From Gammaproteobacteria bacterium (GTDB lineage Bacteria > Pseudomonadota > Gammaproteobacteria > Steroidobacterales > UBA11654): a DNA stretch of 64,000 nucleotides. The DNA lies in assembly GCA_002691465.1 (NCBI GenBank), contig NZHP01000036.1, forward strand, positions 20,116 to 84,115, read 5' to 3'. This document shows positions 1 to 64,000 of this stretch, in pieces. The notes under the pieces were generated by a model that did no database searches, had not been told where the DNA came from, and saw only the letters and a list, made by a program, of their open reading frames with translations. How positions within the stretch are numbered: the first letter of the stretch is position 1; the number at the start of each line of letters is the position of its first letter. Position numbers and translations under genes: made by a program.

Positions 1-811
1 CTCCAGCTTCATTCAAGGCTTCGTATTTGCTTAAAGCAGTTCCCTCATTTCCAGTAACTATTGCTCCTGCATGGCCCATTCTTTTCCCAGGAGGCGCTGA
101 AACTCCAGCCACATAAGCAATAACAGGCTTGCTAATATTCTCTTTGATGAACTCAGCGGCCTTCTCTTCGTCTGAACCGCCAATTTCGCCAACCATTACG
201 ATGCCTTCTGTCGCTTGATCTTTCTCAAAGAGTGACAAACATTCAATAAAATTTAGACCCTTGATTGGATCACCACCTATCCCAATACAGGTGCTTTGAC
301 CAAGACCACACATCGAAGTTTGATGAACAGCCTCATAAGTCAATGTACCCGATCTTGAAATGATGCCTACAGACCCTTTTTGATGAATAAAAGCTGGCAT
401 GATTCCAATCTTAGTTTCTTCAGGTGTTATGATGCCAGGACAGTTTGGTCCCAATAGTATAGAGTCAGAACCATTGAGCATAGCTTTAACTTCGATCATA
501 TCTTGTACAGGGACTCCCTCGGTGATACAAACAATAAGCCCTATTTCAGATTCAATTGCTGATTTCATTGCATCTGCCGCAAATTTCGCCGGAACAAATA
601 TCATGCTGACGTCTATTTCTAACCCTGCTTTGGCTTCAGCAACTGAATTAAAAACTGGAACATCAAGATGAGTTGATCCACCTTTTCCTGGAGTTACTCC
701 AGCTACAATATTTGAACCGTATTCAATACATTGTTCTGCATGAAAAGAGCCTTGGGAACCTGTGATTCCCTGACAGAGGATTCTAGTCTCTTTATTCACT
801 AAAACACTCAT
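1..811 (-). CDS. sucD: Succinyl-CoA synthetase alpha subunit (3' end runs off window)
   Basis: Not in the ORF track. Manual translation from ATG at 811 gives [32 protein letters not shown]..., later GPNCPG and the phospho-His motif RMGHAGA. ATGA overlap with the sucC stop. Confidence 0.95.
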
Positions 812-1980
812 TCTGTTTTTCCTTTAATTGAAGCCACTACTTTTATTGCAGCATCTGTAAGATCACTAGCTGAAATAATCTTCATTCCTGATTCTTCGAG
901 AATTTTTGTACCCAATTCAACATTTGTTCCCTGCAAGCGAACAACAATGGGTATATCTATGGCCGTTGATTTCACGGCTTCATAAATACCTTGGGCAATT
1001 ATATCGCAACGAACAATCCCACCAAAAATATTGATTAAAATAGCATCGACATTGGGATTTTCCATAATAATCTCAATTGCTATCTTGACTCTTTCGGTTG
1101 TAGCACCTCCGCCCACATCTAGAAAATTTGCCGGCTCACCTCCATGCAGTTTGATTAGATCCATGGTGGCCATTGCGAGCCCCGCTCCATTGACCATGCA
1201 AGCAATATTTCCATCCAGAGAAACATAGCTTAAATCATGATTTGAAGCCTTGACTTCGAGCTCATTTTCCTGAGAGTCATCTTTGTATGATAAGAGCTCA
1301 TGTTGTCTGAACAATGCATTGCTTTCGATCGATATCTTTGCATCCAGAGCAATGAGCTGATTGTCATCGTCCAAAATAAGAGGATTCACCTCGATCAGAT
1401 TTGCATCCTTATCTTTGGCAATTTCAAACATCTTCCTTGTGATGGAAATAAATTGAGATTGTATATCATCAACAAATTCCATTCGATCTGCCATTTCTTT
1501 TAAAGAGCCTATTTCTAGACCTTTTAATGGGTCTATCGTGTAGTTGATGATCTTATCTGGAGACTCTTCAGCAACAGCTTCTATGTCAACTCCGCCCTCT
1601 TTTGATGCAATGAATGTCCATGATTCTTTTGTTCGATCAACCAATAAGCTTAGATAATATTCACTTTGAATTGATGTACCTGATTCGATATAGACCTGGC
1701 TAACTGGCAGCCCCAGATCATCAGTTTGCTTTGTTATCAAATTACTTCCAAGCATTTCAGCAGCTCTTTCTTGAACCTCATCTATGCTCTTTGCAATTTT
1801 GACTCCCCCGGCTTTTCCGCGCCCACCAGCATGAACTTGAGCCTTAACCACCCATATATCAGACTGAAGTTTCTCTGCTGCTGATTTCGCTTCATCTGGA
1901 GAATTGGCTATTTTTCCTTTTAATACCGGTATGCCATGATCTAAAAATAGCTTCTTTGACTGGTATTCATGTAAATTCAT
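808..1980 (-). CDS. sucC: Succinyl-CoA synthetase beta subunit
   Basis: MNLHEYQSK start, [35 protein letters not shown]. Confidence 0.97.
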
Positions 1981-2073
1981 AATTTGAAACTCAAAAGATT
2001 AGTCACAGACTCATAACAAGAATGATATTTTGATCTAAACTGTAATCTATTGAAACCTTTTTTCTAATAATTT

Positions 2074-2676
2074 ATGGATGAAAGTAAAAAAATAGGACTG
2101 ACAGGTGGAATAGCATCTGGAAAAACAACTGTCAGCGATTGTTTTAAAAATATTGGCACTCAAGTAATCGATGCCGATGAGATTTCTCATGACGTTACAA
2201 AACCTGATGGCTCAGCATTCAAAGATATTATATCCTCTTTTGGGCCAGATATTCTCGATGAGAATGGATGGATCAATAGAAAAAAAATGAGGTCTATTAT
2301 CTTTGATGATGTGAGCAAGAAAAAGATGCTTGAGAAAATCATACACCCCAAGGTCAGGAAAGAAATGCTTAAAGCAATCAATCAATCTAATGATCATTAT
2401 TTGATCATTTCGGTACCCTTATTGGTTGAGACTGGAATGAATCAAATGATGGACAGAACTCTTGTTGTGGACTGCTCAGAGTCTACTCAAATAGAGCGAC
2501 TGATGGATAGAGACAAGATTACTTTTGATGAAGCAAAGTCCATAATGGCCAATCAAGCAATTAGATCAGATCGTCAAAGATTTGCCGATGACTTGATTGT
2601 TAATGAAAAAAATGTCACTTTGAAAGAATTAGAAAAGCAAGTGTTTGATCTTCACAAGCGCTATTCCAAACTATAA
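2074..2676 (+). CDS. coaE: Dephospho-CoA kinase
   Basis: IGLTGGIASGKTTV P-loop, IDAD, IIHPKVR, VPLLVE; adjacent to zapD. Confidence 0.95.
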   Translation: MDESKKIGLTGGIASGKTTVSDCFKNIGTQVIDADEISHDVTKPDGSAFKDIISSFGPDILDENGWINRKKMRSIIFDDVSKKKMLEKIIHPKVRKEMLKAINQSNDHYLIISVPLLVETGMNQMMDRTLVVDCSESTQIERLMDRDKITFDEAKSIMANQAIRSDRQRFADDLIVNEKNVTLKELEKQVFDLHKRYSKL

Positions 2677-2690
2677 AAAGCTTCAGATAC

Positions 2691-3446
2691 ATGGAACAGG
2701 GAATATATGAATTACCACTTAATGAAAGGCTAAGAACTTTCATGAGAATAGAATTCTTATTCAATCGACTAAATACTTTCAGTGGCTCAAAAGATCAATG
2801 GCAGATCAGAACAACAATTCATACTCTTCTTGAAATTTATACGATCTTAGCAAGAACGGATGTTAGGAGAGAGGTATTGGCAGATTTGGATCGCTACATT
2901 ATTCAAATGCAGAGATTTCAATCAATGCCCAATGCTGATAATGAGATGGCAACAAACTTATTGGAAGATCTGAACATCATAAAAGATAAAATGCTCAGTC
3001 TTGGAACTGGATACCTTCATCCACTGAGAGACGATGACTACATTTCAGCACTCTTACACAGACACACATTGCCAGGGGGTAAAGCTGAGTTTGATATGCC
3101 TCGTTACAAGTTTTGGCTAGAGGGAGACCCAAAAACTGTCAAAGATGATTTAAATGGATGGATAAATATAATCGAACCGATATGTAGCGGAATTGAGAAA
3201 CTGTTGTGGATTATAAGAGAAAGCAGTGAGCCGATTGGAACTGTTGCAAATACTGGTCAGTATAATCATCAAATTGGTAAAACAGCTCAAATCTCACTCA
3301 TAAGGGTTTTTCTAGAAAATTCATCTGTCTATCCAGAAATTAGTGGGGGTAGGCACATGATTGCAATTAGGTTTTTAGAAAGGGATATAGACGGCCGTTT
3401 CCTTCAAACTGAAGAAAATATTGAATTTAAGCTATCCCTCTGCTGA
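2691..3446 (+). CDS. zapD: Cell division protein ZapD
   Basis: YELPLNERLRTFMRIE, LPGG..FDMP, YPEISG, C-terminal FKLSLC; coaE-zapD synteny. Confidence 0.92.
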   Translation: MEQGIYELPLNERLRTFMRIEFLFNRLNTFSGSKDQWQIRTTIHTLLEIYTILARTDVRREVLADLDRYIIQMQRFQSMPNADNEMATNLLEDLNIIKDKMLSLGTGYLHPLRDDDYISALLHRHTLPGGKAEFDMPRYKFWLEGDPKTVKDDLNGWINIIEPICSGIEKLLWIIRESSEPIGTVANTGQYNHQIGKTAQISLIRVFLENSSVYPEISGGRHMIAIRFLERDIDGRFLQTEENIEFKLSLC

Positions 3447-3458
3447 GTGATTCATTAA

Positions 3459-6164
3459 TCACTGCGAAATCATTCCGTGACATTTTTTGTATTTTTTACC
3501 TGAACCACATGGACATGGTTCATTCCGTCCAATCTTGTCTTGACCTCTGATAAATGTCTTTGTATCACTCTTCTTTTGTCCCGAATCTGAGGGCTTAAAT
3601 GCTGACCCTTGATTATGTGATAATCTAACACTATCCTTCTTTTGTGACTGTAGATTAACCGATTCAGCATCCTCTTCACCCCTAAATCTAGCTTTTGCCA
3701 ATATCCCAATGGCATTGGTCTTCAACTGATCCATCATGAAAGAAAACATCTCAAATGACTCCCTCTTGTATTCTTGCTTTGGATTTTTTTGGGCATAACC
3801 TCTGAGATGAATGCCCTGACGAAGATGATCCATTGATGCCAAATGCTCTCTCCATTGCATGTCCAGCTGCTGAATCATTATGGCTTTTTCAATCTCTCTC
3901 ATTGGACGCTGGCCTATTGCATTTTCTTTAATACTGTAGTTCTTTTTAAACTCTTGATGTACAACATTCCAAACATTGTCCTCATTGATAGTTTCGTCTC
4001 TTTCTATAATGCTTTCCAAGTCAATATCAATCATGTAGTCATTCAGGAGAGCTTGTTGCAAGCCGTCTAGATCCCATGTTTCTTCCATTGATTCAGGCTC
4101 TATATACTGACTAACCAAATCTTGGATCACTTCCTCGCTAATACCATCAATCATCTCACCTATACTTTCAGCATCTAAAATATCCTTCCTCAACTGATAA
4201 ATTACACTTCTCTGATCATTGGCTACATCATCATATTCCAATAAGTTTTTTCGAATATCGAAGTTGTGAGACTCGACTTTTGTTTGCGCTCTCTCAATTT
4301 GTTTAGTTAGAAGATTGCTCTCGATAGCCTCTTCTTCTTCCATGCCAACTCTGGATAACATTGTTTGTGTTTTCTGAGGATCGCCAAATATTCTCAATAA
4401 ATCGTCGTCCAAGGACAAATAGAATCTGCTCGAACCAGGATCGCCCTGCCTACCAGATCGGCCTCTCAATTGATTGTCGATTCTTCTAGACTCATGACGC
4501 TCTGTGCCAATGATATGCAATCCGCCAGCATCAATAACTTCTTGGTGTCTTTCAGACCATTCTTTTCTAATTTGATCAATATGATCTTTGGAAATACCGT
4601 CACCGTGTGACTTTATCTCTGCATCTAAATTCCCACCGAGAACAATATCTGTTCCTCGGCCCGCCATATTTGTTGCGATGGTCACGGCACCTGGTTTTCC
4701 AGCCTGCGCAATAATCATAGATTCTTTTTTATGTTGTTTTGCATTGAGAACTTCGTGCTTAATTTTTTCTTTCTGCAGAAGTTTTGAAATAAATTCTGAA
4801 TTCTCAATGGACGCTGTTCCCAATAAAACTGGCTGTCCTATCTCTTGCTTCTCTTTGATATCAGTAATGATATTCCTAAATTTACCATCTTGATTTAGAT
4901 AGACAAGATCAGGCATATCTTTACGAATCATTGGCTCATGTGTTGGTATAACGACAACCTCTAATCCATAGATTTGCTGAAACTCAAATGCCTCTGTATC
5001 AGCTGTTCCTGTCATACCAGATAATGTGTTGTATAGTCTAAAATAGTTTTGAAAAGTAATAGAAGCAATGGTCTGATTTTCTTCCTTAATTCTTAGATTT
5101 TCCTTTGCTTCAACTGCTTGATGTAAACCATCAGACCATCTTCTTCCAGCCATTGTCCGGCCTGTAAACTCATCGACGATAATAACTTCACCTTCTTTTA
5201 CAATGTAATCAACATCTTTTTGAAACAGCTTATGAGCCCTAATGGCTGCATTGATATGATGCATCAAACGAATATTTTGTGGATCGTATAAACTTTCCCC
5301 AGTTTTAAGTAAACCCATCCCGTTTAGAATTCTCTCAACACTCGAATGCCCCAATTCTGTGAGATAAATCTGTTTTGTTTTTTCATCAACTGTGAAATCT
5401 TTTGTATCTTCTTCATCAATTGCTTCTTCCAACTTGGGCACAATTGAATTCATTCTCTGATATAGCTCTGTACTATCATCTGCTCTGCCAGAAATGATTA
5501 GGGGAGTTCTTGCTTCATCAATTAATATTGAGTCTACTTCGTCTACAATCGCAAACCCTAAAGACCCTTGAGATTGATTCTCCTTCTCAAAAGCAAGATT
5601 GTCTCTTAAGTAATCAAAACCGAATTCATTGTTTGTGCCATAGGTTATATTGCAATCATATGATTCCTTTCTTTCTCTCGGGTTTTGTTCTGACTTAATA
5701 CATCCAACGGTAAGTCCTAAAAATTCATAGATGGGTTTCATCCATGCAGCATCTCTTTCTGCAAGATATTCATTGACTGTGACGATATGAACAGACTCTC
5801 CTGAAATCGAATTGAGATATGCCGGTAATGTTGAAACGAGTGTCTTGCCCTCTCCTGTTTTCATCTCAGCGATTTTTCCCTGATGAAGCGTTATCCCTCC
5901 AATCATTTGTGCATCATAATGTCTAAGGCCTAATGTTCTTATGGATGCTTCTCTTACAACAGCGAATGCTTCTGGGAGTATTTCATCCAGATCATTATGT
6001 TTTTCATATTTAGACTTTAACTCTTCCGTCTTAGCTAATATTTCTTGATCTGAGAGACTCTTTAAATGATCCTCAAAAAGATTGATCTCATCTACAATCT
6101 TTGAATAATCGGCCAATAGCCTATCATTGCGACTACCGAATATCTTTTTGAATAATTTTTTCAA
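3459..6164 (-). CDS. secA: Preprotein translocase ATPase SecA
   Basis: [29 protein letters not shown]-terminal [13 protein letters not shown]; TTG start. Confidence 0.98.
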
Positions 6165-6281
6165 TTGAAAGCCTTCTTTAAATTCTCCATGAGTAAATTA
6201 ATCCCCATAGAATTATTAGGCTGATATTATACTTCTAAGAAAAATAATTTTGCCCAATAGTTCACTTTCGACAAATTAATC

Positions 6282-6569
6282 ATGAAGCATATATCAGAGA
6301 TTATAAGAGAAGATTTAGGGTTGAATAGGAAAAATTCAAGCCTCCTCCATAAAAAAACAAAAATATATAAGCATCTTATAGAGAGCCTAAAAGATAAACC
6401 TTGCATAATTGAAAATGCTTATCAAAAGGAAGAAACACTTTATATAGAGTGTAATAGTGCTGAAGAAACAGATGCCTTGAGATATGAAGAAAGAAATATT
6501 AAGAAAATATTATCTAAAATAAATGTCTTTCCAGACAAGATTAAATTCAGAACAAAGGTTGGGAATTAA
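6282..6569 (+). CDS. Small basic protein, probable divergent DciA/DUF721 family
   Basis: Opposite-strand position between lpxC and secA is the usual DUF721/dciA slot; LYIEC.SAE..DALRY..RNI resembles the family motif; size fits a truncated form. Confidence 0.55.
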   Translation: MKHISEIIREDLGLNRKNSSLLHKKTKIYKHLIESLKDKPCIIENAYQKEETLYIECNSAEETDALRYEERNIKKILSKINVFPDKIKFRTKVGN

Positions 6570-7480
6570 GTTTTACCCAATGCAGCTGTCCAATATGATA
6601 TTGGAATTTCCTTTATGTCCTCTTCCTCTACTTCTTCCCAAGCTGAGGAATCAGCGTAGAGTTTCCTGATTAACTTATTATTCAGGTCATGGCCAGATTT
6701 ATAACCATAATATTCACCGACCAAGATATGGCCCATGAGATATAAATCTCCAATAGCATCTAAAATTTTATGTCTAACAAACTCATCCTCAAACCTGAGT
6801 CCATCTTTATTGATGATTGTGTAATCATCGAGGACAATGGCATTATCCAAGCTTCCGCCTAATGCTAGATTATTTGATCTCAATGATTCGATGTCTCTCA
6901 AAAATCCAAATGTTCTGGCCCTTGAAATATGCTCTAGAAAATTCATAGTGGAAAAATCAAAAGTAAAATGAGTTAACTCGTTCTGAATCATTGGGTGCTC
7001 AAATTCAATATCAAATGTCAGGCGGTAACCATCGAATGGTCTAAACTCTGCAAATTTACCATCTTCTTCTACTCTTATATTCTTTTTTATTCTGAGGAAC
7101 TTCTTGGCTGCTAATTGTTCTTCAATGCCCGCTGACTCTATGAGAAGAATGAAAGATGCTGCACTTCCATCCATAATTGGTATCTCGGGGCCATGAAGAT
7201 CAATGTATAGATTATCAATACCAAGTCCCGCCAATGCAGAGAGTAAATGCTCAATAGTCATGACTGAAGTATCATTCTGAGATATTGTGGTTCCAAGATT
7301 TGTATCGGTTACGTTCTCAGAAATAGCATGAACTTCCTTTACCGGAATGGTATCCATTCTCCTGAACCTTATTCCAGAGTTCTCAGAAGCGGGTCGCAAT
7401 GTCATTTGTACCTTTTTGCCGCTGTGCAAGCCAACGCCTGATGTCTCTATGGTTTTTGCTATAGTTCTTTGATGTAACAT
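6566..7480 (-). CDS. lpxC: UDP-3-O-acyl-GlcNAc deacetylase
   Basis: GVGLHSG, TIEHLLSAL, EIPIMDGSA, ISRARTFGF, HKILDAIGDL, SGH. Confidence 0.97.
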   Translation of the reverse strand: MLHQRTIAKTIETSGVGLHSGKKVQMTLRPASENSGIRFRRMDTIPVKEVHAISENVTDTNLGTTISQNDTSVMTIEHLLSALAGLGIDNLYIDLHGPEIPIMDGSAASFILLIESAGIEEQLAAKKFLRIKKNIRVEEDGKFAEFRPFDGYRLTFDIEFEHPMIQNELTHFTFDFSTMNFLEHISRARTFGFLRDIESLRSNNLALGGSLDNAIVLDDYTIINKDGLRFEDEFVRHKILDAIGDLYLMGHILVGEYYGYKSGHDLNNKLIRKLYADSSAWEEVEEEDIKEIPISYWTAALGKT

Positions 7481-7557
7481 CTATCTTTTCAATATAAATC
7501 AATAATATAGGCAGACAAAGACTAACATAAAGAATTTATATCCCAAATATCTTTTTT

Positions 7558-8790
7558 TTATAGATTTGAAGAAAACCAATTTTGTATTTTTTGGAATAAA
7601 GGTGCTGAGGATTTTTGTTTTACCAAATCAGCTGGCTTAGATTTATATTTTTCGAGAGCATAGAGCAAAAGTCCTGCGCCAGTAGCATTTTCAGGTCCAT
7701 TAATGGATTCAAATGCTCCACTCATCGGTTTGGGATAACCTAATCTAACATCACAGCCAAAAACAGCCTCGGCCAATTCTACAGCGCCATCTAATTTAGA
7801 GGCGCCACCAGTTAGAATGACCCCTGCCCTTAAGCTCTCAAGACTAATCTTACCCACTTCTGTATTAATCACTTCAAATATTTCCTCATACCGTTGCTCG
7901 ACAACCGAAGCCAACACCTTTCTGTCAGTTTTTCTTGCTTCTCGATCACCAACACTCGGAACATCGATTAACTTATCCGTGCCGTTTAGTTTTGAGAGTG
8001 TCGCAGCATGCTTAATTTTGATTATTTCAGCTTCGTCAACGGGTGTTTTTAATTCATGAGCTATATCTTTTGTGACATGATCACCACCAACAGGAATGAC
8101 CTTTGTGGTTATAATCTGACCATCCTTAAAAATTGCAATATCAGTGGTTCCACCACCGATATCAATCAAACAAGCGCCCAATTCTTTTTCGTCTTGCGAT
8201 AGAACGGACATACTTGATGCAAGCGGCTCAAGGACAACTTCTTGGATATCAAGGTCGCAATGATAGAGTGACTTTACAATGTTTTCCTCGGCTGTTCTCG
8301 AAATAGTTACAATGTGAACATCAGCTTCTAGTCTGATTCCTGACATGCCTATAGGTTCTGAAATTCCATCTTGCCCATCAATAACAAAATCTTTCGGAAG
8401 CACATGCAGAATCCTCTCCTCAGATGGAATCTTCATGGCAATGGATGCATCAACTGCTCCATCAATATCTTCTTGTGATACTTCTCCCTCATTGATGCGA
8501 ACAAATCCATGACCATCATAACTTCTGACATGGCTGCCAGCTATGCCTGCAAAAACTGTATTAATATCACATTCTGCAATTCTTTCTGCTTGCTTGATTG
8601 CTTTTCCAATGGAATCCACGGTAGATTCAATGTTGACCACTACACCCTTCTTTAATCCTCGAGAAGGCTCTGTTCCTACTCCAATAATTTTTAGTTCATT
8701 ATCACCGTTGATTTCTGCAATCAATGCTACGATCTTGGATGTTCCAATATCCACAGATGCGATGATTTCACTTGAGCTACTTCTTACCAT
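7558..8790 (-). CDS. ftsA: Cell division protein FtsA
   Basis: DIGTSKI, GLKKGVVVNI, IDIGGGTTD, LTGGAS. Confidence 0.97.
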   Translation of the reverse strand: MVRSSSSEIIASVDIGTSKIVALIAEINGDNELKIIGVGTEPSRGLKKGVVVNIESTVDSIGKAIKQAERIAECDINTVFAGIAGSHVRSYDGHGFVRINEGEVSQEDIDGAVDASIAMKIPSEERILHVLPKDFVIDGQDGISEPIGMSGIRLEADVHIVTISRTAEENIVKSLYHCDLDIQEVVLEPLASSMSVLSQDEKELGACLIDIGGGTTDIAIFKDGQIITTKVIPVGGDHVTKDIAHELKTPVDEAEIIKIKHAATLSKLNGTDKLIDVPSVGDREARKTDRKVLASVVEQRYEEIFEVINTEVGKISLESLRAGVILTGGASKLDGAVELAEAVFGCDVRLGYPKPMSGAFESINGPENATGAGLLLYALEKYKSKPADLVKQKSSAPLFQKIQNWFSSNL

Positions 8791-8798
8791 TTGAATAT

Positions 8799-9557
8799 TT
8801 AGTTTCTTTTCTTAACTGAAAAACCTTCTGTATACCTTAGGTCAATATATTCAATTACTGTCAAATTATCTAATAGAGATTCATCCCATATCATCAAAAA
8901 TCGATCAAATCTCTCTGTGATATTCTCCTTACCAAATCGTATAGTGATATCAGGCCTAATTGTAATGCTCCAAGATCCCTTAAAATCTAGCATCACTTGC
9001 TCTATCAGAATTCCTCTTATAGCTAATTCTTCTTTAAATGATAGATACTTTTCAAAAACTATCTCTTCCTGACCATCTGGTCCATAAAATTCAACCAATC
9101 CGTTTGGTAATGTCTGCTGATTGAGAATAAAGAGAGTGCCTTTTGAGTTCATAATGGACTCACTGTTCCATCTACCAATAATTTGCTCCTCTTCAATATA
9201 GATATTTATTTGATTTGGCCATCGCCTTTCAAGGCTCGCACTTTTTACCCAATTAAATGTTTCAATTTCTTCTTTTAGCTGACTCAAACCAATTTGCAAA
9301 AACCCTTTATTATAGATCTTTGATGAAATGGCGCTCAAATCATCCAAAGATACCCTATTGATTTCGTTCAGATATTGAACCTCAGTAATTTTCTGATTAA
9401 TGATTGAAAATATAGAAAATGTAGTCGCTGACAGAATAGTCAGAAAAATTAACCTCTTAATCATTCCCCTTTTATTTCTTTCTCGATTGGACTTTACCCC
9501 GTAAGAAAATCTATTTTTCCGTTTATTCTTTTTAGATATTTTTGATAGTAATGCCAA
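8799..9557 (-). CDS. ftsQ: Cell division protein FtsQ (start uncertain)
   Basis: Basic N-tail, one TM helix, POTRA WVKSASLERRWP, C-terminal YIDLRY; lies between ddl and ftsA. Confidence 0.88.
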   Translation of the reverse strand: MALLSKISKKNKRKNRFSYGVKSNRERNKRGMIKRLIFLTILSATTFSIFSIINQKITEVQYLNEINRVSLDDLSAISSKIYNKGFLQIGLSQLKEEIETFNWVKSASLERRWPNQINIYIEEEQIIGRWNSESIMNSKGTLFILNQQTLPNGLVEFYGPDGQEEIVFEKYLSFKEELAIRGILIEQVMLDFKGSWSITIRPDITIRFGKENITERFDRFLMIWDESLLDNLTVIEYIDLRYTEGFSVKKRN

Positions 9558-9560
9558 TTT

Positions 9561-10484
9561 CTAACCCGATGATTTTAAAATCTCAAAACATAGTGATTCA
9601 AAATTAATTCCTGCCTCTTTAGCTGACATCGGTACCAAACTATGTGTTGTCATTCCAGGAACTGTATTAATTTCAAGAATTACAGGTGAGCTATCGTCAT
9701 CTAGAAAAAAATCAAGCCTACCCCATCCTTTGATATTAAATAAATTAAATGCCCTCTCACACTCGCTATTGATCGCATTTTCTATTTCTGCATCTAATCC
9801 GCATGGACAAATATATTCGGTTTCATCACTCAAATATTTTGCATCATAGTCATAGAATTCGTGATTTTTTGCTTTGATTTTGATGATTGGCAGTGCTTTG
9901 CCATTCAAAAATGTAGAAGTATATTCTTCACCTTGCATGAATTGTTCAGCGATAATCCAGTCATTGCTTTTTTCTATTTCAGAAAAACAGCTTGAATACT
10001 CTTCTTTATTTTCGATGATATAAATTCCAATGCTTGAACCTTCTGAGCATTGCTTCAACACGAATGGCTCTTTTAATTCTTTACTAATGTTTTCATATTC
10101 AGTGTTTGAATCTACAAGCATAAATTCAGGAGTTTTAAACCCATTAGATTTTAAGATTGATTTGGTAAAGTATTTATTCATCGTAATTGAACAAGTGATG
10201 GGGTCACTGCCAGTATATTTTATATTCAACATATTGAGGATTGACTGCATCTTGCCATCTTCTCCATCAGAACCATGAAGAGCTATCCATGCGTGCGTGA
10301 CTTTTTCTGTTTTTAAAACCTCAATAAAAGGCTCAATGGTATCTATAAGGATTGCTTCAACTCCCTTAGATTTAAGCGATTCGAATACAGCTTTGCCAGT
10401 TATAAGCGATATTTCCCTCTCAGAAGAACTTCCACCATAAAGCACTGCTACTTTTGAATAAGATTTTATTTCATCACTCATCAT
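9561..10484 (-). CDS. ddl: D-alanine--D-alanine ligase
   Basis: GGSSSEREISL, LHGSDGEDG, EGSSIG, FYDYDAKY omega loop, EINTVPG; start moved to the first ATG. Confidence 0.95.
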   Translation of the reverse strand: MMSDEIKSYSKVAVLYGGSSSEREISLITGKAVFESLKSKGVEAILIDTIEPFIEVLKTEKVTHAWIALHGSDGEDGKMQSILNMLNIKYTGSDPITCSITMNKYFTKSILKSNGFKTPEFMLVDSNTEYENISKELKEPFVLKQCSEGSSIGIYIIENKEEYSSCFSEIEKSNDWIIAEQFMQGEEYTSTFLNGKALPIIKIKAKNHEFYDYDAKYLSDETEYICPCGLDAEIENAINSECERAFNLFNIKGWGRLDFFLDDDSSPVILEINTVPGMTTHSLVPMSAKEAGINFESLCFEILKSSG

Positions 10485-11349
10485 GCTCACCAATGATTCT
10501 GACCTCAGTATCCAGGTTTATTCCAAAGCGATCCTTAACAGTATTCTGAATATGATTAATTAGTGTTTCAATATCTTTGGCAGTTGCCTCTTTGTCATTA
10601 ACAATAAAATTTGCATGTTTTTCTGAAACGGCACATCCTCCGATTCTAAAACCTTTTAGCCCAGATCTTTCGATGAGATCTCCAGCATGATTTCCATCTG
10701 GATTCTTGAAAACGGATCCGCATGTATTTTCAGTAAGCGGTTGGTGCTCTATTCGAGAATCCCTCAAGCTCTTTAGCTCTTCCATTGTAGTTAGCCCTTT
10801 ATATGGAAAGATCATCTCGCATGATAAGAACCAGAGTGGAAATGGGAAACTTACTGATCGATAAGAGATAGAAAATTCTTTCGGATCCAAATGATGAATG
10901 TCACCATTACGATCAATAACCTCAACACTTTTAACAAATTCCCAAGTTTCATGGCCAAAACAACCCGCATTCATGGTAAGCGCGCCTCCTATTGATCCTG
11001 GTATTCCAGAAAAAAATGCGGCCGGTCCAAAATTATTCTTTGTTGCATGCATGGCTAATTCAAAACATGAAACGCCTGCCTCTACCTTGCAATTAGATCT
11101 ATCTAATAATTGAATACTATTAAAAGATTTCTTGGTTGAAATTACTGCACCTCTAACACCCCCATCCCTCACTAAAATATTTGTTCCATTTCCTAACCAG
11201 GTGATGCTGCAGTCATTTGACTTTAAAAATTCAGAAAGTTCATCTCGACTATTTGGACTAAAAAATATGTCAGCTTTACCTCCTATTTTCCATGAAGTAT
11301 GACTAGCTAACAGCTCATTTTGAACACAATTTTTTTTAAGGATAGTCAT
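10474..11349 (-). CDS. murB: UDP-N-acetylenolpyruvoylglucosamine reductase
   Basis: HTSWKIGG, GNGTNILV, GIPGSIGGALTMNAG, CGSVFKNP, SEKHANF. Confidence 0.96.
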   Translation of the reverse strand: MTILKKNCVQNELLASHTSWKIGGKADIFFSPNSRDELSEFLKSNDCSITWLGNGTNILVRDGGVRGAVISTKKSFNSIQLLDRSNCKVEAGVSCFELAMHATKNNFGPAAFFSGIPGSIGGALTMNAGCFGHETWEFVKSVEVIDRNGDIHHLDPKEFSISYRSVSFPFPLWFLSCEMIFPYKGLTTMEELKSLRDSRIEHQPLTENTCGSVFKNPDGNHAGDLIERSGLKGFRIGGCAVSEKHANFIVNDKEATAKDIETLINHIQNTVKDRFGINLDTEVRIIGEHDE

Positions 11350-11376
11350 TAAATGGGAGGGCTAATGCCATTATTC

Positions 11377-12501
11377 TTAGCCACTAACTTCATCTGTGTC
11401 TCTCATCTTATAATTTTCGATCACGTCATAAGTAAAATTAACAGTATTTTCAGTTGAATGAAGGAATAGATCATCAAATGCTGATTCACTCATTTTCTTC
11501 AGAATTTTTTTGTCCTCAGAGATTCTTTTGATTGTCTCTGCTAGATGTTCAGATGTAAGATTCTCATTATCGATTAAGACTGTCCCACCTTTCTCTTCTA
11601 AAAAACGGGCATTATAAAATTGATGATTATCCATAGCATGTGGATATGGGATCAAGATTGATGGAAGTCCGGTAGCGCTGAGCTCAGAAACAGTCATCGC
11701 TCCAGCTCTTCCAATAAATAGGTCTGCCCAATCGTATGCTGATCCTACATTTGGATCAAACTTTGATACTTTAGCGTCAATGCCAAGCTTACTGTATGAC
11801 TCTTTAACTTCCTCATAATCTTGCTCTCCAGCATCATGCCTGACCTCTATATCGATGCATGTACTAACAAGTGATAATGCATTTGGAGCGCTCATATTTA
11901 TAGATCTTGCGCCTTGGCTGCCCCCCATTATAAAAACTCTCAGTCTATCTGATTGCTCTCTTTGGTGAGTGCTTTTTTTTAAATCTAAAATATCTTGCCT
12001 TATTGGATTACCCAAGAATTTTAGATCAAATGGAAGACTAAATGGTTTCTCAAACCACCTATATGCACCTGGCAATCCTTGAATCCCAGCTGCAGCTCTA
12101 AAAAAAAGAAGAAATTTATTTACTCTTCCTACTACAGAGTTTTGTTCTTGAATGATCACACACACATCTCTGCCTCCAGCACGACAAATTTCAGATGAAG
12201 CATATCCGCCCATTCCAAGAATCATGTCTGGTTTCATTTCTCTAACAAAATGTTTAACTTCTTTATCTATCCAGAAGCTCGATAAAAATTTTTTGTAAGT
12301 TGGGTAATCTTTTAGTTTTGACGGAAAATATTTCACTTGAAGGTCTTCAGATGCGAAGATCTTCTTCTCTATCTCATTTCCTGTTCCAACAATTAACACT
12401 TGATGCCCATCATTTTCATATTGATGAGCTAAAGCAATTGCAGGGTAAATATGGCCGCCAGTACCGCCAGTGGCAATAATAATTCTATATTTATCATCCA
12501 T
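11377..12501 (-). CDS. murG: Lipid I N-acetylglucosaminyltransferase MurG
   Basis: GGTGGHIYPA, GMGGY, QEQN, GNPIR, GGSQGA, RAGAMTVSE, HQFYNA. Confidence 0.93.
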   Translation of the reverse strand: MDDKYRIIIATGGTGGHIYPAIALAHQYENDGHQVLIVGTGNEIEKKIFASEDLQVKYFPSKLKDYPTYKKFLSSFWIDKEVKHFVREMKPDMILGMGGYASSEICRAGGRDVCVIIQEQNSVVGRVNKFLLFFRAAAGIQGLPGAYRWFEKPFSLPFDLKFLGNPIRQDILDLKKSTHQREQSDRLRVFIMGGSQGARSINMSAPNALSLVSTCIDIEVRHDAGEQDYEEVKESYSKLGIDAKVSKFDPNVGSAYDWADLFIGRAGAMTVSELSATGLPSILIPYPHAMDNHQFYNARFLEEKGGTVLIDNENLTSEHLAETIKRISEDKKILKKMSESAFDDLFLHSTENTVNFTYDVIENYKMRDTDEVSG

Positions 12502-13645
12502 TGGTTCTTAGATTCTTCTTTTGTCTGGGATTTTCATAACCAATTTTTAAGACAATTGCCAATGTAATCAATGTCATTAAAATACTGCTGCTTCCATAAC
12601 TAATCAGTGGCAAAGTTAATCCCTTAGTTGGCAGCATACCCATATTTACTCCCAAATTGATAATGACTTGCATTGCTAACCACAAACCTATCGCCATACA
12701 GAGATAACTCTGAAAAACTCTCTTTGCATTCAATGCCATAAACCCGATTGCAAAGATTCGATATATCAAAAGACCATATAACAATAAAAGCATCGTTGTG
12801 CCGACTAGACCAAGCTCTTCAGCGAATATTGCAAAGATAAAGTCTGTATGCGCTTCTGGTAAATAAAAAAGTTTTTGTAAGCTTTCACCAAGTCCTAAAC
12901 CAAATAAACCTCCAGAACCAATTGCAATCAAAGAATTTGTAAGTTGATAGCCTGCTCCCAAAGGATCATTCCAAGGTTCAATAAAATTCGTAAGTCTGGC
13001 CATTCTATATGGTGCAATATAGATTAAAATTGCGAACGCAGAAAAGAGAAGCAAAACTAAGACGACAAAATATCTCATCTTAAAGCCTGCTAGAAAAAAG
13101 AGACCAGCAGTAACAGATAAAATTATGACGGTTGAACCAAAATCAGGCTGAAGCAATAAAAGGAGGCACGCAGGAATGATAAAAATCATGGGTTTAACAA
13201 AACTCATAAAATTGTCTTTAACATTTTCTTGCTGTCTATAACAATATCCTGCCATATACATCATCAATAACAATCTAGCTGGGTCAATCACCTGAATATT
13301 AGGTAGGCCTGGAATATCCAACCATCTCGTAGATCCATTTACAGTTTTACCTAGTTCTGGAATGAATACAGATAAAAGGAGAAGCAATGCTGTCAGTGCT
13401 AAAAATATTCCTAATTTTTCCCAAAGCTGTGTAGGTATTAAAAATGCTATGAAACCACCAAATAATCCTAGGGATATTGCGAATAATTGCTTATTCACAT
13501 ACTCATATGGGTATCCCTCCTCTTTCATAGATAGAGGCATTGATGCTGAAGCTAGAATTACGATGCCACCAATTAATAAGAATGCAGTAGCTAAGAGGAA
13601 AAGACGATCATATGCTTCGCTTGATTCTATTGATGTGATGCCCAT
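12494..13645 (-). CDS. ftsW: Peptidoglycan polymerase FtsW
   Basis: Multi-TM SEDS protein, LLQPDFGS, YLPEAHTDFIFA, LPTKGLTLPLISYGSS; ATG at 13645 lies 2 bp after the mraY stop. Confidence 0.95.
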   Translation of the reverse strand: MGITSIESSEAYDRLFLLATAFLLIGGIVILASASMPLSMKEEGYPYEYVNKQLFAISLGLFGGFIAFLIPTQLWEKLGIFLALTALLLLLSVFIPELGKTVNGSTRWLDIPGLPNIQVIDPARLLLMMYMAGYCYRQQENVKDNFMSFVKPMIFIIPACLLLLLQPDFGSTVIILSVTAGLFFLAGFKMRYFVVLVLLLFSAFAILIYIAPYRMARLTNFIEPWNDPLGAGYQLTNSLIAIGSGGLFGLGLGESLQKLFYLPEAHTDFIFAIFAEELGLVGTTMLLLLYGLLIYRIFAIGFMALNAKRVFQSYLCMAIGLWLAMQVIINLGVNMGMLPTKGLTLPLISYGSSSILMTLITLAIVLKIGYENPRQKKNLRTNG

Positions 13646-13647
13646 TA

Positions 13648-14727
13648 TTATCTTATTTTGAGACTTGATAAGCCAATCAAGACAAGAAAAACTGTGATGA
13701 TCCAAAACCTTACAATTACTTTGGGTTCAGCCCATCCTTTTAATTCAAAGTGATGGTGGATTGGAGCCATATTAAAAATTCTCTTTCCTCTCAGTTTAAA
13801 TGAACCAACCTGAAGAACCACTGATAAAGTTTCCACGATAAAAATACCGCCCATGATAGCCAATACCAACTCCTGTTTGACGATCACAGCAATCGTTCCA
13901 AGTATTCCACCAAGAGATACAGCGCCAACATCCCCCATAAAGATCTGAGCTGGATATGCGTTGAACCACAAAAATCCCAACCCAGCACCTGAGATGGCAC
14001 AACAAAAAACAAAAACTTCCCCCGCATCTTGAAGAAAAGGCAAATCCAGATACTCAGCAAAGTTAAAATTGCCAGTCACATAAGCAAAAATTCCAAGAGC
14101 AATCGCAATCATTGAAACAGGCATGATTGCTAAACCATCCAATCCATCGGTTAGATTAACTGCATTGCTTGAGCCAACAATCACAAAAATTGCAAAGGGA
14201 AGAAAGAGCCAACCTAAATCAAGGCGAAAATTATTTGTAAAAGGGATCAGTACTTCTGAGCTGAGTACACTGCTCCCTTGTCCCAAAAGATAATAAGTGG
14301 ATGAAGCTGCGACAATAAACTGCAAAATTAATTTTGTTTTCGCAGACATGCCTTTTTTACTTTTTTTAAGCTTTGTGAAATCATCAATAAATCCGATCAT
14401 TCCAAAAGAAATGATCGAAGCAATAAGAACTAAATTATAAACATTACTCAAGTCTGACCATATAAGAACACTGACAACAATCGAAAGGATAATCATGAGT
14501 CCGCCCATTGTGGGAGTCCCGCCCTTTGAAGAGTGACTAGATGGGCCATCGGTTCTGATTGTCTCTCCAATTTTTTTGCCCTGAAGTGCTGCTATGATCT
14601 TGGGTCCAAATAAGAAGGAAATAATGAGTGCTGTTAATGCAGCTAGAATACCCCTAGTTGTAATATAGGTAAAAGCATTAAGTGGAGAAAACCACTCGAT
14701 CAAATTTTCAGAAAAATATAAAAACAT
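13648..14727 (-). CDS. mraY: Phospho-MurNAc-pentapeptide transferase
   Basis: KGGTPTMGG, GFIDD, NAVNLTDGLDGL, FMGDVG, APIHHHFELKGW. Confidence 0.97.
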   Translation of the reverse strand: MFLYFSENLIEWFSPLNAFTYITTRGILAALTALIISFLFGPKIIAALQGKKIGETIRTDGPSSHSSKGGTPTMGGLMIILSIVVSVLIWSDLSNVYNLVLIASIISFGMIGFIDDFTKLKKSKKGMSAKTKLILQFIVAASSTYYLLGQGSSVLSSEVLIPFTNNFRLDLGWLFLPFAIFVIVGSSNAVNLTDGLDGLAIMPVSMIAIALGIFAYVTGNFNFAEYLDLPFLQDAGEVFVFCCAISGAGLGFLWFNAYPAQIFMGDVGAVSLGGILGTIAVIVKQELVLAIMGGIFIVETLSVVLQVGSFKLRGKRIFNMAPIHHHFELKGWAEPKVIVRFWIITVFLVLIGLSSLKIR

Positions 14728-14789
14728 GATTACTCCCTTAATGTTTCCTAAAAATCATTGTCGTTAGATTAACACTTATCACATTAAAA

Positions 14790-16460
14790 TTATTTATCAT
14801 CTGGAGCTATTCCCAGAAGCCTAAGAGTGTGTGAACCTATTTCAGAAAAAACAGGCGCTGCGACTTGTCCTCCATAATATTCTTTCCCTCCTGGCTCATT
14901 AACAATGACTGCAATTGCTATCTTTGGTTTTGTCAGTGGTGCGACACCAACAAATAAAGCATTGTGTTTATTTGAAGAGTAGTTTTCAGCAGCAATTTGT
15001 GCTGTACCAGTTTTACCGCCAATACGATATCCATTGATTTTTGCTCGAGGAGCTCCTCTTATAGCGACATTTTCAAGCATTGAAAGTATCTCATTAGAAG
15101 TTTTTTCTGAGAGAACGCGATCACCATCTAATTTTTCATCTTCAATCTTTTTCAAAGTAATGGGTTTCCTGATTCCACCATTCGCTAAAGCTGCATATGC
15201 CCCTGCAAGTTGGATCAGGCTGATGTCAACATTGTACCCATATGATAGAGAAGCAATCATACCCTCTCTCCATCGACTACATTGATAGTCCAAAGTGCCA
15301 GACGCTTCACCTGGAAAACCAGAAGATGTGACTTGACCAAATCCAAGACTATTAAAGAATGTGAATAAATCACATGGGTCAATCTCCAAGGCAATTTTTG
15401 AGATTCCTGTATTGCTCGATTTTATCAGCACTTCTTCCATTGTTAGCAAACCATGATCTCTAGGGTCTTTAATTGTTCTGGCACCAATTTTATATGCAGA
15501 TGTATCTACAACAGCTTCTGGCTCAAAAATCTTATAGTTTAGAGCTGCGGCCATTGTCAGTGTTTTAAAAGTTGAACCAGGCTCAAACTTATCTGTGATT
15601 GCTTTATTTTTATATATTTTTGGAGTTCTATTTTTTGAAAAAGAAAGATCTCCAGCTGGCTGATTTGAAATCGCTAGAATCTCACCAGTAGTGACATCCA
15701 TTACAACAACAGACCCTCCCTTTGCATTATTTTTTTCAATTCCTGACTTCAAAGCTTGATGAGCAAAATGTTGTATCTTTATATCTATGCTTGAATAAAA
15801 ATCCTCGCCTATTAGGGGATCACTAATGATCTCTATATCAGCAATACTATTTTGATGCACATCTGTCAGTGTTTTCTTCAAACCATTCGTTCCAGAGAGG
15901 CCCTTGTTTAAGGCATACTCTAAACCCTCTTGCCCGCTGCCCTCGCTATCGGTAAACCCCAATAAATGAGATGCAGTTTCTCCGCTGGGGTAAAACCTCT
16001 TATAAAAGGTCTCAAGCCATATATAATTTCCAAAATTGTCTCCACGAATAATTTCTACATCTGATTTCCTTAATTCTCTCTTAAGCACAAAATATCTTTT
16101 GCTGCTCCTCTTTCTTATTTCTGCATCAATCTCTCTTGCAGGCTTGGAGATTATTTTTGATAGTGAGTTCAATAGCTGAGGGTAGCTGTCCTTTATAAGC
16201 AGAGTTTTTGGATCAACAATCAATCTATACACGGGGATACTCACCGCGAGTGGGATGCCATTTCTATCATAGATGCTCCCTCTGTTTGCAGGTATATTTT
16301 TATATTTAATATGCTTCTTGTCACCTTCTGTATTAAGAAAATCAGACTCAAGGTACTGCAAATAAAAAGAACGAGCGAATAGGCCTAGAAGCATGGCTGA
16401 TATCAGACATAATAAGAATATAAACCTTGATTTAATTAATCCTTTCTCAGTTTGCTTCAT
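14790..16460 (-). CDS. ftsI: Septal transpeptidase PBP3
   Basis: RGSIYDRNG, EPGSTFK (SxxK), KSSN (SxN), GKTGT (KTG). Confidence 0.95.
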   Translation of the reverse strand: MKQTEKGLIKSRFIFLLCLISAMLLGLFARSFYLQYLESDFLNTEGDKKHIKYKNIPANRGSIYDRNGIPLAVSIPVYRLIVDPKTLLIKDSYPQLLNSLSKIISKPAREIDAEIRKRSSKRYFVLKRELRKSDVEIIRGDNFGNYIWLETFYKRFYPSGETASHLLGFTDSEGSGQEGLEYALNKGLSGTNGLKKTLTDVHQNSIADIEIISDPLIGEDFYSSIDIKIQHFAHQALKSGIEKNNAKGGSVVVMDVTTGEILAISNQPAGDLSFSKNRTPKIYKNKAITDKFEPGSTFKTLTMAAALNYKIFEPEAVVDTSAYKIGARTIKDPRDHGLLTMEEVLIKSSNTGISKIALEIDPCDLFTFFNSLGFGQVTSSGFPGEASGTLDYQCSRWREGMIASLSYGYNVDISLIQLAGAYAALANGGIRKPITLKKIEDEKLDGDRVLSEKTSNEILSMLENVAIRGAPRAKINGYRIGGKTGTAQIAAENYSSNKHNALFVGVAPLTKPKIAIAVIVNEPGGKEYYGGQVAAPVFSEIGSHTLRLLGIAPDDK

Positions 16461-16737
16461 GTTTTTTTAATAAATTTATTTTCCTAGAGTCAGGAAGTAT
16501 CATTCCGGCTTTTTCTGTAGCCGTCCCTCCAATTTTTTGTCCCGACGAAAATGCTGAATAATCTAGCTGAAGTTCCCTCCACTCCATTTCGAGCCTTTGA
16601 GTTTCTGAGACAATAATTTGATATTCCTGAAATAGATTCCTTTTGTTAAAGTGCAACTGAACCTCATATAAGCCTGATAAGCAAACAGTCAGATACCATA
16701 AAAAGAGCCATTTATAGTTAATATTTTTTGTCTTCAT
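16447..16737 (-). CDS. ftsL: Cell division protein FtsL
   Basis: Short TM plus coiled coil, EWRELQLD, AGM.LP; lies between rsmH and ftsI. Confidence 0.8.
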   Translation of the reverse strand: MKTKNINYKWLFLWYLTVCLSGLYEVQLHFNKRNLFQEYQIIVSETQRLEMEWRELQLDYSAFSSGQKIGGTATEKAGMILPDSRKINLLKKHEAN

Positions 16738-17651
16738 TTTATTCTCTCAACTACTCTAAGCACGGCACTCCTTGACCGTGGATTGAGATTTATTTCTTCA
16801 TCGCTCGGCTTTATAGCCTTAGATACGAGCTTAAATGATGAGTCATCTGCTAGGTTTGGAAGCTTAGATAATCTTGGGTCTCTTCGAGAATGATCCCTGA
16901 AGAATCGTTTAACCATTCTATCCTCTAATGAATGGAAACTAATGATGCAAGCCCTTCCACCTATTTTTAGATGTTTTGAAATGAAATCCAAGAGTAACTC
17001 TAGCTCTTCGAGTTCATTATTGATGAATATCCTTATTGCTTGAAATGTTTTTGTTGCTGGATGCTTCTTATCATTAAATCTTCTCGGAACTTCTTCAAGG
17101 AGAATTTCAGCAAGTTCTTTTGTTGACTCGATTTTAATATTCTTTCTAGCCTCAACAATTGCTTTAGCAATTCTTTTTGCTTTTTTTTCTTCACCATATT
17201 TCCAGAGAACGCTTGAAATTTCTTTTTCTGAAGCATTGCTCAACCAACTCGATGCGTCTTCGCCTATATTTTGATTCATTCTCATATCAAGAGGACCGTC
17301 TTTCATGAAGCTGAAACCTCTTTTTGGATTATTTAACTGATACGATGAAACTCCAATATCAGCAAGTATTCCATCATAATTATTTGTACTAAATAATTTA
17401 TCCAGTTGACTAAAACGAGCCTGATGGATGCTGATTCGCTGCTCAGATTTAAATTTTGATTTCAAATAACTTATAGCTTCGGGATCTTGATCTGATGCAA
17501 CGAGTGAGCCATCAACTAATTGCTCTAAAATAGCAGAAGAGTGTCCTCCAAAGCCTGATGTCGCATCTAGATAATTCCCATTTCTTCTAATTAAAAGGTG
17601 CTGAATAACTTCCTCAGTTAATACTGGGATATGAAATGATTCATTGATCAT
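16734..17651 (-). CDS. rsmH: 16S rRNA m4C1402 methyltransferase
   Basis: HIPVL, DATSGFGGHS, DIGVSS, GPLDMRM, ISFHSLEDR, NPRSRSA; start moved to ATG 17651. Confidence 0.96.
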   Translation of the reverse strand: MINESFHIPVLTEEVIQHLLIRRNGNYLDATSGFGGHSSAILEQLVDGSLVASDQDPEAISYLKSKFKSEQRISIHQARFSQLDKLFSTNNYDGILADIGVSSYQLNNPKRGFSFMKDGPLDMRMNQNIGEDASSWLSNASEKEISSVLWKYGEEKKAKRIAKAIVEARKNIKIESTKELAEILLEEVPRRFNDKKHPATKTFQAIRIFINNELEELELLLDFISKHLKIGGRACIISFHSLEDRMVKRFFRDHSRRDPRLSKLPNLADDSSFKLVSKAIKPSDEEINLNPRSRSAVLRVVERIK

Positions 17652-17665
17652 GGTGTTTGCCGAAA

Positions 17666-18841
17666 TCAAAAATCTAGGTCAGGATCTTGTCTTCTTAAAA
17701 AACGAGGTATATCCAGTAACTTTTCGTCATGCTCATCAGGTTGCTTTGTTTTTTCTAGGCTTTCGAACATGTCTTGGGTTGTTTGCTGTTTCAATCCATT
17801 TCTAGCTGTAATAGGACGATCCAAATCATCAAAGGATCTTTCTCGATCTTGCTCTTTAGTATCATCTGTTCTGAGAGCATTCAGACCTGTAGCAACCAAT
17901 GTCACTCTTATGCTGTCATTCTCCAAATCGCTTGATAATGCAGTACCAACAATCACTTTTGATTTTTCGGCTGCATAGCTCTGAGCAATGTCGCCAATTT
18001 GGTTAAACTCCGAAATCTCTAGATCCGTTCCTACTGTGACATTAAGCAGTATTCCGGAGGCTCCCTCCAAATTGATCTCTTCCAATAAAGGGCTCTTAAC
18101 TGCTTTCTCAATGGCAAGTCTTGCTCTATCCGGCCCCGATGCAATTGCTGAGCCCATAATGCTTCGCCCTTTTTTGCCCATCACTGCTTTTACATCAGCA
18201 AAATCAAGATTAATAACTCCTGGAACAGTTATTAATTCAGCAATACCCTGAACTGAATTTAGAAGAACATCATTTGCCGCATCAAATGCTTTAAAAACTG
18301 TAATTTTTTTACCCAATGACTCCAAACGATCATTCGGAATAACAATTAGAGAGTCAACATGCTCCTCAAGACTCCTTAGCCCCTGTTCTGCGAGAGAAGA
18401 TCTTTCGTCACCCTCCCACTTAAATGGTTTGGTAACAACGCCAACTGTTAAAATCCCCATCTCTTTTGCAATTTTTGCAATCACTGGGCTGGCTCCTGTG
18501 CCAGTGCCACCTCCAAATCCTGCTGTTATGAATAACATATCGGTATCAGAGAGTACTGATTTTATAGATTCGGCTGCCTCTTCAGCAGAGGCTTTTCCAA
18601 TCTCTGGATTCATTCCAGCGCCTAATCCTTTTGAGGTTTCAACTCCAAGCTGAATCTTTTCTTCAGCAGGTGAGGATGAAAGATCCTGTGTATCTGTATT
18701 TGCACAAAGAAAATTTACACCTTGAATACCTTGACTGATCATATGATTGACTGCATTTCCGCCTCCTCCACCAACACCAATGACTTTTATATTGGCCCTT
18801 TGGCTATCTGTATCCATTAATTCAAAAGCAAATTCACCCAT
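17666..18841 (-). CDS. ftsZ: Cell division protein FtsZ
   Basis: IKVIGVGGGGGNAV, GGGTGTG tubulin motif, INLDFADV T7 loop, C-terminal peptide LDIPRFLRRQ. Confidence 0.98.
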   Translation of the reverse strand: MGEFAFELMDTDSQRANIKVIGVGGGGGNAVNHMISQGIQGVNFLCANTDTQDLSSSPAEEKIQLGVETSKGLGAGMNPEIGKASAEEAAESIKSVLSDTDMLFITAGFGGGTGTGASPVIAKIAKEMGILTVGVVTKPFKWEGDERSSLAEQGLRSLEEHVDSLIVIPNDRLESLGKKITVFKAFDAANDVLLNSVQGIAELITVPGVINLDFADVKAVMGKKGRSIMGSAIASGPDRARLAIEKAVKSPLLEEINLEGASGILLNVTVGTDLEISEFNQIGDIAQSYAAEKSKVIVGTALSSDLENDSIRVTLVATGLNALRTDDTKEQDRERSFDDLDRPITARNGLKQQTTQDMFESLEKTKQPDEHDEKLLDIPRFLRRQDPDLDF

Positions 18842-18852
18842 ATGTATTCTGC

Positions 18853-19299
18853 CTAAATTGAAATATCTCTCAGTTGTTCGGTTAGTGCGAGATCACTTTT
18901 TTTCAGCCATAAATCTCTCGACTGATTCCATGATTGATAGTTCCATATTTCAAAGCGTTGGCCTTGGCCTATGAACATGGCTGATTTTTTTATGCCTGAA
19001 AATTCTCTTAATTCTACCGGTACTAAGATCCTATTGTGACTATCTAAAACTAACTCACTGGCATGCCCAACCATTAAGCGTTGAAGCATCCTGCTAGATT
19101 TATCAAGTGAAGGGAGCTCCATAATTGTTTTTTCAATTTTGAGCCAAATCTTTTTTGGATATAAAAGTAGACATTGATCAATATCAATAGTGCATATGAG
19201 CTCATTAGAGCCATATTTTGAGAGTTCCGATCGATACTTTGTAGGAATGGATATCCGTCCCTTAGTATCTAAACTAATTTTATTCAATCCTCTAAACAT
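18853..19299 (-). CDS. mraZ: Transcriptional regulator MraZ
   Basis: MFRG start at 19299, two DxxxR motifs (DTKGR, DSHNR), FEIW. Confidence 0.93.
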   Translation of the reverse strand: MFRGLNKISLDTKGRISIPTKYRSELSKYGSNELICTIDIDQCLLLYPKKIWLKIEKTIMELPSLDKSSRMLQRLMVGHASELVLDSHNRILVPVELREFSGIKKSAMFIGQGQRFEIWNYQSWNQSRDLWLKKSDLALTEQLRDISI

Positions 19300-19329
19300 T
19301 ATGTTTATCAGTAAGATCAAGCGTTTTAT

Positions 19330-19344
19330 CCCACTTTTTACCAC
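19330..19344 (-). promoter_or_regulatory. MraZ-binding boxes (GTGG repeats at 10-bp period)
   Basis: Minus strand reads GTGGTAAAAAGTGGG between the promoter and the mraZ start, matching the known GTGG-type MraZ operator repeats. Confidence 0.7.
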
Positions 19345-19353
19345 TAATAGACA

Positions 19354-19381
19354 ACTATAGTTTATATACAAATGATGTCAA
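19354..19381 (-). promoter_or_regulatory. Sigma70 promoter of the dcw operon
   Basis: TTGACA (19381-19376), 16-bp spacer, TATAGT (19359-19354), directly upstream of the MraZ boxes. Confidence 0.65.
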
Positions 19382-19404
19382 TAGATAAAAGAGATAATTA
19401 GAGG

Positions 19405-19739
19405 ATATGGAGTTGGCCTGTAAGCCGGGTTCTGTCTTAGTACAATCATTCATCTGGGATGCTTGTCACCAAACACCTCAAGCGACCCACCCAAGAGTGA
19501 TTTCGGGTTATCATTACTCTTCTATTTGGTCTTGCTCCCGATGGGGTTTGCAATGCCCTTACTGTTGCCAATAAGGCGGTGCGCTCTTACCGCACCTTTT
19601 CACCCTTACTCTAAATAAATAGAGCGGTTTATTTTCTGATGCACTTTCCATAGGCTCGCGCCTTCCAGGTGTTACCTGGCATCGTTCCCGAAGGAGCCCG
19701 GACTTTCCTCTGTAATTCAGCGATTGTCTGGCCAACTCC
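19405..19739 (-). ncRNA. rnpB: RNase P RNA, type A
   Basis: GAGGAAAGTCCGGGCTCC near the 5' end, GGTGCGGTAAGAGCGCACC, ACAGAACCCGGCTTA near the 3' end, P1 pairing GGAGTTGGC/GCCAACTCC; rsmI-rnpB-mraZ synteny. Confidence 0.97.
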
Positions 19740-19777
19740 AAGGAGGATTATTAATCAATGCATCTGAAAATACAAGG

Positions 19778-20617
19778 CTATTGATTTTTAATCTTTAGCG
19801 CTCGATCATAAATTTTTGACTTACTGGATTTAGATACCTTATTGGCAATTTCAACAGCTTTCTTAAGAGATAGGTCACTCATGAGAATGCTCAAGATTGT
19901 ATCAAGCTCCTCATTGATAATTTCTTCTCTAGAAGAACCCTGAACAACAACCGTAAACTCTCCTTTTATTTTCTCTTTATTATTCCTAAAATACTGGGAG
20001 ATATCAGTCAATGTTTCGCCAATAAATGACTCGTGCATCTTCGTGATTTCTTTGCAGACTACAGCGGATCTATTGCCTCCAAAAACATTGATCATATCTT
20101 CTATGGAAGATTGGATTCTATGAACGGATTCATAGAAAATCAGTGTTTCTTCTTTATGATTCAATTTTTTGAGTTCATTAATTCTTTTATTAGCAGTTCT
20201 AGGCAAAAAACCCTGAAAAGTAAATCGATCGGAAGGCAGGCCTGATGATGTGATTGCAGCTATTAGTGCACAACAGCCAGGGATAGGCTCAACTCTGATA
20301 TTATTCTCTCTTGCATGCTTAATAAATTTATATCCAGGGTCACTAATTAGTGGCGTTCCAGCATCTGAAACAAGTGCAATGTTTTTTCCCTCTTTTAGTT
20401 CAGAAATAATTTTTGGGGCTTTCCTGTCCTCGTTGATTTGATTAAAAGATTGCAAAGATGATTTTGTTTTTACTGCATGATGCTTTAAAAGCTTAGATGT
20501 GACTCTTGTATCTTCGGTCAGAATGCTATCTACACTATTCAATACATCTATGGCACGAATTGTAATATCGTTAATGTTACCTATTGGTGTAGAAACAAGA
20601 TAAAGAGTGCCTGTCAT
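19778..20617 (-). CDS. rsmI: 16S rRNA C1402 2'-O-methyltransferase
   Basis: LYLVSTPIGN, EDTR, LVSDAGTPLISDPG, FYES, EITKMHE. Confidence 0.96.
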   Translation of the reverse strand: MTGTLYLVSTPIGNINDITIRAIDVLNSVDSILTEDTRVTSKLLKHHAVKTKSSLQSFNQINEDRKAPKIISELKEGKNIALVSDAGTPLISDPGYKFIKHARENNIRVEPIPGCCALIAAITSSGLPSDRFTFQGFLPRTANKRINELKKLNHKEETLIFYESVHRIQSSIEDMINVFGGNRSAVVCKEITKMHESFIGETLTDISQYFRNNKEKIKGEFTVVVQGSSREEIINEELDTILSILMSDLSLKKAVEIANKVSKSSKSKIYDRALKIKNQ

Positions 20618-20638
20618 TTAATTTTCATGCATTAAAGA

Positions 20639-21268
20639 CTATAGATGCATCTCTTCTTCATCCTCGCTAAGACTATCTTGAAAGGTTTCACGAGAGAAAA
20701 CTCTCTCCATATAATCGGTAATGGCTTTTTGCTCCTTGCCAAGTGAGATACCGAAGTACTCTAATCTCCAAAGTATTGGAGCCAAAACACAGTCTATGAC
20801 TGTTAATTCATCATTGAGAAAATACTTATTCGAAGAAAATAAATCCAGTGACGCATTCAACATTGATTTGAGTTTTTTCCTCAGACTGTTTTCATTCTTA
20901 GTGCCAAGTTCTGCATCGAGTTGTATAGCGGTTGATACAATATCAGCTTCCAATGAAACTAGTGCCAATCTTACTTTGGCTCTGTCAACAGGACTTACAG
21001 GCATCAATGGTGGATGAGGATATCTTTCGTCCAGATACTCAATGATCACACCGGAGTCATATATTACAAGCTCCCTGTCAGTAAGGGTCGGTATCGAAGC
21101 ATAAGGATTTAAAGCAATGAGATCTTCAGGAACTTTTTTTCCTCCGACATTTTGGATGTCAGTTGTAATTCCTTTCTCTCTAAGAACAAACCTAACTTGG
21201 TGGGACCTTATACAGGTATTGCCTGAGAATAAACCCATCATTGATCTTCTGTTAGAAACATTCGTCAC
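20639..21268 (-). CDS. sspA: Stringent starvation protein A (GST fold)
   Basis: SHQVRFVLREKG, LNPY..PTL.DR, EYLDERYPHPPLMP; follows petC. Confidence 0.93.
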   Translation of the reverse strand: MTNVSNRRSMMGLFSGNTCIRSHQVRFVLREKGITTDIQNVGGKKVPEDLIALNPYASIPTLTDRELVIYDSGVIIEYLDERYPHPPLMPVSPVDRAKVRLALVSLEADIVSTAIQLDAELGTKNENSLRKKLKSMLNASLDLFSSNKYFLNDELTVIDCVLAPILWRLEYFGISLGKEQKAITDYMERVFSRETFQDSLSEDEEEMHL

Positions 21269-21930
21269 TTAACTTCCCTCCAAATATCTTTATAGAGAGC
21301 ATAACTAAATATTAAGAAAATAAGTAAAAAACCTATGACCCAAACACCCATTGATTTGCGTTTTTCAACGATTGGCTCTCCTGCATAGACCAAAAATCCA
21401 ACGGTATCATTTAGAAACTGACTATATTCTTCATCTGAAAGTCTCTCTTGGAGGTCCCATAAAACATGGGGCATACTTGAAGCCTCTTGAACATGATTGT
21501 TTACACCAGTGGGTGAATTATTGTCTGGATAAAATGAATTCAATAACCCATAAACATATTCTGGACTTTTTCTTCTTGTAACTAAGGTAAGATCCGGTGG
21601 AGCCTTTCCAAACCAACGGTCACCATCTTCTTTTAGCATATTATTCATAACCAAATCTTGTGGTGAACTATCAGTAAAAATAAGGTTCTGCATGAGTTGA
21701 TCTTCACTGATGCCAAGATCTTCAGCAATTTGATTGTATCTCATGTATTGAAGTGTATGACATCCAGAACAGTAATTAAAAAAATTTCTTGCGCCTCTTT
21801 GGAGTGACTTTGAATCAGAAGTTTTTACATTCATCCCTTCTATGTATTCATCAAGATCCATTGAGCCTGCAGCAAATGTTGCCCCTGAGATAAATGCAAA
21901 TACTGAATAAATTGCAAATAAACTTTTCAT
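21265..21930 (-). CDS. petC: Cytochrome c1
   Basis: Signal peptide, CSGCH heme motif, PPDLTL, SMPHVL axial Met, C-terminal TM. Confidence 0.94.
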   Translation of the reverse strand: MKSLFAIYSVFAFISGATFAAGSMDLDEYIEGMNVKTSDSKSLQRGARNFFNYCSGCHTLQYMRYNQIAEDLGISEDQLMQNLIFTDSSPQDLVMNNMLKEDGDRWFGKAPPDLTLVTRRKSPEYVYGLLNSFYPDNNSPTGVNNHVQEASSMPHVLWDLQERLSDEEYSQFLNDTVGFLVYAGEPIVEKRKSMGVWVIGFLLIFLIFSYALYKDIWREVK

Positions 21931-23180
21931 GACTCTTTCTTCTTATATACCACTCTTTCGGGAACAGTTTTTGTTTTCTCAAGCTTTGTATAAAACGGCA
22001 TGAGCAAGAAGAAAGCAAAATAAGTTATGGTGAAGAATCTTGCCAAGAATACATAAATACCTGTAGCAGGCTGAAGGCCAAGATAACCCAGTGCAATGAA
22101 TGATATTGCAAACAATGTGAGTGCAAATTTATACTGCCATCCTCTGTATCGAATCGATTTAACCTCACACTTATCTAGCCATGGCAAAAAGACAAACAAG
22201 ACGACTGCTAAGACAAGGAACAATGCTCCCAATGCCGCATTTGGAACAGCTCTCAAGATTGCATAATATGGTGTAAAGTACCACGAAGGCACTATATGTT
22301 CGGGTGTTTTAAGTGGGTCAGCAGGTTCAAAATTATCTACTTCTAGAAAATACCCTCCCATTTCTGGGGCAAAAAATACGGCGGCAAAGTAAATGATTAA
22401 GAAGATTGTAATCCCCACTAAATCTTTACTTGTGTGGAATGGATGAAAAGCAACTCCATCAATTGGCTTGCCAGTTTCATCAAGTTTTTTCTTTATTTCA
22501 ATCCCATCTGGATTATTTGATCCAACATGATGTAGCGCAAGTATATGTGCAGCAACTAGGCCAACGATAGCAAGGGGGAGAAATATAACATGAAATGCAA
22601 AGAAACGATTCAATGTGATATCTGAAATAAAATAATCCCCTCTAATCCATTCGGTTAAGGTATCACCGACAAATGGGATATACCCAAAAAGATTTACGAT
22701 TACTTGGCCTGCCCAATAAGACATATTTCCCCAAGGCAATAAGTAACCAAAGAATGCTTCCGCCATGAGGCAGAAGTATAGCAACATTCCGAGTATCCAT
22801 ATCAGTTCACGAGGCTTTTTATATGACCCATATAACATTGCTCTGAACATATGTAAGTAAATCACTATAAAGAAGAATGAAGCGCCAGTAGAATGCATAT
22901 ATCGAATGAGCCAACCATTTTCAACGGATCTCATTATGTACTCAACAGAATTGAAAGCATCGTCTGCAGATGGTTTATAATTCATTGTTAGAAAAAACCC
23001 TGTGATCAACATAATGATTAATACAACCATCGACAAAACTCCAAATAGGTACCAAATATTGAAGTTTTTGGAAGCATAATATTCTGTAGCATGATCCTTT
23101 ATTAGGGAAGACAGAGGAAATCGGTCATCAATCCATTTCAAGAGTGGATTTGTAAATATACTTTCTGTTTGCTTTGCCAT
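21927..23180 (-). CDS. petB: Cytochrome b
   Basis: RYMHSTGAS, YLHMFR, LPWGNMSYW, TLNRFFAFH, PSWY (PEWY equivalent). Confidence 0.97.
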   Translation of the reverse strand: MAKQTESIFTNPLLKWIDDRFPLSSLIKDHATEYYASKNFNIWYLFGVLSMVVLIIMLITGFFLTMNYKPSADDAFNSVEYIMRSVENGWLIRYMHSTGASFFFIVIYLHMFRAMLYGSYKKPRELIWILGMLLYFCLMAEAFFGYLLPWGNMSYWAGQVIVNLFGYIPFVGDTLTEWIRGDYFISDITLNRFFAFHVIFLPLAIVGLVAAHILALHHVGSNNPDGIEIKKKLDETGKPIDGVAFHPFHTSKDLVGITIFLIIYFAAVFFAPEMGGYFLEVDNFEPADPLKTPEHIVPSWYFTPYYAILRAVPNAALGALFLVLAVVLFVFLPWLDKCEVKSIRYRGWQYKFALTLFAISFIALGYLGLQPATGIYVFLARFFTITYFAFFLLMPFYTKLEKTKTVPERVVYKKKES

Positions 23181-23184
23181 AAAT

Positions 23185-23760
23185 CTAACTATTCTCGCCG
23201 ACTAATAAAGTGGTTTCATCAATAAAATTATGTGCAGGAACCCTTAGGTTGGAGGGAGCAGGTACGCCAGCATAGACTCTTCCTGATAAATCAAATTTTG
23301 ATCCATGGCAAGGGCAATAGAAACCACCTTTCCAGTCTGGACCCATATCTGCAGGTGCAATCGCAAACTTCTCAATTGGAGCACACCCCAAATGAGTGCA
23401 AACCCCCTCCACAACAAAAAATTCTGGATTCTTTGATCGAAATTTATTTTTGGCGAAATCTGGCTGAATAGATAATTCAGATTTAGGATCTCTAAGGTAA
23501 GAATTTTCATTGTCCAACTCACTTATCATCTCATCAGTTCTTCGTAAGACCCAAATTGGTTTACCTCTGTAGATTACTTTTATGATCGAGCCAGGCTCTA
23601 GTTTTGATAAGCTTACTTTAATGGAAGCACCAAGGGCTTTTGCTTTCTTGCTTGGTTGGAAGGTGGAAACAAATGCTCCAACAGCAAATATTCCTCCAAC
23701 TGCGCTGGTAAGACTCGTCGCAATTGATAAAAACTTCCTTCTATTAAGATTCTCTGCCAT
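23185..23760 (-). CDS. petA: Rieske Fe-S subunit of the bc1 complex
   Basis: Tat motif NRRKFL, CTHLGC and CPCHGS. Confidence 0.97.
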   Translation of the reverse strand: MAENLNRRKFLSIATSLTSAVGGIFAVGAFVSTFQPSKKAKALGASIKVSLSKLEPGSIIKVIYRGKPIWVLRRTDEMISELDNENSYLRDPKSELSIQPDFAKNKFRSKNPEFFVVEGVCTHLGCAPIEKFAIAPADMGPDWKGGFYCPCHGSKFDLSGRVYAGVPAPSNLRVPAHNFIDETTLLVGENS

Positions 23761-23816
23761 TTGGAAACCTTTAACCTAAAAAGCATGTGCGATTATACAC
23801 GAATAAACAAAAATCA

Positions 23817-25070
23817 TTAGTCAATTCTTCTAACTTTTGCACCTATATTTAATAGCTTTTCTTCAATATTCTCATATCCACGATCCAAATGATAAATGCG
23901 ATCAATGATTGTCTTTCCATCTGCAATCAAACCTGCAAGAATCAATGCTGCAGACGCTCTCAAATCTGTTGCCATTACCTGCGCAGAATTTAATTTTGAA
24001 ACTCCTCTTACAATTGCAGTATTTCCATCAATTCCAATATTGGCGCCCATTCTTTTGAGCTCCAATATATGCATAAATCTATTCTCAAAAATGGTCTCCT
24101 TTATCTTAGAGTCACCATGTGCAATGGTATTTAACACCATCAGTTGCGCCTGTATATCTGTTGGGATTCCTGGATACGGGTTAGTTTCAAAACTAATGGG
24201 AAGAATCGTATCTGGTCCTTTCAAAAATAAAGAATCTTCAAATATCTCAAACTTTGCTCCACATTGCCGAATCAACTCGATGGGTTGTTGTATATGTAAA
24301 GGATTGATATTTTCAACCTTAAGCTCTCCTTGGGCTATGATTCCAGCGATAATCATTGTAATTGCCTCAATTCGATCTGGAATAATTTCAATTTCAGCGC
24401 CTTCAAGATTCTCTACCCCCTCTATTGATATGAAATCTTCTCCGAGACCTTCAATTTTTGCTCCCATAGAATTCAGAAGTTCGCCAAGTTGAACAATCTC
24501 TGGTTCGCAAGCCGCATTGCCAATCTCTGTTTCTCCTTCGGCTAAGGTGGCAGCCATCAAAATATTTGCAGTTCCAGTCACGCTCTTTTTAGGAAAAGAA
24601 TATGTTGAGCCTATTAATCTTTCGGCAGAAGCTAATATATATCCGTCTTTAATTTCTATTGATGCTCCTAATTTTTCTAACCCCTCTATATGAAGATCAA
24701 CTGGTCGAGCGCCAATTGCACAACCTCCAGGCAATGAAACTTTTGCCTCTCCATGTTTTGCTAGTAATGGTCCAAGGACCATAATTGATGCCCTCATAGT
24801 TTTGACTAGTTCATATGATGCAAATTTTGACTCAATTTCACTCGCATTAAATGTAAAAGAACCTTTATGGTTTTTTTTTGTCTTCATCCCCATAGAATCT
24901 AATAGAGTAATCAATGTTTTGACATCAGCCAGATCAGGAATACCATTTAGAGTAATATTATGATCCGATAGAATGCACGCGGTCATCATAGGCAATGCGG
25001 CATTTTTAGAGCCTGAAATTTTCACGCTCCCACTAAGAGGATATCCGCCGTTAATTACTAACTTTTTCAA
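23817..25070 (-). CDS. murA: UDP-GlcNAc 1-carboxyvinyltransferase
   Basis: SGSKNAALP, MRASI, LPGGCAIGARP (catalytic Cys), DLRASA, HLDRGY. Confidence 0.97.
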   Translation of the reverse strand: MKKLVINGGYPLSGSVKISGSKNAALPMMTACILSDHNITLNGIPDLADVKTLITLLDSMGMKTKKNHKGSFTFNASEIESKFASYELVKTMRASIMVLGPLLAKHGEAKVSLPGGCAIGARPVDLHIEGLEKLGASIEIKDGYILASAERLIGSTYSFPKKSVTGTANILMAATLAEGETEIGNAACEPEIVQLGELLNSMGAKIEGLGEDFISIEGVENLEGAEIEIIPDRIEAITMIIAGIIAQGELKVENINPLHIQQPIELIRQCGAKFEIFEDSLFLKGPDTILPISFETNPYPGIPTDIQAQLMVLNTIAHGDSKIKETIFENRFMHILELKRMGANIGIDGNTAIVRGVSKLNSAQVMATDLRASAALILAGLIADGKTIIDRIYHLDRGYENIEEKLLNIGAKVRRID

Positions 25071-25082
25071 TGGTTTTTATGA

Positions 25083-25307
25083 TTAGGAATCTGGTGTCCT
25101 TGCATCTATGCTAAGCGCATGAATCTCCTGCTTCATATTATCTCCAAGAGAAGCATAAATCATTTTATGCCGATCAATCAAAGAGAGGTTTTCAAAAGAT
25201 GATGAGATCACAGTAGCAGTAAAATGAACATTGTCGTCACTTGAAACAGAAACATCTGCGTCTGGTATAGCAGACTGTATTAATTGAGTTATTTGTTCAG
25301 GATTCAT
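25083..25307 (-). CDS. ibaG: BolA/IbaG family protein
   Basis: HF..TVIS..F, RHKMIY, IHALSI..TP; directly upstream of murA. Confidence 0.85.
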   Translation of the reverse strand: MNPEQITQLIQSAIPDADVSVSSDDNVHFTATVISSSFENLSLIDRHKMIYASLGDNMKQEIHALSIDARTPDS

Positions 25308-25382
25308 CCTATTTATTATATTCTTAATTTGTTGACAATATATACGTAGATAAAAAGAATTATACTTCTTGTTTAAATTTTC

Positions 25383-26351
25383 ATGAAAAATTTTGATTAC
25401 ATTGCAGTTGCGAAAAAGGTTCTTGAAATTGAATCAAAGGCACTGGTAAAACAAATTGATCAAATCGATCAAGCATTTGTCGATGCCTGTGAATTATGTC
25501 TTGAGTGTGATGGAAAATTAATCGTCATGGGACTTGGTAAATCAGGGCACATTGCAGATAAGATTGCAGCAACGCTATCAAGCACAGGCACGCCCTCGTA
25601 CTTTATCCATCCAAGCGAGGCAATCCACGGTGATATTGGTATGATCGACGAAAAAGACATAGTATTAATATTCTCTTATTCTGGAGAGACTGAAGAAATA
25701 ATCTCCTTAATTCCATATCTAAAGAAAAAAGAGATTAAGATCATCTCTTTCACGGGAAATATTAAATCTAAATTATCCTCTGAGTCTGACATACATATCC
25801 ATGTACCTGTTGATGAAGAGGCCTGTCCAATGAACCTAGCTCCTACTGCTAGCACTACTACTGCGTTGGCAGTTGGTGACGCCTTTGCAGTTGCTCTTCT
25901 AGAGCGCAAAGGATTCACAAAGGAAGATTTTGCCAAATCACACCCAGGAGGCTCGCTAGGTAAACAACTGCTGCTATCGATCAAAGATATCATGCATACA
26001 GGAGATGAGGTTCCGGTCGTTTACTCACGTGATACGCTTTCAAAAGGTCTTATTGAGATGTCACAAAAAGCATTGGGAATGACAGCAATAGTTGATGAGA
26101 AGGATCAACTTGTTGGAATTTTTACTGATGGAGACCTCAGAAGAACGCTTGAATCAAACATAGATATTAAGACAACTAAAATGCGTCAAGTCATGACTAA
26201 GAATCCATTTGTACTTCCTGCTGATACTCTCGCCTATAATGCTTTGAATCTCATTCAAGAAAAAAAAATAACTTCTATTATCGTTACGAATGAAAATAAA
26301 GTCATAGGAGCACTCAATATTCATGATCTATTCAGATCAGGCTTAATGTAA
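25383..26351 (+). CDS. kdsD: Arabinose-5-phosphate isomerase (SIS plus CBS domains)
   Basis: GLGKSGHI, EAIHGDIG, SYSGET, APTAST, HPGGSLG, CBS pair. Confidence 0.95.
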   Translation: MKNFDYIAVAKKVLEIESKALVKQIDQIDQAFVDACELCLECDGKLIVMGLGKSGHIADKIAATLSSTGTPSYFIHPSEAIHGDIGMIDEKDIVLIFSYSGETEEIISLIPYLKKKEIKIISFTGNIKSKLSSESDIHIHVPVDEEACPMNLAPTASTTTALAVGDAFAVALLERKGFTKEDFAKSHPGGSLGKQLLLSIKDIMHTGDEVPVVYSRDTLSKGLIEMSQKALGMTAIVDEKDQLVGIFTDGDLRRTLESNIDIKTTKMRQVMTKNPFVLPADTLAYNALNLIQEKKITSIIVTNENKVIGALNIHDLFRSGLM

Positions 26352-26360
26352 AATAAGTTT

Positions 26361-26909
26361 GTGCTTGGATTTTTCTCTAAATTAATCTTTCTGCTTTTTT
26401 TAGTAGCTGGAAGCTTTATTGCTTACTTATCTACTAATCAAATTGAAACAGAAACAGTGCTTGAATCAAATGAAAGGATTTACAGTATAAAAAATGCAGA
26501 GTTTTTTGGCGCTGACCAAAAGGGATCATTGACTTATAAAGTTTTTTCTAAAAAAGCCAGATCAGAAAATACAAATAATCAGATAATATTAGACCAAGTG
26601 AGTCTCTTATATTATTCAGATGACCTTAATAGCTGGAAGATTTCTTCTGACAAAGGTGCGCTTTATGATAATTCAAACATTCTCGTCTTAACTGGCAATG
26701 TTTTGATTAGAAACAATGCGACTTTAGGACCATCTATCATTGAAACGGAATATTTGGAGATCAATCCAAATAAAATGACAATTGCAACAAACAAACAAGT
26801 AAAAATCACTCTGAATAATAATACAATTGAGGCTTTTGGAATTAATGCAACACTTGAAGATAATCAAATTAAATTTAGAACAAGCAATACTTCAACTTCA
26901 ATGGAATAA
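26361..26909 (+). CDS. lptC: LPS export protein LptC
   Basis: N-terminal TM, W.ISSDKG, L.LTGNV.I, IETEYL beta-jellyroll pattern; lies between kdsD and lptB. Confidence 0.8.
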   Translation: MLGFFSKLIFLLFLVAGSFIAYLSTNQIETETVLESNERIYSIKNAEFFGADQKGSLTYKVFSKKARSENTNNQIILDQVSLLYYSDDLNSWKISSDKGALYDNSNILVLTGNVLIRNNATLGPSIIETEYLEINPNKMTIATNKQVKITLNNNTIEAFGINATLEDNQIKFRTSNTSTSME

Positions 26910-26915
26910 TTAATC

Positions 26916-27641
26916 ATGAGCATATTGATAGCAGAATCACTAGAAAAAAAGTATCGCTCTAGAAAAGTGGTCAATAATTTAAGCTTCAATATTAAAAGTG
27001 GAGAGATCATTGGCTTACTAGGGCCAAATGGGGCAGGAAAGACCACTGCTTTCTATATGACTGTGGGCTTGATCTCATGTAGCAGTGGAAAAATTATATT
27101 AGATGATCAAGAGATTACACGCTTTCCAATCCACAAAAGAGCAAAAATTGGAATAGGATATCTACCACAGGAAGCCTCGGTTTTTAGAAAGTTAACTGTT
27201 CAGGAGAATATTCTTGCCGTATTAGAGATGAGAAGTGATCTGTCTCAAATAAAAAGAACCGAAATGCTCGAAAGACTTCTCAATCAGCTCAACCTAAATG
27301 ATGTTAGAAACATATTAGGACTGAGTCTTTCGGGGGGTGAAAGAAGAAGGGTAGAGATTGCAAGAACGTTATCAATCGAGCCCAAATTTATATTACTAGA
27401 TGAACCATTTGCAGGCGTTGATCCGATTTCTGTTCTAGAAATACAAAGTATCATAAAATCACTTGCATCAGATGGTATTGGGATTCTTATCACAGATCAT
27501 AATGTGCGAGAAACCTTAGGGATTTGTGATAGAGGATATATTGTAAGTGAAGGAACATCTATTGCCTACGGGACACCAGATCAAATACTGGAAAATAAGC
27601 AGGTTAAAAAGGTTTACCTTGGGGAAAGCTTCACAATGTAG
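26916..27641 (+). CDS. lptB: LPS export ABC ATPase LptB
   Basis: GPNGAGKTT, YLPQEASVFR, LSGGERRR, DEPFAGVDP, ITDHNVRE. Confidence 0.96.
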   Translation: MSILIAESLEKKYRSRKVVNNLSFNIKSGEIIGLLGPNGAGKTTAFYMTVGLISCSSGKIILDDQEITRFPIHKRAKIGIGYLPQEASVFRKLTVQENILAVLEMRSDLSQIKRTEMLERLLNQLNLNDVRNILGLSLSGGERRRVEIARTLSIEPKFILLDEPFAGVDPISVLEIQSIIKSLASDGIGILITDHNVRETLGICDRGYIVSEGTSIAYGTPDQILENKQVKKVYLGESFTM

Positions 27642-27678
27642 ATAGATCTTTCTATTTATTTTTGACAGAGTAGACAGA

Positions 27679-29034
27679 GTGGAGAAAAATATTTCAACTA
27701 CTGAAAAAAATCTAATCCAGCTTCTGCATGACCTTGAAGCAGAGAAGTCCATAGGGATTCAAAATAAACTCTCTTCACTCAGCCCATTTGAAATAGCTAG
27801 ATTATTAGAGGCGATGGAGCCAAGGAATAGAAATATTCTGTGGCGCATGGTTGAGAAGGAGGATGAAGGTGAAGTACTCAAGGAGCTTGTCGAAGATGTT
27901 CGGCAAACTCTTATTGACCAGATGGATACAAATGAAATTATTGCTGCAACACAAGATCTTGAATTAGATGACTTGGCAGATATTCTCAATGATTTACCAG
28001 ATCAAATTACAGATGAAGTCATTCGAGCATTAGATAGACAAGATCAAATAAGACTAGAATCAGTCATGTCTTATGATGAGGATAGTGCCGGTGGCTTGAC
28101 AAATCCGAACATTCTATCGATCAGAAGAGGTCTAAATATTAAGAGCCTTATAAGATATCTAAGATCACTAGAAAAATTACCAGAAAATACTAACTACATT
28201 TATGTCATAAATCGAAATAATGAATACATTGGCTCAGTAAGATTGGTTGATCTTTTTACTGAAGATACCGAAATTCCAATCGAGCAAATCATGGATAGTC
28301 AGGTGGGACCCATCAGTGCCTCTTCCTCTGCTGAGCAAGTAATATCAACCTTTCAGAATCTTGACTTGATCTCGCTCCCTGTTGTTGATGATGAGAATAA
28401 ACTTTTAGGAGAAATAACTGTTGACGATGTTGTTGACGCGATTCAAGATCAAGCCAACAGTGAAATTTTCAATATGGCAGGGCTTGATGATGAAGATGAC
28501 ATCTTTGCACCTATTTTTGTAAGCTCAAGAAGAAGAGCTGTATGGCTTGGAGCAAATCTACTCACGGCATTTGTGGTTGCATCAGCAGTAAGTTTATTTC
28601 AATCAACAATTGATCAAATCGTAATACTTGCTGTTTTGATGCCTATTGTCGCTAGCATGGGAGGGGTGGCAGGCAATCAAACATTAATTCTAGTAATCAG
28701 AGGTATTGCAATGGGTAGAATTCAGGCATCAAATGCAGTACGTTTGCTTTCAAAGGAAATGATGGTTGCACTTGTTAATGGAACATTTTGGGCAATTATT
28801 GTTTCAGTATTTGCAGTTCTACTATTTCAAACAACTTGGGAAATAGGAATCATTGTTGGTATCTCAATGCTCCTAAATATTTTTGCTTCAGCAATTGCCG
28901 GGGTCACTATACCCTTTTTACTTAAAAAAATTGGAATTGATCCTGCCTTGGCAAGCGGTGTGATGATGACAACATTGACAGACGTTCTGGGCTTCGTTAC
29001 TTTCCTTGGTCTTGCTACTCTAATTCTTCTTTAA
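27679..29034 (+). CDS. mgtE: Magnesium transporter MgtE
   Basis: Acidic N-domain, CBS pair, MPIVASMGG, IDPALASG..TTLTD. Confidence 0.94.
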   Translation: MEKNISTTEKNLIQLLHDLEAEKSIGIQNKLSSLSPFEIARLLEAMEPRNRNILWRMVEKEDEGEVLKELVEDVRQTLIDQMDTNEIIAATQDLELDDLADILNDLPDQITDEVIRALDRQDQIRLESVMSYDEDSAGGLTNPNILSIRRGLNIKSLIRYLRSLEKLPENTNYIYVINRNNEYIGSVRLVDLFTEDTEIPIEQIMDSQVGPISASSSAEQVISTFQNLDLISLPVVDDENKLLGEITVDDVVDAIQDQANSEIFNMAGLDDEDDIFAPIFVSSRRRAVWLGANLLTAFVVASAVSLFQSTIDQIVILAVLMPIVASMGGVAGNQTLILVIRGIAMGRIQASNAVRLLSKEMMVALVNGTFWAIIVSVFAVLLFQTTWEIGIIVGISMLLNIFASAIAGVTIPFLLKKIGIDPALASGVMMTTLTDVLGFVTFLGLATLILL

Positions 29035-30170
29035 ATTCTTAAGAAATTCTTTATCTCTTGCTTTTTTTCCATTGCATCATGAAACCCCAAATCTATCAGT
29101 GACTTAGTGAAACTTGATTCAAATAATAAGAAGCTTAATAATTCTGAATTGGAATTTTTTTCAATCCCAATTCCTTTGAATAACATTCTTAAACTCAAGG
29201 GAATATCTTTGTAACAATTCATGGCAATCTCACTTACATCAACTGAGGGTGAAATAACAAGATAATCTATTTGCTTCATTTCCTTGGTTTCTGTTTGAAC
29301 CTTTTGATCCTCGTTTAGAGCGATTACCTGATTAATGCGATCTAAACGTTCAAGATCAGAATAGAGACTTCCTGAAAATAATCCGTCTAATATATATCCT
29401 CCGATCTCTGAAAAATCAGGATAAATTTTATCTGAGTGATCTCTATCTTGATCTTTTGATGACTCAGTTGATATGATCAAAAGATTTGATGCGCCGAGAC
29501 GAATGGTTGGTGAAAGTGGAGTTTCCTGTCTCATTGCCCCATCACCATAATACTTTCCATCAATTGTGATCGCTGGAAAAATAATTGGTAGTGCCACACT
29601 TGCCATTAAATGCTCAACATTTATTTCAGATTTTTTTCCAGATCTTCCAACTTTTTCCCAATTCTCAACCTTTCTGCTGGTTGTAAAAAATGATACTGAT
29701 TCTTTCTCTTCATATGATGCAGCTGTAACAATGAGCGCATCCAAAGCTCCTGAGTAAATATTATTATTTAGAGTTTGAAAGTTTATTTTTTCCTTTAACA
29801 ATTCTCTTAAAGGTTGATTATCTAAAAGAGATCTAGGATTCTTGGTAAGCACGCCGCCAGTAATCAAAGTTAATAACCAATGAATACTTTGTTTCAACAT
29901 GAATAACTTTTCAGTTCTGTAAATTTGATTGGTTGTAAATCCTTTCCATACATTTTCGAGCTTAAAAATGGATTGATGGAAATTACCAATTTCAGCACAG
30001 ATCATGCTTGCATTGATTGCTCCGGCAGAGGTTCCACTAATAACATCAAATGGTGATTTCTCTATCCTGTTTTGAATATTCGAGATCGCCTTTAAAACAC
30101 CGACTTGATAAGCTCCTCTGGCACCACCACCAGGTAAAACCAAACCGATTTTATGATCGAAAGATTCCAT
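29031..30170 (-). CDS. Patatin-like phospholipase
   Basis: GGGARG, GTSAG nucleophile motif, DGA. Confidence 0.9.
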   Translation of the reverse strand: MESFDHKIGLVLPGGGARGAYQVGVLKAISNIQNRIEKSPFDVISGTSAGAINASMICAEIGNFHQSIFKLENVWKGFTTNQIYRTEKLFMLKQSIHWLLTLITGGVLTKNPRSLLDNQPLRELLKEKINFQTLNNNIYSGALDALIVTAASYEEKESVSFFTTSRKVENWEKVGRSGKKSEINVEHLMASVALPIIFPAITIDGKYYGDGAMRQETPLSPTIRLGASNLLIISTESSKDQDRDHSDKIYPDFSEIGGYILDGLFSGSLYSDLERLDRINQVIALNEDQKVQTETKEMKQIDYLVISPSVDVSEIAMNCYKDIPLSLRMLFKGIGIEKNSNSELLSFLLFESSFTKSLIDLGFHDAMEKKQEIKNFLRI

Positions 30171-30226
30171 GTAGACTAATTAATACATATGTTCTAATGT
30201 AGTACAACGAACTTAGGGAATGATTT

Positions 30227-30769
30227 ATGAAAAAGAACTTTTTAAAACTTTTATCTTTTACAGCAGTAATCTCAATTTTTGTCTGGGCAGATGCTTACAC
30301 CGATAGCCAACCTGCAGTGGGGGATTCCGCACCGACATTTAAACTCCAAGATCAAAATGGAGATTGGCATACTTTAGAAGATTACAGAGGAAAATATGTT
30401 GTTCTCTTCTTCTATCCAAAGGATGGAACGCCAGGTTGCACTACTGAAGCATGCAACTTCAGAGATAATATCTTTGCATTTGATGATCTGGATACACAAA
30501 TTCTTGGTATTAGTTTGGATGATGTAGAGTCACATAAAGAATTCAGTGAGAAATACAGTCTTCCATATCCAATTCTTGCAGATACAGAAAAAGAATCTGC
30601 AGTGAGTTACGGGGTTTTAGGTAAATTCTTGATGATGACAATTACTAAGAGGGAATCATTTATCATTGACCCAAACGGGGTAATTGTTAAGCATTATAAA
30701 AGTGTGGATCCTGAGAAACACACCGATGACGTAATTGAAGAGCTTAAATCAATTCAAAAAAGAGCTTAG
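30227..30769 (+). CDS. Peroxiredoxin, BCP/PrxQ type, with signal peptide
   Basis: FYPKDGTPGCTTEAC; N-terminal signal-like sequence ending VWA-DA. Confidence 0.9.
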   Translation: MKKNFLKLLSFTAVISIFVWADAYTDSQPAVGDSAPTFKLQDQNGDWHTLEDYRGKYVVLFFYPKDGTPGCTTEACNFRDNIFAFDDLDTQILGISLDDVESHKEFSEKYSLPYPILADTEKESAVSYGVLGKFLMMTITKRESFIIDPNGVIVKHYKSVDPEKHTDDVIEELKSIQKRA

Positions 30770-31962
30770 TCAGAAATCAATGTAGCTTTCGACGAAATCA
30801 TCTGTTCGATGGTTTCGTCACTAATTCCTACTTCTTTTAGAATCTCAATTGTATGCTCTCCAAGTTTGGGAGCGTGTTTCCTAATTGTTGCAGGTGTTTT
30901 GGAAAAATTTGCTGGAAATCCAGGCATCTTGAGCTTGCCTTCTGTCGGATGCTCGTATTCTTTCCAAAAACCCACCTCATTGAGATGAGGGTCATGAAAA
31001 AGATCATCCAGACTGTTTACAACAATTACGGGTACTTTTGTTTCATCAAAGATTTCCAGCCATTCTTTTGTAGTTTTAGTGGCGAGTATTTTTCCTGTCT
31101 CAGAATATGTGTCATCGATGTTTTTTACTCTTGAAGATAGATCTTTAAAACGTTCATCTTCAACCAACTCAGGCCTTCCCCCCTTCTCGCAGAAAGTTTG
31201 CCAATGATTATTCATATATGGAAGAACAGCGATATATCCGTCTTTGGTTTTGTATGGCTTTCGATGATGAGACATCAATCTGGTATAGCCTGCTGGTCCC
31301 AAAGCTGGCTCAAAAATCTCACCCCAAATATGCTCAGCCATTGTAAAGAAGACCATTGACTCAAACATAGGAACCTCTATCTCTTGACCTTCACCAGTTC
31401 TTTCTCGATGAAATAAGGCAGCAAGGATGGAGTAAACAACAGTAATGGCTGTTGTTTTATCAGCAACAACTGTGGGCAAGTATCTAGGCTCTCCTAAAAC
31501 CAATTCATTCAAACTTGCGATCCCACTAGCAGCTTGAATTGAATCATCCAGTGCACCTTTTTTGCCATATGGACCATTCTTCCCGTAACCATAGGTACCG
31601 CAGTAGACTATGCTTGGATTAACCTCGGAGATCTGCTCATATTCTAATCCAAACTTGGTCATCACTTGTGGCCGATTGTTATGCAGAAAGACATCGGAAT
31701 CTTTGATGATTTCAAAAAGAGCATTTTTTGCACTTTCTTGCTTTAAATCGAGCACGAGACTTCTTTTGTTTCGGTTATTGGATAAATATAATGCAGCCAT
31801 TCCTGGGTTTCTGGATGCGCCCAACTGTCTATTGCTATCACCAAATGGCGCCTCAATCTTAATGACCTCCGCACCCATGTCTGCAAGTATCTGAGCTGCC
31901 CAAGGACCAAGGACAACACTGGTAAGCTCCAGTATTTTTAGTCCCTTAAGTGGCCCGGACAT
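30766..31962 (-). CDS. CaiB/BaiF family III CoA-transferase
   Basis: PLKGLKILEL, LADMGAEVIKIE, NRNKRS, PKLGEHT. Confidence 0.92.
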   Translation of the reverse strand: MSGPLKGLKILELTSVVLGPWAAQILADMGAEVIKIEAPFGDSNRQLGASRNPGMAALYLSNNRNKRSLVLDLKQESAKNALFEIIKDSDVFLHNNRPQVMTKFGLEYEQISEVNPSIVYCGTYGYGKNGPYGKKGALDDSIQAASGIASLNELVLGEPRYLPTVVADKTTAITVVYSILAALFHRERTGEGQEIEVPMFESMVFFTMAEHIWGEIFEPALGPAGYTRLMSHHRKPYKTKDGYIAVLPYMNNHWQTFCEKGGRPELVEDERFKDLSSRVKNIDDTYSETGKILATKTTKEWLEIFDETKVPVIVVNSLDDLFHDPHLNEVGFWKEYEHPTEGKLKMPGFPANFSKTPATIRKHAPKLGEHTIEILKEVGISDETIEQMISSKATLISD

Positions 31963-31982
31963 TTTGATTGATGTACCGAGTC

Positions 31983-32885
31983 TTAGCCGTGATCGTGGTC
32001 GTGATCGTGGTAATGCGGATACTCAAAATCAGTGAAGTGATTGTGTCCATCCGGCGAACGAATCCACTTGTAAAGAGAAGGCCTGATACGTCTTAATCTT
32101 GCAGCTGCTCTATCAGCATTCTCTTTCGGATTTGTCCATGGATTGTGGTGGAAGTAGTTGTGCAAATGCGCATCCGTTCTTCCAATCGCAATGATTCCAT
32201 TCTTGCTGGCAAAAGCACCGTGATTTATATATGGGGGTCTCCAGAAATATCCCCCGGTCGGTAAATCGCCAAATTGCATCATCCATGACGTTCCCCAAAT
32301 ATGATAGGACTCCTCACAGCAATCATGATATGAGATATTGTCTTGCGAAAAACCTGGGGTCATGCAGTATAAAAAAGTATGCGCTTCTGTGTGAATATCA
32401 TACTTCAATAACTTGAGCATACACCCTGACGCAACTGAAGGAACAATTCTATTTCCAGGCATCCATGCAATATCCTCCATTGAATTGATGATTGATAAAC
32501 GATGCCTTTCAGCAAGTGGGTGATCCTCATCAGATGGAATGAAGCTGGGTTCTCCATAGTTATAAAACATAATAACCTTAGCGCCTCTTTTAACAGTCAT
32601 CTGAGGCATTGATACGCCTGGCGGGATAAGGAAGTAATGTCCTTCTCCATAAGTTATATCACCGTATGTCACGGCACCCGATACAACAAACATTTCTAAC
32701 TCTGAATAACTCATACCAGGAGGTAATTTGTATCCGCTCTCGAACTTTACAAGCAATGAACAAGCACCGGTATCTGTATCCATACTCAGCATTTTATAAT
32801 GCATTCCTTTACCAAATCCAGGCAGTGTCATTCTTTTGAATGGAGCTGGTCTCTCGTCATAAGGCTCAATATGTGGTCTAGGCAT
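31983..32885 (-). CDS. Bicupin protein (DUF4437-like) with His-rich C-terminus
   Basis: Two cupin-like repeats; the second has YHDCCEESY and YFWRPPYINHGAF; tail HYHDHDHDHG. Confidence 0.6.
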   Translation of the reverse strand: MPRPHIEPYDERPAPFKRMTLPGFGKGMHYKMLSMDTDTGACSLLVKFESGYKLPPGMSYSELEMFVVSGAVTYGDITYGEGHYFLIPPGVSMPQMTVKRGAKVIMFYNYGEPSFIPSDEDHPLAERHRLSIINSMEDIAWMPGNRIVPSVASGCMLKLLKYDIHTEAHTFLYCMTPGFSQDNISYHDCCEESYHIWGTSWMMQFGDLPTGGYFWRPPYINHGAFASKNGIIAIGRTDAHLHNYFHHNPWTNPKENADRAAARLRRIRPSLYKWIRSPDGHNHFTDFEYPHYHDHDHDHG

Positions 32886-32905
32886 TTCTTTCCCCTTCTA
32901 TAAAT

Positions 32906-33247
32906 TTAATGATCAAAGCCTTTGAGGTCTTTTGGCTCATATGTAACTTTGTGTTTTCTTTTTGGTGGTTTAGGTAGATTTTCTTTTGCAATGACTTGCC
33001 TTGTATCGCCGTCAATATTCGTTCCTCGAGTCGAAACTGTTTCCAAAAACTCTGCGTACCATTTATTTCTTTTTGGTGTTAGGTCTTCCATATCTTGCAA
33101 AATTTGCTTAAATCTTTTCTGCTGTTGAACCAATTCCTTTTTAATCCACGCCTTAGTAGATTTTGATGTTTTATGCTCTATAGAATTGAGAGGCTTACCT
33201 TTTCCTGAAGCTCTTCCTTCAGACGCATCGCCCATTTGGTTGGCCAT
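32906..33247 (-). CDS. Hypothetical basic protein
   Basis: 113-aa ORF with strong SD (AAGGGGA) and an upstream promoter; co-oriented with the cupin and CoA-transferase genes. Confidence 0.7.
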   Translation of the reverse strand: MANQMGDASEGRASGKGKPLNSIEHKTSKSTKAWIKKELVQQQKRFKQILQDMEDLTPKRNKWYAEFLETVSTRGTNIDGDTRQVIAKENLPKPPKRKHKVTYEPKDLKGFDH

Positions 33248-33289
33248 ATTTGTTCCCCTTAGTTATATTCATTTATTTAGAGAGATCAT

Positions 33290-33318
33290 AGGTTAAACAA
33301 TCGACAGTATGCTGTCAA
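33290..33318 (-). promoter_or_regulatory. Sigma70-like promoter overlapped by a palindromic operator
   Basis: TTGACA, 17 bp, TAACCT on the minus strand; GACAG-TATG-CTGTC inverted repeat (33303-33316) overlaps the -35. Confidence 0.45.
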
Positions 33319-33355
33319 TTTGAGAGGTCAATAGTTAACAATTATTTAATCTTAT

Positions 33356-34357
33356 TTATGACTCTTTTGATTCATAAATAAGTTGCAATGCACCTGATCC
33401 AGGAGCTCTGACTGTTATGATTTCGATCTGCCCCAATCCCGGGAAATCAACCAAGCGCCTTTGGTTATATATCTCGCAACTAAGGTCTGAGATGGCTTTT
33501 TCTGAAAACTCAAGATTATTAACCTTAAATGCTTGAGAAATATAACCAATATTGGGTGCAATACCATCAGGTACCATGTCATGACACTCATAATTCAAAG
33601 GTTGTGACAAAGCAATTTTTCCAAACATATGATTGCCCTGCATAAATTTAACGGCTGTTTTAGCATTGCGTGGCAACTGAAGAAACTCATTCTGCTCTTC
33701 ACTTGATAAAACTTCATCGATTAGCAGTTCGTTTTGCAGAACCTTTCTATGAAACTTTACAGCAAGATCAATATCCCTTGTGGTGTGTGCAGAAGTAACC
33801 ACGGGTGTCAATCCAGTTGGAGTACGCCCATTTTTCTGAGTGTATATCTTCATTTGGCCTACTTTTGATAAAGGATCATCGTCCGTCAATTCAACCAAAT
33901 TCACAGCAATGTTATCAGGTCCATCAAATATAACCTCTGTCGGCGAACCTTGCCCTTCAGACATTTCATAATAGGTTGGCTTAGACCAAATACGATAGCC
34001 CTTCGATTCAAATTTTTTAGTATCTGACTCAATATCGTCTGTATAAAAATTCAAATTAAAGAGTCCATATGCTCGCGAAGTGTCTTTTGGTCGAATTAGC
34101 TTCTTATTTTCTGCTTTGAAATCAAGCAACAAAACTCTTCCTGCATTGCAGCCTTTGAGTTCACAAAAAGATCCAGTTGCATGCGATCCTGATGGCAAAT
34201 GCCAAATGTCCTCAAAATCTTTTCCTCTCCAATCAAAAGGATCGCTTACGGATAATCCAATTAAATCTCGATAAAACCCAATTGATTGATTTAAATTCTC
34301 AACGCCAATGATGGCTGTATCGAGTGGACTTCCTTTTGGCGCAATAATTGCACTCAT
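33356..34357 (-). CDS. VOC/glyoxalase superfamily protein (two-domain)
   Basis: IGVENLNQSIGFYRDLIGL, NLNFYTDDIE, FDGPDNIAVNLVE; second repeat RDIDLAVKFHRKVL. Confidence 0.75.
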   Translation of the reverse strand: MSAIIAPKGSPLDTAIIGVENLNQSIGFYRDLIGLSVSDPFDWRGKDFEDIWHLPSGSHATGSFCELKGCNAGRVLLLDFKAENKKLIRPKDTSRAYGLFNLNFYTDDIESDTKKFESKGYRIWSKPTYYEMSEGQGSPTEVIFDGPDNIAVNLVELTDDDPLSKVGQMKIYTQKNGRTPTGLTPVVTSAHTTRDIDLAVKFHRKVLQNELLIDEVLSSEEQNEFLQLPRNAKTAVKFMQGNHMFGKIALSQPLNYECHDMVPDGIAPNIGYISQAFKVNNLEFSEKAISDLSCEIYNQRRLVDFPGLGQIEIITVRAPGSGALQLIYESKES

Positions 34358-35595
34358 GTAGATCTGAGATCAAAATCAGCAGATGAGAGTCTTTCAAAAC
34401 CGTCATCAGTTATTAAAATAGTATCTTCCATATGTACTGATCCCCATCCTATTTCTGTAAAAGGCATATCGATATTAATGACCATATTTTTTTCCAGTGA
34501 TTGACTGATTTTCACTCCGGGCTGTGTGCCAAAATTCTTTGGATCATCCGTATGCTCAAGTCCTAAGCCATGAACAACTGGGTTCCTAAAAGAATCAAAG
34601 CCCAGTGATCTGATATGGCCACCTACCTCAGCTGAAATCTGATCGTAAGTATTACCTGGTTTTAGAAATTCTTTGGCCTTTTCCCAGCCCTCTAAAATAG
34701 CTTGGTGACGCTCGATATGAAGCTGACTGGGGTCACCAATAACGGCACATCTTCCAAAATCACCGTGATATCTTCTATATTGACCAAGTGCATCAAACAT
34801 AATTGGCTCACCTTCCCTGCAAACTCCATTCGGTAGCTCTCCCACTCCACACATCATATAGACGCCTCTTCCGCCTCTCTTTGCCATCTCAGACATGTAG
34901 AAATTTTCCAACTCTTCCCATGTAACGCCTTCACTCATGAAATCAATTGCTGCGAGCATTGATTGCTCATTAATAATTGCAGCCTCTCTCATTATTTCAA
35001 TTTCATTATTTGTCTTGACCATTCTGATCTCATTGAATAACTGAGGCTTGAATATGCACTCCACACCGATGCCCAGTTCCTCAGATAGCCATTTTTCAAT
35101 CCTTAGATCATCAATCAGCACTCTTTTTCCATCCAAATCAGCTGCTTTGATTGCTCGAATGAGGGCTTGGATTGAATTTTCTGAATAACTGTCTCTATAC
35201 TCATGGATTATAGACTTCCATTTTTCCTCAAGAGGATTCAAAGACGCTTTTGGATCAACAGGCCAGCCTGGATAATCCTGTCCTTTTGGAGCATCATCAT
35301 CAAATAACTCACCGTCCCCTTTTGCTGAATATAAAAAAATGTTCTCAATCCAAGGTTTACCCATTGTCTCTAATCTTCTGACTTCTAATGCAGGAAGAAT
35401 TATTCCAGGCGGCTTGTTGTTGTCTTTTGGCATCACAGAAAAGTAGCAAGCATCGAATCCGAGGGGGGTGTTATACAAACCCCAATAGCCTGAAACATAG
35501 TAGAAATTTACTGGAGCCATAGCGATCAAGCCATCAATATTTTCTCGATCTAGAATTCTTTCGGCTCTTTCTTGATTGATAAGTTTCTTTGACAT
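34354..35595 (-). CDS. M24 family (Xaa-Pro peptidase/creatinase-like) hydrolase
   Basis: IRMVKT..EI, D..G.Y..YHGD.GR, HGLGLEH, HMEDT. Confidence 0.85.
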   Translation of the reverse strand: MSKKLINQERAERILDRENIDGLIAMAPVNFYYVSGYWGLYNTPLGFDACYFSVMPKDNNKPPGIILPALEVRRLETMGKPWIENIFLYSAKGDGELFDDDAPKGQDYPGWPVDPKASLNPLEEKWKSIIHEYRDSYSENSIQALIRAIKAADLDGKRVLIDDLRIEKWLSEELGIGVECIFKPQLFNEIRMVKTNNEIEIMREAAIINEQSMLAAIDFMSEGVTWEELENFYMSEMAKRGGRGVYMMCGVGELPNGVCREGEPIMFDALGQYRRYHGDFGRCAVIGDPSQLHIERHQAILEGWEKAKEFLKPGNTYDQISAEVGGHIRSLGFDSFRNPVVHGLGLEHTDDPKNFGTQPGVKISQSLEKNMVINIDMPFTEIGWGSVHMEDTILITDDGFERLSSADFDLRST

Positions 35596-35600
35596 TTTTT

Positions 35601-37202
35601 TTAATCAGTTTTTCTATGATGATTCCAGAAATGTTCGCTGATGCCAAGTGCACCGCTATTCATTTTATTTTTTGGATCCAGATTATTTTTAATATTTATC
35701 AGTAGCTCTTTTGATGGCTTATAGAGATAGCCCATGTAGTCATATGCCCGACCTATCTGATTTGAGGCAGCGCCAATTGACGCAAAATAACCAATGATTT
35801 CTTTTCTGATCTCATGCACTAACTCTCTTGCTTCAATATTCGGAGAGGGCTCTTCAAAAGTTGATAGAAATGATGGCTCGGCAGTTCGCTTATGAAGCTC
35901 TGGCCATTCATCCAACCATCTCAAGACTGGCTCAATGGAATAAGAATGTTGCTGAATACCAATATTTAAGAGTGTGTACCAAACTCCACATGCATCCATT
36001 CTCTCTTTATATTGATCCATAAGTCGGATGATTTGTTGATTCACGATTAAGGCACTGGTATGAGGGACCTTGGCATTAAGTGCAGCCCAGCGTTCGCCAG
36101 CATGTCCAAGAATTCCATTCATTGGAGGAAACGGGTCTGCTCTCGTGGCCTTTGGAATACTGTTGGGAATGGATTCTCCATTGTATTTCTCAGCGATAAC
36201 TTCTGCTTCCTTTATATCAAAGCGAAGTGCGTTTTGAGAGTGATTCGAGATGACCATGTGCAAGGAATAAGAATTTTCAGGAATAACATTTCTTCCAGTA
36301 AAAGCCATCTTTACTGACTCTTTAAGGCCTCTAATAAATGATGACTGCTCTCTTAAGACTTTAAGCACAGATTTTGCGCCCTCAACATTTGAAACATCGG
36401 TTAAACTTCCTGCAGATTTTGGATCCAATACATAACACTCTTCTGTCAATCCCGATTTAGAAATAGATGATAATGCGGCAACAGCATCCTCGAGTGATCT
36501 ATAGGAAAATGATAAATAACCCACACTATTGGGCCAGTATATTAAAGGAAATGTTGCTTGAACCTTAATTCCAAGTGAGCCTGCATCATGACAAAACAAA
36601 CCTGTTGTATCCGGTCCGTATGTTCTGTGATGCGGCTTTGCATTTGCAAATGCATTTTGTCCAGTTTTGATCAATGTTCCATCGGCAATAATGATTTCCA
36701 TACCTAAGACGTTGTCTGCAGCAGATCCATATTGACCCGTCCCAAAGAAAAGGGCTCCATTGGATAATCCGCCTCCAACAGTTGCCATTGAGCCTGAATT
36801 AGTTCCAAAAAAAGGAAGTCTCAAACCCAGCGGTTTTAGAGCTTCATAGATTTTTTTCCAGGTGCATCCAGCCTCTACTGTGATGTACATATCATCAGAG
36901 TTGATTTCAATGATCTGGTTCAATAATGATGTATCAATAATCACAGATCTTTCCGTTGAAGGTGTATAACCCCCTGTGTAAGACATGCCGCCGCCTCTTG
37001 GGATTATCTGGTAATCGGTTTCCGATAAAACTTTTAGAATACTTGAGATTTGATCTTTTGACCGAGGCTGAATAACAATCTCTGCAACCTGATCGATATC
37101 AAAAACATCCATTGAGAAATACTCTCTTTCTTTGACATCAGTTATTACAGCATCACTGCCAACGACATCACATAATTGATTAATTATTTCTTTTGACTTC
37201 AT
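35601..37202 (-). CDS. FAD-binding oxidoreductase (VAO/PCMH, glycolate-oxidase-like)
   Basis: PRGGGMSYTGG, VEAGCTW, ATVGGG, C-terminal IK..LDPKNKMN.G. Confidence 0.85.
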   Translation of the reverse strand: MKSKEIINQLCDVVGSDAVITDVKEREYFSMDVFDIDQVAEIVIQPRSKDQISSILKVLSETDYQIIPRGGGMSYTGGYTPSTERSVIIDTSLLNQIIEINSDDMYITVEAGCTWKKIYEALKPLGLRLPFFGTNSGSMATVGGGLSNGALFFGTGQYGSAADNVLGMEIIIADGTLIKTGQNAFANAKPHHRTYGPDTTGLFCHDAGSLGIKVQATFPLIYWPNSVGYLSFSYRSLEDAVAALSSISKSGLTEECYVLDPKSAGSLTDVSNVEGAKSVLKVLREQSSFIRGLKESVKMAFTGRNVIPENSYSLHMVISNHSQNALRFDIKEAEVIAEKYNGESIPNSIPKATRADPFPPMNGILGHAGERWAALNAKVPHTSALIVNQQIIRLMDQYKERMDACGVWYTLLNIGIQQHSYSIEPVLRWLDEWPELHKRTAEPSFLSTFEEPSPNIEARELVHEIRKEIIGYFASIGAASNQIGRAYDYMGYLYKPSKELLINIKNNLDPKNKMNSGALGISEHFWNHHRKTD

Positions 37203-37254
37203 CAGTAAAGCTTTTTTTGCCCGCCAAGGTGATAAATGCGATCAGAAAATTACT

Positions 37255-39396
37255 TTATGGATAGAATTTTTCTTTTTTTTCTGCCATTTGCCTCAAACTC
37301 TCTGGAACTTCAAATCGTTCGCCGAGACGTTCACAATATTCATCGCACCTGTCAACAAAGCTTTCCACGCCAACCATGTCAATGTAAGAGAAGACTCCGC
37401 CGGTCCAAGGGGGGAATCCCCATGCGAAAATTGAACCTAAGTCACCATCATCTGGTGTAGTTAGAACATTTTCATCGAGACATCGATATGCATCCAGTGA
37501 CTGGACAGTCATCAACCGATCCTTGATCTCTTGAATATCAGGCTGCTTTTCTTTTACTGGATAAATATCAGCTAAACCCGGCCACAAGAATTTTTTCCCT
37601 CCCTCGGGATACTCGTAAAAACCGCCGCCAAATCGCTTACCCAATCTGCCTAAGTCATACATCTTTTGCATTACATCGATTGAGGACATGGGCTTATATT
37701 TATCTCCCAAATCTTCGATTGATTGATTATGAATTTTGATAGAAAGATCAATGGTTGTTTCATCTTGAACTGCAATTGGGCCAACTGGATATCCAGCATG
37801 TCTTGCAGCATTTTCTACTAGTGCAGGATTTACTCCTTCTTTAATCATCTCATTGGCTTCATTGCATGAAGTACTGAATACTCTCGAGGTATAAAAACCT
37901 CTGCTGTCATTAACTACTATCGGTGTTTTCTTGATTTGGGCTATGTAATCCAAAGACTTCGCCAATGCTTGATCAGAAGATTGTTCGCCCATGATCATCT
38001 CAACCAATGGCATTCTTTCCACAGGGGAAAAGAAGTGCATACCGATAAAATTGTGAGGCCTAGCAGACGACTCAGCAAGACCAGATATTGGTAATGTCGA
38101 AGTATTTGAGGCAAAAACAATATCTTCTCCAATAACTGCCTCAGTTTTTTGCGTCACATCGGCTTTGATTTCTCTATTTTCAAAAACGGCTTCAATAATT
38201 AAGTCACAATCTTTGAGATCATTGTAGTCAGTGGTTGGAATGATATTCTCCAGAATGGCGTCTCTCTTCTCCTCAGTCATCTTCTTTTTAGCGACGCTCT
38301 TCTTGAAATACTTCTCTGAATAAGCCTTTCCCTTTTCAGCGCTCTCAAGTGATGAGTCAAGCAGATAAACTTTTATCCCAGCTTTTGCACTCACCAATGC
38401 AATTCCAGCTCCCATCATTCCAGCACCAAGCATACCCAAAGTTTTGACGGTGTGTTTTTCTACGCCATCGGGTCTTGCTCTAAGTTTGTCTGCTGATTGC
38501 TTATTGTTGAAGAGACTTCTTATCATGTTTCCAGAAACTGGATCCATGAGTAGTCCAGCAAAGTATTTCGCTTCAATTTCAAGTCCTTTGTCAATCGGGA
38601 GTAAGCATCCTTCATATACTGAAGAAACAATAGAAATAGGAGCCGGGTAATTATGGTTTGTATTTTTTGCAACCATAGCATTGACCACTGAGAACATTTG
38701 AATTGTTCCTTTCGAATTTGGATCAAATCCACCCGGAACTTTAAATCCTTTCTTATCCCATGGCTGAACAGCTTTTCCGCCATCCAATATCCACTGCTTG
38801 GCTTTACTCAATAATTCTTCTGGAGCTGCCAGTTCATTGACAATACCCATCGCCATTGCCTGTTGGGGTTTAAGATGCTTGCCTTGTGTCATGAGTTCCA
38901 ATGCAGGCTGTATTCCAATAATGCGTGGAAGCCTTTGAGTTCCTCCACCGCCAGGCAATAACCCAACCATTACTTCTGGTAGACCAAGTACAGCATCTTT
39001 TCTATCTGCTGCAATTCGGTGATGACATGAAAGAGTGATCTCCAATCCTCCACCTAAAGCTGTGCCATTAATTGCAGCGACAAATGGTTTACCACCAGTT
39101 TCCATGGCTCGGTTAACCTTGTGGCTCTCAATCACTTTCTCAGCCATGGCTGAGGCATCACCAAGACCGATTAGGCTTGGCAGCATAGTCTTTAGATCGG
39201 CGCCAGCCATGAAATCATTTTTTGCTGATGTCAGAACAGCACCAATAACTTTTTCATCATTAAGGACTTGTTCAACGCAATTTTTAAAGTCATCAGCAAA
39301 ATCAACCGTGATGACATTCATCGGACGATCTTGAACATCAATCTCAATGACAGCAATGCCATCTTGATCAATATTCATTTTAATATTCTTACTCAT
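37255..39396 (-). CDS. fadB: Enoyl-CoA hydratase / 3-hydroxyacyl-CoA dehydrogenase (FadB/FadJ-like)
   Basis: FMAGAD, ALGGGLE, LGLPEV, GAGMMG, ASNTSTL, GMHFFSPV. Confidence 0.9.
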   Translation of the reverse strand: MSKNIKMNIDQDGIAVIEIDVQDRPMNVITVDFADDFKNCVEQVLNDEKVIGAVLTSAKNDFMAGADLKTMLPSLIGLGDASAMAEKVIESHKVNRAMETGGKPFVAAINGTALGGGLEITLSCHHRIAADRKDAVLGLPEVMVGLLPGGGGTQRLPRIIGIQPALELMTQGKHLKPQQAMAMGIVNELAAPEELLSKAKQWILDGGKAVQPWDKKGFKVPGGFDPNSKGTIQMFSVVNAMVAKNTNHNYPAPISIVSSVYEGCLLPIDKGLEIEAKYFAGLLMDPVSGNMIRSLFNNKQSADKLRARPDGVEKHTVKTLGMLGAGMMGAGIALVSAKAGIKVYLLDSSLESAEKGKAYSEKYFKKSVAKKKMTEEKRDAILENIIPTTDYNDLKDCDLIIEAVFENREIKADVTQKTEAVIGEDIVFASNTSTLPISGLAESSARPHNFIGMHFFSPVERMPLVEMIMGEQSSDQALAKSLDYIAQIKKTPIVVNDSRGFYTSRVFSTSCNEANEMIKEGVNPALVENAARHAGYPVGPIAVQDETTIDLSIKIHNQSIEDLGDKYKPMSSIDVMQKMYDLGRLGKRFGGGFYEYPEGGKKFLWPGLADIYPVKEKQPDIQEIKDRLMTVQSLDAYRCLDENVLTTPDDGDLGSIFAWGFPPWTGGVFSYIDMVGVESFVDRCDEYCERLGERFEVPESLRQMAEKKEKFYP

Positions 39397-39417
39397 TCGT
39401 ATTCCTTTTCGATTAGA

Positions 39418-40623
39418 TTAAATGCGCTCTATGATTGTTGAAGTACCCATGCCGCCTCCAATGCATAAGTTCACCAACCCTGTACTGAGATCTCTTCTCT
39501 CAATTTCATCAATCAGTGTCCCCAATACCATTCCGCCAGTTGCGCCAAGAGGATGCCCCATGGCAATTGCACCTCCATTAACATTGATCTCATCATGATC
39601 AATTCCCATTTCTTTCATATAATGCAGAACAACAACAGCAAAGGCTTCATTGAGCTCAAATAGATCAATATCATCCTTGCTCATACCACATCTTTTTAGC
39701 ACTTTATTCGCGGATGGCGCTGGTCCAGTCAGCATTATGGTTGGCTCGGTTCCTGTTGAAGAAAAGCCAACTATTTTTGCTCTTGGAGTAAGCCCCAATT
39801 CCTTACCAATTTCTTTAGAACCCACCAACACAGCGCTGGCTCCATCAACTATTTGACTGGAATTTCCAGCGTGATGAACGTGATCAATTTTTGCAACTTC
39901 AGGATATCTTTGAATCGCGACATCATTGAATCCAAAATCACCAATTTGCTGAAAAGACGGATTCAGCTTAGCCAGATCCTCGACTGTCGTTCCAGTTCTT
40001 ATGCATTCATCATGATCCAAAATTGTTTCTCCAAGAGTATCTTTAATTGGAACAATGGAATTATTGAAATAGCCCTCGTCTCTCGCATGCGATGCTCTCC
40101 TTTGACTCTCAACTGCATATGAATCAACGTCCTCTCTTGAAAATCCATATTTTGATGCAATTAAATCGGCACTGATGCCTTGAGGAACAAAATAGCTGCC
40201 ATAAGCAACCTGTGGATCTACAGCTAAAGCGCCGCCAACCGTATCCATTGGCACTCTTGACATAGACTCCAAGCCTCCACCGATACAAAGATCAGACATA
40301 CCGGACATCACTTGTGCAGCTGCAGAGTTGACCGCCTCAAGTCCAGATGCGCAGAAACGATTCAATTGTTTTCCGGCAGCCTCTTCTGCATACCCGGCAT
40401 GGATTGCTGCGACTCTTGCGGGATTCGAAGCTTGTTCACCTTGATTATGAACGACACCCATGATGACATCATCGACTCGGCTTGTATCGAGTTCGTTTCT
40501 GTCTCTCAGAGATCCCAAAACCTGAGAAAGTAATTCTACCGGTGTTACTTCATGCAAAGAGCCATCGGATTTACCTCTTCCTCTTGGGCTTCTTACATGG
40601 TCAAAAATATATGCGTCAGTCAT
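39418..40623 (-). CDS. fadA: Acetyl-CoA C-acyltransferase (thiolase)
   Basis: NRFCASG, NEAF, GHPLGATG, LCIGGGMG. Confidence 0.9.
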   Translation of the reverse strand: MTDAYIFDHVRSPRGRGKSDGSLHEVTPVELLSQVLGSLRDRNELDTSRVDDVIMGVVHNQGEQASNPARVAAIHAGYAEEAAGKQLNRFCASGLEAVNSAAAQVMSGMSDLCIGGGLESMSRVPMDTVGGALAVDPQVAYGSYFVPQGISADLIASKYGFSREDVDSYAVESQRRASHARDEGYFNNSIVPIKDTLGETILDHDECIRTGTTVEDLAKLNPSFQQIGDFGFNDVAIQRYPEVAKIDHVHHAGNSSQIVDGASAVLVGSKEIGKELGLTPRAKIVGFSSTGTEPTIMLTGPAPSANKVLKRCGMSKDDIDLFELNEAFAVVVLHYMKEMGIDHDEINVNGGAIAMGHPLGATGGMVLGTLIDEIERRDLSTGLVNLCIGGGMGTSTIIERI

Positions 40624-40788
40624 TGCTCACCTTATAATTTAATTGATGGTAATTTTTAAGAAGAAATAGTTTACAGAAATCTCTAAATTTACTCAATTTC
40701 TTGAATGAATATTCATGATTCAATTGCTAAGGTTTTCGGTTACAATTCACAATCTATATTTTAAAAAAAATACATATATGAGGACATT

Positions 40789-41550
40789 ATGGACATAAAA
40801 GATAAGACAATTATTATCACTGGAGCTGCAAGAGGGCTCGGTGCAGCAATGGCAAAAAGATTGGCTTCGCATAACTGCAAGTTGGGTCTGATTGATCTGG
40901 ATAAAAACAGCATTGCCGATACTGCATCCGCATGTGAAAGTGCCGGAGCAAAGGTGATGTGCATTTCTGCTGATGTGACAAAAGAAGATGATGTTGCCAA
41001 TGCTTATGCACAAGTAGTTGATGAGATGGGTCCTTTGGTCGGATCAATCAATAATGCCGGTATCACACGTGATGGTCTATTGGTTAAATTTAAAGATGGA
41101 GAATTTGTAAAAAGGATGTCTCTTGAAGAATGGCAAGCTGTAATAGATATCAATCTAACCGGTGTTTTCTTGTGTGGCAGAGAAGCTGCTCAGCATATGA
41201 TTGAAGGTGGACAAGGTGGTGTGATCATCAATATTTCTAGTGTCGCAAGACATGGAAATTTTGGTCAAACAAATTACTCAGCAACGAAAGCAGGTGTTCA
41301 GTCTATGGCCGTAGTTTGGGCGAAAGAACTCTCAAAATATGGAATCAGAGTAAACTCAATCGCACCAGGCTTTATCAACACAGAGATGGTTGCCGGGATG
41401 CCTGATAATGTAAAAGAAAAACTTTCAAAAATGGTTCCTGTGGGTCGAATAGGAGAACCTGATGAGGTTGCACAAGCAGCTGAGTTTATCTTCGCGAATG
41501 ATTACTACTCAGGAAGGTGCGTTGATCTTGACGGTGCGCAAAGGATGTAA
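40789..41550 (+). CDS. SDR family 3-oxoacyl reductase-like oxidoreductase
   Basis: [24 protein letters not shown]. Confidence 0.9.
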
Positions 41551-41556
41551 TCCATA

Positions 41557-41904
41557 ATGGCTTTATCAATTTTTCATAATCCGAGATGCAGCAAATCAAG
41601 GAAAACATTGGAAATAATTGAAAGCCATAATATTGAAGTAGAAATAATTTTCTATCTTAAAAATCCGCCGACGGTGACGGAACTAAACTCATTGCTTGAG
41701 AAGTTAGAAATGAAAGCATCTGATCTGGTCAGAAAGGGTGAGTCAATCATCAAAGAACTTAATATTGATTTACCCAATATTTCTGATGATGATTTGATCT
41801 CTATCATGATAGAACACCCAATCCTGATTGAGCGTCCGATCGTTTTCAATGAAGCATCTGCGATCATTGGCAGACCGCCTGAGAATGTTAAAGAGCTAAT
41901 GTAA
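41557..41904 (+). CDS. arsC: ArsC family reductase (glutaredoxin-type/YfgD-like)
   Basis: HNPRCSKSR, LIERPIV, IGRPPE. Confidence 0.85.
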   Translation: MALSIFHNPRCSKSRKTLEIIESHNIEVEIIFYLKNPPTVTELNSLLEKLEMKASDLVRKGESIIKELNIDLPNISDDDLISIMIEHPILIERPIVFNEASAIIGRPPENVKELM

Positions 41905-41907
41905 ATA

Positions 41908-43398
41908 ATGGGCATGCCAAATAAATCGAAAAGAATGCTCCTGAAATCGGGGTTGGCTCTTGGGTTATCAAATCTTGTTTCCGTCCAAGAGATATTGGCT
42001 AAAAATGATCCTTTCTTCATGATGGATGCAACTGCTCAAGCTGATCTAATCAAAAAAGGAGAGGTTTCAATTGAGGAGATGGTCACGTCAGCCATCAATA
42101 GAATTGAAGCTGTGGACGGTTATTTGAATGCGGTAGTCACCAGATCTTTTGAAAAAGCATTGTTGGCTGCAAAAAATTATAATGGAAGAGGCCCCTTTAA
42201 CGGGGTGCCATACCTCATCAAAGATCTTCTTAATCACAGAGGCGTCAGAGCCACGGGTGGATCACGCATGTTTGCAAATCGCATAGCCAAAAGAAATTCC
42301 TCAAATGTTCAGGCCGCATTTGACATGGGCCTCATTTCTCTTGGAAAAACCAATACCCCTGAGTTTGGTTTATTGGGAGTGACTGAATCTCTTTTGTTGG
42401 GTCCTGCAAGAAATCCTTGGAATTTTGAACGCTCTCCAGGAGGATCGAGTGGCGGCTCTGCTGCAGCAGTTGCATCAGGCATGGTCTCTATTGCGTCAGC
42501 TTCTGACGGAGGCGGATCAATTCGAGTACCTGCTTCGTGTTGTGGCATCGTGGGCTTGAAACCAACCATTCACAGAACAATTGATGACGCACAACCAAAT
42601 CGGCCAATTGATTTGAGCGTGAGATTCGTTCATACAAGAAGCATAAGAGACACGATTACCGCACTTCACCACATGCAGGCTAGGAATAATTCTAAATTAA
42701 AGGCTGTACCTGAGAGAATTGCTCCAAAAGGAAAAAAATTCAAAATTGCAATGATTACAACAAATATGCTTGGAGAAGAAGCTGATCCTGAAGTCAAAAA
42801 TGCAATCGAGAGCTCCGCTCTGATCTGCCAGGATCTTGGTCATCACGTAGAAGCAATAAATCCTTTTATCGATGGAAATCGTTTCAGTGATTCATTCCTA
42901 ACCATGTGGGCCTTTGGAGCAAAAGGGATCGTTGATTTGGCTCAACAAAATTTTGTGTCTAATGAAATTTCGATCGATTCATTGCTCGAACCATGGACAT
43001 TGGGATTGGGAAAATGGTTTGATTCTCAACCTGAGGGCAAAGTTGAATTGGCACTTTCTAGGCTCAGAGATGACACTCTTAAGACTCAAGAACTGTTTAA
43101 ATCTTTTGATTTTATACTGTCCCCTGTGACGCAAAGTGTAGCTCCAAAGATAGGATCAATGGCGCCTGATGTGTCATTTGATACTTTGCTTGAAAGATCT
43201 CTGGACTTTATTACCTTTACACCGCTTGCAAATGTTACTGGTGATCCTGCAATCTCACTGCCAATGCATTGGTCATCATCGGGGCTTCCTATTGGCACTC
43301 ATCTGCATGCAAGCTATGGAAATGAAGAAGAATTATTGGAACTTGCGCTCGAACTAGAAGCAGCAAAGCCTTGGTCTCAACGCTGGCCTATGATTTAG
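41908..43398 (+). CDS. Amidase signature family enzyme with Tat-like leader
   Basis: GVPYLIKD, GKTNTPEFG, GGSSGGSAAAVA, SDGGGSIR. Confidence 0.9.
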   Translation: MGMPNKSKRMLLKSGLALGLSNLVSVQEILAKNDPFFMMDATAQADLIKKGEVSIEEMVTSAINRIEAVDGYLNAVVTRSFEKALLAAKNYNGRGPFNGVPYLIKDLLNHRGVRATGGSRMFANRIAKRNSSNVQAAFDMGLISLGKTNTPEFGLLGVTESLLLGPARNPWNFERSPGGSSGGSAAAVASGMVSIASASDGGGSIRVPASCCGIVGLKPTIHRTIDDAQPNRPIDLSVRFVHTRSIRDTITALHHMQARNNSKLKAVPERIAPKGKKFKIAMITTNMLGEEADPEVKNAIESSALICQDLGHHVEAINPFIDGNRFSDSFLTMWAFGAKGIVDLAQQNFVSNEISIDSLLEPWTLGLGKWFDSQPEGKVELALSRLRDDTLKTQELFKSFDFILSPVTQSVAPKIGSMAPDVSFDTLLERSLDFITFTPLANVTGDPAISLPMHWSSSGLPIGTHLHASYGNEEELLELALELEAAKPWSQRWPMI

Positions 43399-44005
43399 TG
43401 TCAGAAATTGCTTTTTGGTAAGCGTCTCTACTCGCCAAAGATTTAAAATAATTCACCACATTTTCTGTTCCAGGTTCACCTGGGAGTAACTGTAAGTTGT
43501 CTGCCAACCTCAATGTATAACCATTGATGATGTCAGCGGCTGTGAAATCATCGCCCATGATATAAGTTCTGCCTTCCATTATTGAATTCAGAGTTTTAAT
43601 CATTTTAGCAAATGACTTTTCAGCACTTTGAACGGAATATTCATGACGATGCTCCTCTGGTCTGAACACCTTATTAATCAATATTGATACAATTGGATCT
43701 ATCAAGACAGACTCGCCAAAATTTAGCCACTGAAGATATTCTGCATATTGGTTTGAATCGTGATCAGGCTCTAGTCTTCCATCTCCATATTTTTGCAATA
43801 TGTATTGGACGATCGCTACAGATTCTGACATTACAATATCGCCGTCTATGATTGTGGGCAATTTCGAAAAAGGGCTTGCTTCAATAAAGGCCTCATTGAC
43901 TTCGCCTCTTTTTAGAACCTCGAGCTCGTAATCCAATCCTAGTTCTTCAAGAAGCCAAATAATTCTGACTGATCGACTGCCGGGTGCATGAAAAATTTTA
44001 ATCAT
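43388..44005 (-). CDS. Glutathione S-transferase
   Basis: RS.RI.WLLEELG, P..KLP, ESVAI, GDDFTAAD. Confidence 0.9.
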   Translation of the reverse strand: MIKIFHAPGSRSVRIIWLLEELGLDYELEVLKRGEVNEAFIEASPFSKLPTIIDGDIVMSESVAIVQYILQKYGDGRLEPDHDSNQYAEYLQWLNFGESVLIDPIVSILINKVFRPEEHRHEYSVQSAEKSFAKMIKTLNSIMEGRTYIMGDDFTAADIINGYTLRLADNLQLLPGEPGTENVVNYFKSLASRDAYQKAISDTKS

Positions 44006-44014
44006 GTTATTTCC

Positions 44015-44332
44015 TTATTCATCTGGTGCAATTTCAACTTTCATGCCATCCATTTCTTCTGAAAACTCAACCTGACAAGACAACCTAGATTGATTTTCCT
44101 TATAAGAGTCAAGATCTTCCAAGAGCTCTTGTTCATCGTCTTCACGTTCGCCTAATTTGCTCGCCCATGATTCCTCGATATAACAGTGACACGTTGCACA
44201 TGAGCACATTCCTCCGCACAGTGCGAGTACACCATTGTCAAGATCTCTCAAACTCTCCATTAAAGAAAGGCCCACCTGTCCTTCAACAGTATGTTCCTCG
44301 CCTTCGCTATCGATAACGTGTATTTTCGGCAT
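44015..44332 (-). CDS. 2Fe-2S ferredoxin (adrenodoxin/putidaredoxin type)
   Basis: CGGMCSCATCH and SRLSCQ. Confidence 0.93.
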   Translation of the reverse strand: MPKIHVIDSEGEEHTVEGQVGLSLMESLRDLDNGVLALCGGMCSCATCHCYIEESWASKLGEREDDEQELLEDLDSYKENQSRLSCQVEFSEEMDGMKVEIAPDE

Positions 44333-44405
44333 GATTATTCCTCAAAAACTACGCCGATTAGAGCATAGATTTTTCTATTTTTCTATAAGCAGAAAGTAAA
44401 AAGCG

Positions 44406-45758
44406 TCAACTCTGCTTGATGGGCAAAATCACACGCACCTCAGCGCCTGTGTTTTCGTGATTATGAATTGAGATCTCGCCGCCATGTGCATCCACTATTT
44501 GCTTTGTGAGATACAATCCCAAACCATATCCGCCGCTACTCCTGCTTCTTGATTCTTCAGCCCTATAGAAGGGTTCAAACACTTTATCAAGATCCTTCGC
44601 TTTCAAGCCTGGTCCGTAGTCTTTTATGATTATCTCAATCGAATCGGCATTGAGTTGATCGGTCGCAATGTCTATTTGGTTTCTCTCAAGCGATGTATAC
44701 CTTGAAGCATTTTCAAGTATATTCTTCAACATGACCTGCAGTAATATTGAATCCCCTTCAACCGCGAGACCATCTTTTAGATTCAAGGCAATCTTTATGT
44801 CCTTCAGAAAATGTGAAGCGGATATTAACTCTTCTATTGTTTTATCGATCTCAACAGCGCCTAAATCTAATTTCTTGTGCCCATAGTTGATTGCCTCGCT
44901 TTCCAGTAAAGTCGAGATTATGCTCTCCATGGCTTGTATTTCGTCCAAAAGATTCTCTCTTTTGTCTTGATCACCGAGCATCTCGACCTGAAGCTTTGCT
45001 CTGGTTAATGGGGATCTAAGTTCATGACTAACGCCCATATTTAATCGTTGCTTGGCTTCTAACATTTCAACTACATTGTCTGCTAGAAAATTGATCTCTT
45101 TTGCCAACAAACCCAATTCGTCTTCTCTGTCGATATTGATTCTATGCTTTAAATTTCCTTCGCCGATCTTAGTCGCAGCTTGTTGAATGTTCTGGATTGG
45201 GTTGATCATTCTTTTAACAAGCAGAAAGGTCAATAAAAGTATTGTGAGACTCATCAAAGCTATTGCCTCAAACAAGTATGTTGGAGCAGCTTCGATCGAT
45301 ATTTTTGGATTCACCATTGTGATGGTGTATTCACCATAGGGTATTTGAAAATAGGTCCTGTTTTCGTGTCTTGCGAATTCTGAATTCTCAATAATTGATG
45401 GCACTTGGTCACTGGCATTTTTTATCTTAATGCTATCCCACGCACTGGGCTGAAAATCAATTTGATTGGTATTTGGAAATTGATCAGTCGAGCTCCACTC
45501 AAAATCATCACCTCTTATCAAAATATCGAAAGGCATATCTTCGCTGATCATCGCTGCTGTTTTTTCATTTGGAGGATAGCCGAGATCTTCCATCAAATTT
45601 CCAAGATAACTGGTCTGATAATAATCAAGAGTGTCTCTGACTTCCTCATTCAAGATCAATGATCTAACACCAAAATCTAAAAGGTAAAAAAAGGCAATAC
45701 CGGTGACTATAAACACTCCAAATAATTTGATTGAGAGCGAGTTAATCCTTTGCAGCAT
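44406..45758 (-). CDS. Sensor histidine kinase (2 TM, periplasmic domain, HAMP)
   Basis: SHELRSPL, NILENA, DYGPG, FEPFYR, GGYGLGL; start moved to ATG 45758. Confidence 0.92.
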   Translation of the reverse strand: MLQRINSLSIKLFGVFIVTGIAFFYLLDFGVRSLILNEEVRDTLDYYQTSYLGNLMEDLGYPPNEKTAAMISEDMPFDILIRGDDFEWSSTDQFPNTNQIDFQPSAWDSIKIKNASDQVPSIIENSEFARHENRTYFQIPYGEYTITMVNPKISIEAAPTYLFEAIALMSLTILLLTFLLVKRMINPIQNIQQAATKIGEGNLKHRINIDREDELGLLAKEINFLADNVVEMLEAKQRLNMGVSHELRSPLTRAKLQVEMLGDQDKRENLLDEIQAMESIISTLLESEAINYGHKKLDLGAVEIDKTIEELISASHFLKDIKIALNLKDGLAVEGDSILLQVMLKNILENASRYTSLERNQIDIATDQLNADSIEIIIKDYGPGLKAKDLDKVFEPFYRAEESRSRSSGGYGLGLYLTKQIVDAHGGEISIHNHENTGAEVRVILPIKQS

Positions 45759-45765
45759 CTTTAAT

Positions 45766-46449
45766 CTACCCTGCTGCGACAAACATATAACCCTTTCCCC
45801 ATATGGTCTTTATAATCTTTGGTTCTTTTGGATCATTTTCTATTTTATGCCTTAATCGCGATATGAGGATATCGATCGATCTTGAAAATAAATGGGCATC
45901 AATGCCCTTAATTTCTTTGATAATCTCGTCTCTTGTAAAAATGACGCCAGGGTTCTTTATGAATAAATCCATCAGTTCAAATTCTTTTGTCGTCAAGTCT
46001 AAGACGTTCCCATCAAGAGAAACTTCAAGTCTTTGTTGATCAACTTGAAAAATTTGATCTGATCTCACAGCGAGATCTTTTTGTGTTCTTCTCAAGAGAC
46101 TGTGTATTCTTGCAACCAACTCTCTTGCCTCAAATGGCTTGGATAGGTAATCGTCAGCGCCCAGATCGATTCCTTTCACTTTTTCGTCGGACTCTCCGCG
46201 TGCACTGAGTATAATAATCGGCGTATCGGATTCTTCTCTGATCATTTTGCAAAGCTCAAACCCATTGATATGTGGCATCATTACATCGAGTATCAAAAGA
46301 TCTGGGCCAAGATGTTTTATGGTGTCGATTGCCTTTCGAGGATCATTGATTGCAGATAAATCAATATCGTAAGATTTGAGGTAGTTTTTTAATAAATCAC
46401 CAAGTTTTTGATCATCATCAATCAATAATGCTTTGGTCATCGTGCTCAT
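45766..46449 (-). CDS. OmpR-family response regulator
   Basis: DDD, LDVMMP, GADDYLSKPF, winged-helix RSIDILISRLR..TIWGKGY. Confidence 0.94.
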   Translation of the reverse strand: MSTMTKALLIDDDQKLGDLLKNYLKSYDIDLSAINDPRKAIDTIKHLGPDLLILDVMMPHINGFELCKMIREESDTPIIILSARGESDEKVKGIDLGADDYLSKPFEARELVARIHSLLRRTQKDLAVRSDQIFQVDQQRLEVSLDGNVLDLTTKEFELMDLFIKNPGVIFTRDEIIKEIKGIDAHLFSRSIDILISRLRHKIENDPKEPKIIKTIWGKGYMFVAAG

Positions 46450-47282
46450 TTAGTCCATCTACCCTTGGTTTCTGCTATTTGATCTATGCCAATACGCATC
46501 TCAAGCATCCGATTGGCTTCCTCTTGCCCAAATACCTCTATTGGAAGAATATTCATGGGATCATTCCTATAGCCCAATTCTCTAACTGCATAATCATATC
46601 TTTGTTGCTCATCTCTTTTTTCCATCGGCAGCTCTTCTGCTTCATCCAGCCAGTTAAACCAACGCTGAATAAACTTTTCTAGATAATCTTCGCAATAATC
46701 AATATTTGCATCATTGAGCTCTGCATGCGAACTAACACAAATTGGAGACATGAGAGACCTTAAATAAGTTCCGTGACTTACAAAACGTGTCCAATCATGA
46801 TTGGAACGAAATTCTAAAAAATCTTGATTCACAGGTTCATAATATCTTGATACATAATCTGGATTTGTCCTCAAGTCCATCCTTGGTGTGTATTCTGCAT
46901 AGAAATATAGTCTGGGTATTGTTCCAAAGATGATCGTTAAGTGGGGGACTTGATTCATTTGACCAAGAAAAACTGTGGCGTTGATATCGAGAATGCTTCT
47001 CTTTCTGTTACCTATCCAGGAATGAACCAACCAATCCACTTCATCGCCTGTATATGAATTGAACGAGCCCTCCATTTTCCCATGGACTGGATGATCATCT
47101 GAATCAAAGTATTCCCTTCCATCGCACGATGGATGTTTTTCAACCTGATAGCGGGCCTTCACTCTCTCAATTATCTTGGTTTGTATGCCCCAGCATCGCT
47201 CCCATGCTGTGTTCACATCGACGTCAGGATTCTCGCTGAGAAACTCCATGATAGTCTTGGTCTCTTTACTGTTAATGAGCAA
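46446..47282 (-). CDS. Red chlorophyll catabolite reductase-like protein (ferredoxin-dependent bilin reductase superfamily)
   Basis: VDWLVHSWIGN, VPHL...FGT, FY.EY.PR.DL..PDY..RYYEP, RSLMSP, RWFNW, R..DPMN recall bacterial RCC-reductase homologues; recognised by eye; start uncertain. Confidence 0.65.
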   Translation of the reverse strand: MLINSKETKTIMEFLSENPDVDVNTAWERCWGIQTKIIERVKARYQVEKHPSCDGREYFDSDDHPVHGKMEGSFNSYTGDEVDWLVHSWIGNRKRSILDINATVFLGQMNQVPHLTIIFGTIPRLYFYAEYTPRMDLRTNPDYVSRYYEPVNQDFLEFRSNHDWTRFVSHGTYLRSLMSPICVSSHAELNDANIDYCEDYLEKFIQRWFNWLDEAEELPMEKRDEQQRYDYAVRELGYRNDPMNILPIEVFGQEEANRMLEMRIGIDQIAETKGRWTK

Positions 47283-47393
47283 TCCCCTATTTGATGATTT
47301 AAGTTTCAGACTACCAGTATTTCGTGAAGAAAGTAATAGCTCAGCCTGGCGGCAGACTATATAATTTTAACCGAACATTATTAGGGAGCTGAT

Positions 47394-48197
47394 ATGCCAA
47401 GCATCAATATAAATAATCATGAAATGTACTATGAAATTCATGGCGAAGGTGACCCAGCGGTTTGCATGGGAGGATGGGGGACATTTTGTCATGGAAACGA
47501 GGGGCTTCTGGCAAGAGGATTGACTGAAAAATACCAAGTTTTAGTCTTTGACTACAGAGGTATACGTGACTCCAGTGATGATTCAAGCATTGAGCCTTCA
47601 ATGAAAATGCATGCAGATGATCTGTCTGGTTTGCTCGATCACCTGGGATGGAATAACGTTCATCTCATCGGTCTAGTTGGCATGGGCTGCTGTGTCGCTC
47701 AAGAAATTGCAATCAATCGTCCAGATCTTGTTCGAAGCATGGTCAATATGGGTGCATGGGCATATTGCGATACCTATTTGTATGATCAGCTTAAATTATT
47801 CAGAGATGTGCATCGAGATTCTGGTTTCCTAACCTTTCAGGAAAAAGTTTCTATCTATTCTTTCCTCCCGGAATACTACAATGAAAACAGAGACAAATTA
47901 CTAGGCCCAAAAGCAGGTTGGAAAGAGCTGAATGGAAACTACGAGACCCATGCAAGACTGGTTGAGGCTTGCATAAATCATGATGTCAAAGACAGATTAA
48001 AAGAAATATCGGCGCCAACATTAATCATTCATGCAGGAAAAGACCTCGTCACTGGACCCAGAACCACATTGCCAATCGAACAAGGAATTCCAAATGCTGA
48101 GGGAGTGATGATGGAAGACGTGGCACATGTTGTCGCTGGAAAAGAGCAGAAAATTGCGTTCTGTGAGATTCTTTTTGAATTCCTGGATAGAAACTGA
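47394..48197 (+). CDS. Alpha/beta hydrolase fold protein (no GxSxG serine)
   Basis: MYYE.HG.G.P, VFDYRG, PTLII.AGKD, VAHV; the nucleophile elbow reads GLVGMG. Confidence 0.8.
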   Translation: MPSININNHEMYYEIHGEGDPAVCMGGWGTFCHGNEGLLARGLTEKYQVLVFDYRGIRDSSDDSSIEPSMKMHADDLSGLLDHLGWNNVHLIGLVGMGCCVAQEIAINRPDLVRSMVNMGAWAYCDTYLYDQLKLFRDVHRDSGFLTFQEKVSIYSFLPEYYNENRDKLLGPKAGWKELNGNYETHARLVEACINHDVKDRLKEISAPTLIIHAGKDLVTGPRTTLPIEQGIPNAEGVMMEDVAHVVAGKEQKIAFCEILFEFLDRN

Positions 48198-48280
48198 TCC
48201 TCAATAGCCCTTGTATTCAAAAAATAAACTATTCATAATGTGGCACGAACACATATTAAGCTAAGTTTATAGGGGTATAC

Positions 48281-49561
48281 ATGTCGAAAGGTGGTTCTAA
48301 AATCCAAATGGATAATGGAAAACTCCTTGTTCCCGACAACCCCGTGATCCCATTCATTGAAGGCGATGGAATTGGCCCTGACATTTGGAAAGCATCGGTC
48401 AGAGTCTTCGATGCAGCGGTAGAAAAAGCCTACTCAGGTGAAAGAAAAATAGACTGGCTAGAGGTCTACGCTGGCGAGAAAGCATTCAATAAATTCAACA
48501 ACTGGCTGCCGGATGAAACCGTTGAACAGTGCAGAGAATATTTAGTTTCAATCAAAGGACCGCTGACAACTCCGATTGGAGGTGGCATGAGATCACTGAA
48601 TGTTGCTTTGAGACAATTACTGGACTTATATGTCTGCCTTAGACCTGTTAGGTGGTATAAGGGCGTGCCCTCTCCAGTAAAGAGTCCTGAAAATGTAGAC
48701 ATGGTCATTTTCAGAGAAAATACCGAAGACATTTATGCCGGAATTGAATTTGAAGAAGGCACAAAATCCAATCAAAAGTTCCTTTCGCTCTTTAAAGAAT
48801 CTTTCCCAGAAGAGTACTCCAAAATTCGTTTTCCTGAAACATCAGGAATCGGGATTAAGACTGTTTCAATTGAAGGTTCTGAGAGACTTCTCAGGTCTGC
48901 GTTTGAATACGCAATAGAAAACAAGAGAAAGAGCGTGACCCTTGTTCATAAAGGAAACATCATGAAATATACAGAAGGTGCTTTTAGAAATTGGGGATAT
49001 GAACTCGCCGAGAGGGAATTCGGCAACCATGTTTACACATGGGATCAATGGGAAAGAACGAAAACAGAAAAAGGCGAAGACGCAGCTAATCAAGAACAAT
49101 CAGAGGCGATCGAAAGTGGTTCAATACTGGTTAAAGATGCGATTGCAGATATCACACTCCAGCAAGTACTCACTAGGCCATCGGAATTCGATGTGATTGC
49201 AACAATGAATCTCAACGGTGACTACTTATCTGACGCACTAGCGGCACAAGTAGGCGGCATTGGGATTGCACCTGGTGGAAATTTGAATTATATAACCGGG
49301 CATGCAGTATTTGAGGCAACCCATGGGACGGCACCCAAATACACAGATTTGGATAAAGTAAATCCTGGTTCAGTAATATTGTCCGGTGAAATGATGCTTC
49401 GATACATGGGATGGTCTGAAGCAGCAGATCTTATCGTTCAATCGATGGATGCAACCATCCAAAAGAAAACCGTGACTTACGACTTTGCAAGACTAATGGG
49501 GAATATTGATCCCATCAAATGCAGCGAGTTTGGGGATGAACTCATCAAAAATATGAACTGA
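48281..49561 (+). CDS. icd: NADP-dependent isocitrate dehydrogenase (dimeric)
   Basis: [46 protein letters not shown]. Confidence 0.96.
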
Positions 49562-49609
49562 TTTCAATCATTCATCGAATGATAAATAAAAATATTCAGG
49601 AGAAAAACA

Positions 49610-50059
49610 GTGAAAATAAATATTTTCGTCTTACTCATTATTTCGACATTAAGCTTGGAACCTTATGCCGCTGAGTGCGATCAAATTATTGAAGGAAACG
49701 ATGCACTGCAGTTTAACTCAAAAGCAATGACCGTAAGTGCTGGCTGTGAAACCATTACTGTCACATTAAAGCATACAGGTCAATTGCCTGCGAATATCAT
49801 GGGACACAACTGGGTGCTCACAAAGTCGTCTGATTTTATGCCCGTTGCACAAGCTGGAGGGGGAGCTGGACTTGAAAATGACTATGTTCCTCAAAATGAT
49901 TCGAGAGTGATTGCTTATTCGAAAATTATTGGTGGTGGCGAGACTACAACTGTGTCTTTTTCAACTGCTGATCTTTCCAAAAGCGAAAGCTATACGTTTT
50001 TCTGCTCATTTCCAGGGCATTATGCAATTATGCAGGGATCTCTTTCAGTTATAGACTGA
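49610..50059 (+). CDS. azu: Azurin (type 1 copper protein)
   Basis: Signal peptide, AEC...C disulfide pair, MGHNW, FFCSFPGHYAIM copper ligands. Confidence 0.93.
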   Translation: MKINIFVLLIISTLSLEPYAAECDQIIEGNDALQFNSKAMTVSAGCETITVTLKHTGQLPANIMGHNWVLTKSSDFMPVAQAGGGAGLENDYVPQNDSRVIAYSKIIGGGETTTVSFSTADLSKSESYTFFCSFPGHYAIMQGSLSVID

Positions 50060-50543
50060 GATTTATATCGCCTTTAACAATAGATAAAGGTCCAGAGCGA
50101 GCGATCGCAATCAGATCGCTCAAGCTCTCTATAGATTTTAGAAACTCATTGATTCTTTTTGGCTCTGCCAACATTTGAATTATGGTCAATCCATCCTTCT
50201 CATTGATTATTTCAGCAGAGAAATCATAGAAAATTGTTTTAATTGAATTGAGACTGTCTTCGGGTATCTTGAGCTTTACCATTATCAACTCACTTTCAAT
50301 GTGATCCAATGGTGTAATATCTAAAACATCAATGACATCAATTAACTTATACAATTGCTTAACAATCTGATCCATCTGCTCATCGCTTACATCAGTGACA
50401 AGAGTCAGCCTTGAGGTCATTGAGTCTTTTGTTGGCGCAACACTCAATGAATCAATGTTGAAACCTCTGGTCGAAAACATAGATGATACACGCGTTAAGG
50501 CTCCAGACTCATTCTGTACCAAAATTGCAATTGTGTGCTTCAT
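50049..50543 (-). CDS. ilvN: Acetolactate synthase regulatory subunit
   Basis: MKHTIAILVQNESGALTRV..FSTRGFNIDSL ACT domain, KQLYKLIDV, ARSG; start moved to ATG 50543. Confidence 0.92.
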   Translation of the reverse strand: MKHTIAILVQNESGALTRVSSMFSTRGFNIDSLSVAPTKDSMTSRLTLVTDVSDEQMDQIVKQLYKLIDVIDVLDITPLDHIESELIMVKLKIPEDSLNSIKTIFYDFSAEIINEKDGLTIIQMLAEPKRINEFLKSIESLSDLIAIARSGPLSIVKGDINLSL

Positions 50544-50718
50544 TTCATTGATTGTCTTAAAATTTCTGTGATGGAGTGAATTGTACATACTAAATCAAAC
50601 AAATGAAGGAAGTTATGATTATTACTTTTCATTTATCTTTGTAGTATGGTGTCATCCTTGAAAAAATATACGAGTAATGTTTTATAGATATTACTGGTTA
50701 AATTATTAGATAAGAAAA

Positions 50719-52506
50719 ATGAAAACGGGCTCAGAAATAATTGTAGATGTTCTCGCAGAAGAAGGCGTTGAAACCATTTTTGGTTACAGCGGGGGAGCTA
50801 TTTTACCTACGTATGATGAGGTCTTTAAATACAACGCGGCTAATCCTGAAAACCCAATGCCATTAATTGTGCCTTCAAATGAACAAGGCGCCGGTTTCAT
50901 GGCTTCAGGATATGCCAGATCAACTGGAAAACCAGGAGTGGTTATGGTCACTTCGGGTCCAGGTGCAACCAATACTGTTACACCAGTAAGAGACGCCATG
51001 GCAGATTCAATTCCTATGGTTATTATATGTGGGCAAGTCAGCAGAAAAGCCATTGGAAGTGATGCTTTTCAAGAGGCGCCAGTAACGAGCGTTATGGGAT
51101 CTGTTGCAAAGCATGTTTTTTTAATTACAAATGAAAATAAGCTGGCAAAAACTTTAAAAGCGGCATTTGAGGTTGCCACATCAGGAAGACCGGGGCCTGT
51201 TGTTGTTGATATTCCAAAGGATGTTCAAACAGCTGAGATATCCGAAGAAGATTATGAAGACGCTAATATTGCAGCTTATTCTAATAGAATATTGGCCATT
51301 GAAAAATCACGTTTGAATGAAGAAAAATCATCTGAATTCTTTGCTCATCTTAGCAATTCAAAAAAGCCACTGATTTACTTTGGAGGCGGTGTAATCTCAG
51401 CAAGTGCATCTAAAGAACTCAGAGAATTTGTTGATTATTTTAATCTACCAGCGGTTTCAACCCTGATGGGCTTAGGTGCGGTGGATACTCAACATCGCTC
51501 ATCTCTGCACATGCTTGGTATGCATGGCACTCCTTATGCAAACTATGCCGTTCAAGAAAGTGACTTCTTGATAGCGATAGGTTCTCGCTTTGATGATCGT
51601 GTTGCGGGCGTACCTGATAAATTTGCTCCGAAAGCCAAAGTCATTGCTCACTTCGATGTTGACCCCTCCGAGATTAATAAAGTGAAGAATGCTGCTTGGT
51701 CTCATCTGGGAGTATTGTCATTGGCGCTAAAAGATCTCATAAAACATGCGAAATCAAATAATCTTGAGTTTGATTTTGGAGATTGGGTCAGTCACACAGG
51801 CGAACTAAAATCAAAATACCCTTTAAACTTTAATCGCACATCTGATTTGATTCAGCCAGAGCATGTCATTGATTGTATTAATAAAGTCACAAAGGGCGAA
51901 GCAATTGTGACAACCGGTGTAGGTCAACACCAAATGTGGGCGGCTCAATACTTTGATTTCAAAGAGCCGAGGCTTTGGCTAACATCTGGCAGTATGGGAA
52001 CAATGGGTTTTGGTATTCCTGCTGCGATCGGTGCTCAAATTGCACATCCCAATAAAATAGTCATTGATGTGGATGGCGATGGAAGCATTAGGATGAACTT
52101 GGGAGACTTAGAAACCATTACAAATTATGACTTACCGGTTAAAGTGCTTTTACTCAATAATTCTGGTGATGGAATGGTTAAACAATGGCAAAAACTTTAT
52201 TATGGTGGCCGTTTATCAGCAAGCGATAAAACACTTCATACAAAAGACTTCATTATGTCGGCAAAGTCAGACGGCTTTCAGTTTTCAGAAAGATTGACTG
52301 AACAATCAAAAGTGGAAGAAACAATCGAACGATTCATCAATTTTGAGAAAGCAGCATTTCTTGAAGTTGTCATTGATCCTGATGCGATGGTATTTCCCAT
52401 GATTGGCCCTGGAATGTCATATGATCAAATGATTACAGGCCCTTTTATGGAGGGCAAAGATCCTGATCCTGAAATCGATGGAGACGATCCTAAGTCAATG
52501 TTTTAA
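50719..52506 (+). CDS. ilvB: Acetolactate synthase catalytic subunit
   Basis: FGYSGGA, EQGAGFMA, TSGPGATN, RFDDRV, GVGQHQMW, GDGS ThDP motif, MVKQWQ. Confidence 0.95.
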   Translation: MKTGSEIIVDVLAEEGVETIFGYSGGAILPTYDEVFKYNAANPENPMPLIVPSNEQGAGFMASGYARSTGKPGVVMVTSGPGATNTVTPVRDAMADSIPMVIICGQVSRKAIGSDAFQEAPVTSVMGSVAKHVFLITNENKLAKTLKAAFEVATSGRPGPVVVDIPKDVQTAEISEEDYEDANIAAYSNRILAIEKSRLNEEKSSEFFAHLSNSKKPLIYFGGGVISASASKELREFVDYFNLPAVSTLMGLGAVDTQHRSSLHMLGMHGTPYANYAVQESDFLIAIGSRFDDRVAGVPDKFAPKAKVIAHFDVDPSEINKVKNAAWSHLGVLSLALKDLIKHAKSNNLEFDFGDWVSHTGELKSKYPLNFNRTSDLIQPEHVIDCINKVTKGEAIVTTGVGQHQMWAAQYFDFKEPRLWLTSGSMGTMGFGIPAAIGAQIAHPNKIVIDVDGDGSIRMNLGDLETITNYDLPVKVLLLNNSGDGMVKQWQKLYYGGRLSASDKTLHTKDFIMSAKSDGFQFSERLTEQSKVEETIERFINFEKAAFLEVVIDPDAMVFPMIGPGMSYDQMITGPFMEGKDPDPEIDGDDPKSMF

Positions 52507-52508
52507 GG

Positions 52509-53924
52509 CTATCTCTCACCCATTGCATTGATATCATGGGTCTCTCCGTGTTGCGCATAAAGAACTTTTTTTCTAAAAAATCTAAGCATTCCCATCTCAC
52601 CCATTCTTGATGCTCCAATCCCAGAATATTTGAACCAATTCTTCTCGCCATCAAAAACATATGTTGTTGCTCCACAATCTTGAAGTGTGATAGCGCCTGC
52701 ATCAATTTGCTTAGCAATATTTGAAGCCTCTTCATGATTGCCAGCCAAAACAGCAGCTGAAAGACCATAAACGGTATCATTTGCTAAATTAATTGCATCT
52801 TCAATTTCCTCAAATGCCATAACAGGAATAATGGGGCCAAAGGTCTCTTCTGTCATCACTTTCATTGAATGATCAACACCTTTTATCACGGTTGGTTTGA
52901 CCCACTTTCCACCACCATGATCCTCAATCTCTCCTCCAGTCAATATTGTTGCCCCTTTTTCTTTTGCATCTTCTATATGATCGGAAATGATATCTGCCTG
53001 TTTATCAAAAATCAGTGGGCCAATATGTCCTTTTCTTACGTCTGGATAATTGAGCGTCACCTTACTCGCTTGTTCGGCCAATGACTCGATCAATTGATCT
53101 GCGATTGATTGATGCACATATACTCGTTCTATTGACTGACACGCTTGCCCCGTTGCTTGAACAGATGCTCTTAGAATTATCCGTGCAGATTCTATAGGGT
53201 CTGCATTTTCAGTGACTATCACTGGATCTTTGCCTCCCAATTCAGCATAGACGGGGATAAAGTTTCTGGCACCGCTTTCGTAGACCAGTTTTCCTGTTTT
53301 AACACTACCTGTAAAACAAAGGGCATCCACATTATCAATTAAATCCTGACCTGTTTGGCCTCCGCCCTGAACAAATCGGCACACTTTATGAAGCTCGGGT
53401 ATCTTTTGAATAATGTCTTGTATTGGCTTAATAAACCTGGGTGTAATCTCGCTAGGCTTTACAATCACAGTAGATCCTGCCATGAGTGCTGGTATTAAAT
53501 CAATCAGGGTAATTAAGAATGGAAAATTCCAAGGGCCTATAATTCCCACGACCTCAAATGCCTTATATTGATGCGTATAGGTGACAGTTGGAACAGACGA
53601 CTGAAGTGGTTCTTGCTCAGAAAAAACCCTATTTCCAATTGCTCTCCAACCTGGGACCATCTTTGTCATTTGAGCAACTTCACCGGTACAAATAAAATAA
53701 CGACCTGTGTCTGCAATCAGTGCATCTAGAAGTTCACCACTTTCAGCAACCATCTTTGCCCATTGATCCAGAACATCTGCCCTCTCGTCAATACTTTTCG
53801 CAGCCCAGCTGGCTTGGTTTTGTCTTAATTCGGAGACGATGCTTGAGATTTCATCAGCCTTTGTTGCCTCGAAACTGTAATCATTTTCGCCTGTTCTTGG
53901 GTTTCTAACCTGTATTGTATTCAT
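52509..53924 (-). CDS. Aldehyde dehydrogenase family protein
   Basis: PWNFP, KPSE, FTGS, ELGGKD, GQACQS, EETFGP. Confidence 0.93.
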   Translation of the reverse strand: MNTIQVRNPRTGENDYSFEATKADEISSIVSELRQNQASWAAKSIDERADVLDQWAKMVAESGELLDALIADTGRYFICTGEVAQMTKMVPGWRAIGNRVFSEQEPLQSSVPTVTYTHQYKAFEVVGIIGPWNFPFLITLIDLIPALMAGSTVIVKPSEITPRFIKPIQDIIQKIPELHKVCRFVQGGGQTGQDLIDNVDALCFTGSVKTGKLVYESGARNFIPVYAELGGKDPVIVTENADPIESARIILRASVQATGQACQSIERVYVHQSIADQLIESLAEQASKVTLNYPDVRKGHIGPLIFDKQADIISDHIEDAKEKGATILTGGEIEDHGGGKWVKPTVIKGVDHSMKVMTEETFGPIIPVMAFEEIEDAINLANDTVYGLSAAVLAGNHEEASNIAKQIDAGAITLQDCGATTYVFDGEKNWFKYSGIGASRMGEMGMLRFFRKKVLYAQHGETHDINAMGER

Positions 53925-53995
53925 GTATCGGTCACCTTGCGACTATTGTCAAAAAACCATCATAAGATACGATTTATGAAATGATACATCAATGA

Positions 53996-54970
53996 TTAAT
54001 TAATGAGGTTCTGATGCCTTTCTTTTGAAATATTGCCTCCACTAAGGACCACAACAATGCTTTCCTCTTCTGTAACTTCTTTTCGATTAATCGCTGCTAT
54101 TGCTGATGCAAGCGAAGCCGCACCTCCCGGCTCAACGACAATTTCAAATTCATCAAATGCAAATCTCATCGATTCAATTACCTGTTGGTCAGTGACCGTA
54201 TCAATGGAGGAGACCAGCGAATGATTAATTTTAAATGTAATTTCTCCTGGTGTCTTTGCCATCAAAGAGTCACAAAGCGTATTGGGCTGAATCTCAATCG
54301 TCTCTCTTTTGCCTGAAGCCATTGATTTTTGAGTATCATTTAGCGATTCAGGCTCAACTCCAATGATCTTTGTATTTGGATTCAAAAGATTCAATGCCGA
54401 TGATGAGCCAGCAATCAATCCCCCTCCTCCGATTGGGCAATAGAAGCGGTCTATCGTTCGACCAATGTTTGCCATCTGATGAAATGACTCCAGTCCGACT
54501 GTTCCCTGGCCACATATCACATCCTTATGATCATAAGCAGGAATCAAAAATGCATCATTCTTATTTGCTAAGCTCTGCGCAATCTCCTCTCTTGATTCGG
54601 TGTAACGATCGTAAAAAATAACCTTTGCTCCTAGAGCAATTGTATTTTTAATTTTTGATTCTGGCGCATCGGTAGGCATGACAATGATTGCCTTTACATT
54701 CTGTAATTTTGCAGCAAATGCGACACCCTGAGCATGATTGCCAGAGGAAAAAGCAACAACATCCCGTTTGCCACTTCTAATAAACTCTCGATGCATAGAA
54801 TAATAAGCGCCTCTTAATTTAAAAGATCCAGTATGCTGAAGACACTCTGCTTTGAGGTACAGATTGGATCCCAACTTCTCATTTAAGCTTTTTGACCAAA
54901 GCAACGGGGTCTGCATAATGATTCCTGATAAAGCTTCTGCCGCATTAAAAAAATTTTTCTTCTGATACAT
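53996..54970 (-). CDS. PLP-dependent threonine/serine dehydratase or racemase family
   Basis: KAECLQHTGSFKLRGA, SSGNHAQG, GGGGL, EPGGA, SGGN; no regulatory ACT domain. Confidence 0.88.
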   Translation of the reverse strand: MYQKKNFFNAAEALSGIIMQTPLLWSKSLNEKLGSNLYLKAECLQHTGSFKLRGAYYSMHREFIRSGKRDVVAFSSGNHAQGVAFAAKLQNVKAIIVMPTDAPESKIKNTIALGAKVIFYDRYTESREEIAQSLANKNDAFLIPAYDHKDVICGQGTVGLESFHQMANIGRTIDRFYCPIGGGGLIAGSSSALNLLNPNTKIIGVEPESLNDTQKSMASGKRETIEIQPNTLCDSLMAKTPGEITFKINHSLVSSIDTVTDQQVIESMRFAFDEFEIVVEPGGAASLASAIAAINRKEVTEEESIVVVLSGGNISKERHQNLIN

Positions 54971-55033
54971 ACACTTGATTCATTTCTGGTTGTAAGATGT
55001 CTTAAAAGCTAAAGTAATTCAATCAGAGGATAA

Positions 55034-55396
55034 ATGAAAATGGAAACTTATATAGTCACTATTTATGCCAAAGAAGATCATGCTTCGGATGTGCAAGAAT
55101 ATTATCAGGACTTGCAAAATATATATGAAAAAGCTCCTGGTTTTATTTCAAGAAGAATTTTCAGGGCGAAAAATGGAGCAATGGCAAAAGCCGTCAGAGC
55201 CACTTACTCGGAAGAAGAGCTCGCCAATATTCCCGAGGAAGATCATGATCATGGAGAACATTTTGTCATGATTGAGGAATGGGAGAGCATTCAAGACAGA
55301 ATAAATTTTGGAAGGAGTATGAGCAAGGAACATCATATGAAGGTGATCCCTTACTTATTACCAAATCACTCTCATGAATTTTATGAAGCGCTTTAA
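55034..55396 (+). CDS. ABM (dimeric alpha/beta barrel) monooxygenase-like protein
   Basis: APGFISRRIFR...FVMIEEWES pattern; SD GAGGA. Confidence 0.55.
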   Translation: MKMETYIVTIYAKEDHASDVQEYYQDLQNIYEKAPGFISRRIFRAKNGAMAKAVRATYSEEELANIPEEDHDHGEHFVMIEEWESIQDRINFGRSMSKEHHMKVIPYLLPNHSHEFYEAL

Positions 55397-55734
55397 GCTA
55401 AGATATTGTCTATTTTCTTTGCACAAATAAAATCATTTTCAGACAATCCACCAATCGCATGGGTTGTATAGAGAACAGTACAGGATCCATACTTCACTGT
55501 AAGGTCTGGATGATGATCCTCAGACTCTGCAATCCAAGCCACAGCATTCACAAATGAAATGGTCTTGTTATAACCATCAAACTTGAATTCTTTTGAAATC
55601 GACTTGAAATCATCTGCTATTGACCATTCGGGATCAATTGCTTTTGCAATTTGCTTAGCCGCATCCTCATCAAGCGGATCAACTCCACCCTCGCAGGGTA
55701 CACAGTGTTTTTTTTCTAATTCTTCAATACTCAT
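55393..55734 (-). CDS. phhB: Pterin-4a-carbinolamine dehydratase
   Basis: CVPCEGG, EDHHPD, TTHAIGGLSENDFICA. Confidence 0.92.
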   Translation of the reverse strand: MSIEELEKKHCVPCEGGVDPLDEDAAKQIAKAIDPEWSIADDFKSISKEFKFDGYNKTISFVNAVAWIAESEDHHPDLTVKYGSCTVLYTTHAIGGLSENDFICAKKIDNILA

Positions 55735-55744
55735 TGTTCATCTC

Positions 55745-56722
55745 CTATAAAGTTGGCAAAGCTACAAATGTGCCGCCATTTTGTTCTGAAAGTGTTCGCA
55801 TCAAATGTGCAAATTTTGCGCCGTTTGATGTTCCTGTTTGAGTTGGAAAGCCAATCCCATGTATTCTTACCAATCGATTACCAAATCGATCAGCTTTGTT
55901 GATTTGAGCAATATAACGACAAACAGCCTCAACAGAACCTCGTGAAAAATCATCTCCAAAAACATATATGCTAATCTTTCGATCAGGGGTATAAAAAGTA
56001 TTGATGGCTTCAGTAATCCCCTCTACAGGGCTTGAATCACTTGGCGGATTCCAAAACCTGAGGGTCTGTGTGATGTTTCTCCTAATTTCTCTTGAATCGG
56101 GTATCCATTTGCCAGCATAAGATGAAAACATATAGTCACCTTCATCATTTAGAACCTGTATGCCTTTGATCTCAGGATATACTGCCAAAGTCTCAGAAAC
56201 TTTTTCAATAACTAAATTCCATGGTCCTTGGAACATGCTTCCGGATGTATCAATTACAAAAATAACATACTCACTGTCAACTGGGATTCCGCCCACAGCA
56301 CTATCATCAAGTGGATCGTAGTCCACCAATAACTTCTTCATTTCCTCCGTGAGTTGTTGTCTAGCCGACAATAAATTGTTGAGCATTCCATCCGACTCTT
56401 CTGCCATTGATTGACTCGCCTTGAATTCAGCCTCCAACGAAGAAATGTCTCCACTGAGCTTATTTTTTCTTTCGCTGTTTTCAGAAATCTGCTCTTCTAA
56501 ATCCAGCATCTCTGTATTCAGAACCGTTGATTCACCCCTTAGTTCATTGAGTTGCCTCTCAAGCTCGACAACAAGCTCCTCCATATTCACCTTACTTTCC
56601 TCGATACTTATAGGTTCGTATATTTTAGTAATCACTAAAAGAAGAATTACTGCGCCAAAGCCACAACAAACCACGTCTAAAAAAGACAAATTAAAGGTTT
56701 CCATGTTTCTACGCTTTCTCAT
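55745..56722 (-). CDS. Membrane-anchored coiled-coil VWA protein (ExbD-like N-terminal TM)
   Basis: RKRR..FNLSFLDVVCCGFGAVILL, coiled coil, MIDAS DTSGS; ATG 56722 overlaps the upstream TAA. Confidence 0.8.
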   Translation of the reverse strand: MRKRRNMETFNLSFLDVVCCGFGAVILLLVITKIYEPISIEESKVNMEELVVELERQLNELRGESTVLNTEMLDLEEQISENSERKNKLSGDISSLEAEFKASQSMAEESDGMLNNLLSARQQLTEEMKKLLVDYDPLDDSAVGGIPVDSEYVIFVIDTSGSMFQGPWNLVIEKVSETLAVYPEIKGIQVLNDEGDYMFSSYAGKWIPDSREIRRNITQTLRFWNPPSDSSPVEGITEAINTFYTPDRKISIYVFGDDFSRGSVEAVCRYIAQINKADRFGNRLVRIHGIGFPTQTGTSNGAKFAHLMRTLSEQNGGTFVALPTL

Positions 56723-57813
56723 TATGGCCAATCACTCGCTGGCGCCATAAAGCTTCCCCTTGATCTTATTGCGAGACGCCAATATGCCTCGGCTGCGAAA
56801 GGGTCACCGTCGATTGGAAATAAAAGAACATTCACTGGAACCGGTGGCAGTTCTCTCAAGGCTTGCTCAAAAAAACTCAATCTTTGTTCAGGTCTGATCA
56901 TCTCCCGAATTGGCTTTCTCTTTCCTTGAGTTGGAAGGCCATCAGTAATCAGGAAAATATTATCGGGCCTTGGTGATAGTTGATTGATCTGACTGAATGC
57001 ATTCACAAGGCTTGTTCCCTTATCAGGAACGACTGATTTCAAATCTTGAATAGCAGAGTCAACCTCTGTTCCATCTTTGACCTCAATCCAATCTCCGTCT
57101 GAGCCAGTAATGATGGTTTCTGCATCTTCATTGAAAGCATAAATTTGAAATTTAGTCCCGGGCTTGAGTCTTGTGGTCAACCAATCAACGCTATTCACAA
57201 CCTGTCTCCATTTGGGTGCCTTAACTTTCATTTGATCTGACATATTTCGATAACGTATGACATTGACATAAGTCCTGCCGAGCATACTAGTGGAAGAATC
57301 AATCAGAAAAAGAACGTGATCCCCTCCGAGTTTCAATTCTGTTAGGTATTGACGATCGCCATCTCCATCAAAGCTTCTCAATGCGTCTCCTGGATTGCTA
57401 CTGGCTCTTTCCATCTGAGACATCATTCGTTTATTCGCTTCCTCCAACTGTTTCACATCAGATTGAAGCTGATTGATATCGGCGACAGAGGCAACTGAAT
57501 TATTTTCTAGAAACTCTATTTCTCTTAGAAGATCCTCAATCTTCTTAGCCAAGTCATTGACACTGCCCTGTATGATTACATTCTCGGCATCCATTTGATC
57601 GATTGTATTTTTAAGGACTACAAGTTTCTTCTGTTCGTCAAAGATTCTCTCTTCTAAAAGTTGACTTTCGGCTTGAAGCTCCACATTTGCCTGCTCGCTT
57701 CTTGTCTTTGATTGAGTGTTTATGATCATAAAAAATAGTATCACCGCACCAAATCCACATGAGATCACATCTAAAAACGAGAGATTGAATACGTTGAACC
57801 GTCTTCTAGCCAT
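56722..57813 (-). CDS. Membrane-anchored coiled-coil VWA protein (ExbD-like N-terminal TM)
   Basis: RRR..FNLSFLDVISCGFGAVILF, coiled coil, MIDAS DSSTS...GT...TDG. Confidence 0.8.
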   Translation of the reverse strand: MARRRFNVFNLSFLDVISCGFGAVILFFMIINTQSKTRSEQANVELQAESQLLEERIFDEQKKLVVLKNTIDQMDAENVIIQGSVNDLAKKIEDLLREIEFLENNSVASVADINQLQSDVKQLEEANKRMMSQMERASSNPGDALRSFDGDGDRQYLTELKLGGDHVLFLIDSSTSMLGRTYVNVIRYRNMSDQMKVKAPKWRQVVNSVDWLTTRLKPGTKFQIYAFNEDAETIITGSDGDWIEVKDGTEVDSAIQDLKSVVPDKGTSLVNAFSQINQLSPRPDNIFLITDGLPTQGKRKPIREMIRPEQRLSFFEQALRELPPVPVNVLLFPIDGDPFAAEAYWRLAIRSRGSFMAPASDWP

Positions 57814-57824
57814 AAATCAGGGAA

Positions 57825-58625
57825 TCATTCACCTTTGAGATGCGTGATCAGATTTTCATCGCAGTAGGTTTCTGTTTCAAAGATTTGTCTTTCTTGAAGC
57901 AGCTGAAGTTGATGTACCATAAACATGATGACAATGCTGATCAGCAAGGCAATGAAGGTTGAATTAAAAGCAACACCCAAATTCTGTGTAACACCACTGA
58001 TGTCTCCGTCCACAGCCCTATGCGCCAATGAAAGTGCAGCTCCAATTCCTCTTACAGTGCCGATGAACCCGATTGAAGGGATTGCCCAAGCAATGTATCT
58101 GATCATTGAAAGTTCTGATTCTAATCTTTCAGCTTCAGACTCTACCATCGTGTGAGTGGTGGTCGATACATCTTGAACATTCTTAGTTGTGTTAAAGCGT
58201 TTCAGTCCATTGATCAATGTTCTGGTCAAAAATAGATCTTGCTTTGTTTCATCCAATCCTTCTAATTGACGAAGATAGTCAGTGGCAGACGTTGGGTTGA
58301 TGCTCTCTCCTACTCGTATTGGAATCAAGTCTTCTCCTAGTAAACGCCTTTCATTGATCGAGGCATTCGCTTTAATTGCCATGATTGCAAAAGCCCAAAG
58401 CATTAGAATAAAACACGCCTCCTGCTCAAAGTCTCTGACAATGACATAGAACGACCTATCTGGCACATAATTGATGTCTTGTTCGATCATCATTTGTTGC
58501 TCTGCGATGATTGCCTTTGCCTCAGGTCTTATCAAGGAAACATAGGTCGCATGAACCAATATTATGGAAACGATCAAGGCAAGTGCTTGATATAAAAATT
58601 CCTTCGATAAATTACTTCCATTCAT
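57825..58625 (-). CDS. MotA/TolQ/ExbB proton channel family protein
   Basis: AIPSIGFIGTVRGI and LGVAFNSTFIAL TM motifs plus N-terminal TMs. Confidence 0.88.
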   Translation of the reverse strand: MNGSNLSKEFLYQALALIVSIILVHATYVSLIRPEAKAIIAEQQMMIEQDINYVPDRSFYVIVRDFEQEACFILMLWAFAIMAIKANASINERRLLGEDLIPIRVGESINPTSATDYLRQLEGLDETKQDLFLTRTLINGLKRFNTTKNVQDVSTTTHTMVESEAERLESELSMIRYIAWAIPSIGFIGTVRGIGAALSLAHRAVDGDISGVTQNLGVAFNSTFIALLISIVIMFMVHQLQLLQERQIFETETYCDENLITHLKGE

Positions 58626-58634
58626 TAATTGCTC

Positions 58635-58877
58635 CTAAATATCAGATGGAAAGCTCACTGCAACATCTGCAGACAATGGCTCTGATGGTACAAATTCTTC
58701 CAATGATTCTTCTTCGTACGCCTCTTGAATCTTTGCCAATTCCTTTTCAAGCTCTCTATCAATTTCCTCTTGTGATTTTGCCTCGCTTTCTAATTCTTGT
58801 GCCCCTGATGAAGTGATACCAAATAATAGTGAGGATCCTATGATCACAAAAAGAAACGATTTAATTGTTGTTTTCAT
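58635..58877 (-). CDS. Small exported acidic protein
   Basis: ATG 58877 gives a signal peptide (MKTTIKSFLFVIIGSSLLFGITSSGA), an acidic helix and C-terminal FVPSEPLSADVAVSFPSDI; overlaps the upstream gene. Confidence 0.65.
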   Translation of the reverse strand: MKTTIKSFLFVIIGSSLLFGITSSGAQELESEAKSQEEIDRELEKELAKIQEAYEEESLEEFVPSEPLSADVAVSFPSDI

Positions 58878-61344
58878 CTTTTTCATTGTCCACATCAGTA
58901 TACCTTGCGATTCTGAATCCAACATCCAATCTTCCTTGCGTTCCATAATCTCTGAAAGCAAAACGAAGCTTTGTGAGAGATGAATCTCTCCAACTTGATC
59001 CTTTGATTACTCTTGCGGTTCCTTCAGACGGACCTGAGGGATCATTTTCCACCAATCGGAGTTGACGCGTTGGAACAGCATAATAATCAGAGACCCACTC
59101 AGCCACATTGCCTCCGAGATCATAAATTCCTAACAAATTTGGATAAAATCGTCCTGAAGGTGCAGTGACTGGATAACCGTCCCAGTAATCACTGAGTACA
59201 TTTGTCAAAAGACTTTCTGTTGATTCATCCGCATAATTTCCACTTTCTTCAACGGGAGGCATGCTGTCGCCCCATGGATATCTTTGCTCGCCTGCCCCAC
59301 CATTGTATCTTGAAACCCATTCCCATTCGGCTTCTGTCGGCAATCTGTACCCATTCGTCACTGGCTTTTTGAGCTTATATTGCCCATCAACATTCTCATA
59401 AGCAGGCATCAAAGATTCCTGCTGACTTAACCAATTGCAATAAGCTGCTGCATCAGACCAACTGACCATCACAGTTGGATGCATTCCATTGGAAAGCTCT
59501 CTGAACATTTCAGCACCGGATGTGTGCTTTGGTTTGAAAGCTCTGAACTCATTGTTCGTCACTTCCTTTGTTCCAATATAAAAAGGCTTGGTGATCTCAA
59601 CCAATCTTTCATTCTCGTTTGACAACCTTCCTTGGGAGCGTCTGGGCGTTCCCATGATAAAAGAACCGGGTAAGATCAATTTCATTTCTTGTGATTGTGA
59701 GGTCATCAAAGTCTTTGGAATCGCAGCCAAAACCGCTTGCTCCTCGGTCAGTAGATTTACTTCAATTTTCTGTGGGTAATTCGGATTAGGGGTCATCTTA
59801 ATTTCTTGGCTGACCAAACCATCTTTCTTGACTTGCAGCAATTGTTGTTCGCTTATCATTTCAATATCAAAAGGAATCACGCCAATCAGATCACCCGCAC
59901 GATAAATCTTTGCTCCATCAGTGCCAATAAAGGATACTTGGCCAAAAATTGCTTGGAGTGAATACTCATAAACTTCCCGTTCTTTACCTTCTGAGGACAA
60001 GCCCTCAATGGTATCGAGATTAACGCGTTTATTGATATCTTTATAACCGGGTTTTGAAACTATCAACTCATGATCGACAAGAGGTTCAAGCATGATTTCA
60101 ATCGGAGTTAAACCTCTATACAAAGAATTGATATTGACCGATGCACCTTCCGGCGTAGTGACTATATTTAATGGTATATCGAGTCGAGAAAGCGTTAATG
60201 AGTCGAGCGAGATAGATTGCTGAGCAACAATATCCAATTCGATAGGAAAATCTTTATATCCTGATTTTTTGAGTGATAGATTATTTTTACCTTGTATCAA
60301 CTGAATATTGGATGGAGTAATGCCTAATTTTATATCGCCGTTAAAAATGCTTGCGCCTTCAGGTTCAGAGATTACGCTTACATCTGCCCATGCAGGCTCA
60401 AGATCAAATGAGTATTCTTGTGTCTCACTCTTTCCTTCAACAAAGATTTTCTTCTTGACTGGAAAATATTTATCGAATCGAAGTTCGATTTCCCTCTCTC
60501 CAGCATTAAGCAATGGACCTTCCAGAATGAGGGTCTTAATACAATTATCTGATTTATTCTCGCAGGATTCAGATGAAAACCTCGATCCATCAATGAAAAG
60601 GTCAAATTCATCATAAAAATCTCCAAAATCTGGATCTGTAATCAATTTAATTTGGCCAGGAAGCCTTCTTAATTCGAAGTCAATGTCCTGTGAGTCACCG
60701 TCATCTATATTAATGACTTCATCATATTTGATGAAATAACCAGGAGCTTTGATTTCAATTGCATAACTACCGCTCCTTAGCAAATACCGCCCTCCAATAT
60801 TTGCTTTTGGAAACAATCCACCGCTTATAGATACCGTGACTTCATCGCTAATGAGGGTTTTATCTAATTGATCCAAAACATCAATCTTGACTGCTTTTGC
60901 TGTGAAAAAGTAAAAGGCAAAATAAATGATTAGAAGCGAGACGCAAGCTCCGATGTATCGCAAAGCTTTATTGTCAAATATGCTGTCTGATTGTCTTTTT
61001 TCAAATAAGGTAGGCTGTTCTTCGCTGATGTCATTGACCGAGAGCAGAAGGTCATTGCCGTCATGATTAAATTCGATAATTGCATTATTGATATGTATCT
61101 CATCTCCAGTCTCAATCCAATGGCTTCCCTTCAATCTCTCCCCATTCATCAAAACTTCAATGGATTGATTGGTAATTTGCAGTAGGTATTTATCGCCTAT
61201 CCGATCAATGGTCGCAGCCAAACCTTGAGCAAGCGATCCTGATATCAGAACATCAGAATTGAGATCAGTACCAATCCTTATAGGGAAATTATCTTGCTCA
61301 ATCGTTTTAGATTGATTGCCATTTTGAATAATAATTTTGCTCAT
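58861..61344 (-). CDS. FHA-like / TM / PEGA-repeat / FGE-sulfatase (SUMF1-like) domain protein
   Basis: N-terminal IRIGT...NGE...GDEI FHA-like fold, one TM, PEGA repeats (SEPEGASI..G.TP; TTPEGASV..G.TP), C-terminal EVTN..F, RLPTEAEWE, GNVAEW, GFRIAR. Confidence 0.85.
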   Translation of the reverse strand: MSKIIIQNGNQSKTIEQDNFPIRIGTDLNSDVLISGSLAQGLAATIDRIGDKYLLQITNQSIEVLMNGERLKGSHWIETGDEIHINNAIIEFNHDGNDLLLSVNDISEEQPTLFEKRQSDSIFDNKALRYIGACVSLLIIYFAFYFFTAKAVKIDVLDQLDKTLISDEVTVSISGGLFPKANIGGRYLLRSGSYAIEIKAPGYFIKYDEVINIDDGDSQDIDFELRRLPGQIKLITDPDFGDFYDEFDLFIDGSRFSSESCENKSDNCIKTLILEGPLLNAGEREIELRFDKYFPVKKKIFVEGKSETQEYSFDLEPAWADVSVISEPEGASIFNGDIKLGITPSNIQLIQGKNNLSLKKSGYKDFPIELDIVAQQSISLDSLTLSRLDIPLNIVTTPEGASVNINSLYRGLTPIEIMLEPLVDHELIVSKPGYKDINKRVNLDTIEGLSSEGKEREVYEYSLQAIFGQVSFIGTDGAKIYRAGDLIGVIPFDIEMISEQQLLQVKKDGLVSQEIKMTPNPNYPQKIEVNLLTEEQAVLAAIPKTLMTSQSQEMKLILPGSFIMGTPRRSQGRLSNENERLVEITKPFYIGTKEVTNNEFRAFKPKHTSGAEMFRELSNGMHPTVMVSWSDAAAYCNWLSQQESLMPAYENVDGQYKLKKPVTNGYRLPTEAEWEWVSRYNGGAGEQRYPWGDSMPPVEESGNYADESTESLLTNVLSDYWDGYPVTAPSGRFYPNLLGIYDLGGNVAEWVSDYYAVPTRQLRLVENDPSGPSEGTARVIKGSSWRDSSLTKLRFAFRDYGTQGRLDVGFRIARYTDVDNEKDENNN

Positions 61345-62822
61345 ATTTTCTTATTGCAAACAATTCTGATTCTTTGGTTCTGCTGATTCGGCGCTACTCT
61401 GAATCTTATGGTTTCATCTTTAAAGCCTCTTCGACTACCTCTAGCAGTATAAATTCCTGGCCTCAAGGAAACTATTCTTTGCAAAAAAGTGCCCATTTGA
61501 TCGACTTTAAAGATTGTTACCTCGGTCAGCTCATCCGATTCAAATATGACATCAATTGGAATCAATGCAACTTGGATCAAAGCATCTAACTTTTGAATAG
61601 ATTCTTGCAATTTGGGTCCGATTCGCTCGATCGACCTCGCTGTGTCTAATATTGCTTGAGCTTGTCCCAGAACCTTATTGTCATTATAGGAGTCGCTTCT
61701 GGTTATGATGGATTTCATTTCAGAGGCAAGCAAAATCCTGGATTCAACTCTACTAAGACTCTCTTTGACCTCCTCAATATTTGGATCAATTACAAGAATG
61801 TCTTCATAAAAGCCCTTCGCTTGCTTCCATTCCTCATTGACTTCTGCGATCAAGCCTTTGTACTTGAGTGATTTTGTGAGACTAGCAATTCTTTTTAAAT
61901 TCAGCTCATCAAGCGCCTGTTTAGCCTCTTGTGAGTTTGGCCGAATTAATAAAGATTGATTAAACAAGTCCTCGGCTTCCTCAAAATTCTCTTCATTTAA
62001 ATATTGATATCCCTTTGAGATTGATTCCTGGAATATCTCTTCTTCAAATGATTTTTTGGATCGGTTGAGTCCATTCTTTGCGGGTTCCCAATTTGAATCA
62101 ATTGACAGAGCATCTTCAAATGATTGAATGGCAAGCTCATAGTTTCCCATGTCAAATTCAATTTGACCTTTTTGCGTCCTCTCTAAGACTTGATCAAGCT
62201 TTAGGGCGCGATCCAAACCCTCTTTGGCTTCTAAATTGCTTCCATCAATGGCCAGGGCAATTTCATAACTAGCAATCGCATCGTCCTTATTGCCATCCAG
62301 GATTGATGCCTTTCCTGATTCAAGTGCATTGGATAAAACATTCGGTATAGAGATCTCCATGTCTGATAGTTTTTGAAGAGCTTGTCGATATTGATCTGCA
62401 GCAATATCATACTTCTGCTCAAGGAATGCTGAATCGCCCTCTTGTTGTGCAATGAGTACGTCTTCCCACTCTCTCATTCCCCAAAAAAGAATGCCCTTAA
62501 GCTTTAAGGACTCAATCTTTATGAGTAGTTCAGAAAGCAGTGCTTCGGCAATTGGTTTCTGAGCGAGTATTTCTTGATTTGGAATGAGGATTGGATTTTC
62601 GTCTATCTCTTGGGTCGGCATATCCTCGTTGTCATCTTGAACAATTGAAGGAAGAATAAAAACAACAAGAACCAATAAAAAAGTTAGACCAAACAGGACT
62701 CCAGCTCCTTTTCGAAAACTGACCGACCTTGACCGCTCTTTCTCTAGTTTCTGCTGATATAAGGTTTTTTCATCAGATTTTACTGATGCATCAGTGGTTC
62801 TTTGATCAGTCGACTCACTCAT
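61341..62822 (-). CDS. Membrane-anchored TPR protein with C-terminal PEGA-like beta domain
   Basis: One N-terminal TM, repeated A..YE.AL.ID..N.EA TPR units, C-terminal LRPGIYTARGSRRGFKD. Confidence 0.75.
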   Translation of the reverse strand: MSESTDQRTTDASVKSDEKTLYQQKLEKERSRSVSFRKGAGVLFGLTFLLVLVVFILPSIVQDDNEDMPTQEIDENPILIPNQEILAQKPIAEALLSELLIKIESLKLKGILFWGMREWEDVLIAQQEGDSAFLEQKYDIAADQYRQALQKLSDMEISIPNVLSNALESGKASILDGNKDDAIASYEIALAIDGSNLEAKEGLDRALKLDQVLERTQKGQIEFDMGNYELAIQSFEDALSIDSNWEPAKNGLNRSKKSFEEEIFQESISKGYQYLNEENFEEAEDLFNQSLLIRPNSQEAKQALDELNLKRIASLTKSLKYKGLIAEVNEEWKQAKGFYEDILVIDPNIEEVKESLSRVESRILLASEMKSIITRSDSYNDNKVLGQAQAILDTARSIERIGPKLQESIQKLDALIQVALIPIDVIFESDELTEVTIFKVDQMGTFLQRIVSLRPGIYTARGSRRGFKDETIRFRVAPNQQNQRIRIVCNKKI

Positions 62823-62831
62823 GAGTTTTGA

Positions 62832-64000
62832 TTATTCAGCCTGAGCCTGAGGAATGCTGAAACCTGTCTCGTCAATGTAAATTTCTTTGAGAAGCCTTCG
62901 CCACTCTTGAAACTTTTCCTCGGCGCTACCAGATAATCGAATTGTTTGTCCTTCCAATTCGATAACCAGCGGTTGCGCTTGGGCATCAAAGTCTGCTCCG
63001 GATTCTTTTAATGATTCCTGATAAATCTTTGCTTCAGAAGCCTTTGAGAAGCCGCTTCTCATTGCTTCCATTCCGCCGTAAATGGCCATTTGTCTAGCCG
63101 TACTGCTCGCTCTGCTGTCCCCATCCGTAGCCAAAGCGCCTGCCAATGCCACAGCCCCCAATATTTTTCTGGTTCTGGCAGATCTTTGGAGTTCCTCATA
63201 GGTAATCATGTCTTCCCTAGAAAGCCTTCTCCAATCTTCGTAAGGCTGCGATAAGTTTTCATAAAGTTGACCATAATACTCATTCAAAGTATCGAGCAGC
63301 AAGAATTCTCTCTCTTGCACCTCGAGTATTCTTTGCATGATCTCGTCATCTTCAGAAGGAAGACGTTCCAGCGAATAAACATTCTTCTTATTTTTGGAAA
63401 TGTAATCATCGTAAACGGGTATCAGCTCTGAAGCAAAACGTATTTCTCCAGTTTGAGATAGTCGAATGAGCTCGTCTCTGGCCTTGGATTGTTTGATTTG
63501 CAAGAGATCATTGGCGATCTTATTAAAGATATTTTGATATGGGTCTTGTGTGATATCTCTTCGTTTGCTGTAAGAGCTCTTGGCAATATTTGACTTGTAT
63601 GTTTTATTGACCCATTGAGTTCCAACAATATCCCATACTCCGATTTTTAATTCCACATCAAGACCATCGGATTTTTCAATTCTACCAACAACGATTAGAT
63701 CAATGGCTTTTGATCTCTCGGGAAGAACCCACACACCACCCCAGTGACCAGTGCTCTCCAAAGTCTTTTTTAGATGGTATGGCATATATCTAGCCTCAGC
63801 CTTTCTGATTTCAGGAAAAATCATCGGATTCTCCTTTTCAGGTACATTCGGATCAAAGAGCATGATCCCTATATCGAGCAATTCTTCGAATGGGATTTCG
63901 GTTTGAGCGATATCAAGCTGAACTTTCTCGTACTTAATTGTCTTTGCCTCTGTTTGGTGACTTCCAATGAAGAGCATCAAAGAGAGGAATGAAAGTGTCT
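62832..64000 (-). CDS. Exported hypothetical protein (5' end beyond window)
   Basis: Frame stays open to the window edge (TLSFLSLMLFIGSHQTEA signal-like); internal Gly/Ala-rich segment ILGAVALAGALA; 9 bp from the TPR gene. Confidence 0.7.
   Translation of the reverse strand, partial: TLSFLSLMLFIGSHQTEAKTIKYEKVQLDIAQTEIPFEELLDIGIMLFDPNVPEKENPMIFPEIRKAEARYMPYHLKKTLESTGHWGGVWVLPERSKAIDLIVVGRIEKSDGLDVELKIGVWDIVGTQWVNKTYKSNIAKSSYSKRRDITQDPYQNIFNKIANDLLQIKQSKARDELIRLSQTGEIRFASELIPVYDDYISKNKKNVYSLERLPSEDDEIMQRILEVQEREFLLLDTLNEYYGQLYENLSQPYEDWRRLSREDMITYEELQRSARTRKILGAVALAGALATDGDSRASSTARQMAIYGGMEAMRSGFSKASEAKIYQESLKESGADFDAQAQPLVIELEGQTIRLSGSAEEKFQEWRRLLKEIYIDETGFSIPQAQAE

Follow-up and report, generated by a model that had tools for sequence, protein, structure and literature searches.

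Absence of MurC, MurD and MurE from most genomes of a marine gammaproteobacterial family that retains Mpl and MurF, and a probable route of wall assembly from salvaged stem peptides

To our knowledge, MurC, MurD and MurE, which are antibiotic targets, are regarded as essential in every bacterium with a cell wall. Tannerella forsythia, which lives in dense biofilm, is a walled MurNAc auxotroph that lacks murA and murB and scavenges from other bacteria, and obligate intracellular bacteria (Chlamydiae, insect endosymbionts) have reduced or mosaic peptidoglycan pathways. The family of marine Gammaproteobacteria considered here, with genomes of approximately 1.4–1.6 Mb, would resemble T. forsythia in that one peptidoglycan building block is not made and must be scavenged. 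However, T. forsythia is without the sugar part (murA, murB), whereas this marine family is without the peptide part (murC, murD, murE and the dap genes) and has the sugar part intact. With the intracellular bacteria it shares the loss or outsourcing of single Mur steps and the retention of the division-linked wall machinery; the Chlamydiae and insect endosymbionts live inside host cells, though, and it is the loss of exactly MurC, MurD, MurE and diaminopimelate (DAP) synthesis, with Mpl and MurF present, that makes up the pattern of the family. PMC9928106 reports on such pathways in obligate intracellular bacteria.

The chemistry that we propose for the family is exactly that of the Gram-negative recycling shunt of E. 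coli, Pseudomonas and Psychrobacter (AmpG–NagZ–AmpD–LdcA–Mpl, then MurF; for Mpl, PMC3060825). Mpl, AmpG, NagZ and the position of MurF after Mpl are common to both, but in the known systems the shunt can be dispensed with and works alongside MurC-D-E, whereas in the family it would be the sole route and would be externally fed; moreover, the family has no LdcA, a doubtful AmpD, and an Mpl motif that differs from the canonical one. Import of wall fragments has a counterpart in YejBEF-YepA, the muropeptide ABC importer of Agrobacterium tumefaciens; as reported (PMC9790009), it has the same component make-up as an operon on contig C9 of the genome studied here, which encodes two permeases, a double ATPase in fused form and a family-5 binding protein that is a lipoprotein, although this genome also has AmpG and 8 of the 20 family genomes lack the operon. 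No description of bacteria having Mpl and MurF only was found in the literature searched, the scope of which did not extend to subscription journals and supplements.

The window, i.e. the whole stretch of 64,000 nucleotides that was analysed, is part of an assembly (hereafter G000) of 1.40 Mb in 41 contigs that is 84% complete. The family sample comprised 20 genomes (G000 and 19 relatives), the wider comparison used a sample of 400 genomes of the class, and three genomes of the same order (G022, G030 and G031) served as outgroups for gene order; all genomes compared are incomplete assemblies from single cells or metagenomes. The neighbouring genes of the dcw cluster were identified with Pfam and NCBIfam profiles, using the curated NCBIfam cut-offs, and secA was the marker for the species tree.

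All genes of the cluster lie on the reverse strand of the window, in the order mraZ-ftsZ-rsmH-ftsL-ftsI-mraY-ftsW-murG-murB-ddl-ftsQ-ftsA-lpxC. The first gene, mraZ (18853..19371, Pfam MraZ), is followed by ftsZ (17666..18841, Pfam Tubulin and FtsZ_C), rsmH, also called mraW (16734..17669, Pfam Methyltransf_5), ftsL (16447..16737, Pfam FtsL) and ftsI, coding for a PBP3-type transpeptidase (14790..16460, Pfam Transpeptidase and PBP_dimer, with family-level matches only in NCBIfam). Further on come mraY (13648..14727, TIGR00445 425 bits, cut-off 192), ftsW (12494..13705, TIGR02614 378 bits, cut-off 338; the longest reading frame opens at TTG 13705, the likely start being ATG 13645), murG (11377..12501, N- and C-terminal GT28 domains of Pfam; TIGR01133 242 bits, slightly below its cut-off of 250), murB (10474..11349, NF010480 339 bits, cut-off 259) and ddl, the D-Ala-D-Ala ligase that supplies MurF (9561..10493, NF002378 353 bits, cut-off 243). 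The series closes with ftsQ (8799..9557, Pfam POTRA_1 and FtsQ_DivIB_C) and ftsA (7558..8790, Pfam FtsA), after which lpxC (6566..7480, Pfam LpxC) follows directly with no intervening ftsZ. The window also carries, on the same strand, secA (3459..6164, Pfam SecA domains) and an intact murA, coding for the UDP-GlcNAc enolpyruvyl transferase (23817..25070, TIGR01072 540 bits, cut-off 393).

This does not match the conserved order mraZ-rsmH-ftsL-ftsI-murE-murF-mraY-murD-ftsW-murG-murC-(murB)-ddl-ftsQ-ftsA-ftsZ, as the four ligases are gone and ftsZ has moved. The murE-murF slot between the ftsI stop (14790) and the mraY start (14727) is an empty spacer of 62 bp (14728..14789), the murD slot between the mraY stop (13648) and the ftsW ATG (13645) is a junction of 2 bp (13646..13647), and the murC slot between the end of murG (11377) and the start of murB (11349) is a spacer of 27 bp (11350..11376). 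None of these gaps is long enough for a remnant of a ligase, and Pfam finds no Mur-ligase domain within the cluster. The initial annotation of this DNA, which reported all four ligases missing without remnants, is thus borne out by the reading-frame coordinates, the sequence and the domain search; the remaining genes are in their usual order, with the exception of ftsZ, which is displaced to between mraZ and rsmH. In the three outgroups the order is the usual one, with ftsZ after ftsA and with murE/murF, murD and murC detected or room for them; in G030, murE and murF, murD and murC occupy the three slots that are empty in the window. The compact order, including the position of ftsZ, is found in all eight relatives with contigs spanning the whole cluster, which indicates that the arrangement in the window is not misassembled.

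The search of G000 and its relatives with Mur-ligase profiles that had been proposed was run with Pfam Mur_ligase_M and Mur_ligase_C, complemented by the murC model and, in G000, by hmmsearch over all six frames, for which profiles of MurC, MurD and MurE were made from sequences of relatives. G000 has three genes of the Mur-ligase fold only: a lone murF, mpl and folC. The murF gene is located on another contig, close to its end (G000:C8:390-1826, reverse strand; TIGR01143 301 bits, cut-off 289). None of these searches found murC, murD or murE in G000, the six-frame matches being the Mpl, MurF and FolC frames only, which rules out hidden remnants or divergent ligases. Fusion proteins, one of the explanations put forward initially, were likewise discarded, no other frame of G000 containing a Mur domain. 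Ordinary copies scattered elsewhere in the genome, which would have reduced the observation to a rearrangement, thus exist for murF but not for murC, murD and murE. The same set of MurF-, Mpl- and FolC-type genes only is present in 18 of the 20 family genomes including G000, murC, murD and murE being absent from 17 of the 19 relatives and from six of the seven family genomes that are at least 90% complete; the murC model exceeds its cut-off in two (G007 and G014). Mpl is found in 20/20 and MurF-type matches in 19/20 genomes (NCBIfam scoring concerns the G000 copy only). In the class sample, a MurD match at 1e-30 is lacking in 7 of 400 genomes, one of which is G000, and others of which measure 0.3–0.4 Mb.

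The two exceptions carry a block of about 10 kb in which dapB-dapA-dapD-lysA-(AstE-like) faces dapF-murC-murD-murE. The flanks of this block adjoin each other in G000, G006 and G010, so that the syntenic site is assembled and empty, and the absence of the block is a mapped presence/absence difference rather than missing data; G002 has neither the block nor its flank gene. Among the 20 genomes, dapF was detected in G007 and G014 only and murI in none; dapA and lysA profiles had no match in G000, G006 and G015 but matched in G007, and tblastn of DapB, DapA, DapD, LysA, DapF and MurD from G007 against G000 returned nothing. Members without the block lack murC, murD and murE as well as the diaminopimelate/lysine pathway, and retain MurA, MurB, Ddl, MraY, MurG, FtsW, FtsI, Mpl and MurF. 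A joint relocation of the ligases, as the initial annotation had suggested, is seen in so far as murE, murD and murC lie together outside the dcw cluster and beside the DAP/lysine genes, in these two genomes only.

Mpl is the only MurC-like ligase remaining in the members without the block, and a Mpl-type candidate had indeed been named among the genes to look for. The G000 protein scores above the curated cut-off for Mpl (TIGR01081 467 bits, cut-off 389) and below that of the murC model (247 bits, cut-off 335). Its closest solved structures are those of Mpl (3hn7, 338 bits; 3eag, 301 bits), MurC structures reaching at most 159 bits, and over residues 1–400 the motifs GTHGKTT, EADEYD, NLEFDHADIF and DDFAHHPT align with 3hn7; the P-loop, RR and FAHH motifs are retained. 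The gene is intact in 17 of the 19 relatives (446–452 aa), that of G016 having two frameshifts, and the family sequences form one clade in the tree and are vertically inherited. Das et al. (2011) proposed R357, R358, F374-H377 and E402-T407 as Mpl-specific peptide-binding residues of the C-terminal domain. Of the predicted peptide-site positions that could be mapped, 10 of 12 are kept in the family (S483-G485 fall outside the mapping). The exceptions are P403 and R404 of the predicted motif EPRSNT: all 18 family sequences have L, F or I at the first and A at the second, giving E(L/F/I)A(S/C)NT, whereas among 18 Mpl proteins of MurC-bearing genomes EPRS is kept in 16. Since Pro-Arg is replaced in the predicted peptide site, the substrate of the family enzyme may differ from the canonical tripeptide. 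For Psychrobacter Mpl, PMC3060825 gives turnovers of 260 per min with the DAP tripeptide, 5–6 with the tetra- and pentapeptide and about 1 with L-Ala or L-Ala-D-Glu.

As Mpl and MurF are kept and both MurC/D/E and the DAP pathway are lacking, the use of shed peptide fragments is probable, and we consider it reasonably likely, judging from gene content, that the family builds its wall from peptides released by other bacteria. MurA and MurB would make UDP-MurNAc de novo, Mpl would join to it, in a single step, an imported stem peptide originating in the cell-wall debris of other bacteria, MurF would append D-Ala-D-Ala from Ddl, and MraY, MurG, FtsW and FtsI would then act in their ordinary roles. 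This would make the cell strictly auxotrophic for DAP-containing wall peptide and for lysine. The non-canonical stem-peptide route, which was the most speculative option of the initial annotation, is hence the one that fits best, Mpl being the sole MurC-like ligase left; taken as a whole, that interpretation is partly supported.

Some of the expected parts are in place. The AmpG-family permease exceeds its cut-off in 19 of the 20 genomes (G000: TIGR00901 463 bits, cut-off 350), and NagZ is present in all five genomes examined for it (G000: NF003740 395 bits, cut-off 207). The same five genomes each have one Amidase_2 protein (MurNAc-L-Ala amidase); that of G000 scores 92 bits, where the cut-off for AmpD is 143, and looks AmiD-like, its N-terminus being hydrophobic and resembling a signal. 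With this protein as the sole Amidase_2, the reaction that should follow AmpG and NagZ in the cytosol has no assigned enzyme. For LdcA, which trims tetrapeptide to tripeptide, none of the 20 genomes has a Peptidase_S66 match over the cut-off. A peptide ABC importer of the Opp/Yej type, such as that on C9, is present in 12 of the 20; one of the genomes without it, G010, is 91% complete and also lacks the dap-mur block. An anticorrelation of importer and block, hinted at in five genomes, fails in the 20, several genomes without the block having no importer. No alanine racemase gene (alr) was found in the five genomes examined, which have only a 229-aa YggS-like frame, and no salvage genes were found among the neighbours of mpl and murF. 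The missing LdcA, the doubtful AmpD, the importer absent from 8/20 genomes, the missing alr, the changed Mpl motif and the frameshifts in G016 were counted against salvage, as were other lineages having Mpl without MurC.

Four other gammaproteobacterial lineages have a Mpl-type gene (over the curated cut-off in three) and no MurC: G213, G226 and G372 also have MurD, MurE and MurF, while in G218 Mpl is accompanied only by MurE- and MurF-type matches, MurD being absent too. These lineages indicate that Mpl-type enzymes may replace MurC and not only serve salvage. They could be read in favour of a de novo, non-canonical route, in which the altered Mpl would ligate short peptides or work in the manner of MurC, and enzymes outside the Mur fold (ATP-grasp or other) would finish a stem possibly devoid of DAP. 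Such a route would also be in line with the family-wide change of the peptide-site motif, with the missing LdcA and clear AmpD, and with a D-amino-acid metabolism that is already atypical (no alr, no murI). We nevertheless regard it as unlikely: there is no additional gene of the Mur-ligase fold, no candidate enzyme was identified (the searches covered this fold), the cell, having no DAP/lysine pathway, would still depend on import for a diamino acid, and the retention of MurF and Ddl is what would be expected with a tripeptide acceptor.

The joint lack of the lysine/DAP pathway, alr and murI, the small genomes and the 0.3–0.4 Mb size of some MurD-less genomes of the class could instead reflect cells attached to or dependent on one partner, bacterium or eukaryote, that supplies wall precursors directly. 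This seems improbable to us, since G000 has kept the respiratory bc1 complex and the full division and envelope machinery, and the assemblies of its close relatives bear no designation other than "uncultured gamma proteobacterium" or "Gammaproteobacteria bacterium". An artefact, with murC, murD and murE hidden in the 16% that the assembly does not cover or with a misassembled dcw contig, might be suspected from the incompleteness and fragmentation of G000 and the position of murF near a contig end. It is effectively refuted by the recurrence of the three-gene set in 17 of the 19 other assemblies, by the assembled and empty murE-murD-murC site in three genomes, and by the identical dcw order in the eight spanning relatives, and misassembly, named initially as something that would refute the observation, is rejected.

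Salvage through Mpl and MurF may further be viewed, more tentatively, as the end of a graded series in streamlined Gammaproteobacteria (Mpl in the absence first of MurC, then also of MurD, then also of MurE), with the family as an obligate stem-peptide auxotroph and Mpl as its essential entry point. If true, a whole family with normal lipid II and division machinery but without MurC/D/E would be a natural exception, Mpl would be essential in some organisms though a dispensable recycling enzyme elsewhere, and Mpl-centred stem-peptide assembly would recur as an alternative to the Mur pathway of the textbooks. The need for peptidoglycan-derived peptide and lysine would then be a concrete, testable cause of resistance to cultivation. 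Marine dissolved organic matter holds a pool of peptidoglycan-derived D-amino-acid material; the growth requirement would be tied to this pool, making dissolved wall debris a growth-limiting shared resource. Together, the family-specific peptide-site change and the Mpl-without-MurC lineages raise the question of which substrates Mpl-type ligases use.

As for the history of the block, the ligases would have left the dcw cluster in the ancestor of the family, and murE-murD-murC and the dap genes, today a single block in one subclade only, would have been lost elsewhere or regained there. For xenologous replacement, also considered initially, no foreign donor of the ligases of G007 and G014 was found: the MurC of G007 is 40–46% identical to the best matches listed from the 400-genome class sample, none of which is a close donor. 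In the MurC tree the two sequences pair at the end of a branch as long as 3.49, outside the clade of other orders (aLRT 99); the tree does not place them firmly relative to the sequences of the same order, and they may be drawn to the Mpl outgroup by long-branch attraction. The idea that selection on the block is relaxed was considered and dropped, the low ligase identities between G007 and G014 (MurD 70%, MurE 73%, MurC 78%) still falling inside the range of dcw genes (MurG 62%) and allowing no conclusion. The G+C content of the block is 0.319, against 0.313 for its flanks.

The dcw (division and cell wall) cluster of the window lies on the minus strand in the order mraZ (18853-19371), ftsZ (17666-18841), rsmH, ftsL, ftsI (14790-16460), mraY (13648-14727), ftsW, murG (11377-12501), murB (10474-11349), ddl, ftsQ, ftsA, lpxC and secA, with murA (23817-25070) outside the row. 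Curated NCBIfam cut-offs were exceeded by MurA, MurB, Ddl, MraY and FtsW, FtsI was matched at family level, and MurG scored 242, slightly below its cut-off of 250. The initial annotation, which had flagged the stem-peptide ligases MurC-F as missing here, gave junction lengths that we also obtain: 62 bp for ftsI/mraY, 2 bp between mraY and the ftsW ATG (13645) and 27 bp for murG/murB. Outgroups of the same order (G022, G030 and G031) have the ordinary arrangement, in which these slots are filled by murE-murF, murD and murC, and ftsZ lies 3' of ftsA. The compact order, including the placement of ftsZ by mraZ/rsmH, is the same in all eight relatives with spanning contigs (G003, G015, G006, G011, G010, G002, G014 and G007) and compatible in seven with shorter contigs reaching beyond secA; two further loci hold secA alone. 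In the window and these eight relatives lpxC directly follows ftsA; the outgroups show the usual ftsA-ftsZ-lpxC; in G226, from an unrelated small-genome lineage, ftsZ is found between rsmH and ftsI.

The assembly containing the window (G000, the window being contig C15; 1.40 Mb, 41 contigs, rated 84% complete) has three genes matched by Mur_ligase_M, and the same three by Mur_ligase_C. These are murF (G000:C8:390-1826), isolated and adjoining fabB-fabA and a glycosylase-like gene; the gene for the peptidoglycan-recycling ligase Mpl (G000:C5), flanked by rnd and a small membrane protein on one side and a Lon-domain gene on the other; and folC (G000:C1). Against the mpl equivalog, with its cut-off of 389, Mpl scored 467 bits; against the murC model (cut-off 335) it reached 247. 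Profiles of MurC, MurD and MurE built from relatives (40, 4 and 4 sequences) were run on every G000 frame between stop codons of 40 aa or longer and found nothing beyond these three.

Of the 20 family genomes, 17 (G000 counted) belong to the genus of the window and 3 to a second genus; 18 of the 20 have MurF-, Mpl- and FolC-type Mur_ligase_M matches alone. Mpl is present in all 20 and a MurF-type match in 19, the one without it being G009 (77% complete). Within the family, the cut-off of the murC model was exceeded only in G007 and G014, as against 19 of the 21 same-order genomes of other families (a tally counting the unpublished G035), with MurC cut by contig ends in the remaining two. Six of the seven family genomes that are at least 90% complete lack murC, murD and murE.

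In G007 and G014, murE-murD-murC are contiguous and followed by dapF, and a convergent dapB-dapA-dapD-lysA-(AstE/AspA-like) row lies opposite. This block of about 10.4 kb has a MOSC gene at one end and lies between four small genes and an aldo-keto reductase; the same flanks are 0.6-1.2 kb apart, block-free, in G000, G010 and G006. The dapF HMM found only these two genomes among the 20. Those for dapA and lysA found G007 but neither G000, G006 nor G015, with a weak DHDPS paralogue alone in G017, and tblastn of DapB, DapA, DapD, LysA, DapF and MurD of G007 gave no match in G000. The AstE/AspA-type desuccinylase-like gene (L013, the G007 locus, 5675-6802, +) sits between lysA and dapF, at the expected place of DapE, and may be a non-orthologous substitute for it. 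In the murD and murE frames of G007/G014 (L013 9026-11902, -; L014, the G014 locus, 2115-4992, +), whose open lengths are 459/455 codons for murD and 498/499 for murE, the first ATG, GTG or TTG comes only at about codon 84 (murD) and 139 (murE). Together with conserved ATA and ATC codons close to the frame starts, this suggests non-canonical starts or weak expression.

In the SecA tree, which covers 18 family rows with 3 outgroups and leaves out G013 (no SecA) and G008 (a split one), the two genera are sister groups, and the window's genus divides into G007 + (G002, G014) and the other 12. G002, with neither the block nor its flank gene, is uninformative on the state of the site. Two losses, or one loss and one regain, are equally parsimonious. 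The G+C content of the block (0.319) is at the level of its flanks (0.313). Identity between G007 MurC and its best matches among the MurC proteins listed for a 400-genome class sample is 40-46% (tallies counting the unpublished G334, G346, G180 and G078). In the MurC tree its branch is very long and falls outside the clade of other orders, with no clear placement relative to same-order rows, and neither this comparison nor the tree yielded a donor.

Mpl of G000 retains the P-loop, RR and FAHH, and scores 338 bits in alignment with Psychrobacter Mpl (3hn7) but no more than 159 with any MurC. The Psychrobacter enzyme has a strong preference for the DAP tripeptide, which it turns over at 260 per min; the rate is 5.9 with tetrapeptide, 5.3 with pentapeptide, 1.4 with L-Ala-D-Glu and 0.7 with L-Ala (PMC3060825). 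Seventeen of 19 relatives have an uninterrupted gene, coding for 446-452 aa. In G017 the gene is broken by a run of N, and in G016 it carries two frameshifts (L102, G016:C3; identity 42% past the first, against 68%), which may stem from misassembly or reflect genuine decay; G016 also lacks murC, murD and murE. Family Mpl forms a single clade branching largely as in the SecA tree. Its proposed peptide-site motif EPRSNT has become E(L/F/I)A(S/C)NT in all 18 aligned sequences, whereas EPRS is kept in 16 of 18 Mpl proteins from MurC-bearing genomes; as G007 and G014 share the alteration, it predates the ligase loss. A 186-aa multi-pass membrane protein without Pfam matches is encoded 9 bp upstream of mpl in G000 (L018 6768-7328, +), and an ORF occupies the same position in G007, G012 and G019.

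The gene-content facts are firm, and from them we infer that wall assembly in this family proceeds through Mpl and MurF on imported stem peptide. MurA and MurB would make UDP-MurNAc, to which Mpl would join an imported DAP-containing stem peptide; MurF would then add D-Ala-D-Ala supplied by Ddl, with later steps as usual. This route best fits three features: the three ligases and DAP synthesis are absent together, ligase and DAP genes are physically linked in G007 and G014, and Mpl, MurF, Ddl and AmpG are retained throughout (AmpG-family permease above cut-off, like MurF-type matches, in 19 of 20). NagZ and one Amidase_2 protein occur in all five family genomes tested. Against such a route, trimming and release are unaccounted for, since LdcA is above cut-off in none of the 20 genomes and the amidase, with a signal-like N-terminus, scores below the AmpD cut-off; nor does the route account for the D-Ala source, for passage across the outer membrane or for what the altered Mpl actually accepts. 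No murI (glutamate racemase) was found in the 20 genomes, nor alr (alanine racemase) in the five tested, the sole frame being a 229-aa YggS-like one (G000:C2:10615-11205). Ddl is nevertheless retained in the family, and G007 and G014 have MurD as well, so D-Ala and D-Glu would need a source other than these racemases. An Opp/Yej-type operon adjoins mnmE-mnmG (G000:C9:66017-71123; L025 8018-13124) and encodes a family-5 binding protein of lipoprotein type, a pair of permeases and a single fused double ATPase; this binding-protein family occurs in only 12 of the 20 genomes. Searches of largely open-access full text gave no description of bacteria that depend on just Mpl and MurF.

Partial versions occur elsewhere. 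No MurC match at 1e-60 was obtained in 22 of the 400 class-sample genomes, of which five were inspected: MurC is missing from G213, G218 and G226 (97-99% complete), which have Mpl above cut-off, and from G372, whose Mpl-like gene is under the cut-off, while G114 has a truncated MurC. The MurC-less lineages (G213:C11, G218:C19, G226:C2 and G372:C7; L081-L084, also L104 and L105) are 91-99% complete. MurD, MurE and MurF are retained in G213, G226 and G372. The G213 dcw cluster has the standard order without murC, and that of G226 reads mraZ-rsmH-ftsZ-ftsI-murE-murF-mraY-murD-ftsW-murG-murB-ddl-ftsA-lpxC-secA, the murC slot alone being empty and ftsZ displaced. Among the genomes inspected, only the window's family combines full loss of MurC, MurD and MurE with retention of Mpl and MurF. 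The partial losses elsewhere are a warning that the role of Mpl-type enzymes may extend beyond salvage.

MurD is present in 393 of the 400 class genomes (murD model; genomes at least 90% complete), the exceptions being G000, three genomes of 0.3-0.4 Mb, G218, G134 and G270. The last two have two Mur-fold matches apiece, which may simply reflect an unassembled dcw cluster. G218 lacks MurD and retains Mpl, a MurF-type gene and a MurE-like gene away from dcw context. The latter (L106 5283-6919, +, on G218:C4; 390 aa) covers just residues 115-487 of G007 MurE, to which it is 43% identical, more than to the other MurE compared. A 155-aa ORF abuts it upstream, and the gene may be split or devoid of its N-domain.

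Follow-up and report, generated by a model that had tools for sequence, protein, structure and literature searches.

The question raised by this locus is what work is done by two adjacent genes, B1 and B2, whose products each join a membrane anchor to a VWA head by way of a long coiled coil, and whose neighbour encodes a MotA/TolQ/ExbB-family channel subunit (A). The genes lie in a gammaproteobacterial stretch of 64,000 nucleotides, referred to as the window, and the pair ends a co-directional, conserved eight-gene envelope operon with the order lipoprotein, 394-aa exported protein, TPR protein, FHA-like/TM/PEGA/FGE protein (PEGA-FGE protein), small ORF, A, B1 and B2 (Table 1). The core inference of an earlier note on this DNA, an asymmetric heterodimer in a motor, is probably right, though already published as a prediction, and B1 and B2 are likely the two unequal parts of an axle in an ion-driven envelope motor. 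What is new compared with the published TPH-vWA prediction is that the two metal sites are unequal and that the operon itself is predicted to encode a ligand for B1.

Table 1. Features of the operon and their positions in the window, listed in the order of transcription
Feature	Position (strand)	Length	Description
Lipoprotein	just outside window		long low-complexity linker
Exported protein	62832..64000 (-)	394 aa	start 16 bases beyond window edge; FlgT/PelC/TolB-N/CsgG-type domain and long helical hairpin
TPR protein	61341..62822 (-)	493 aa	membrane-anchored
PEGA-FGE protein	58861..61344 (-)	827 aa	N-terminus weakly FHA-like; also a membrane helix, PEGA repeats and a GldK/GldJ-like FGE/sulfatase-modifying-factor fold (Pfam PF03781, E 1.4e-42; PF08308, E 5e-27)
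Small protein	58635..58886 (-)	83 aa	predicted B1 MIDAS ligand; hydrophobic, signal-like N-terminus; linker variable; C-terminus conserved, ending ...FVPSEPLSADVAVSFPSDI-stop
A	57825..58625 (-)	266 aa	MotA/TolQ/ExbB-family channel subunit (Pfam PF01618, E 3.4e-15)
B1	56722..57813 (-)	363 aa	Asp15 and Cys19 in the membrane helix; coiled coil and VWA head; predicted peptide receptor
B1 Asp15 codon	57769..57771 (-)		invariant membrane aspartate (101/101 rows)
B1 VWA head			canonical MIDAS D172, S174, S176, T267, D291; B1-only 20-residue insertion after DxSxS
B2	55745..56722 (-)	likely 325 aa	start at ATG 56722; Asp16 and Cys20 in the membrane helix; coiled coil as helix 40-122; VWA head whose MIDAS is variant (D158, S160, S162, S230, D257)
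B2 Asp16 codon	56675..56677 (-)		invariant membrane aspartate (47/47 rows)

The two proteins are built alike. As the earlier note had read them, both begin with a basic patch followed by a near-identical membrane helix, FNLSFLDVISCGFGAVIL and FNLSFLDVVCCGFGAVIL, with the common pattern FNLSFLDV(I/V)(S/C)CGFGAVIL, and each has one strong hydrophobic segment (residues 13-31 in B1 and 14-32 in B2). In 33 homologues each of B1 and B2 the mean net charge changes from about +3 ahead of the anchor helix to about -2 behind it, a distribution that points to an N-in, C-out topology. For the long coiled coil described for both proteins, only weak matches to coiled-coil families were obtained, and in the AF2 model of B2 residues 40-122 form a single continuous helix (pLDDT 78 for the model, mostly near 90 in the VWA part). 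The B2 ORF as listed starts from a TTG at 56731 and has 328 aa, but the ATG at 56722, which overlaps the stop codon of B1 (TAATG), is the likelier start because most close homologues are 325 aa long and begin with MR(K/R)RR. Paralogy of B1 and B2, also claimed from the outset, spans their whole length and is supported by BLASTP (29% over 245 columns, E 9e-16) and by profile-profile comparison (probability 99.9%). A quick IQ-TREE search, whose tree leaves out 7 near-duplicate or cut loci, splits B1 and B2 41/41 with an SH-aLRT of 100; they are two old sister groups that always travel together. Apparent B1-B2 fusions of ~675 aa (L022, L029) proved to be ORF-calling artefacts in GC-rich DNA.

Conservation of the anchor aspartate, which had been proposed as a check, was complete, at 101/101 rows for B1 and 47/47 for B2 (alignment A1 is skewed to close relatives, with 35 rows from diverse loci). 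The shared anchor cysteine, four residues after the Asp, is real in that it is present in all rows of both alignments, but it can be replaced: it is Ser in both paralogues at three of three loci examined in one out-of-class family (L050-L052), where C71 of A is retained, and Ala in B1 of two metagenome loci (L095 and L125). The cysteine is thus not essential, and in view of the same replacements an obligate Cys-Cys bond is not supported.

The description of the anchors as ExbD/TolR-like holds in part. Motif resemblance and context favour it, but a comparison with ExbD by hhalign, against only 3 ExbD sequences, gave a probability of 1% (P 0.056), and neither Pfam (where ExbD/TolR is PF02472), NCBIfam nor PDB returned an ExbD, TolR or MotB match for B1 or B2. 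Since the anchor has no significant profile match, the label is based on motif, topology and context. A MotB/ZorB-type OmpA-like peptidoglycan-binding domain was not found after the anchor, where a VWA fold stands instead, and the anchors of this window contain neither a His nor the SHLS motif.

The gene for A lies 11 bases upstream of B1. Hydropathy makes four membrane helices likely in its product, and T190 (within G-F-I-G-T-V), R192, N221, T223, D65, E67 and C71 are invariant in an alignment of 34 rows. We take T190 and T223 to be the positions of the ExbB/TolQ pore threonines, and A presumably has no equivalent of ExbB Glu176. A PDB sequence search with the A profile found no solved motor subunit, which, like the missing ExbD match of the anchors, speaks against the motor reading. 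An exbD-like gene was matched at none of 128 loci by a 3-sequence ExbD profile of limited sensitivity, and the gene maps leave no unassigned slot for tolR/exbD in this operon.

Heterologous TPH-vWA pairs beside tolQ-like genes have been predicted by Williams-Jones et al. 2025 to sit inside TolQ-like pentamers, with an AF3 5:2 model that places both Asp residues in the Thr ring of the pentamer (PMC12204202). The present placement of the helices in the pentamer pore would follow that published model. Judged by the accessible part of the article, every TPH-vWA feature testable here was found at the locus, namely a heterologous membrane-tethered vWA pair, an adjacent tolQ-like gene, no tolR/exbD, a conserved membrane Asp and no SHLS motif (PMC12204202). 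Proteins from Idiomarina sp. and Idiomarina loihiensis (P0417, P0459) belong to the B1 family, and Idiomarina is given there as the seed genus (PMC12204202). The accessible text makes no mention of the small peptide, the MIDAS asymmetry, the Cys, the PEGA-FGE protein or the outer-membrane protein, while figure 4c may draw neighbouring genes (PMC12204202). This article alone was found on the TPH-vWA family in a literature search that fell short of most subscription papers.

B1 occurs in 36 of the 400 scored genomes of the same class and in 32 of the 347 of high quality, a tally that includes this genome and one unpublished genome, with one genome unscorable. A profile search across the phylum found it in 19 of 401 genomes, 15 of these in one family outside the class, and the anchor-only profile matches 2391 clusters (50% identity), of which many are fragments. 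Among the named relatives are Woeseia, Alteromonas, Pseudoalteromonas, Idiomarina and Thalassomonas; the operon is present in cultured genera, for instance Alteromonas, Pseudoalteromonas and Thalassomonas, and is kept in a marine lineage with a small genome (assembly of 1.4 Mb, 84% complete). At 43 loci B2 is present in 42 (one is cut by the contig end) and A in 40, and at 85 further loci B2 directly follows B1 in all 61 with room for it and A is found in 51 of 52 testable cases, so that gene order is nearly fixed across many families. An Hsp70/actin-fold protein, often with FHA, is encoded between A and B1 in 46 of 52 relatives and is missing in this genome's operon. No match was found in the plasmid collection searched, and promoter-like sites are no commoner than in shuffles (16 vs 24.8). 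RNA runs contain small word shares (at most 0.19), and parts of the operon appear in contigs of 4 RNA libraries, which belong to 4 studies, with two of them reaching across the small gene and A; these contigs are not proof of operon expression because DNA carry-over was uncontrolled.

This distribution and the anchors bear on whether the locus encodes a motor at all. The pair might instead belong to a Zorya-like anti-phage sensor or be a non-motor pair of anchored adhesins, for which one could cite the weak ZorA match of A (E 0.001) and an anchor that is not detectably related to ExbD. We consider this hardly credible. PADLOC gave no ZorB or effector match for the eight operon proteins (coiled-coil LmuB noise only), the gene order is fixed across many families, and a buried invariant Asp beside a PF01618 gene is hard to explain other than by ion coupling.

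Within the favoured motor, the two heads differ. The match of B1 to Pfam VWA_2 is above the cut-off (E 1.6e-8). For B2 no VWA family of Pfam matched, but its AF2 model resembles VWA folds including ITIH, BatB and Rpn10 (Foldseek E 2e-7 to 4e-5 among the 50 matches listed). Run against PDB sequences, the profiles of B1 and B2 returned coiled-coil noise and weak VWA matches only. The claim that both heads are VWA domains with an intact DxSxS is upheld by these matches and by DSSTS at 172-176 in B1 and DTSGS at 158-162 in B2. Conservation of the B1 MIDAS is high, with D172 in 100 of 101 rows, S174, S176 and D291 in all 101, and Thr at the T267 position in 93 (Ser in 7, Ala in 1). The residue of B2 that aligns with T267 is S230, a Ser in 47/47 rows. 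The canonical DxSxS...T...D signature is thus found in B1 and not in B2, which has Ser for Thr with DxSxS and D257 intact; the variant site of B2 is likely metal-competent. B1 also carries a 20-column insertion right after DxSxS that is missing in B2.

A candidate ligand for the B1 site is encoded by the small gene. Its homologues are 38 to about 115 aa long, with a signal-like hydrophobic stretch in 35/35, and a P-x-[D/N]-[I/M]-stop ending lies within 600 bases after the PEGA-FGE gene at 39/39 loci. The ending was also found at 52/53 further loci, where the pattern admitted L/V as well and one doubtful row (L074) was rechecked and is a true motif. Overall, 91 of the 92 testable loci have it, a set that includes close kin and is not one of independent cases, compared with 19 of 5000 random 600-base windows. 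In 9 of 85 loci Asn replaces the Asp that precedes the terminal residue, whereas the final Ile/Met-stop does not vary. The small gene always follows the PEGA-FGE gene, even where A is displaced or absent (L028, L029). In one clade the hydrophobic stretch is followed by only 19-29 residues, nearly all of them binding motif. The peptide is probably secreted, and it would be released by signal peptidase, because 19-29 residues are too short for a head ~12 nm above the membrane if left uncleaved. We rejected the motif as a general export signal, as it is confined to the small gene among this genome's ORFs of at least 60 codons. The peptide and the 394-aa protein match unnamed clusters only in the ESM Atlas, and no report on a pairing of the peptide with B1 was found in a literature search short of most subscription papers.

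When the B1 head, the B2 head, peptide residues 44-83 and two Mg were given to ESMFold2, the complex score was 0.89, while the best of 3 controls reached 0.22 and replacement of B1 with B2 kept gave 0.00. The mark was reached by 116/157 solved complexes and 2/215 mismatched pairs, counts that apply only roughly to this complex, which was modelled with its own alignments and with Mg riding along. The complex runs share at least 94% of contacts, with a partner pLDDT of at least 76. In the model, peptide residues F79-I83 lie on B1 residues 174-176, 265-267, 295-296, 305-311 and 335-339, the B1-only insertion (179-201) is part of the predicted interface, and residues 263-268, 306 and 310 of B2 also contact the peptide. 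The best pairs include B1 S176/T175 with I83 and B1 G266 with D82. The terminal carboxylate would be the likelier Mg ligand, because I83 pairs with T175/S176 and the preceding Asp can be Asn. According to this prediction, it is likely the B1 head, not B2, that grips the C-terminus of the peptide at its metal site. The model supports binding of the peptide to B1 and does not prove it, and the VWA-carboxylate pose may in part reflect what the predictor has learned from complexes of integrin type. Covariation between peptide and B1, from an underpowered set of 85 loci (Neff 56), showed no interface enrichment, with 0 of the top 20 pairs (2.2 expected) and 8 of the top 100 (10.8 expected). Conservation at the predicted interface is only slightly above that of the remaining domain (0.58 vs 0.53).

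The motor and the heterodimer could hold with a different role for the peptide, its partner being the TPR protein, the FGE domain or A, or the peptide being a folding aid for B1, with both VWA heads adhering to an outer-membrane partner. TPR domains often clamp C-terminal acidic peptides, which counts for the TPR protein as partner. A model places GltF, a small Agl-Glt protein, within a crevice of GltC, itself a TPR protein, as far as the accessible part of that article goes (PMC11761067). The peptide gene moreover tracks the PEGA-FGE gene rather than A, and the covariation lends B1 no support as partner. However, the modelled complex depends on B1, both in its margin over the best control and in its loss when B1 is replaced, and it uses the MIDAS loops and the insertion that only B1 has. 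We consider a different role for the peptide unlikely, though a serious minority view, and prefer B1 as the receptor. The earlier proposal that force is transmitted through metal-dependent VWA adhesion is then too simple for both heads, because the B1 MIDAS is predicted to be filled by an operon-encoded peptide; its metal site is likely occupied by this dedicated ligand and not simply by an external adhesion target.

The contacts of the peptide with both heads also bear on the pairing of B1 and B2. The near-identical anchors mean that either could fill the pore, and one can imagine A5B1x2 and A5B2x2 as separate homodimeric motors, each with a job of its own; the stoichiometry of AglQ/AglS is likewise left open in the accessible part of a review (PMC9389320). 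Yet neither gene stands alone where there is room for the other (61/61), B1 and B2 are translationally coupled through TAATG, and the modelled peptide touches both heads with an expected error of <8 Å, a value that was not scored as B1-B2 pairing. Since the modelled peptide residues contact both heads, a defined B1-B2 arrangement is suggested. Two homodimeric motors seem quite improbable to us, and the heterodimeric axle is retained.

At the other end of the operon are products that may make up the outer end of the machine. In the PEGA-FGE protein a GldK model match (E 3.7e-33) stays below the cut-off, and the FHA-like part matches Yop-YscD_cpl with E 0.03. The TPR protein is fused to an N-terminal Ser/Thr kinase domain in two relatives. 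The fold of the 394-aa protein is closest to FlgT (Z = 11.0, r.m.s.d. = 4.8, 170 residues aligned), PelC (Z = 10.1, r.m.s.d. = 2.3, 110 aligned) and CsgG (Z = 9.1), matches that are tied within about 1-2 Z units and with which Foldseek agrees; its profile had no match in a PDB sequence search. The tip of its hairpin is hydrophobic, and many relatives have a lipobox-like Cys. This shared fold does not establish function, and by analogy an outer-membrane ring that receives the VWA heads is plausible.

Such a ring would also suit a dedicated exporter or importer in which the peptide is cargo, its C-terminal motif being recognised at B1 before passage through the ring, and the 394-aa protein does share the fold of ring-forming outer-membrane lipoproteins and has the hydrophobic-tipped hairpin. 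In one clade, however, the 19-29 residues after the hydrophobic stretch are nearly all motif and leave no payload, and the motif terminates no further ORF in the genome, which is 84% complete. A cargo role for the peptide is highly improbable in our judgement.

We consider it rather probable, and well short of certain, that B1 and B2 form an axle in a pentamer of A and that the B1 head alone grips the C-terminus of a small, probably secreted peptide at its metal site. The basis for this in the sequences is one invariant Asp per anchor, the invariant pore Thr residues of A, the fixed gene order and the two old paralogue groups. An A5:B1:B2 assembly is suggested by MotAB, ExbBD and TolQR and by the published AF3 model, and on the same basis ion flow via the two Asp residues would turn the pentamer relative to the axle. 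A coiled-coil stalk of ~83 residues (~12 nm), as predicted by AF2, would raise the heads toward the outer membrane. There the FPSDI end of the peptide would lie on the B1 MIDAS and the B1-only insertion, as in the ESMFold2 model, with the terminal carboxylate most likely completing the Mg site. Once freed by signal peptidase, the peptide may act as a latch or cofactor that caps B1, and the variant site of B2, or the composite head, would engage the load. This load would most likely be an outer-membrane complex of the FlgT/CsgG-fold protein, the lipoprotein, the TPR protein and the PEGA-FGE protein, and the machine may do mechanical work at the outer membrane, such as opening, gating or export. 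More speculatively, and with a chance that we put at clearly under one half, the locus may represent a widespread trans-envelope rotary machine whose heterodimeric axle bears an integrin-like head, one VWA being latched when the C-terminal carboxylate of its own secreted micro-peptide bonds to Mg, the other acting on an outer-membrane ring. It would amount to a peptide-operated clutch on a 5:2 motor, wired in some lineages to Ser/Thr kinase and FHA signalling.

With ExbB/ExbD, TolQ/TolR and MotA/MotB the locus shares a PF01618 channel subunit with pore Thr residues and a one-helix partner with a basic cytoplasmic tail and a mid-membrane Asp. It differs from them in that a coiled coil and a VWA domain replace the ExbD or OmpA-like domain, A probably has four helices, and no TonB/TolA-type partner was recognised. 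A heterodimeric axle is not unusual in itself, because Myxococcus AglQ/AglS has been modelled as a heterodimer in one pentamer, with AglR, in the accessible part of that work (PMC11761067). The Agl-Glt system described there also has TPR proteins, an FHA-bearing membrane protein, the small disordered bridging protein GltF and a VWA protein, CglB (PMC11761067). In contrast to the present locus, where the VWA heads are on the axle, its VWA is on a surface lipoprotein and force passes via TonB-like GltG/J, as far as the same source extends (PMC11761067). The likeness drawn here is one of composition and architecture. For the metal site, the closest parallel is the laminin gamma1 tail on integrin alpha6beta1, where a carboxylate near the C-terminal tail completes the MIDAS metal, according to the accessible part of the report (PMC8241838). 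Integrin ligands differ in that the ligand here would be a dedicated bacterial micro-protein, with the terminal carboxylate likelier than a side chain. The Bacteroidetes GldLM motor with GldK/GldN is likewise a 5:2 motor linked to FGE-fold envelope proteins, GldK acting in the GldK/GldN ring; however, GldL/M are of a different family, and here the FGE domain is on an inner-membrane-anchored PEGA rod.

To our knowledge, all well-studied 5:2 motors pass force via a peptidoglycan anchor or a TonB/TolA-type side partner. The predicted TPH-vWA family would work through VWA heads on the axle instead, and an operon-encoded ligand for one head would explain why two paralogues are kept. The predicted B1 ligand flags a tiny gene that is easily missed by annotation, and it makes the mechanism directly testable with a peptide of 15-20 residues and a domain of 200 residues.

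The PEGA-FGE protein of the operon carries an FGE-fold domain that lacks cysteine in the region matching the motif with the catalytic cysteines of formylglycine-generating enzyme. This lack suggests that the domain is likely a binding module. FHA-type domains were found on two operon proteins, the PEGA-FGE protein and an Hsp70/actin-fold protein. The latter, which often has its FHA domain at the C-terminus, is optional and is inserted between the channel subunit gene A and the membrane-anchored VWA gene B1 in most relatives; its gene is absent from the operon of the source genome, and its own profile finds none in this 84%-complete genome. In two relatives, the TPR protein of the operon bears an N-terminal Ser/Thr kinase domain. 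Many relatives of the exported 394-aa protein have a lipobox-like Cys; that of the source clade has a signal-like N-terminus without one.

Coordinates of the features (L, fetched locus; G000, source genome; C, contig)
Feature	Sequence	Coordinates
FGE-fold domain	window	58861-59700
Exported 394-aa protein	window	62832-64000
Pterin-4a-carbinolamine dehydratase gene	window	55393-55734
TPR protein with kinase domain	L016	5790-8273
TPR protein with kinase domain	L024	11122-13548
Hsp70/actin-fold protein (example)	L020	12425-13783
Hsp70/actin-fold protein (example)	L016	11927-13291
B1, degenerate MIDAS	L029	6157-7236
Small gene, terminal Met	L029	8542-8766
Small gene, internal duplication	L037	12903-13181
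Lipoprotein pair F12, F13	G000:C21	near 62 kb
ExbB/ExbD-type cluster	L010 (G000:C1)	2509-3314
ExbB/ExbD-type cluster	L013 (G000:C33)	384-3299

Downstream of B2, the paralogue of B1, the pterin-4a-carbinolamine dehydratase gene, probably a passenger, lies 10 bases away in the source clade and two same-order relatives. An unannotated lipoprotein gene pair, F12 and F13, follows B2 in several lineages (L019, L023, L025, L027, L030), and sits on a different contig in the source genome.

In L029 the B1 MIDAS is degenerate, with Ala in place of both D172 and T267, the small-gene peptide is the sole one with a terminal Met, and no A gene was seen in the fetched stretch; this system is possibly decaying or rewired. 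The small gene of L037 encodes two signal-like segments, the first motif copy being degenerate. In one genome, G191, the entire operon occurs twice, as the divergent copies L030 and L040.

The source genome also holds two ordinary ExbB/ExbD-type clusters with a long ExbB-like gene. In one of them, exbD occurs as a tandem pair of paralogues, both of 133 aa and sharing 48% identity, which might form another heterodimeric axle.
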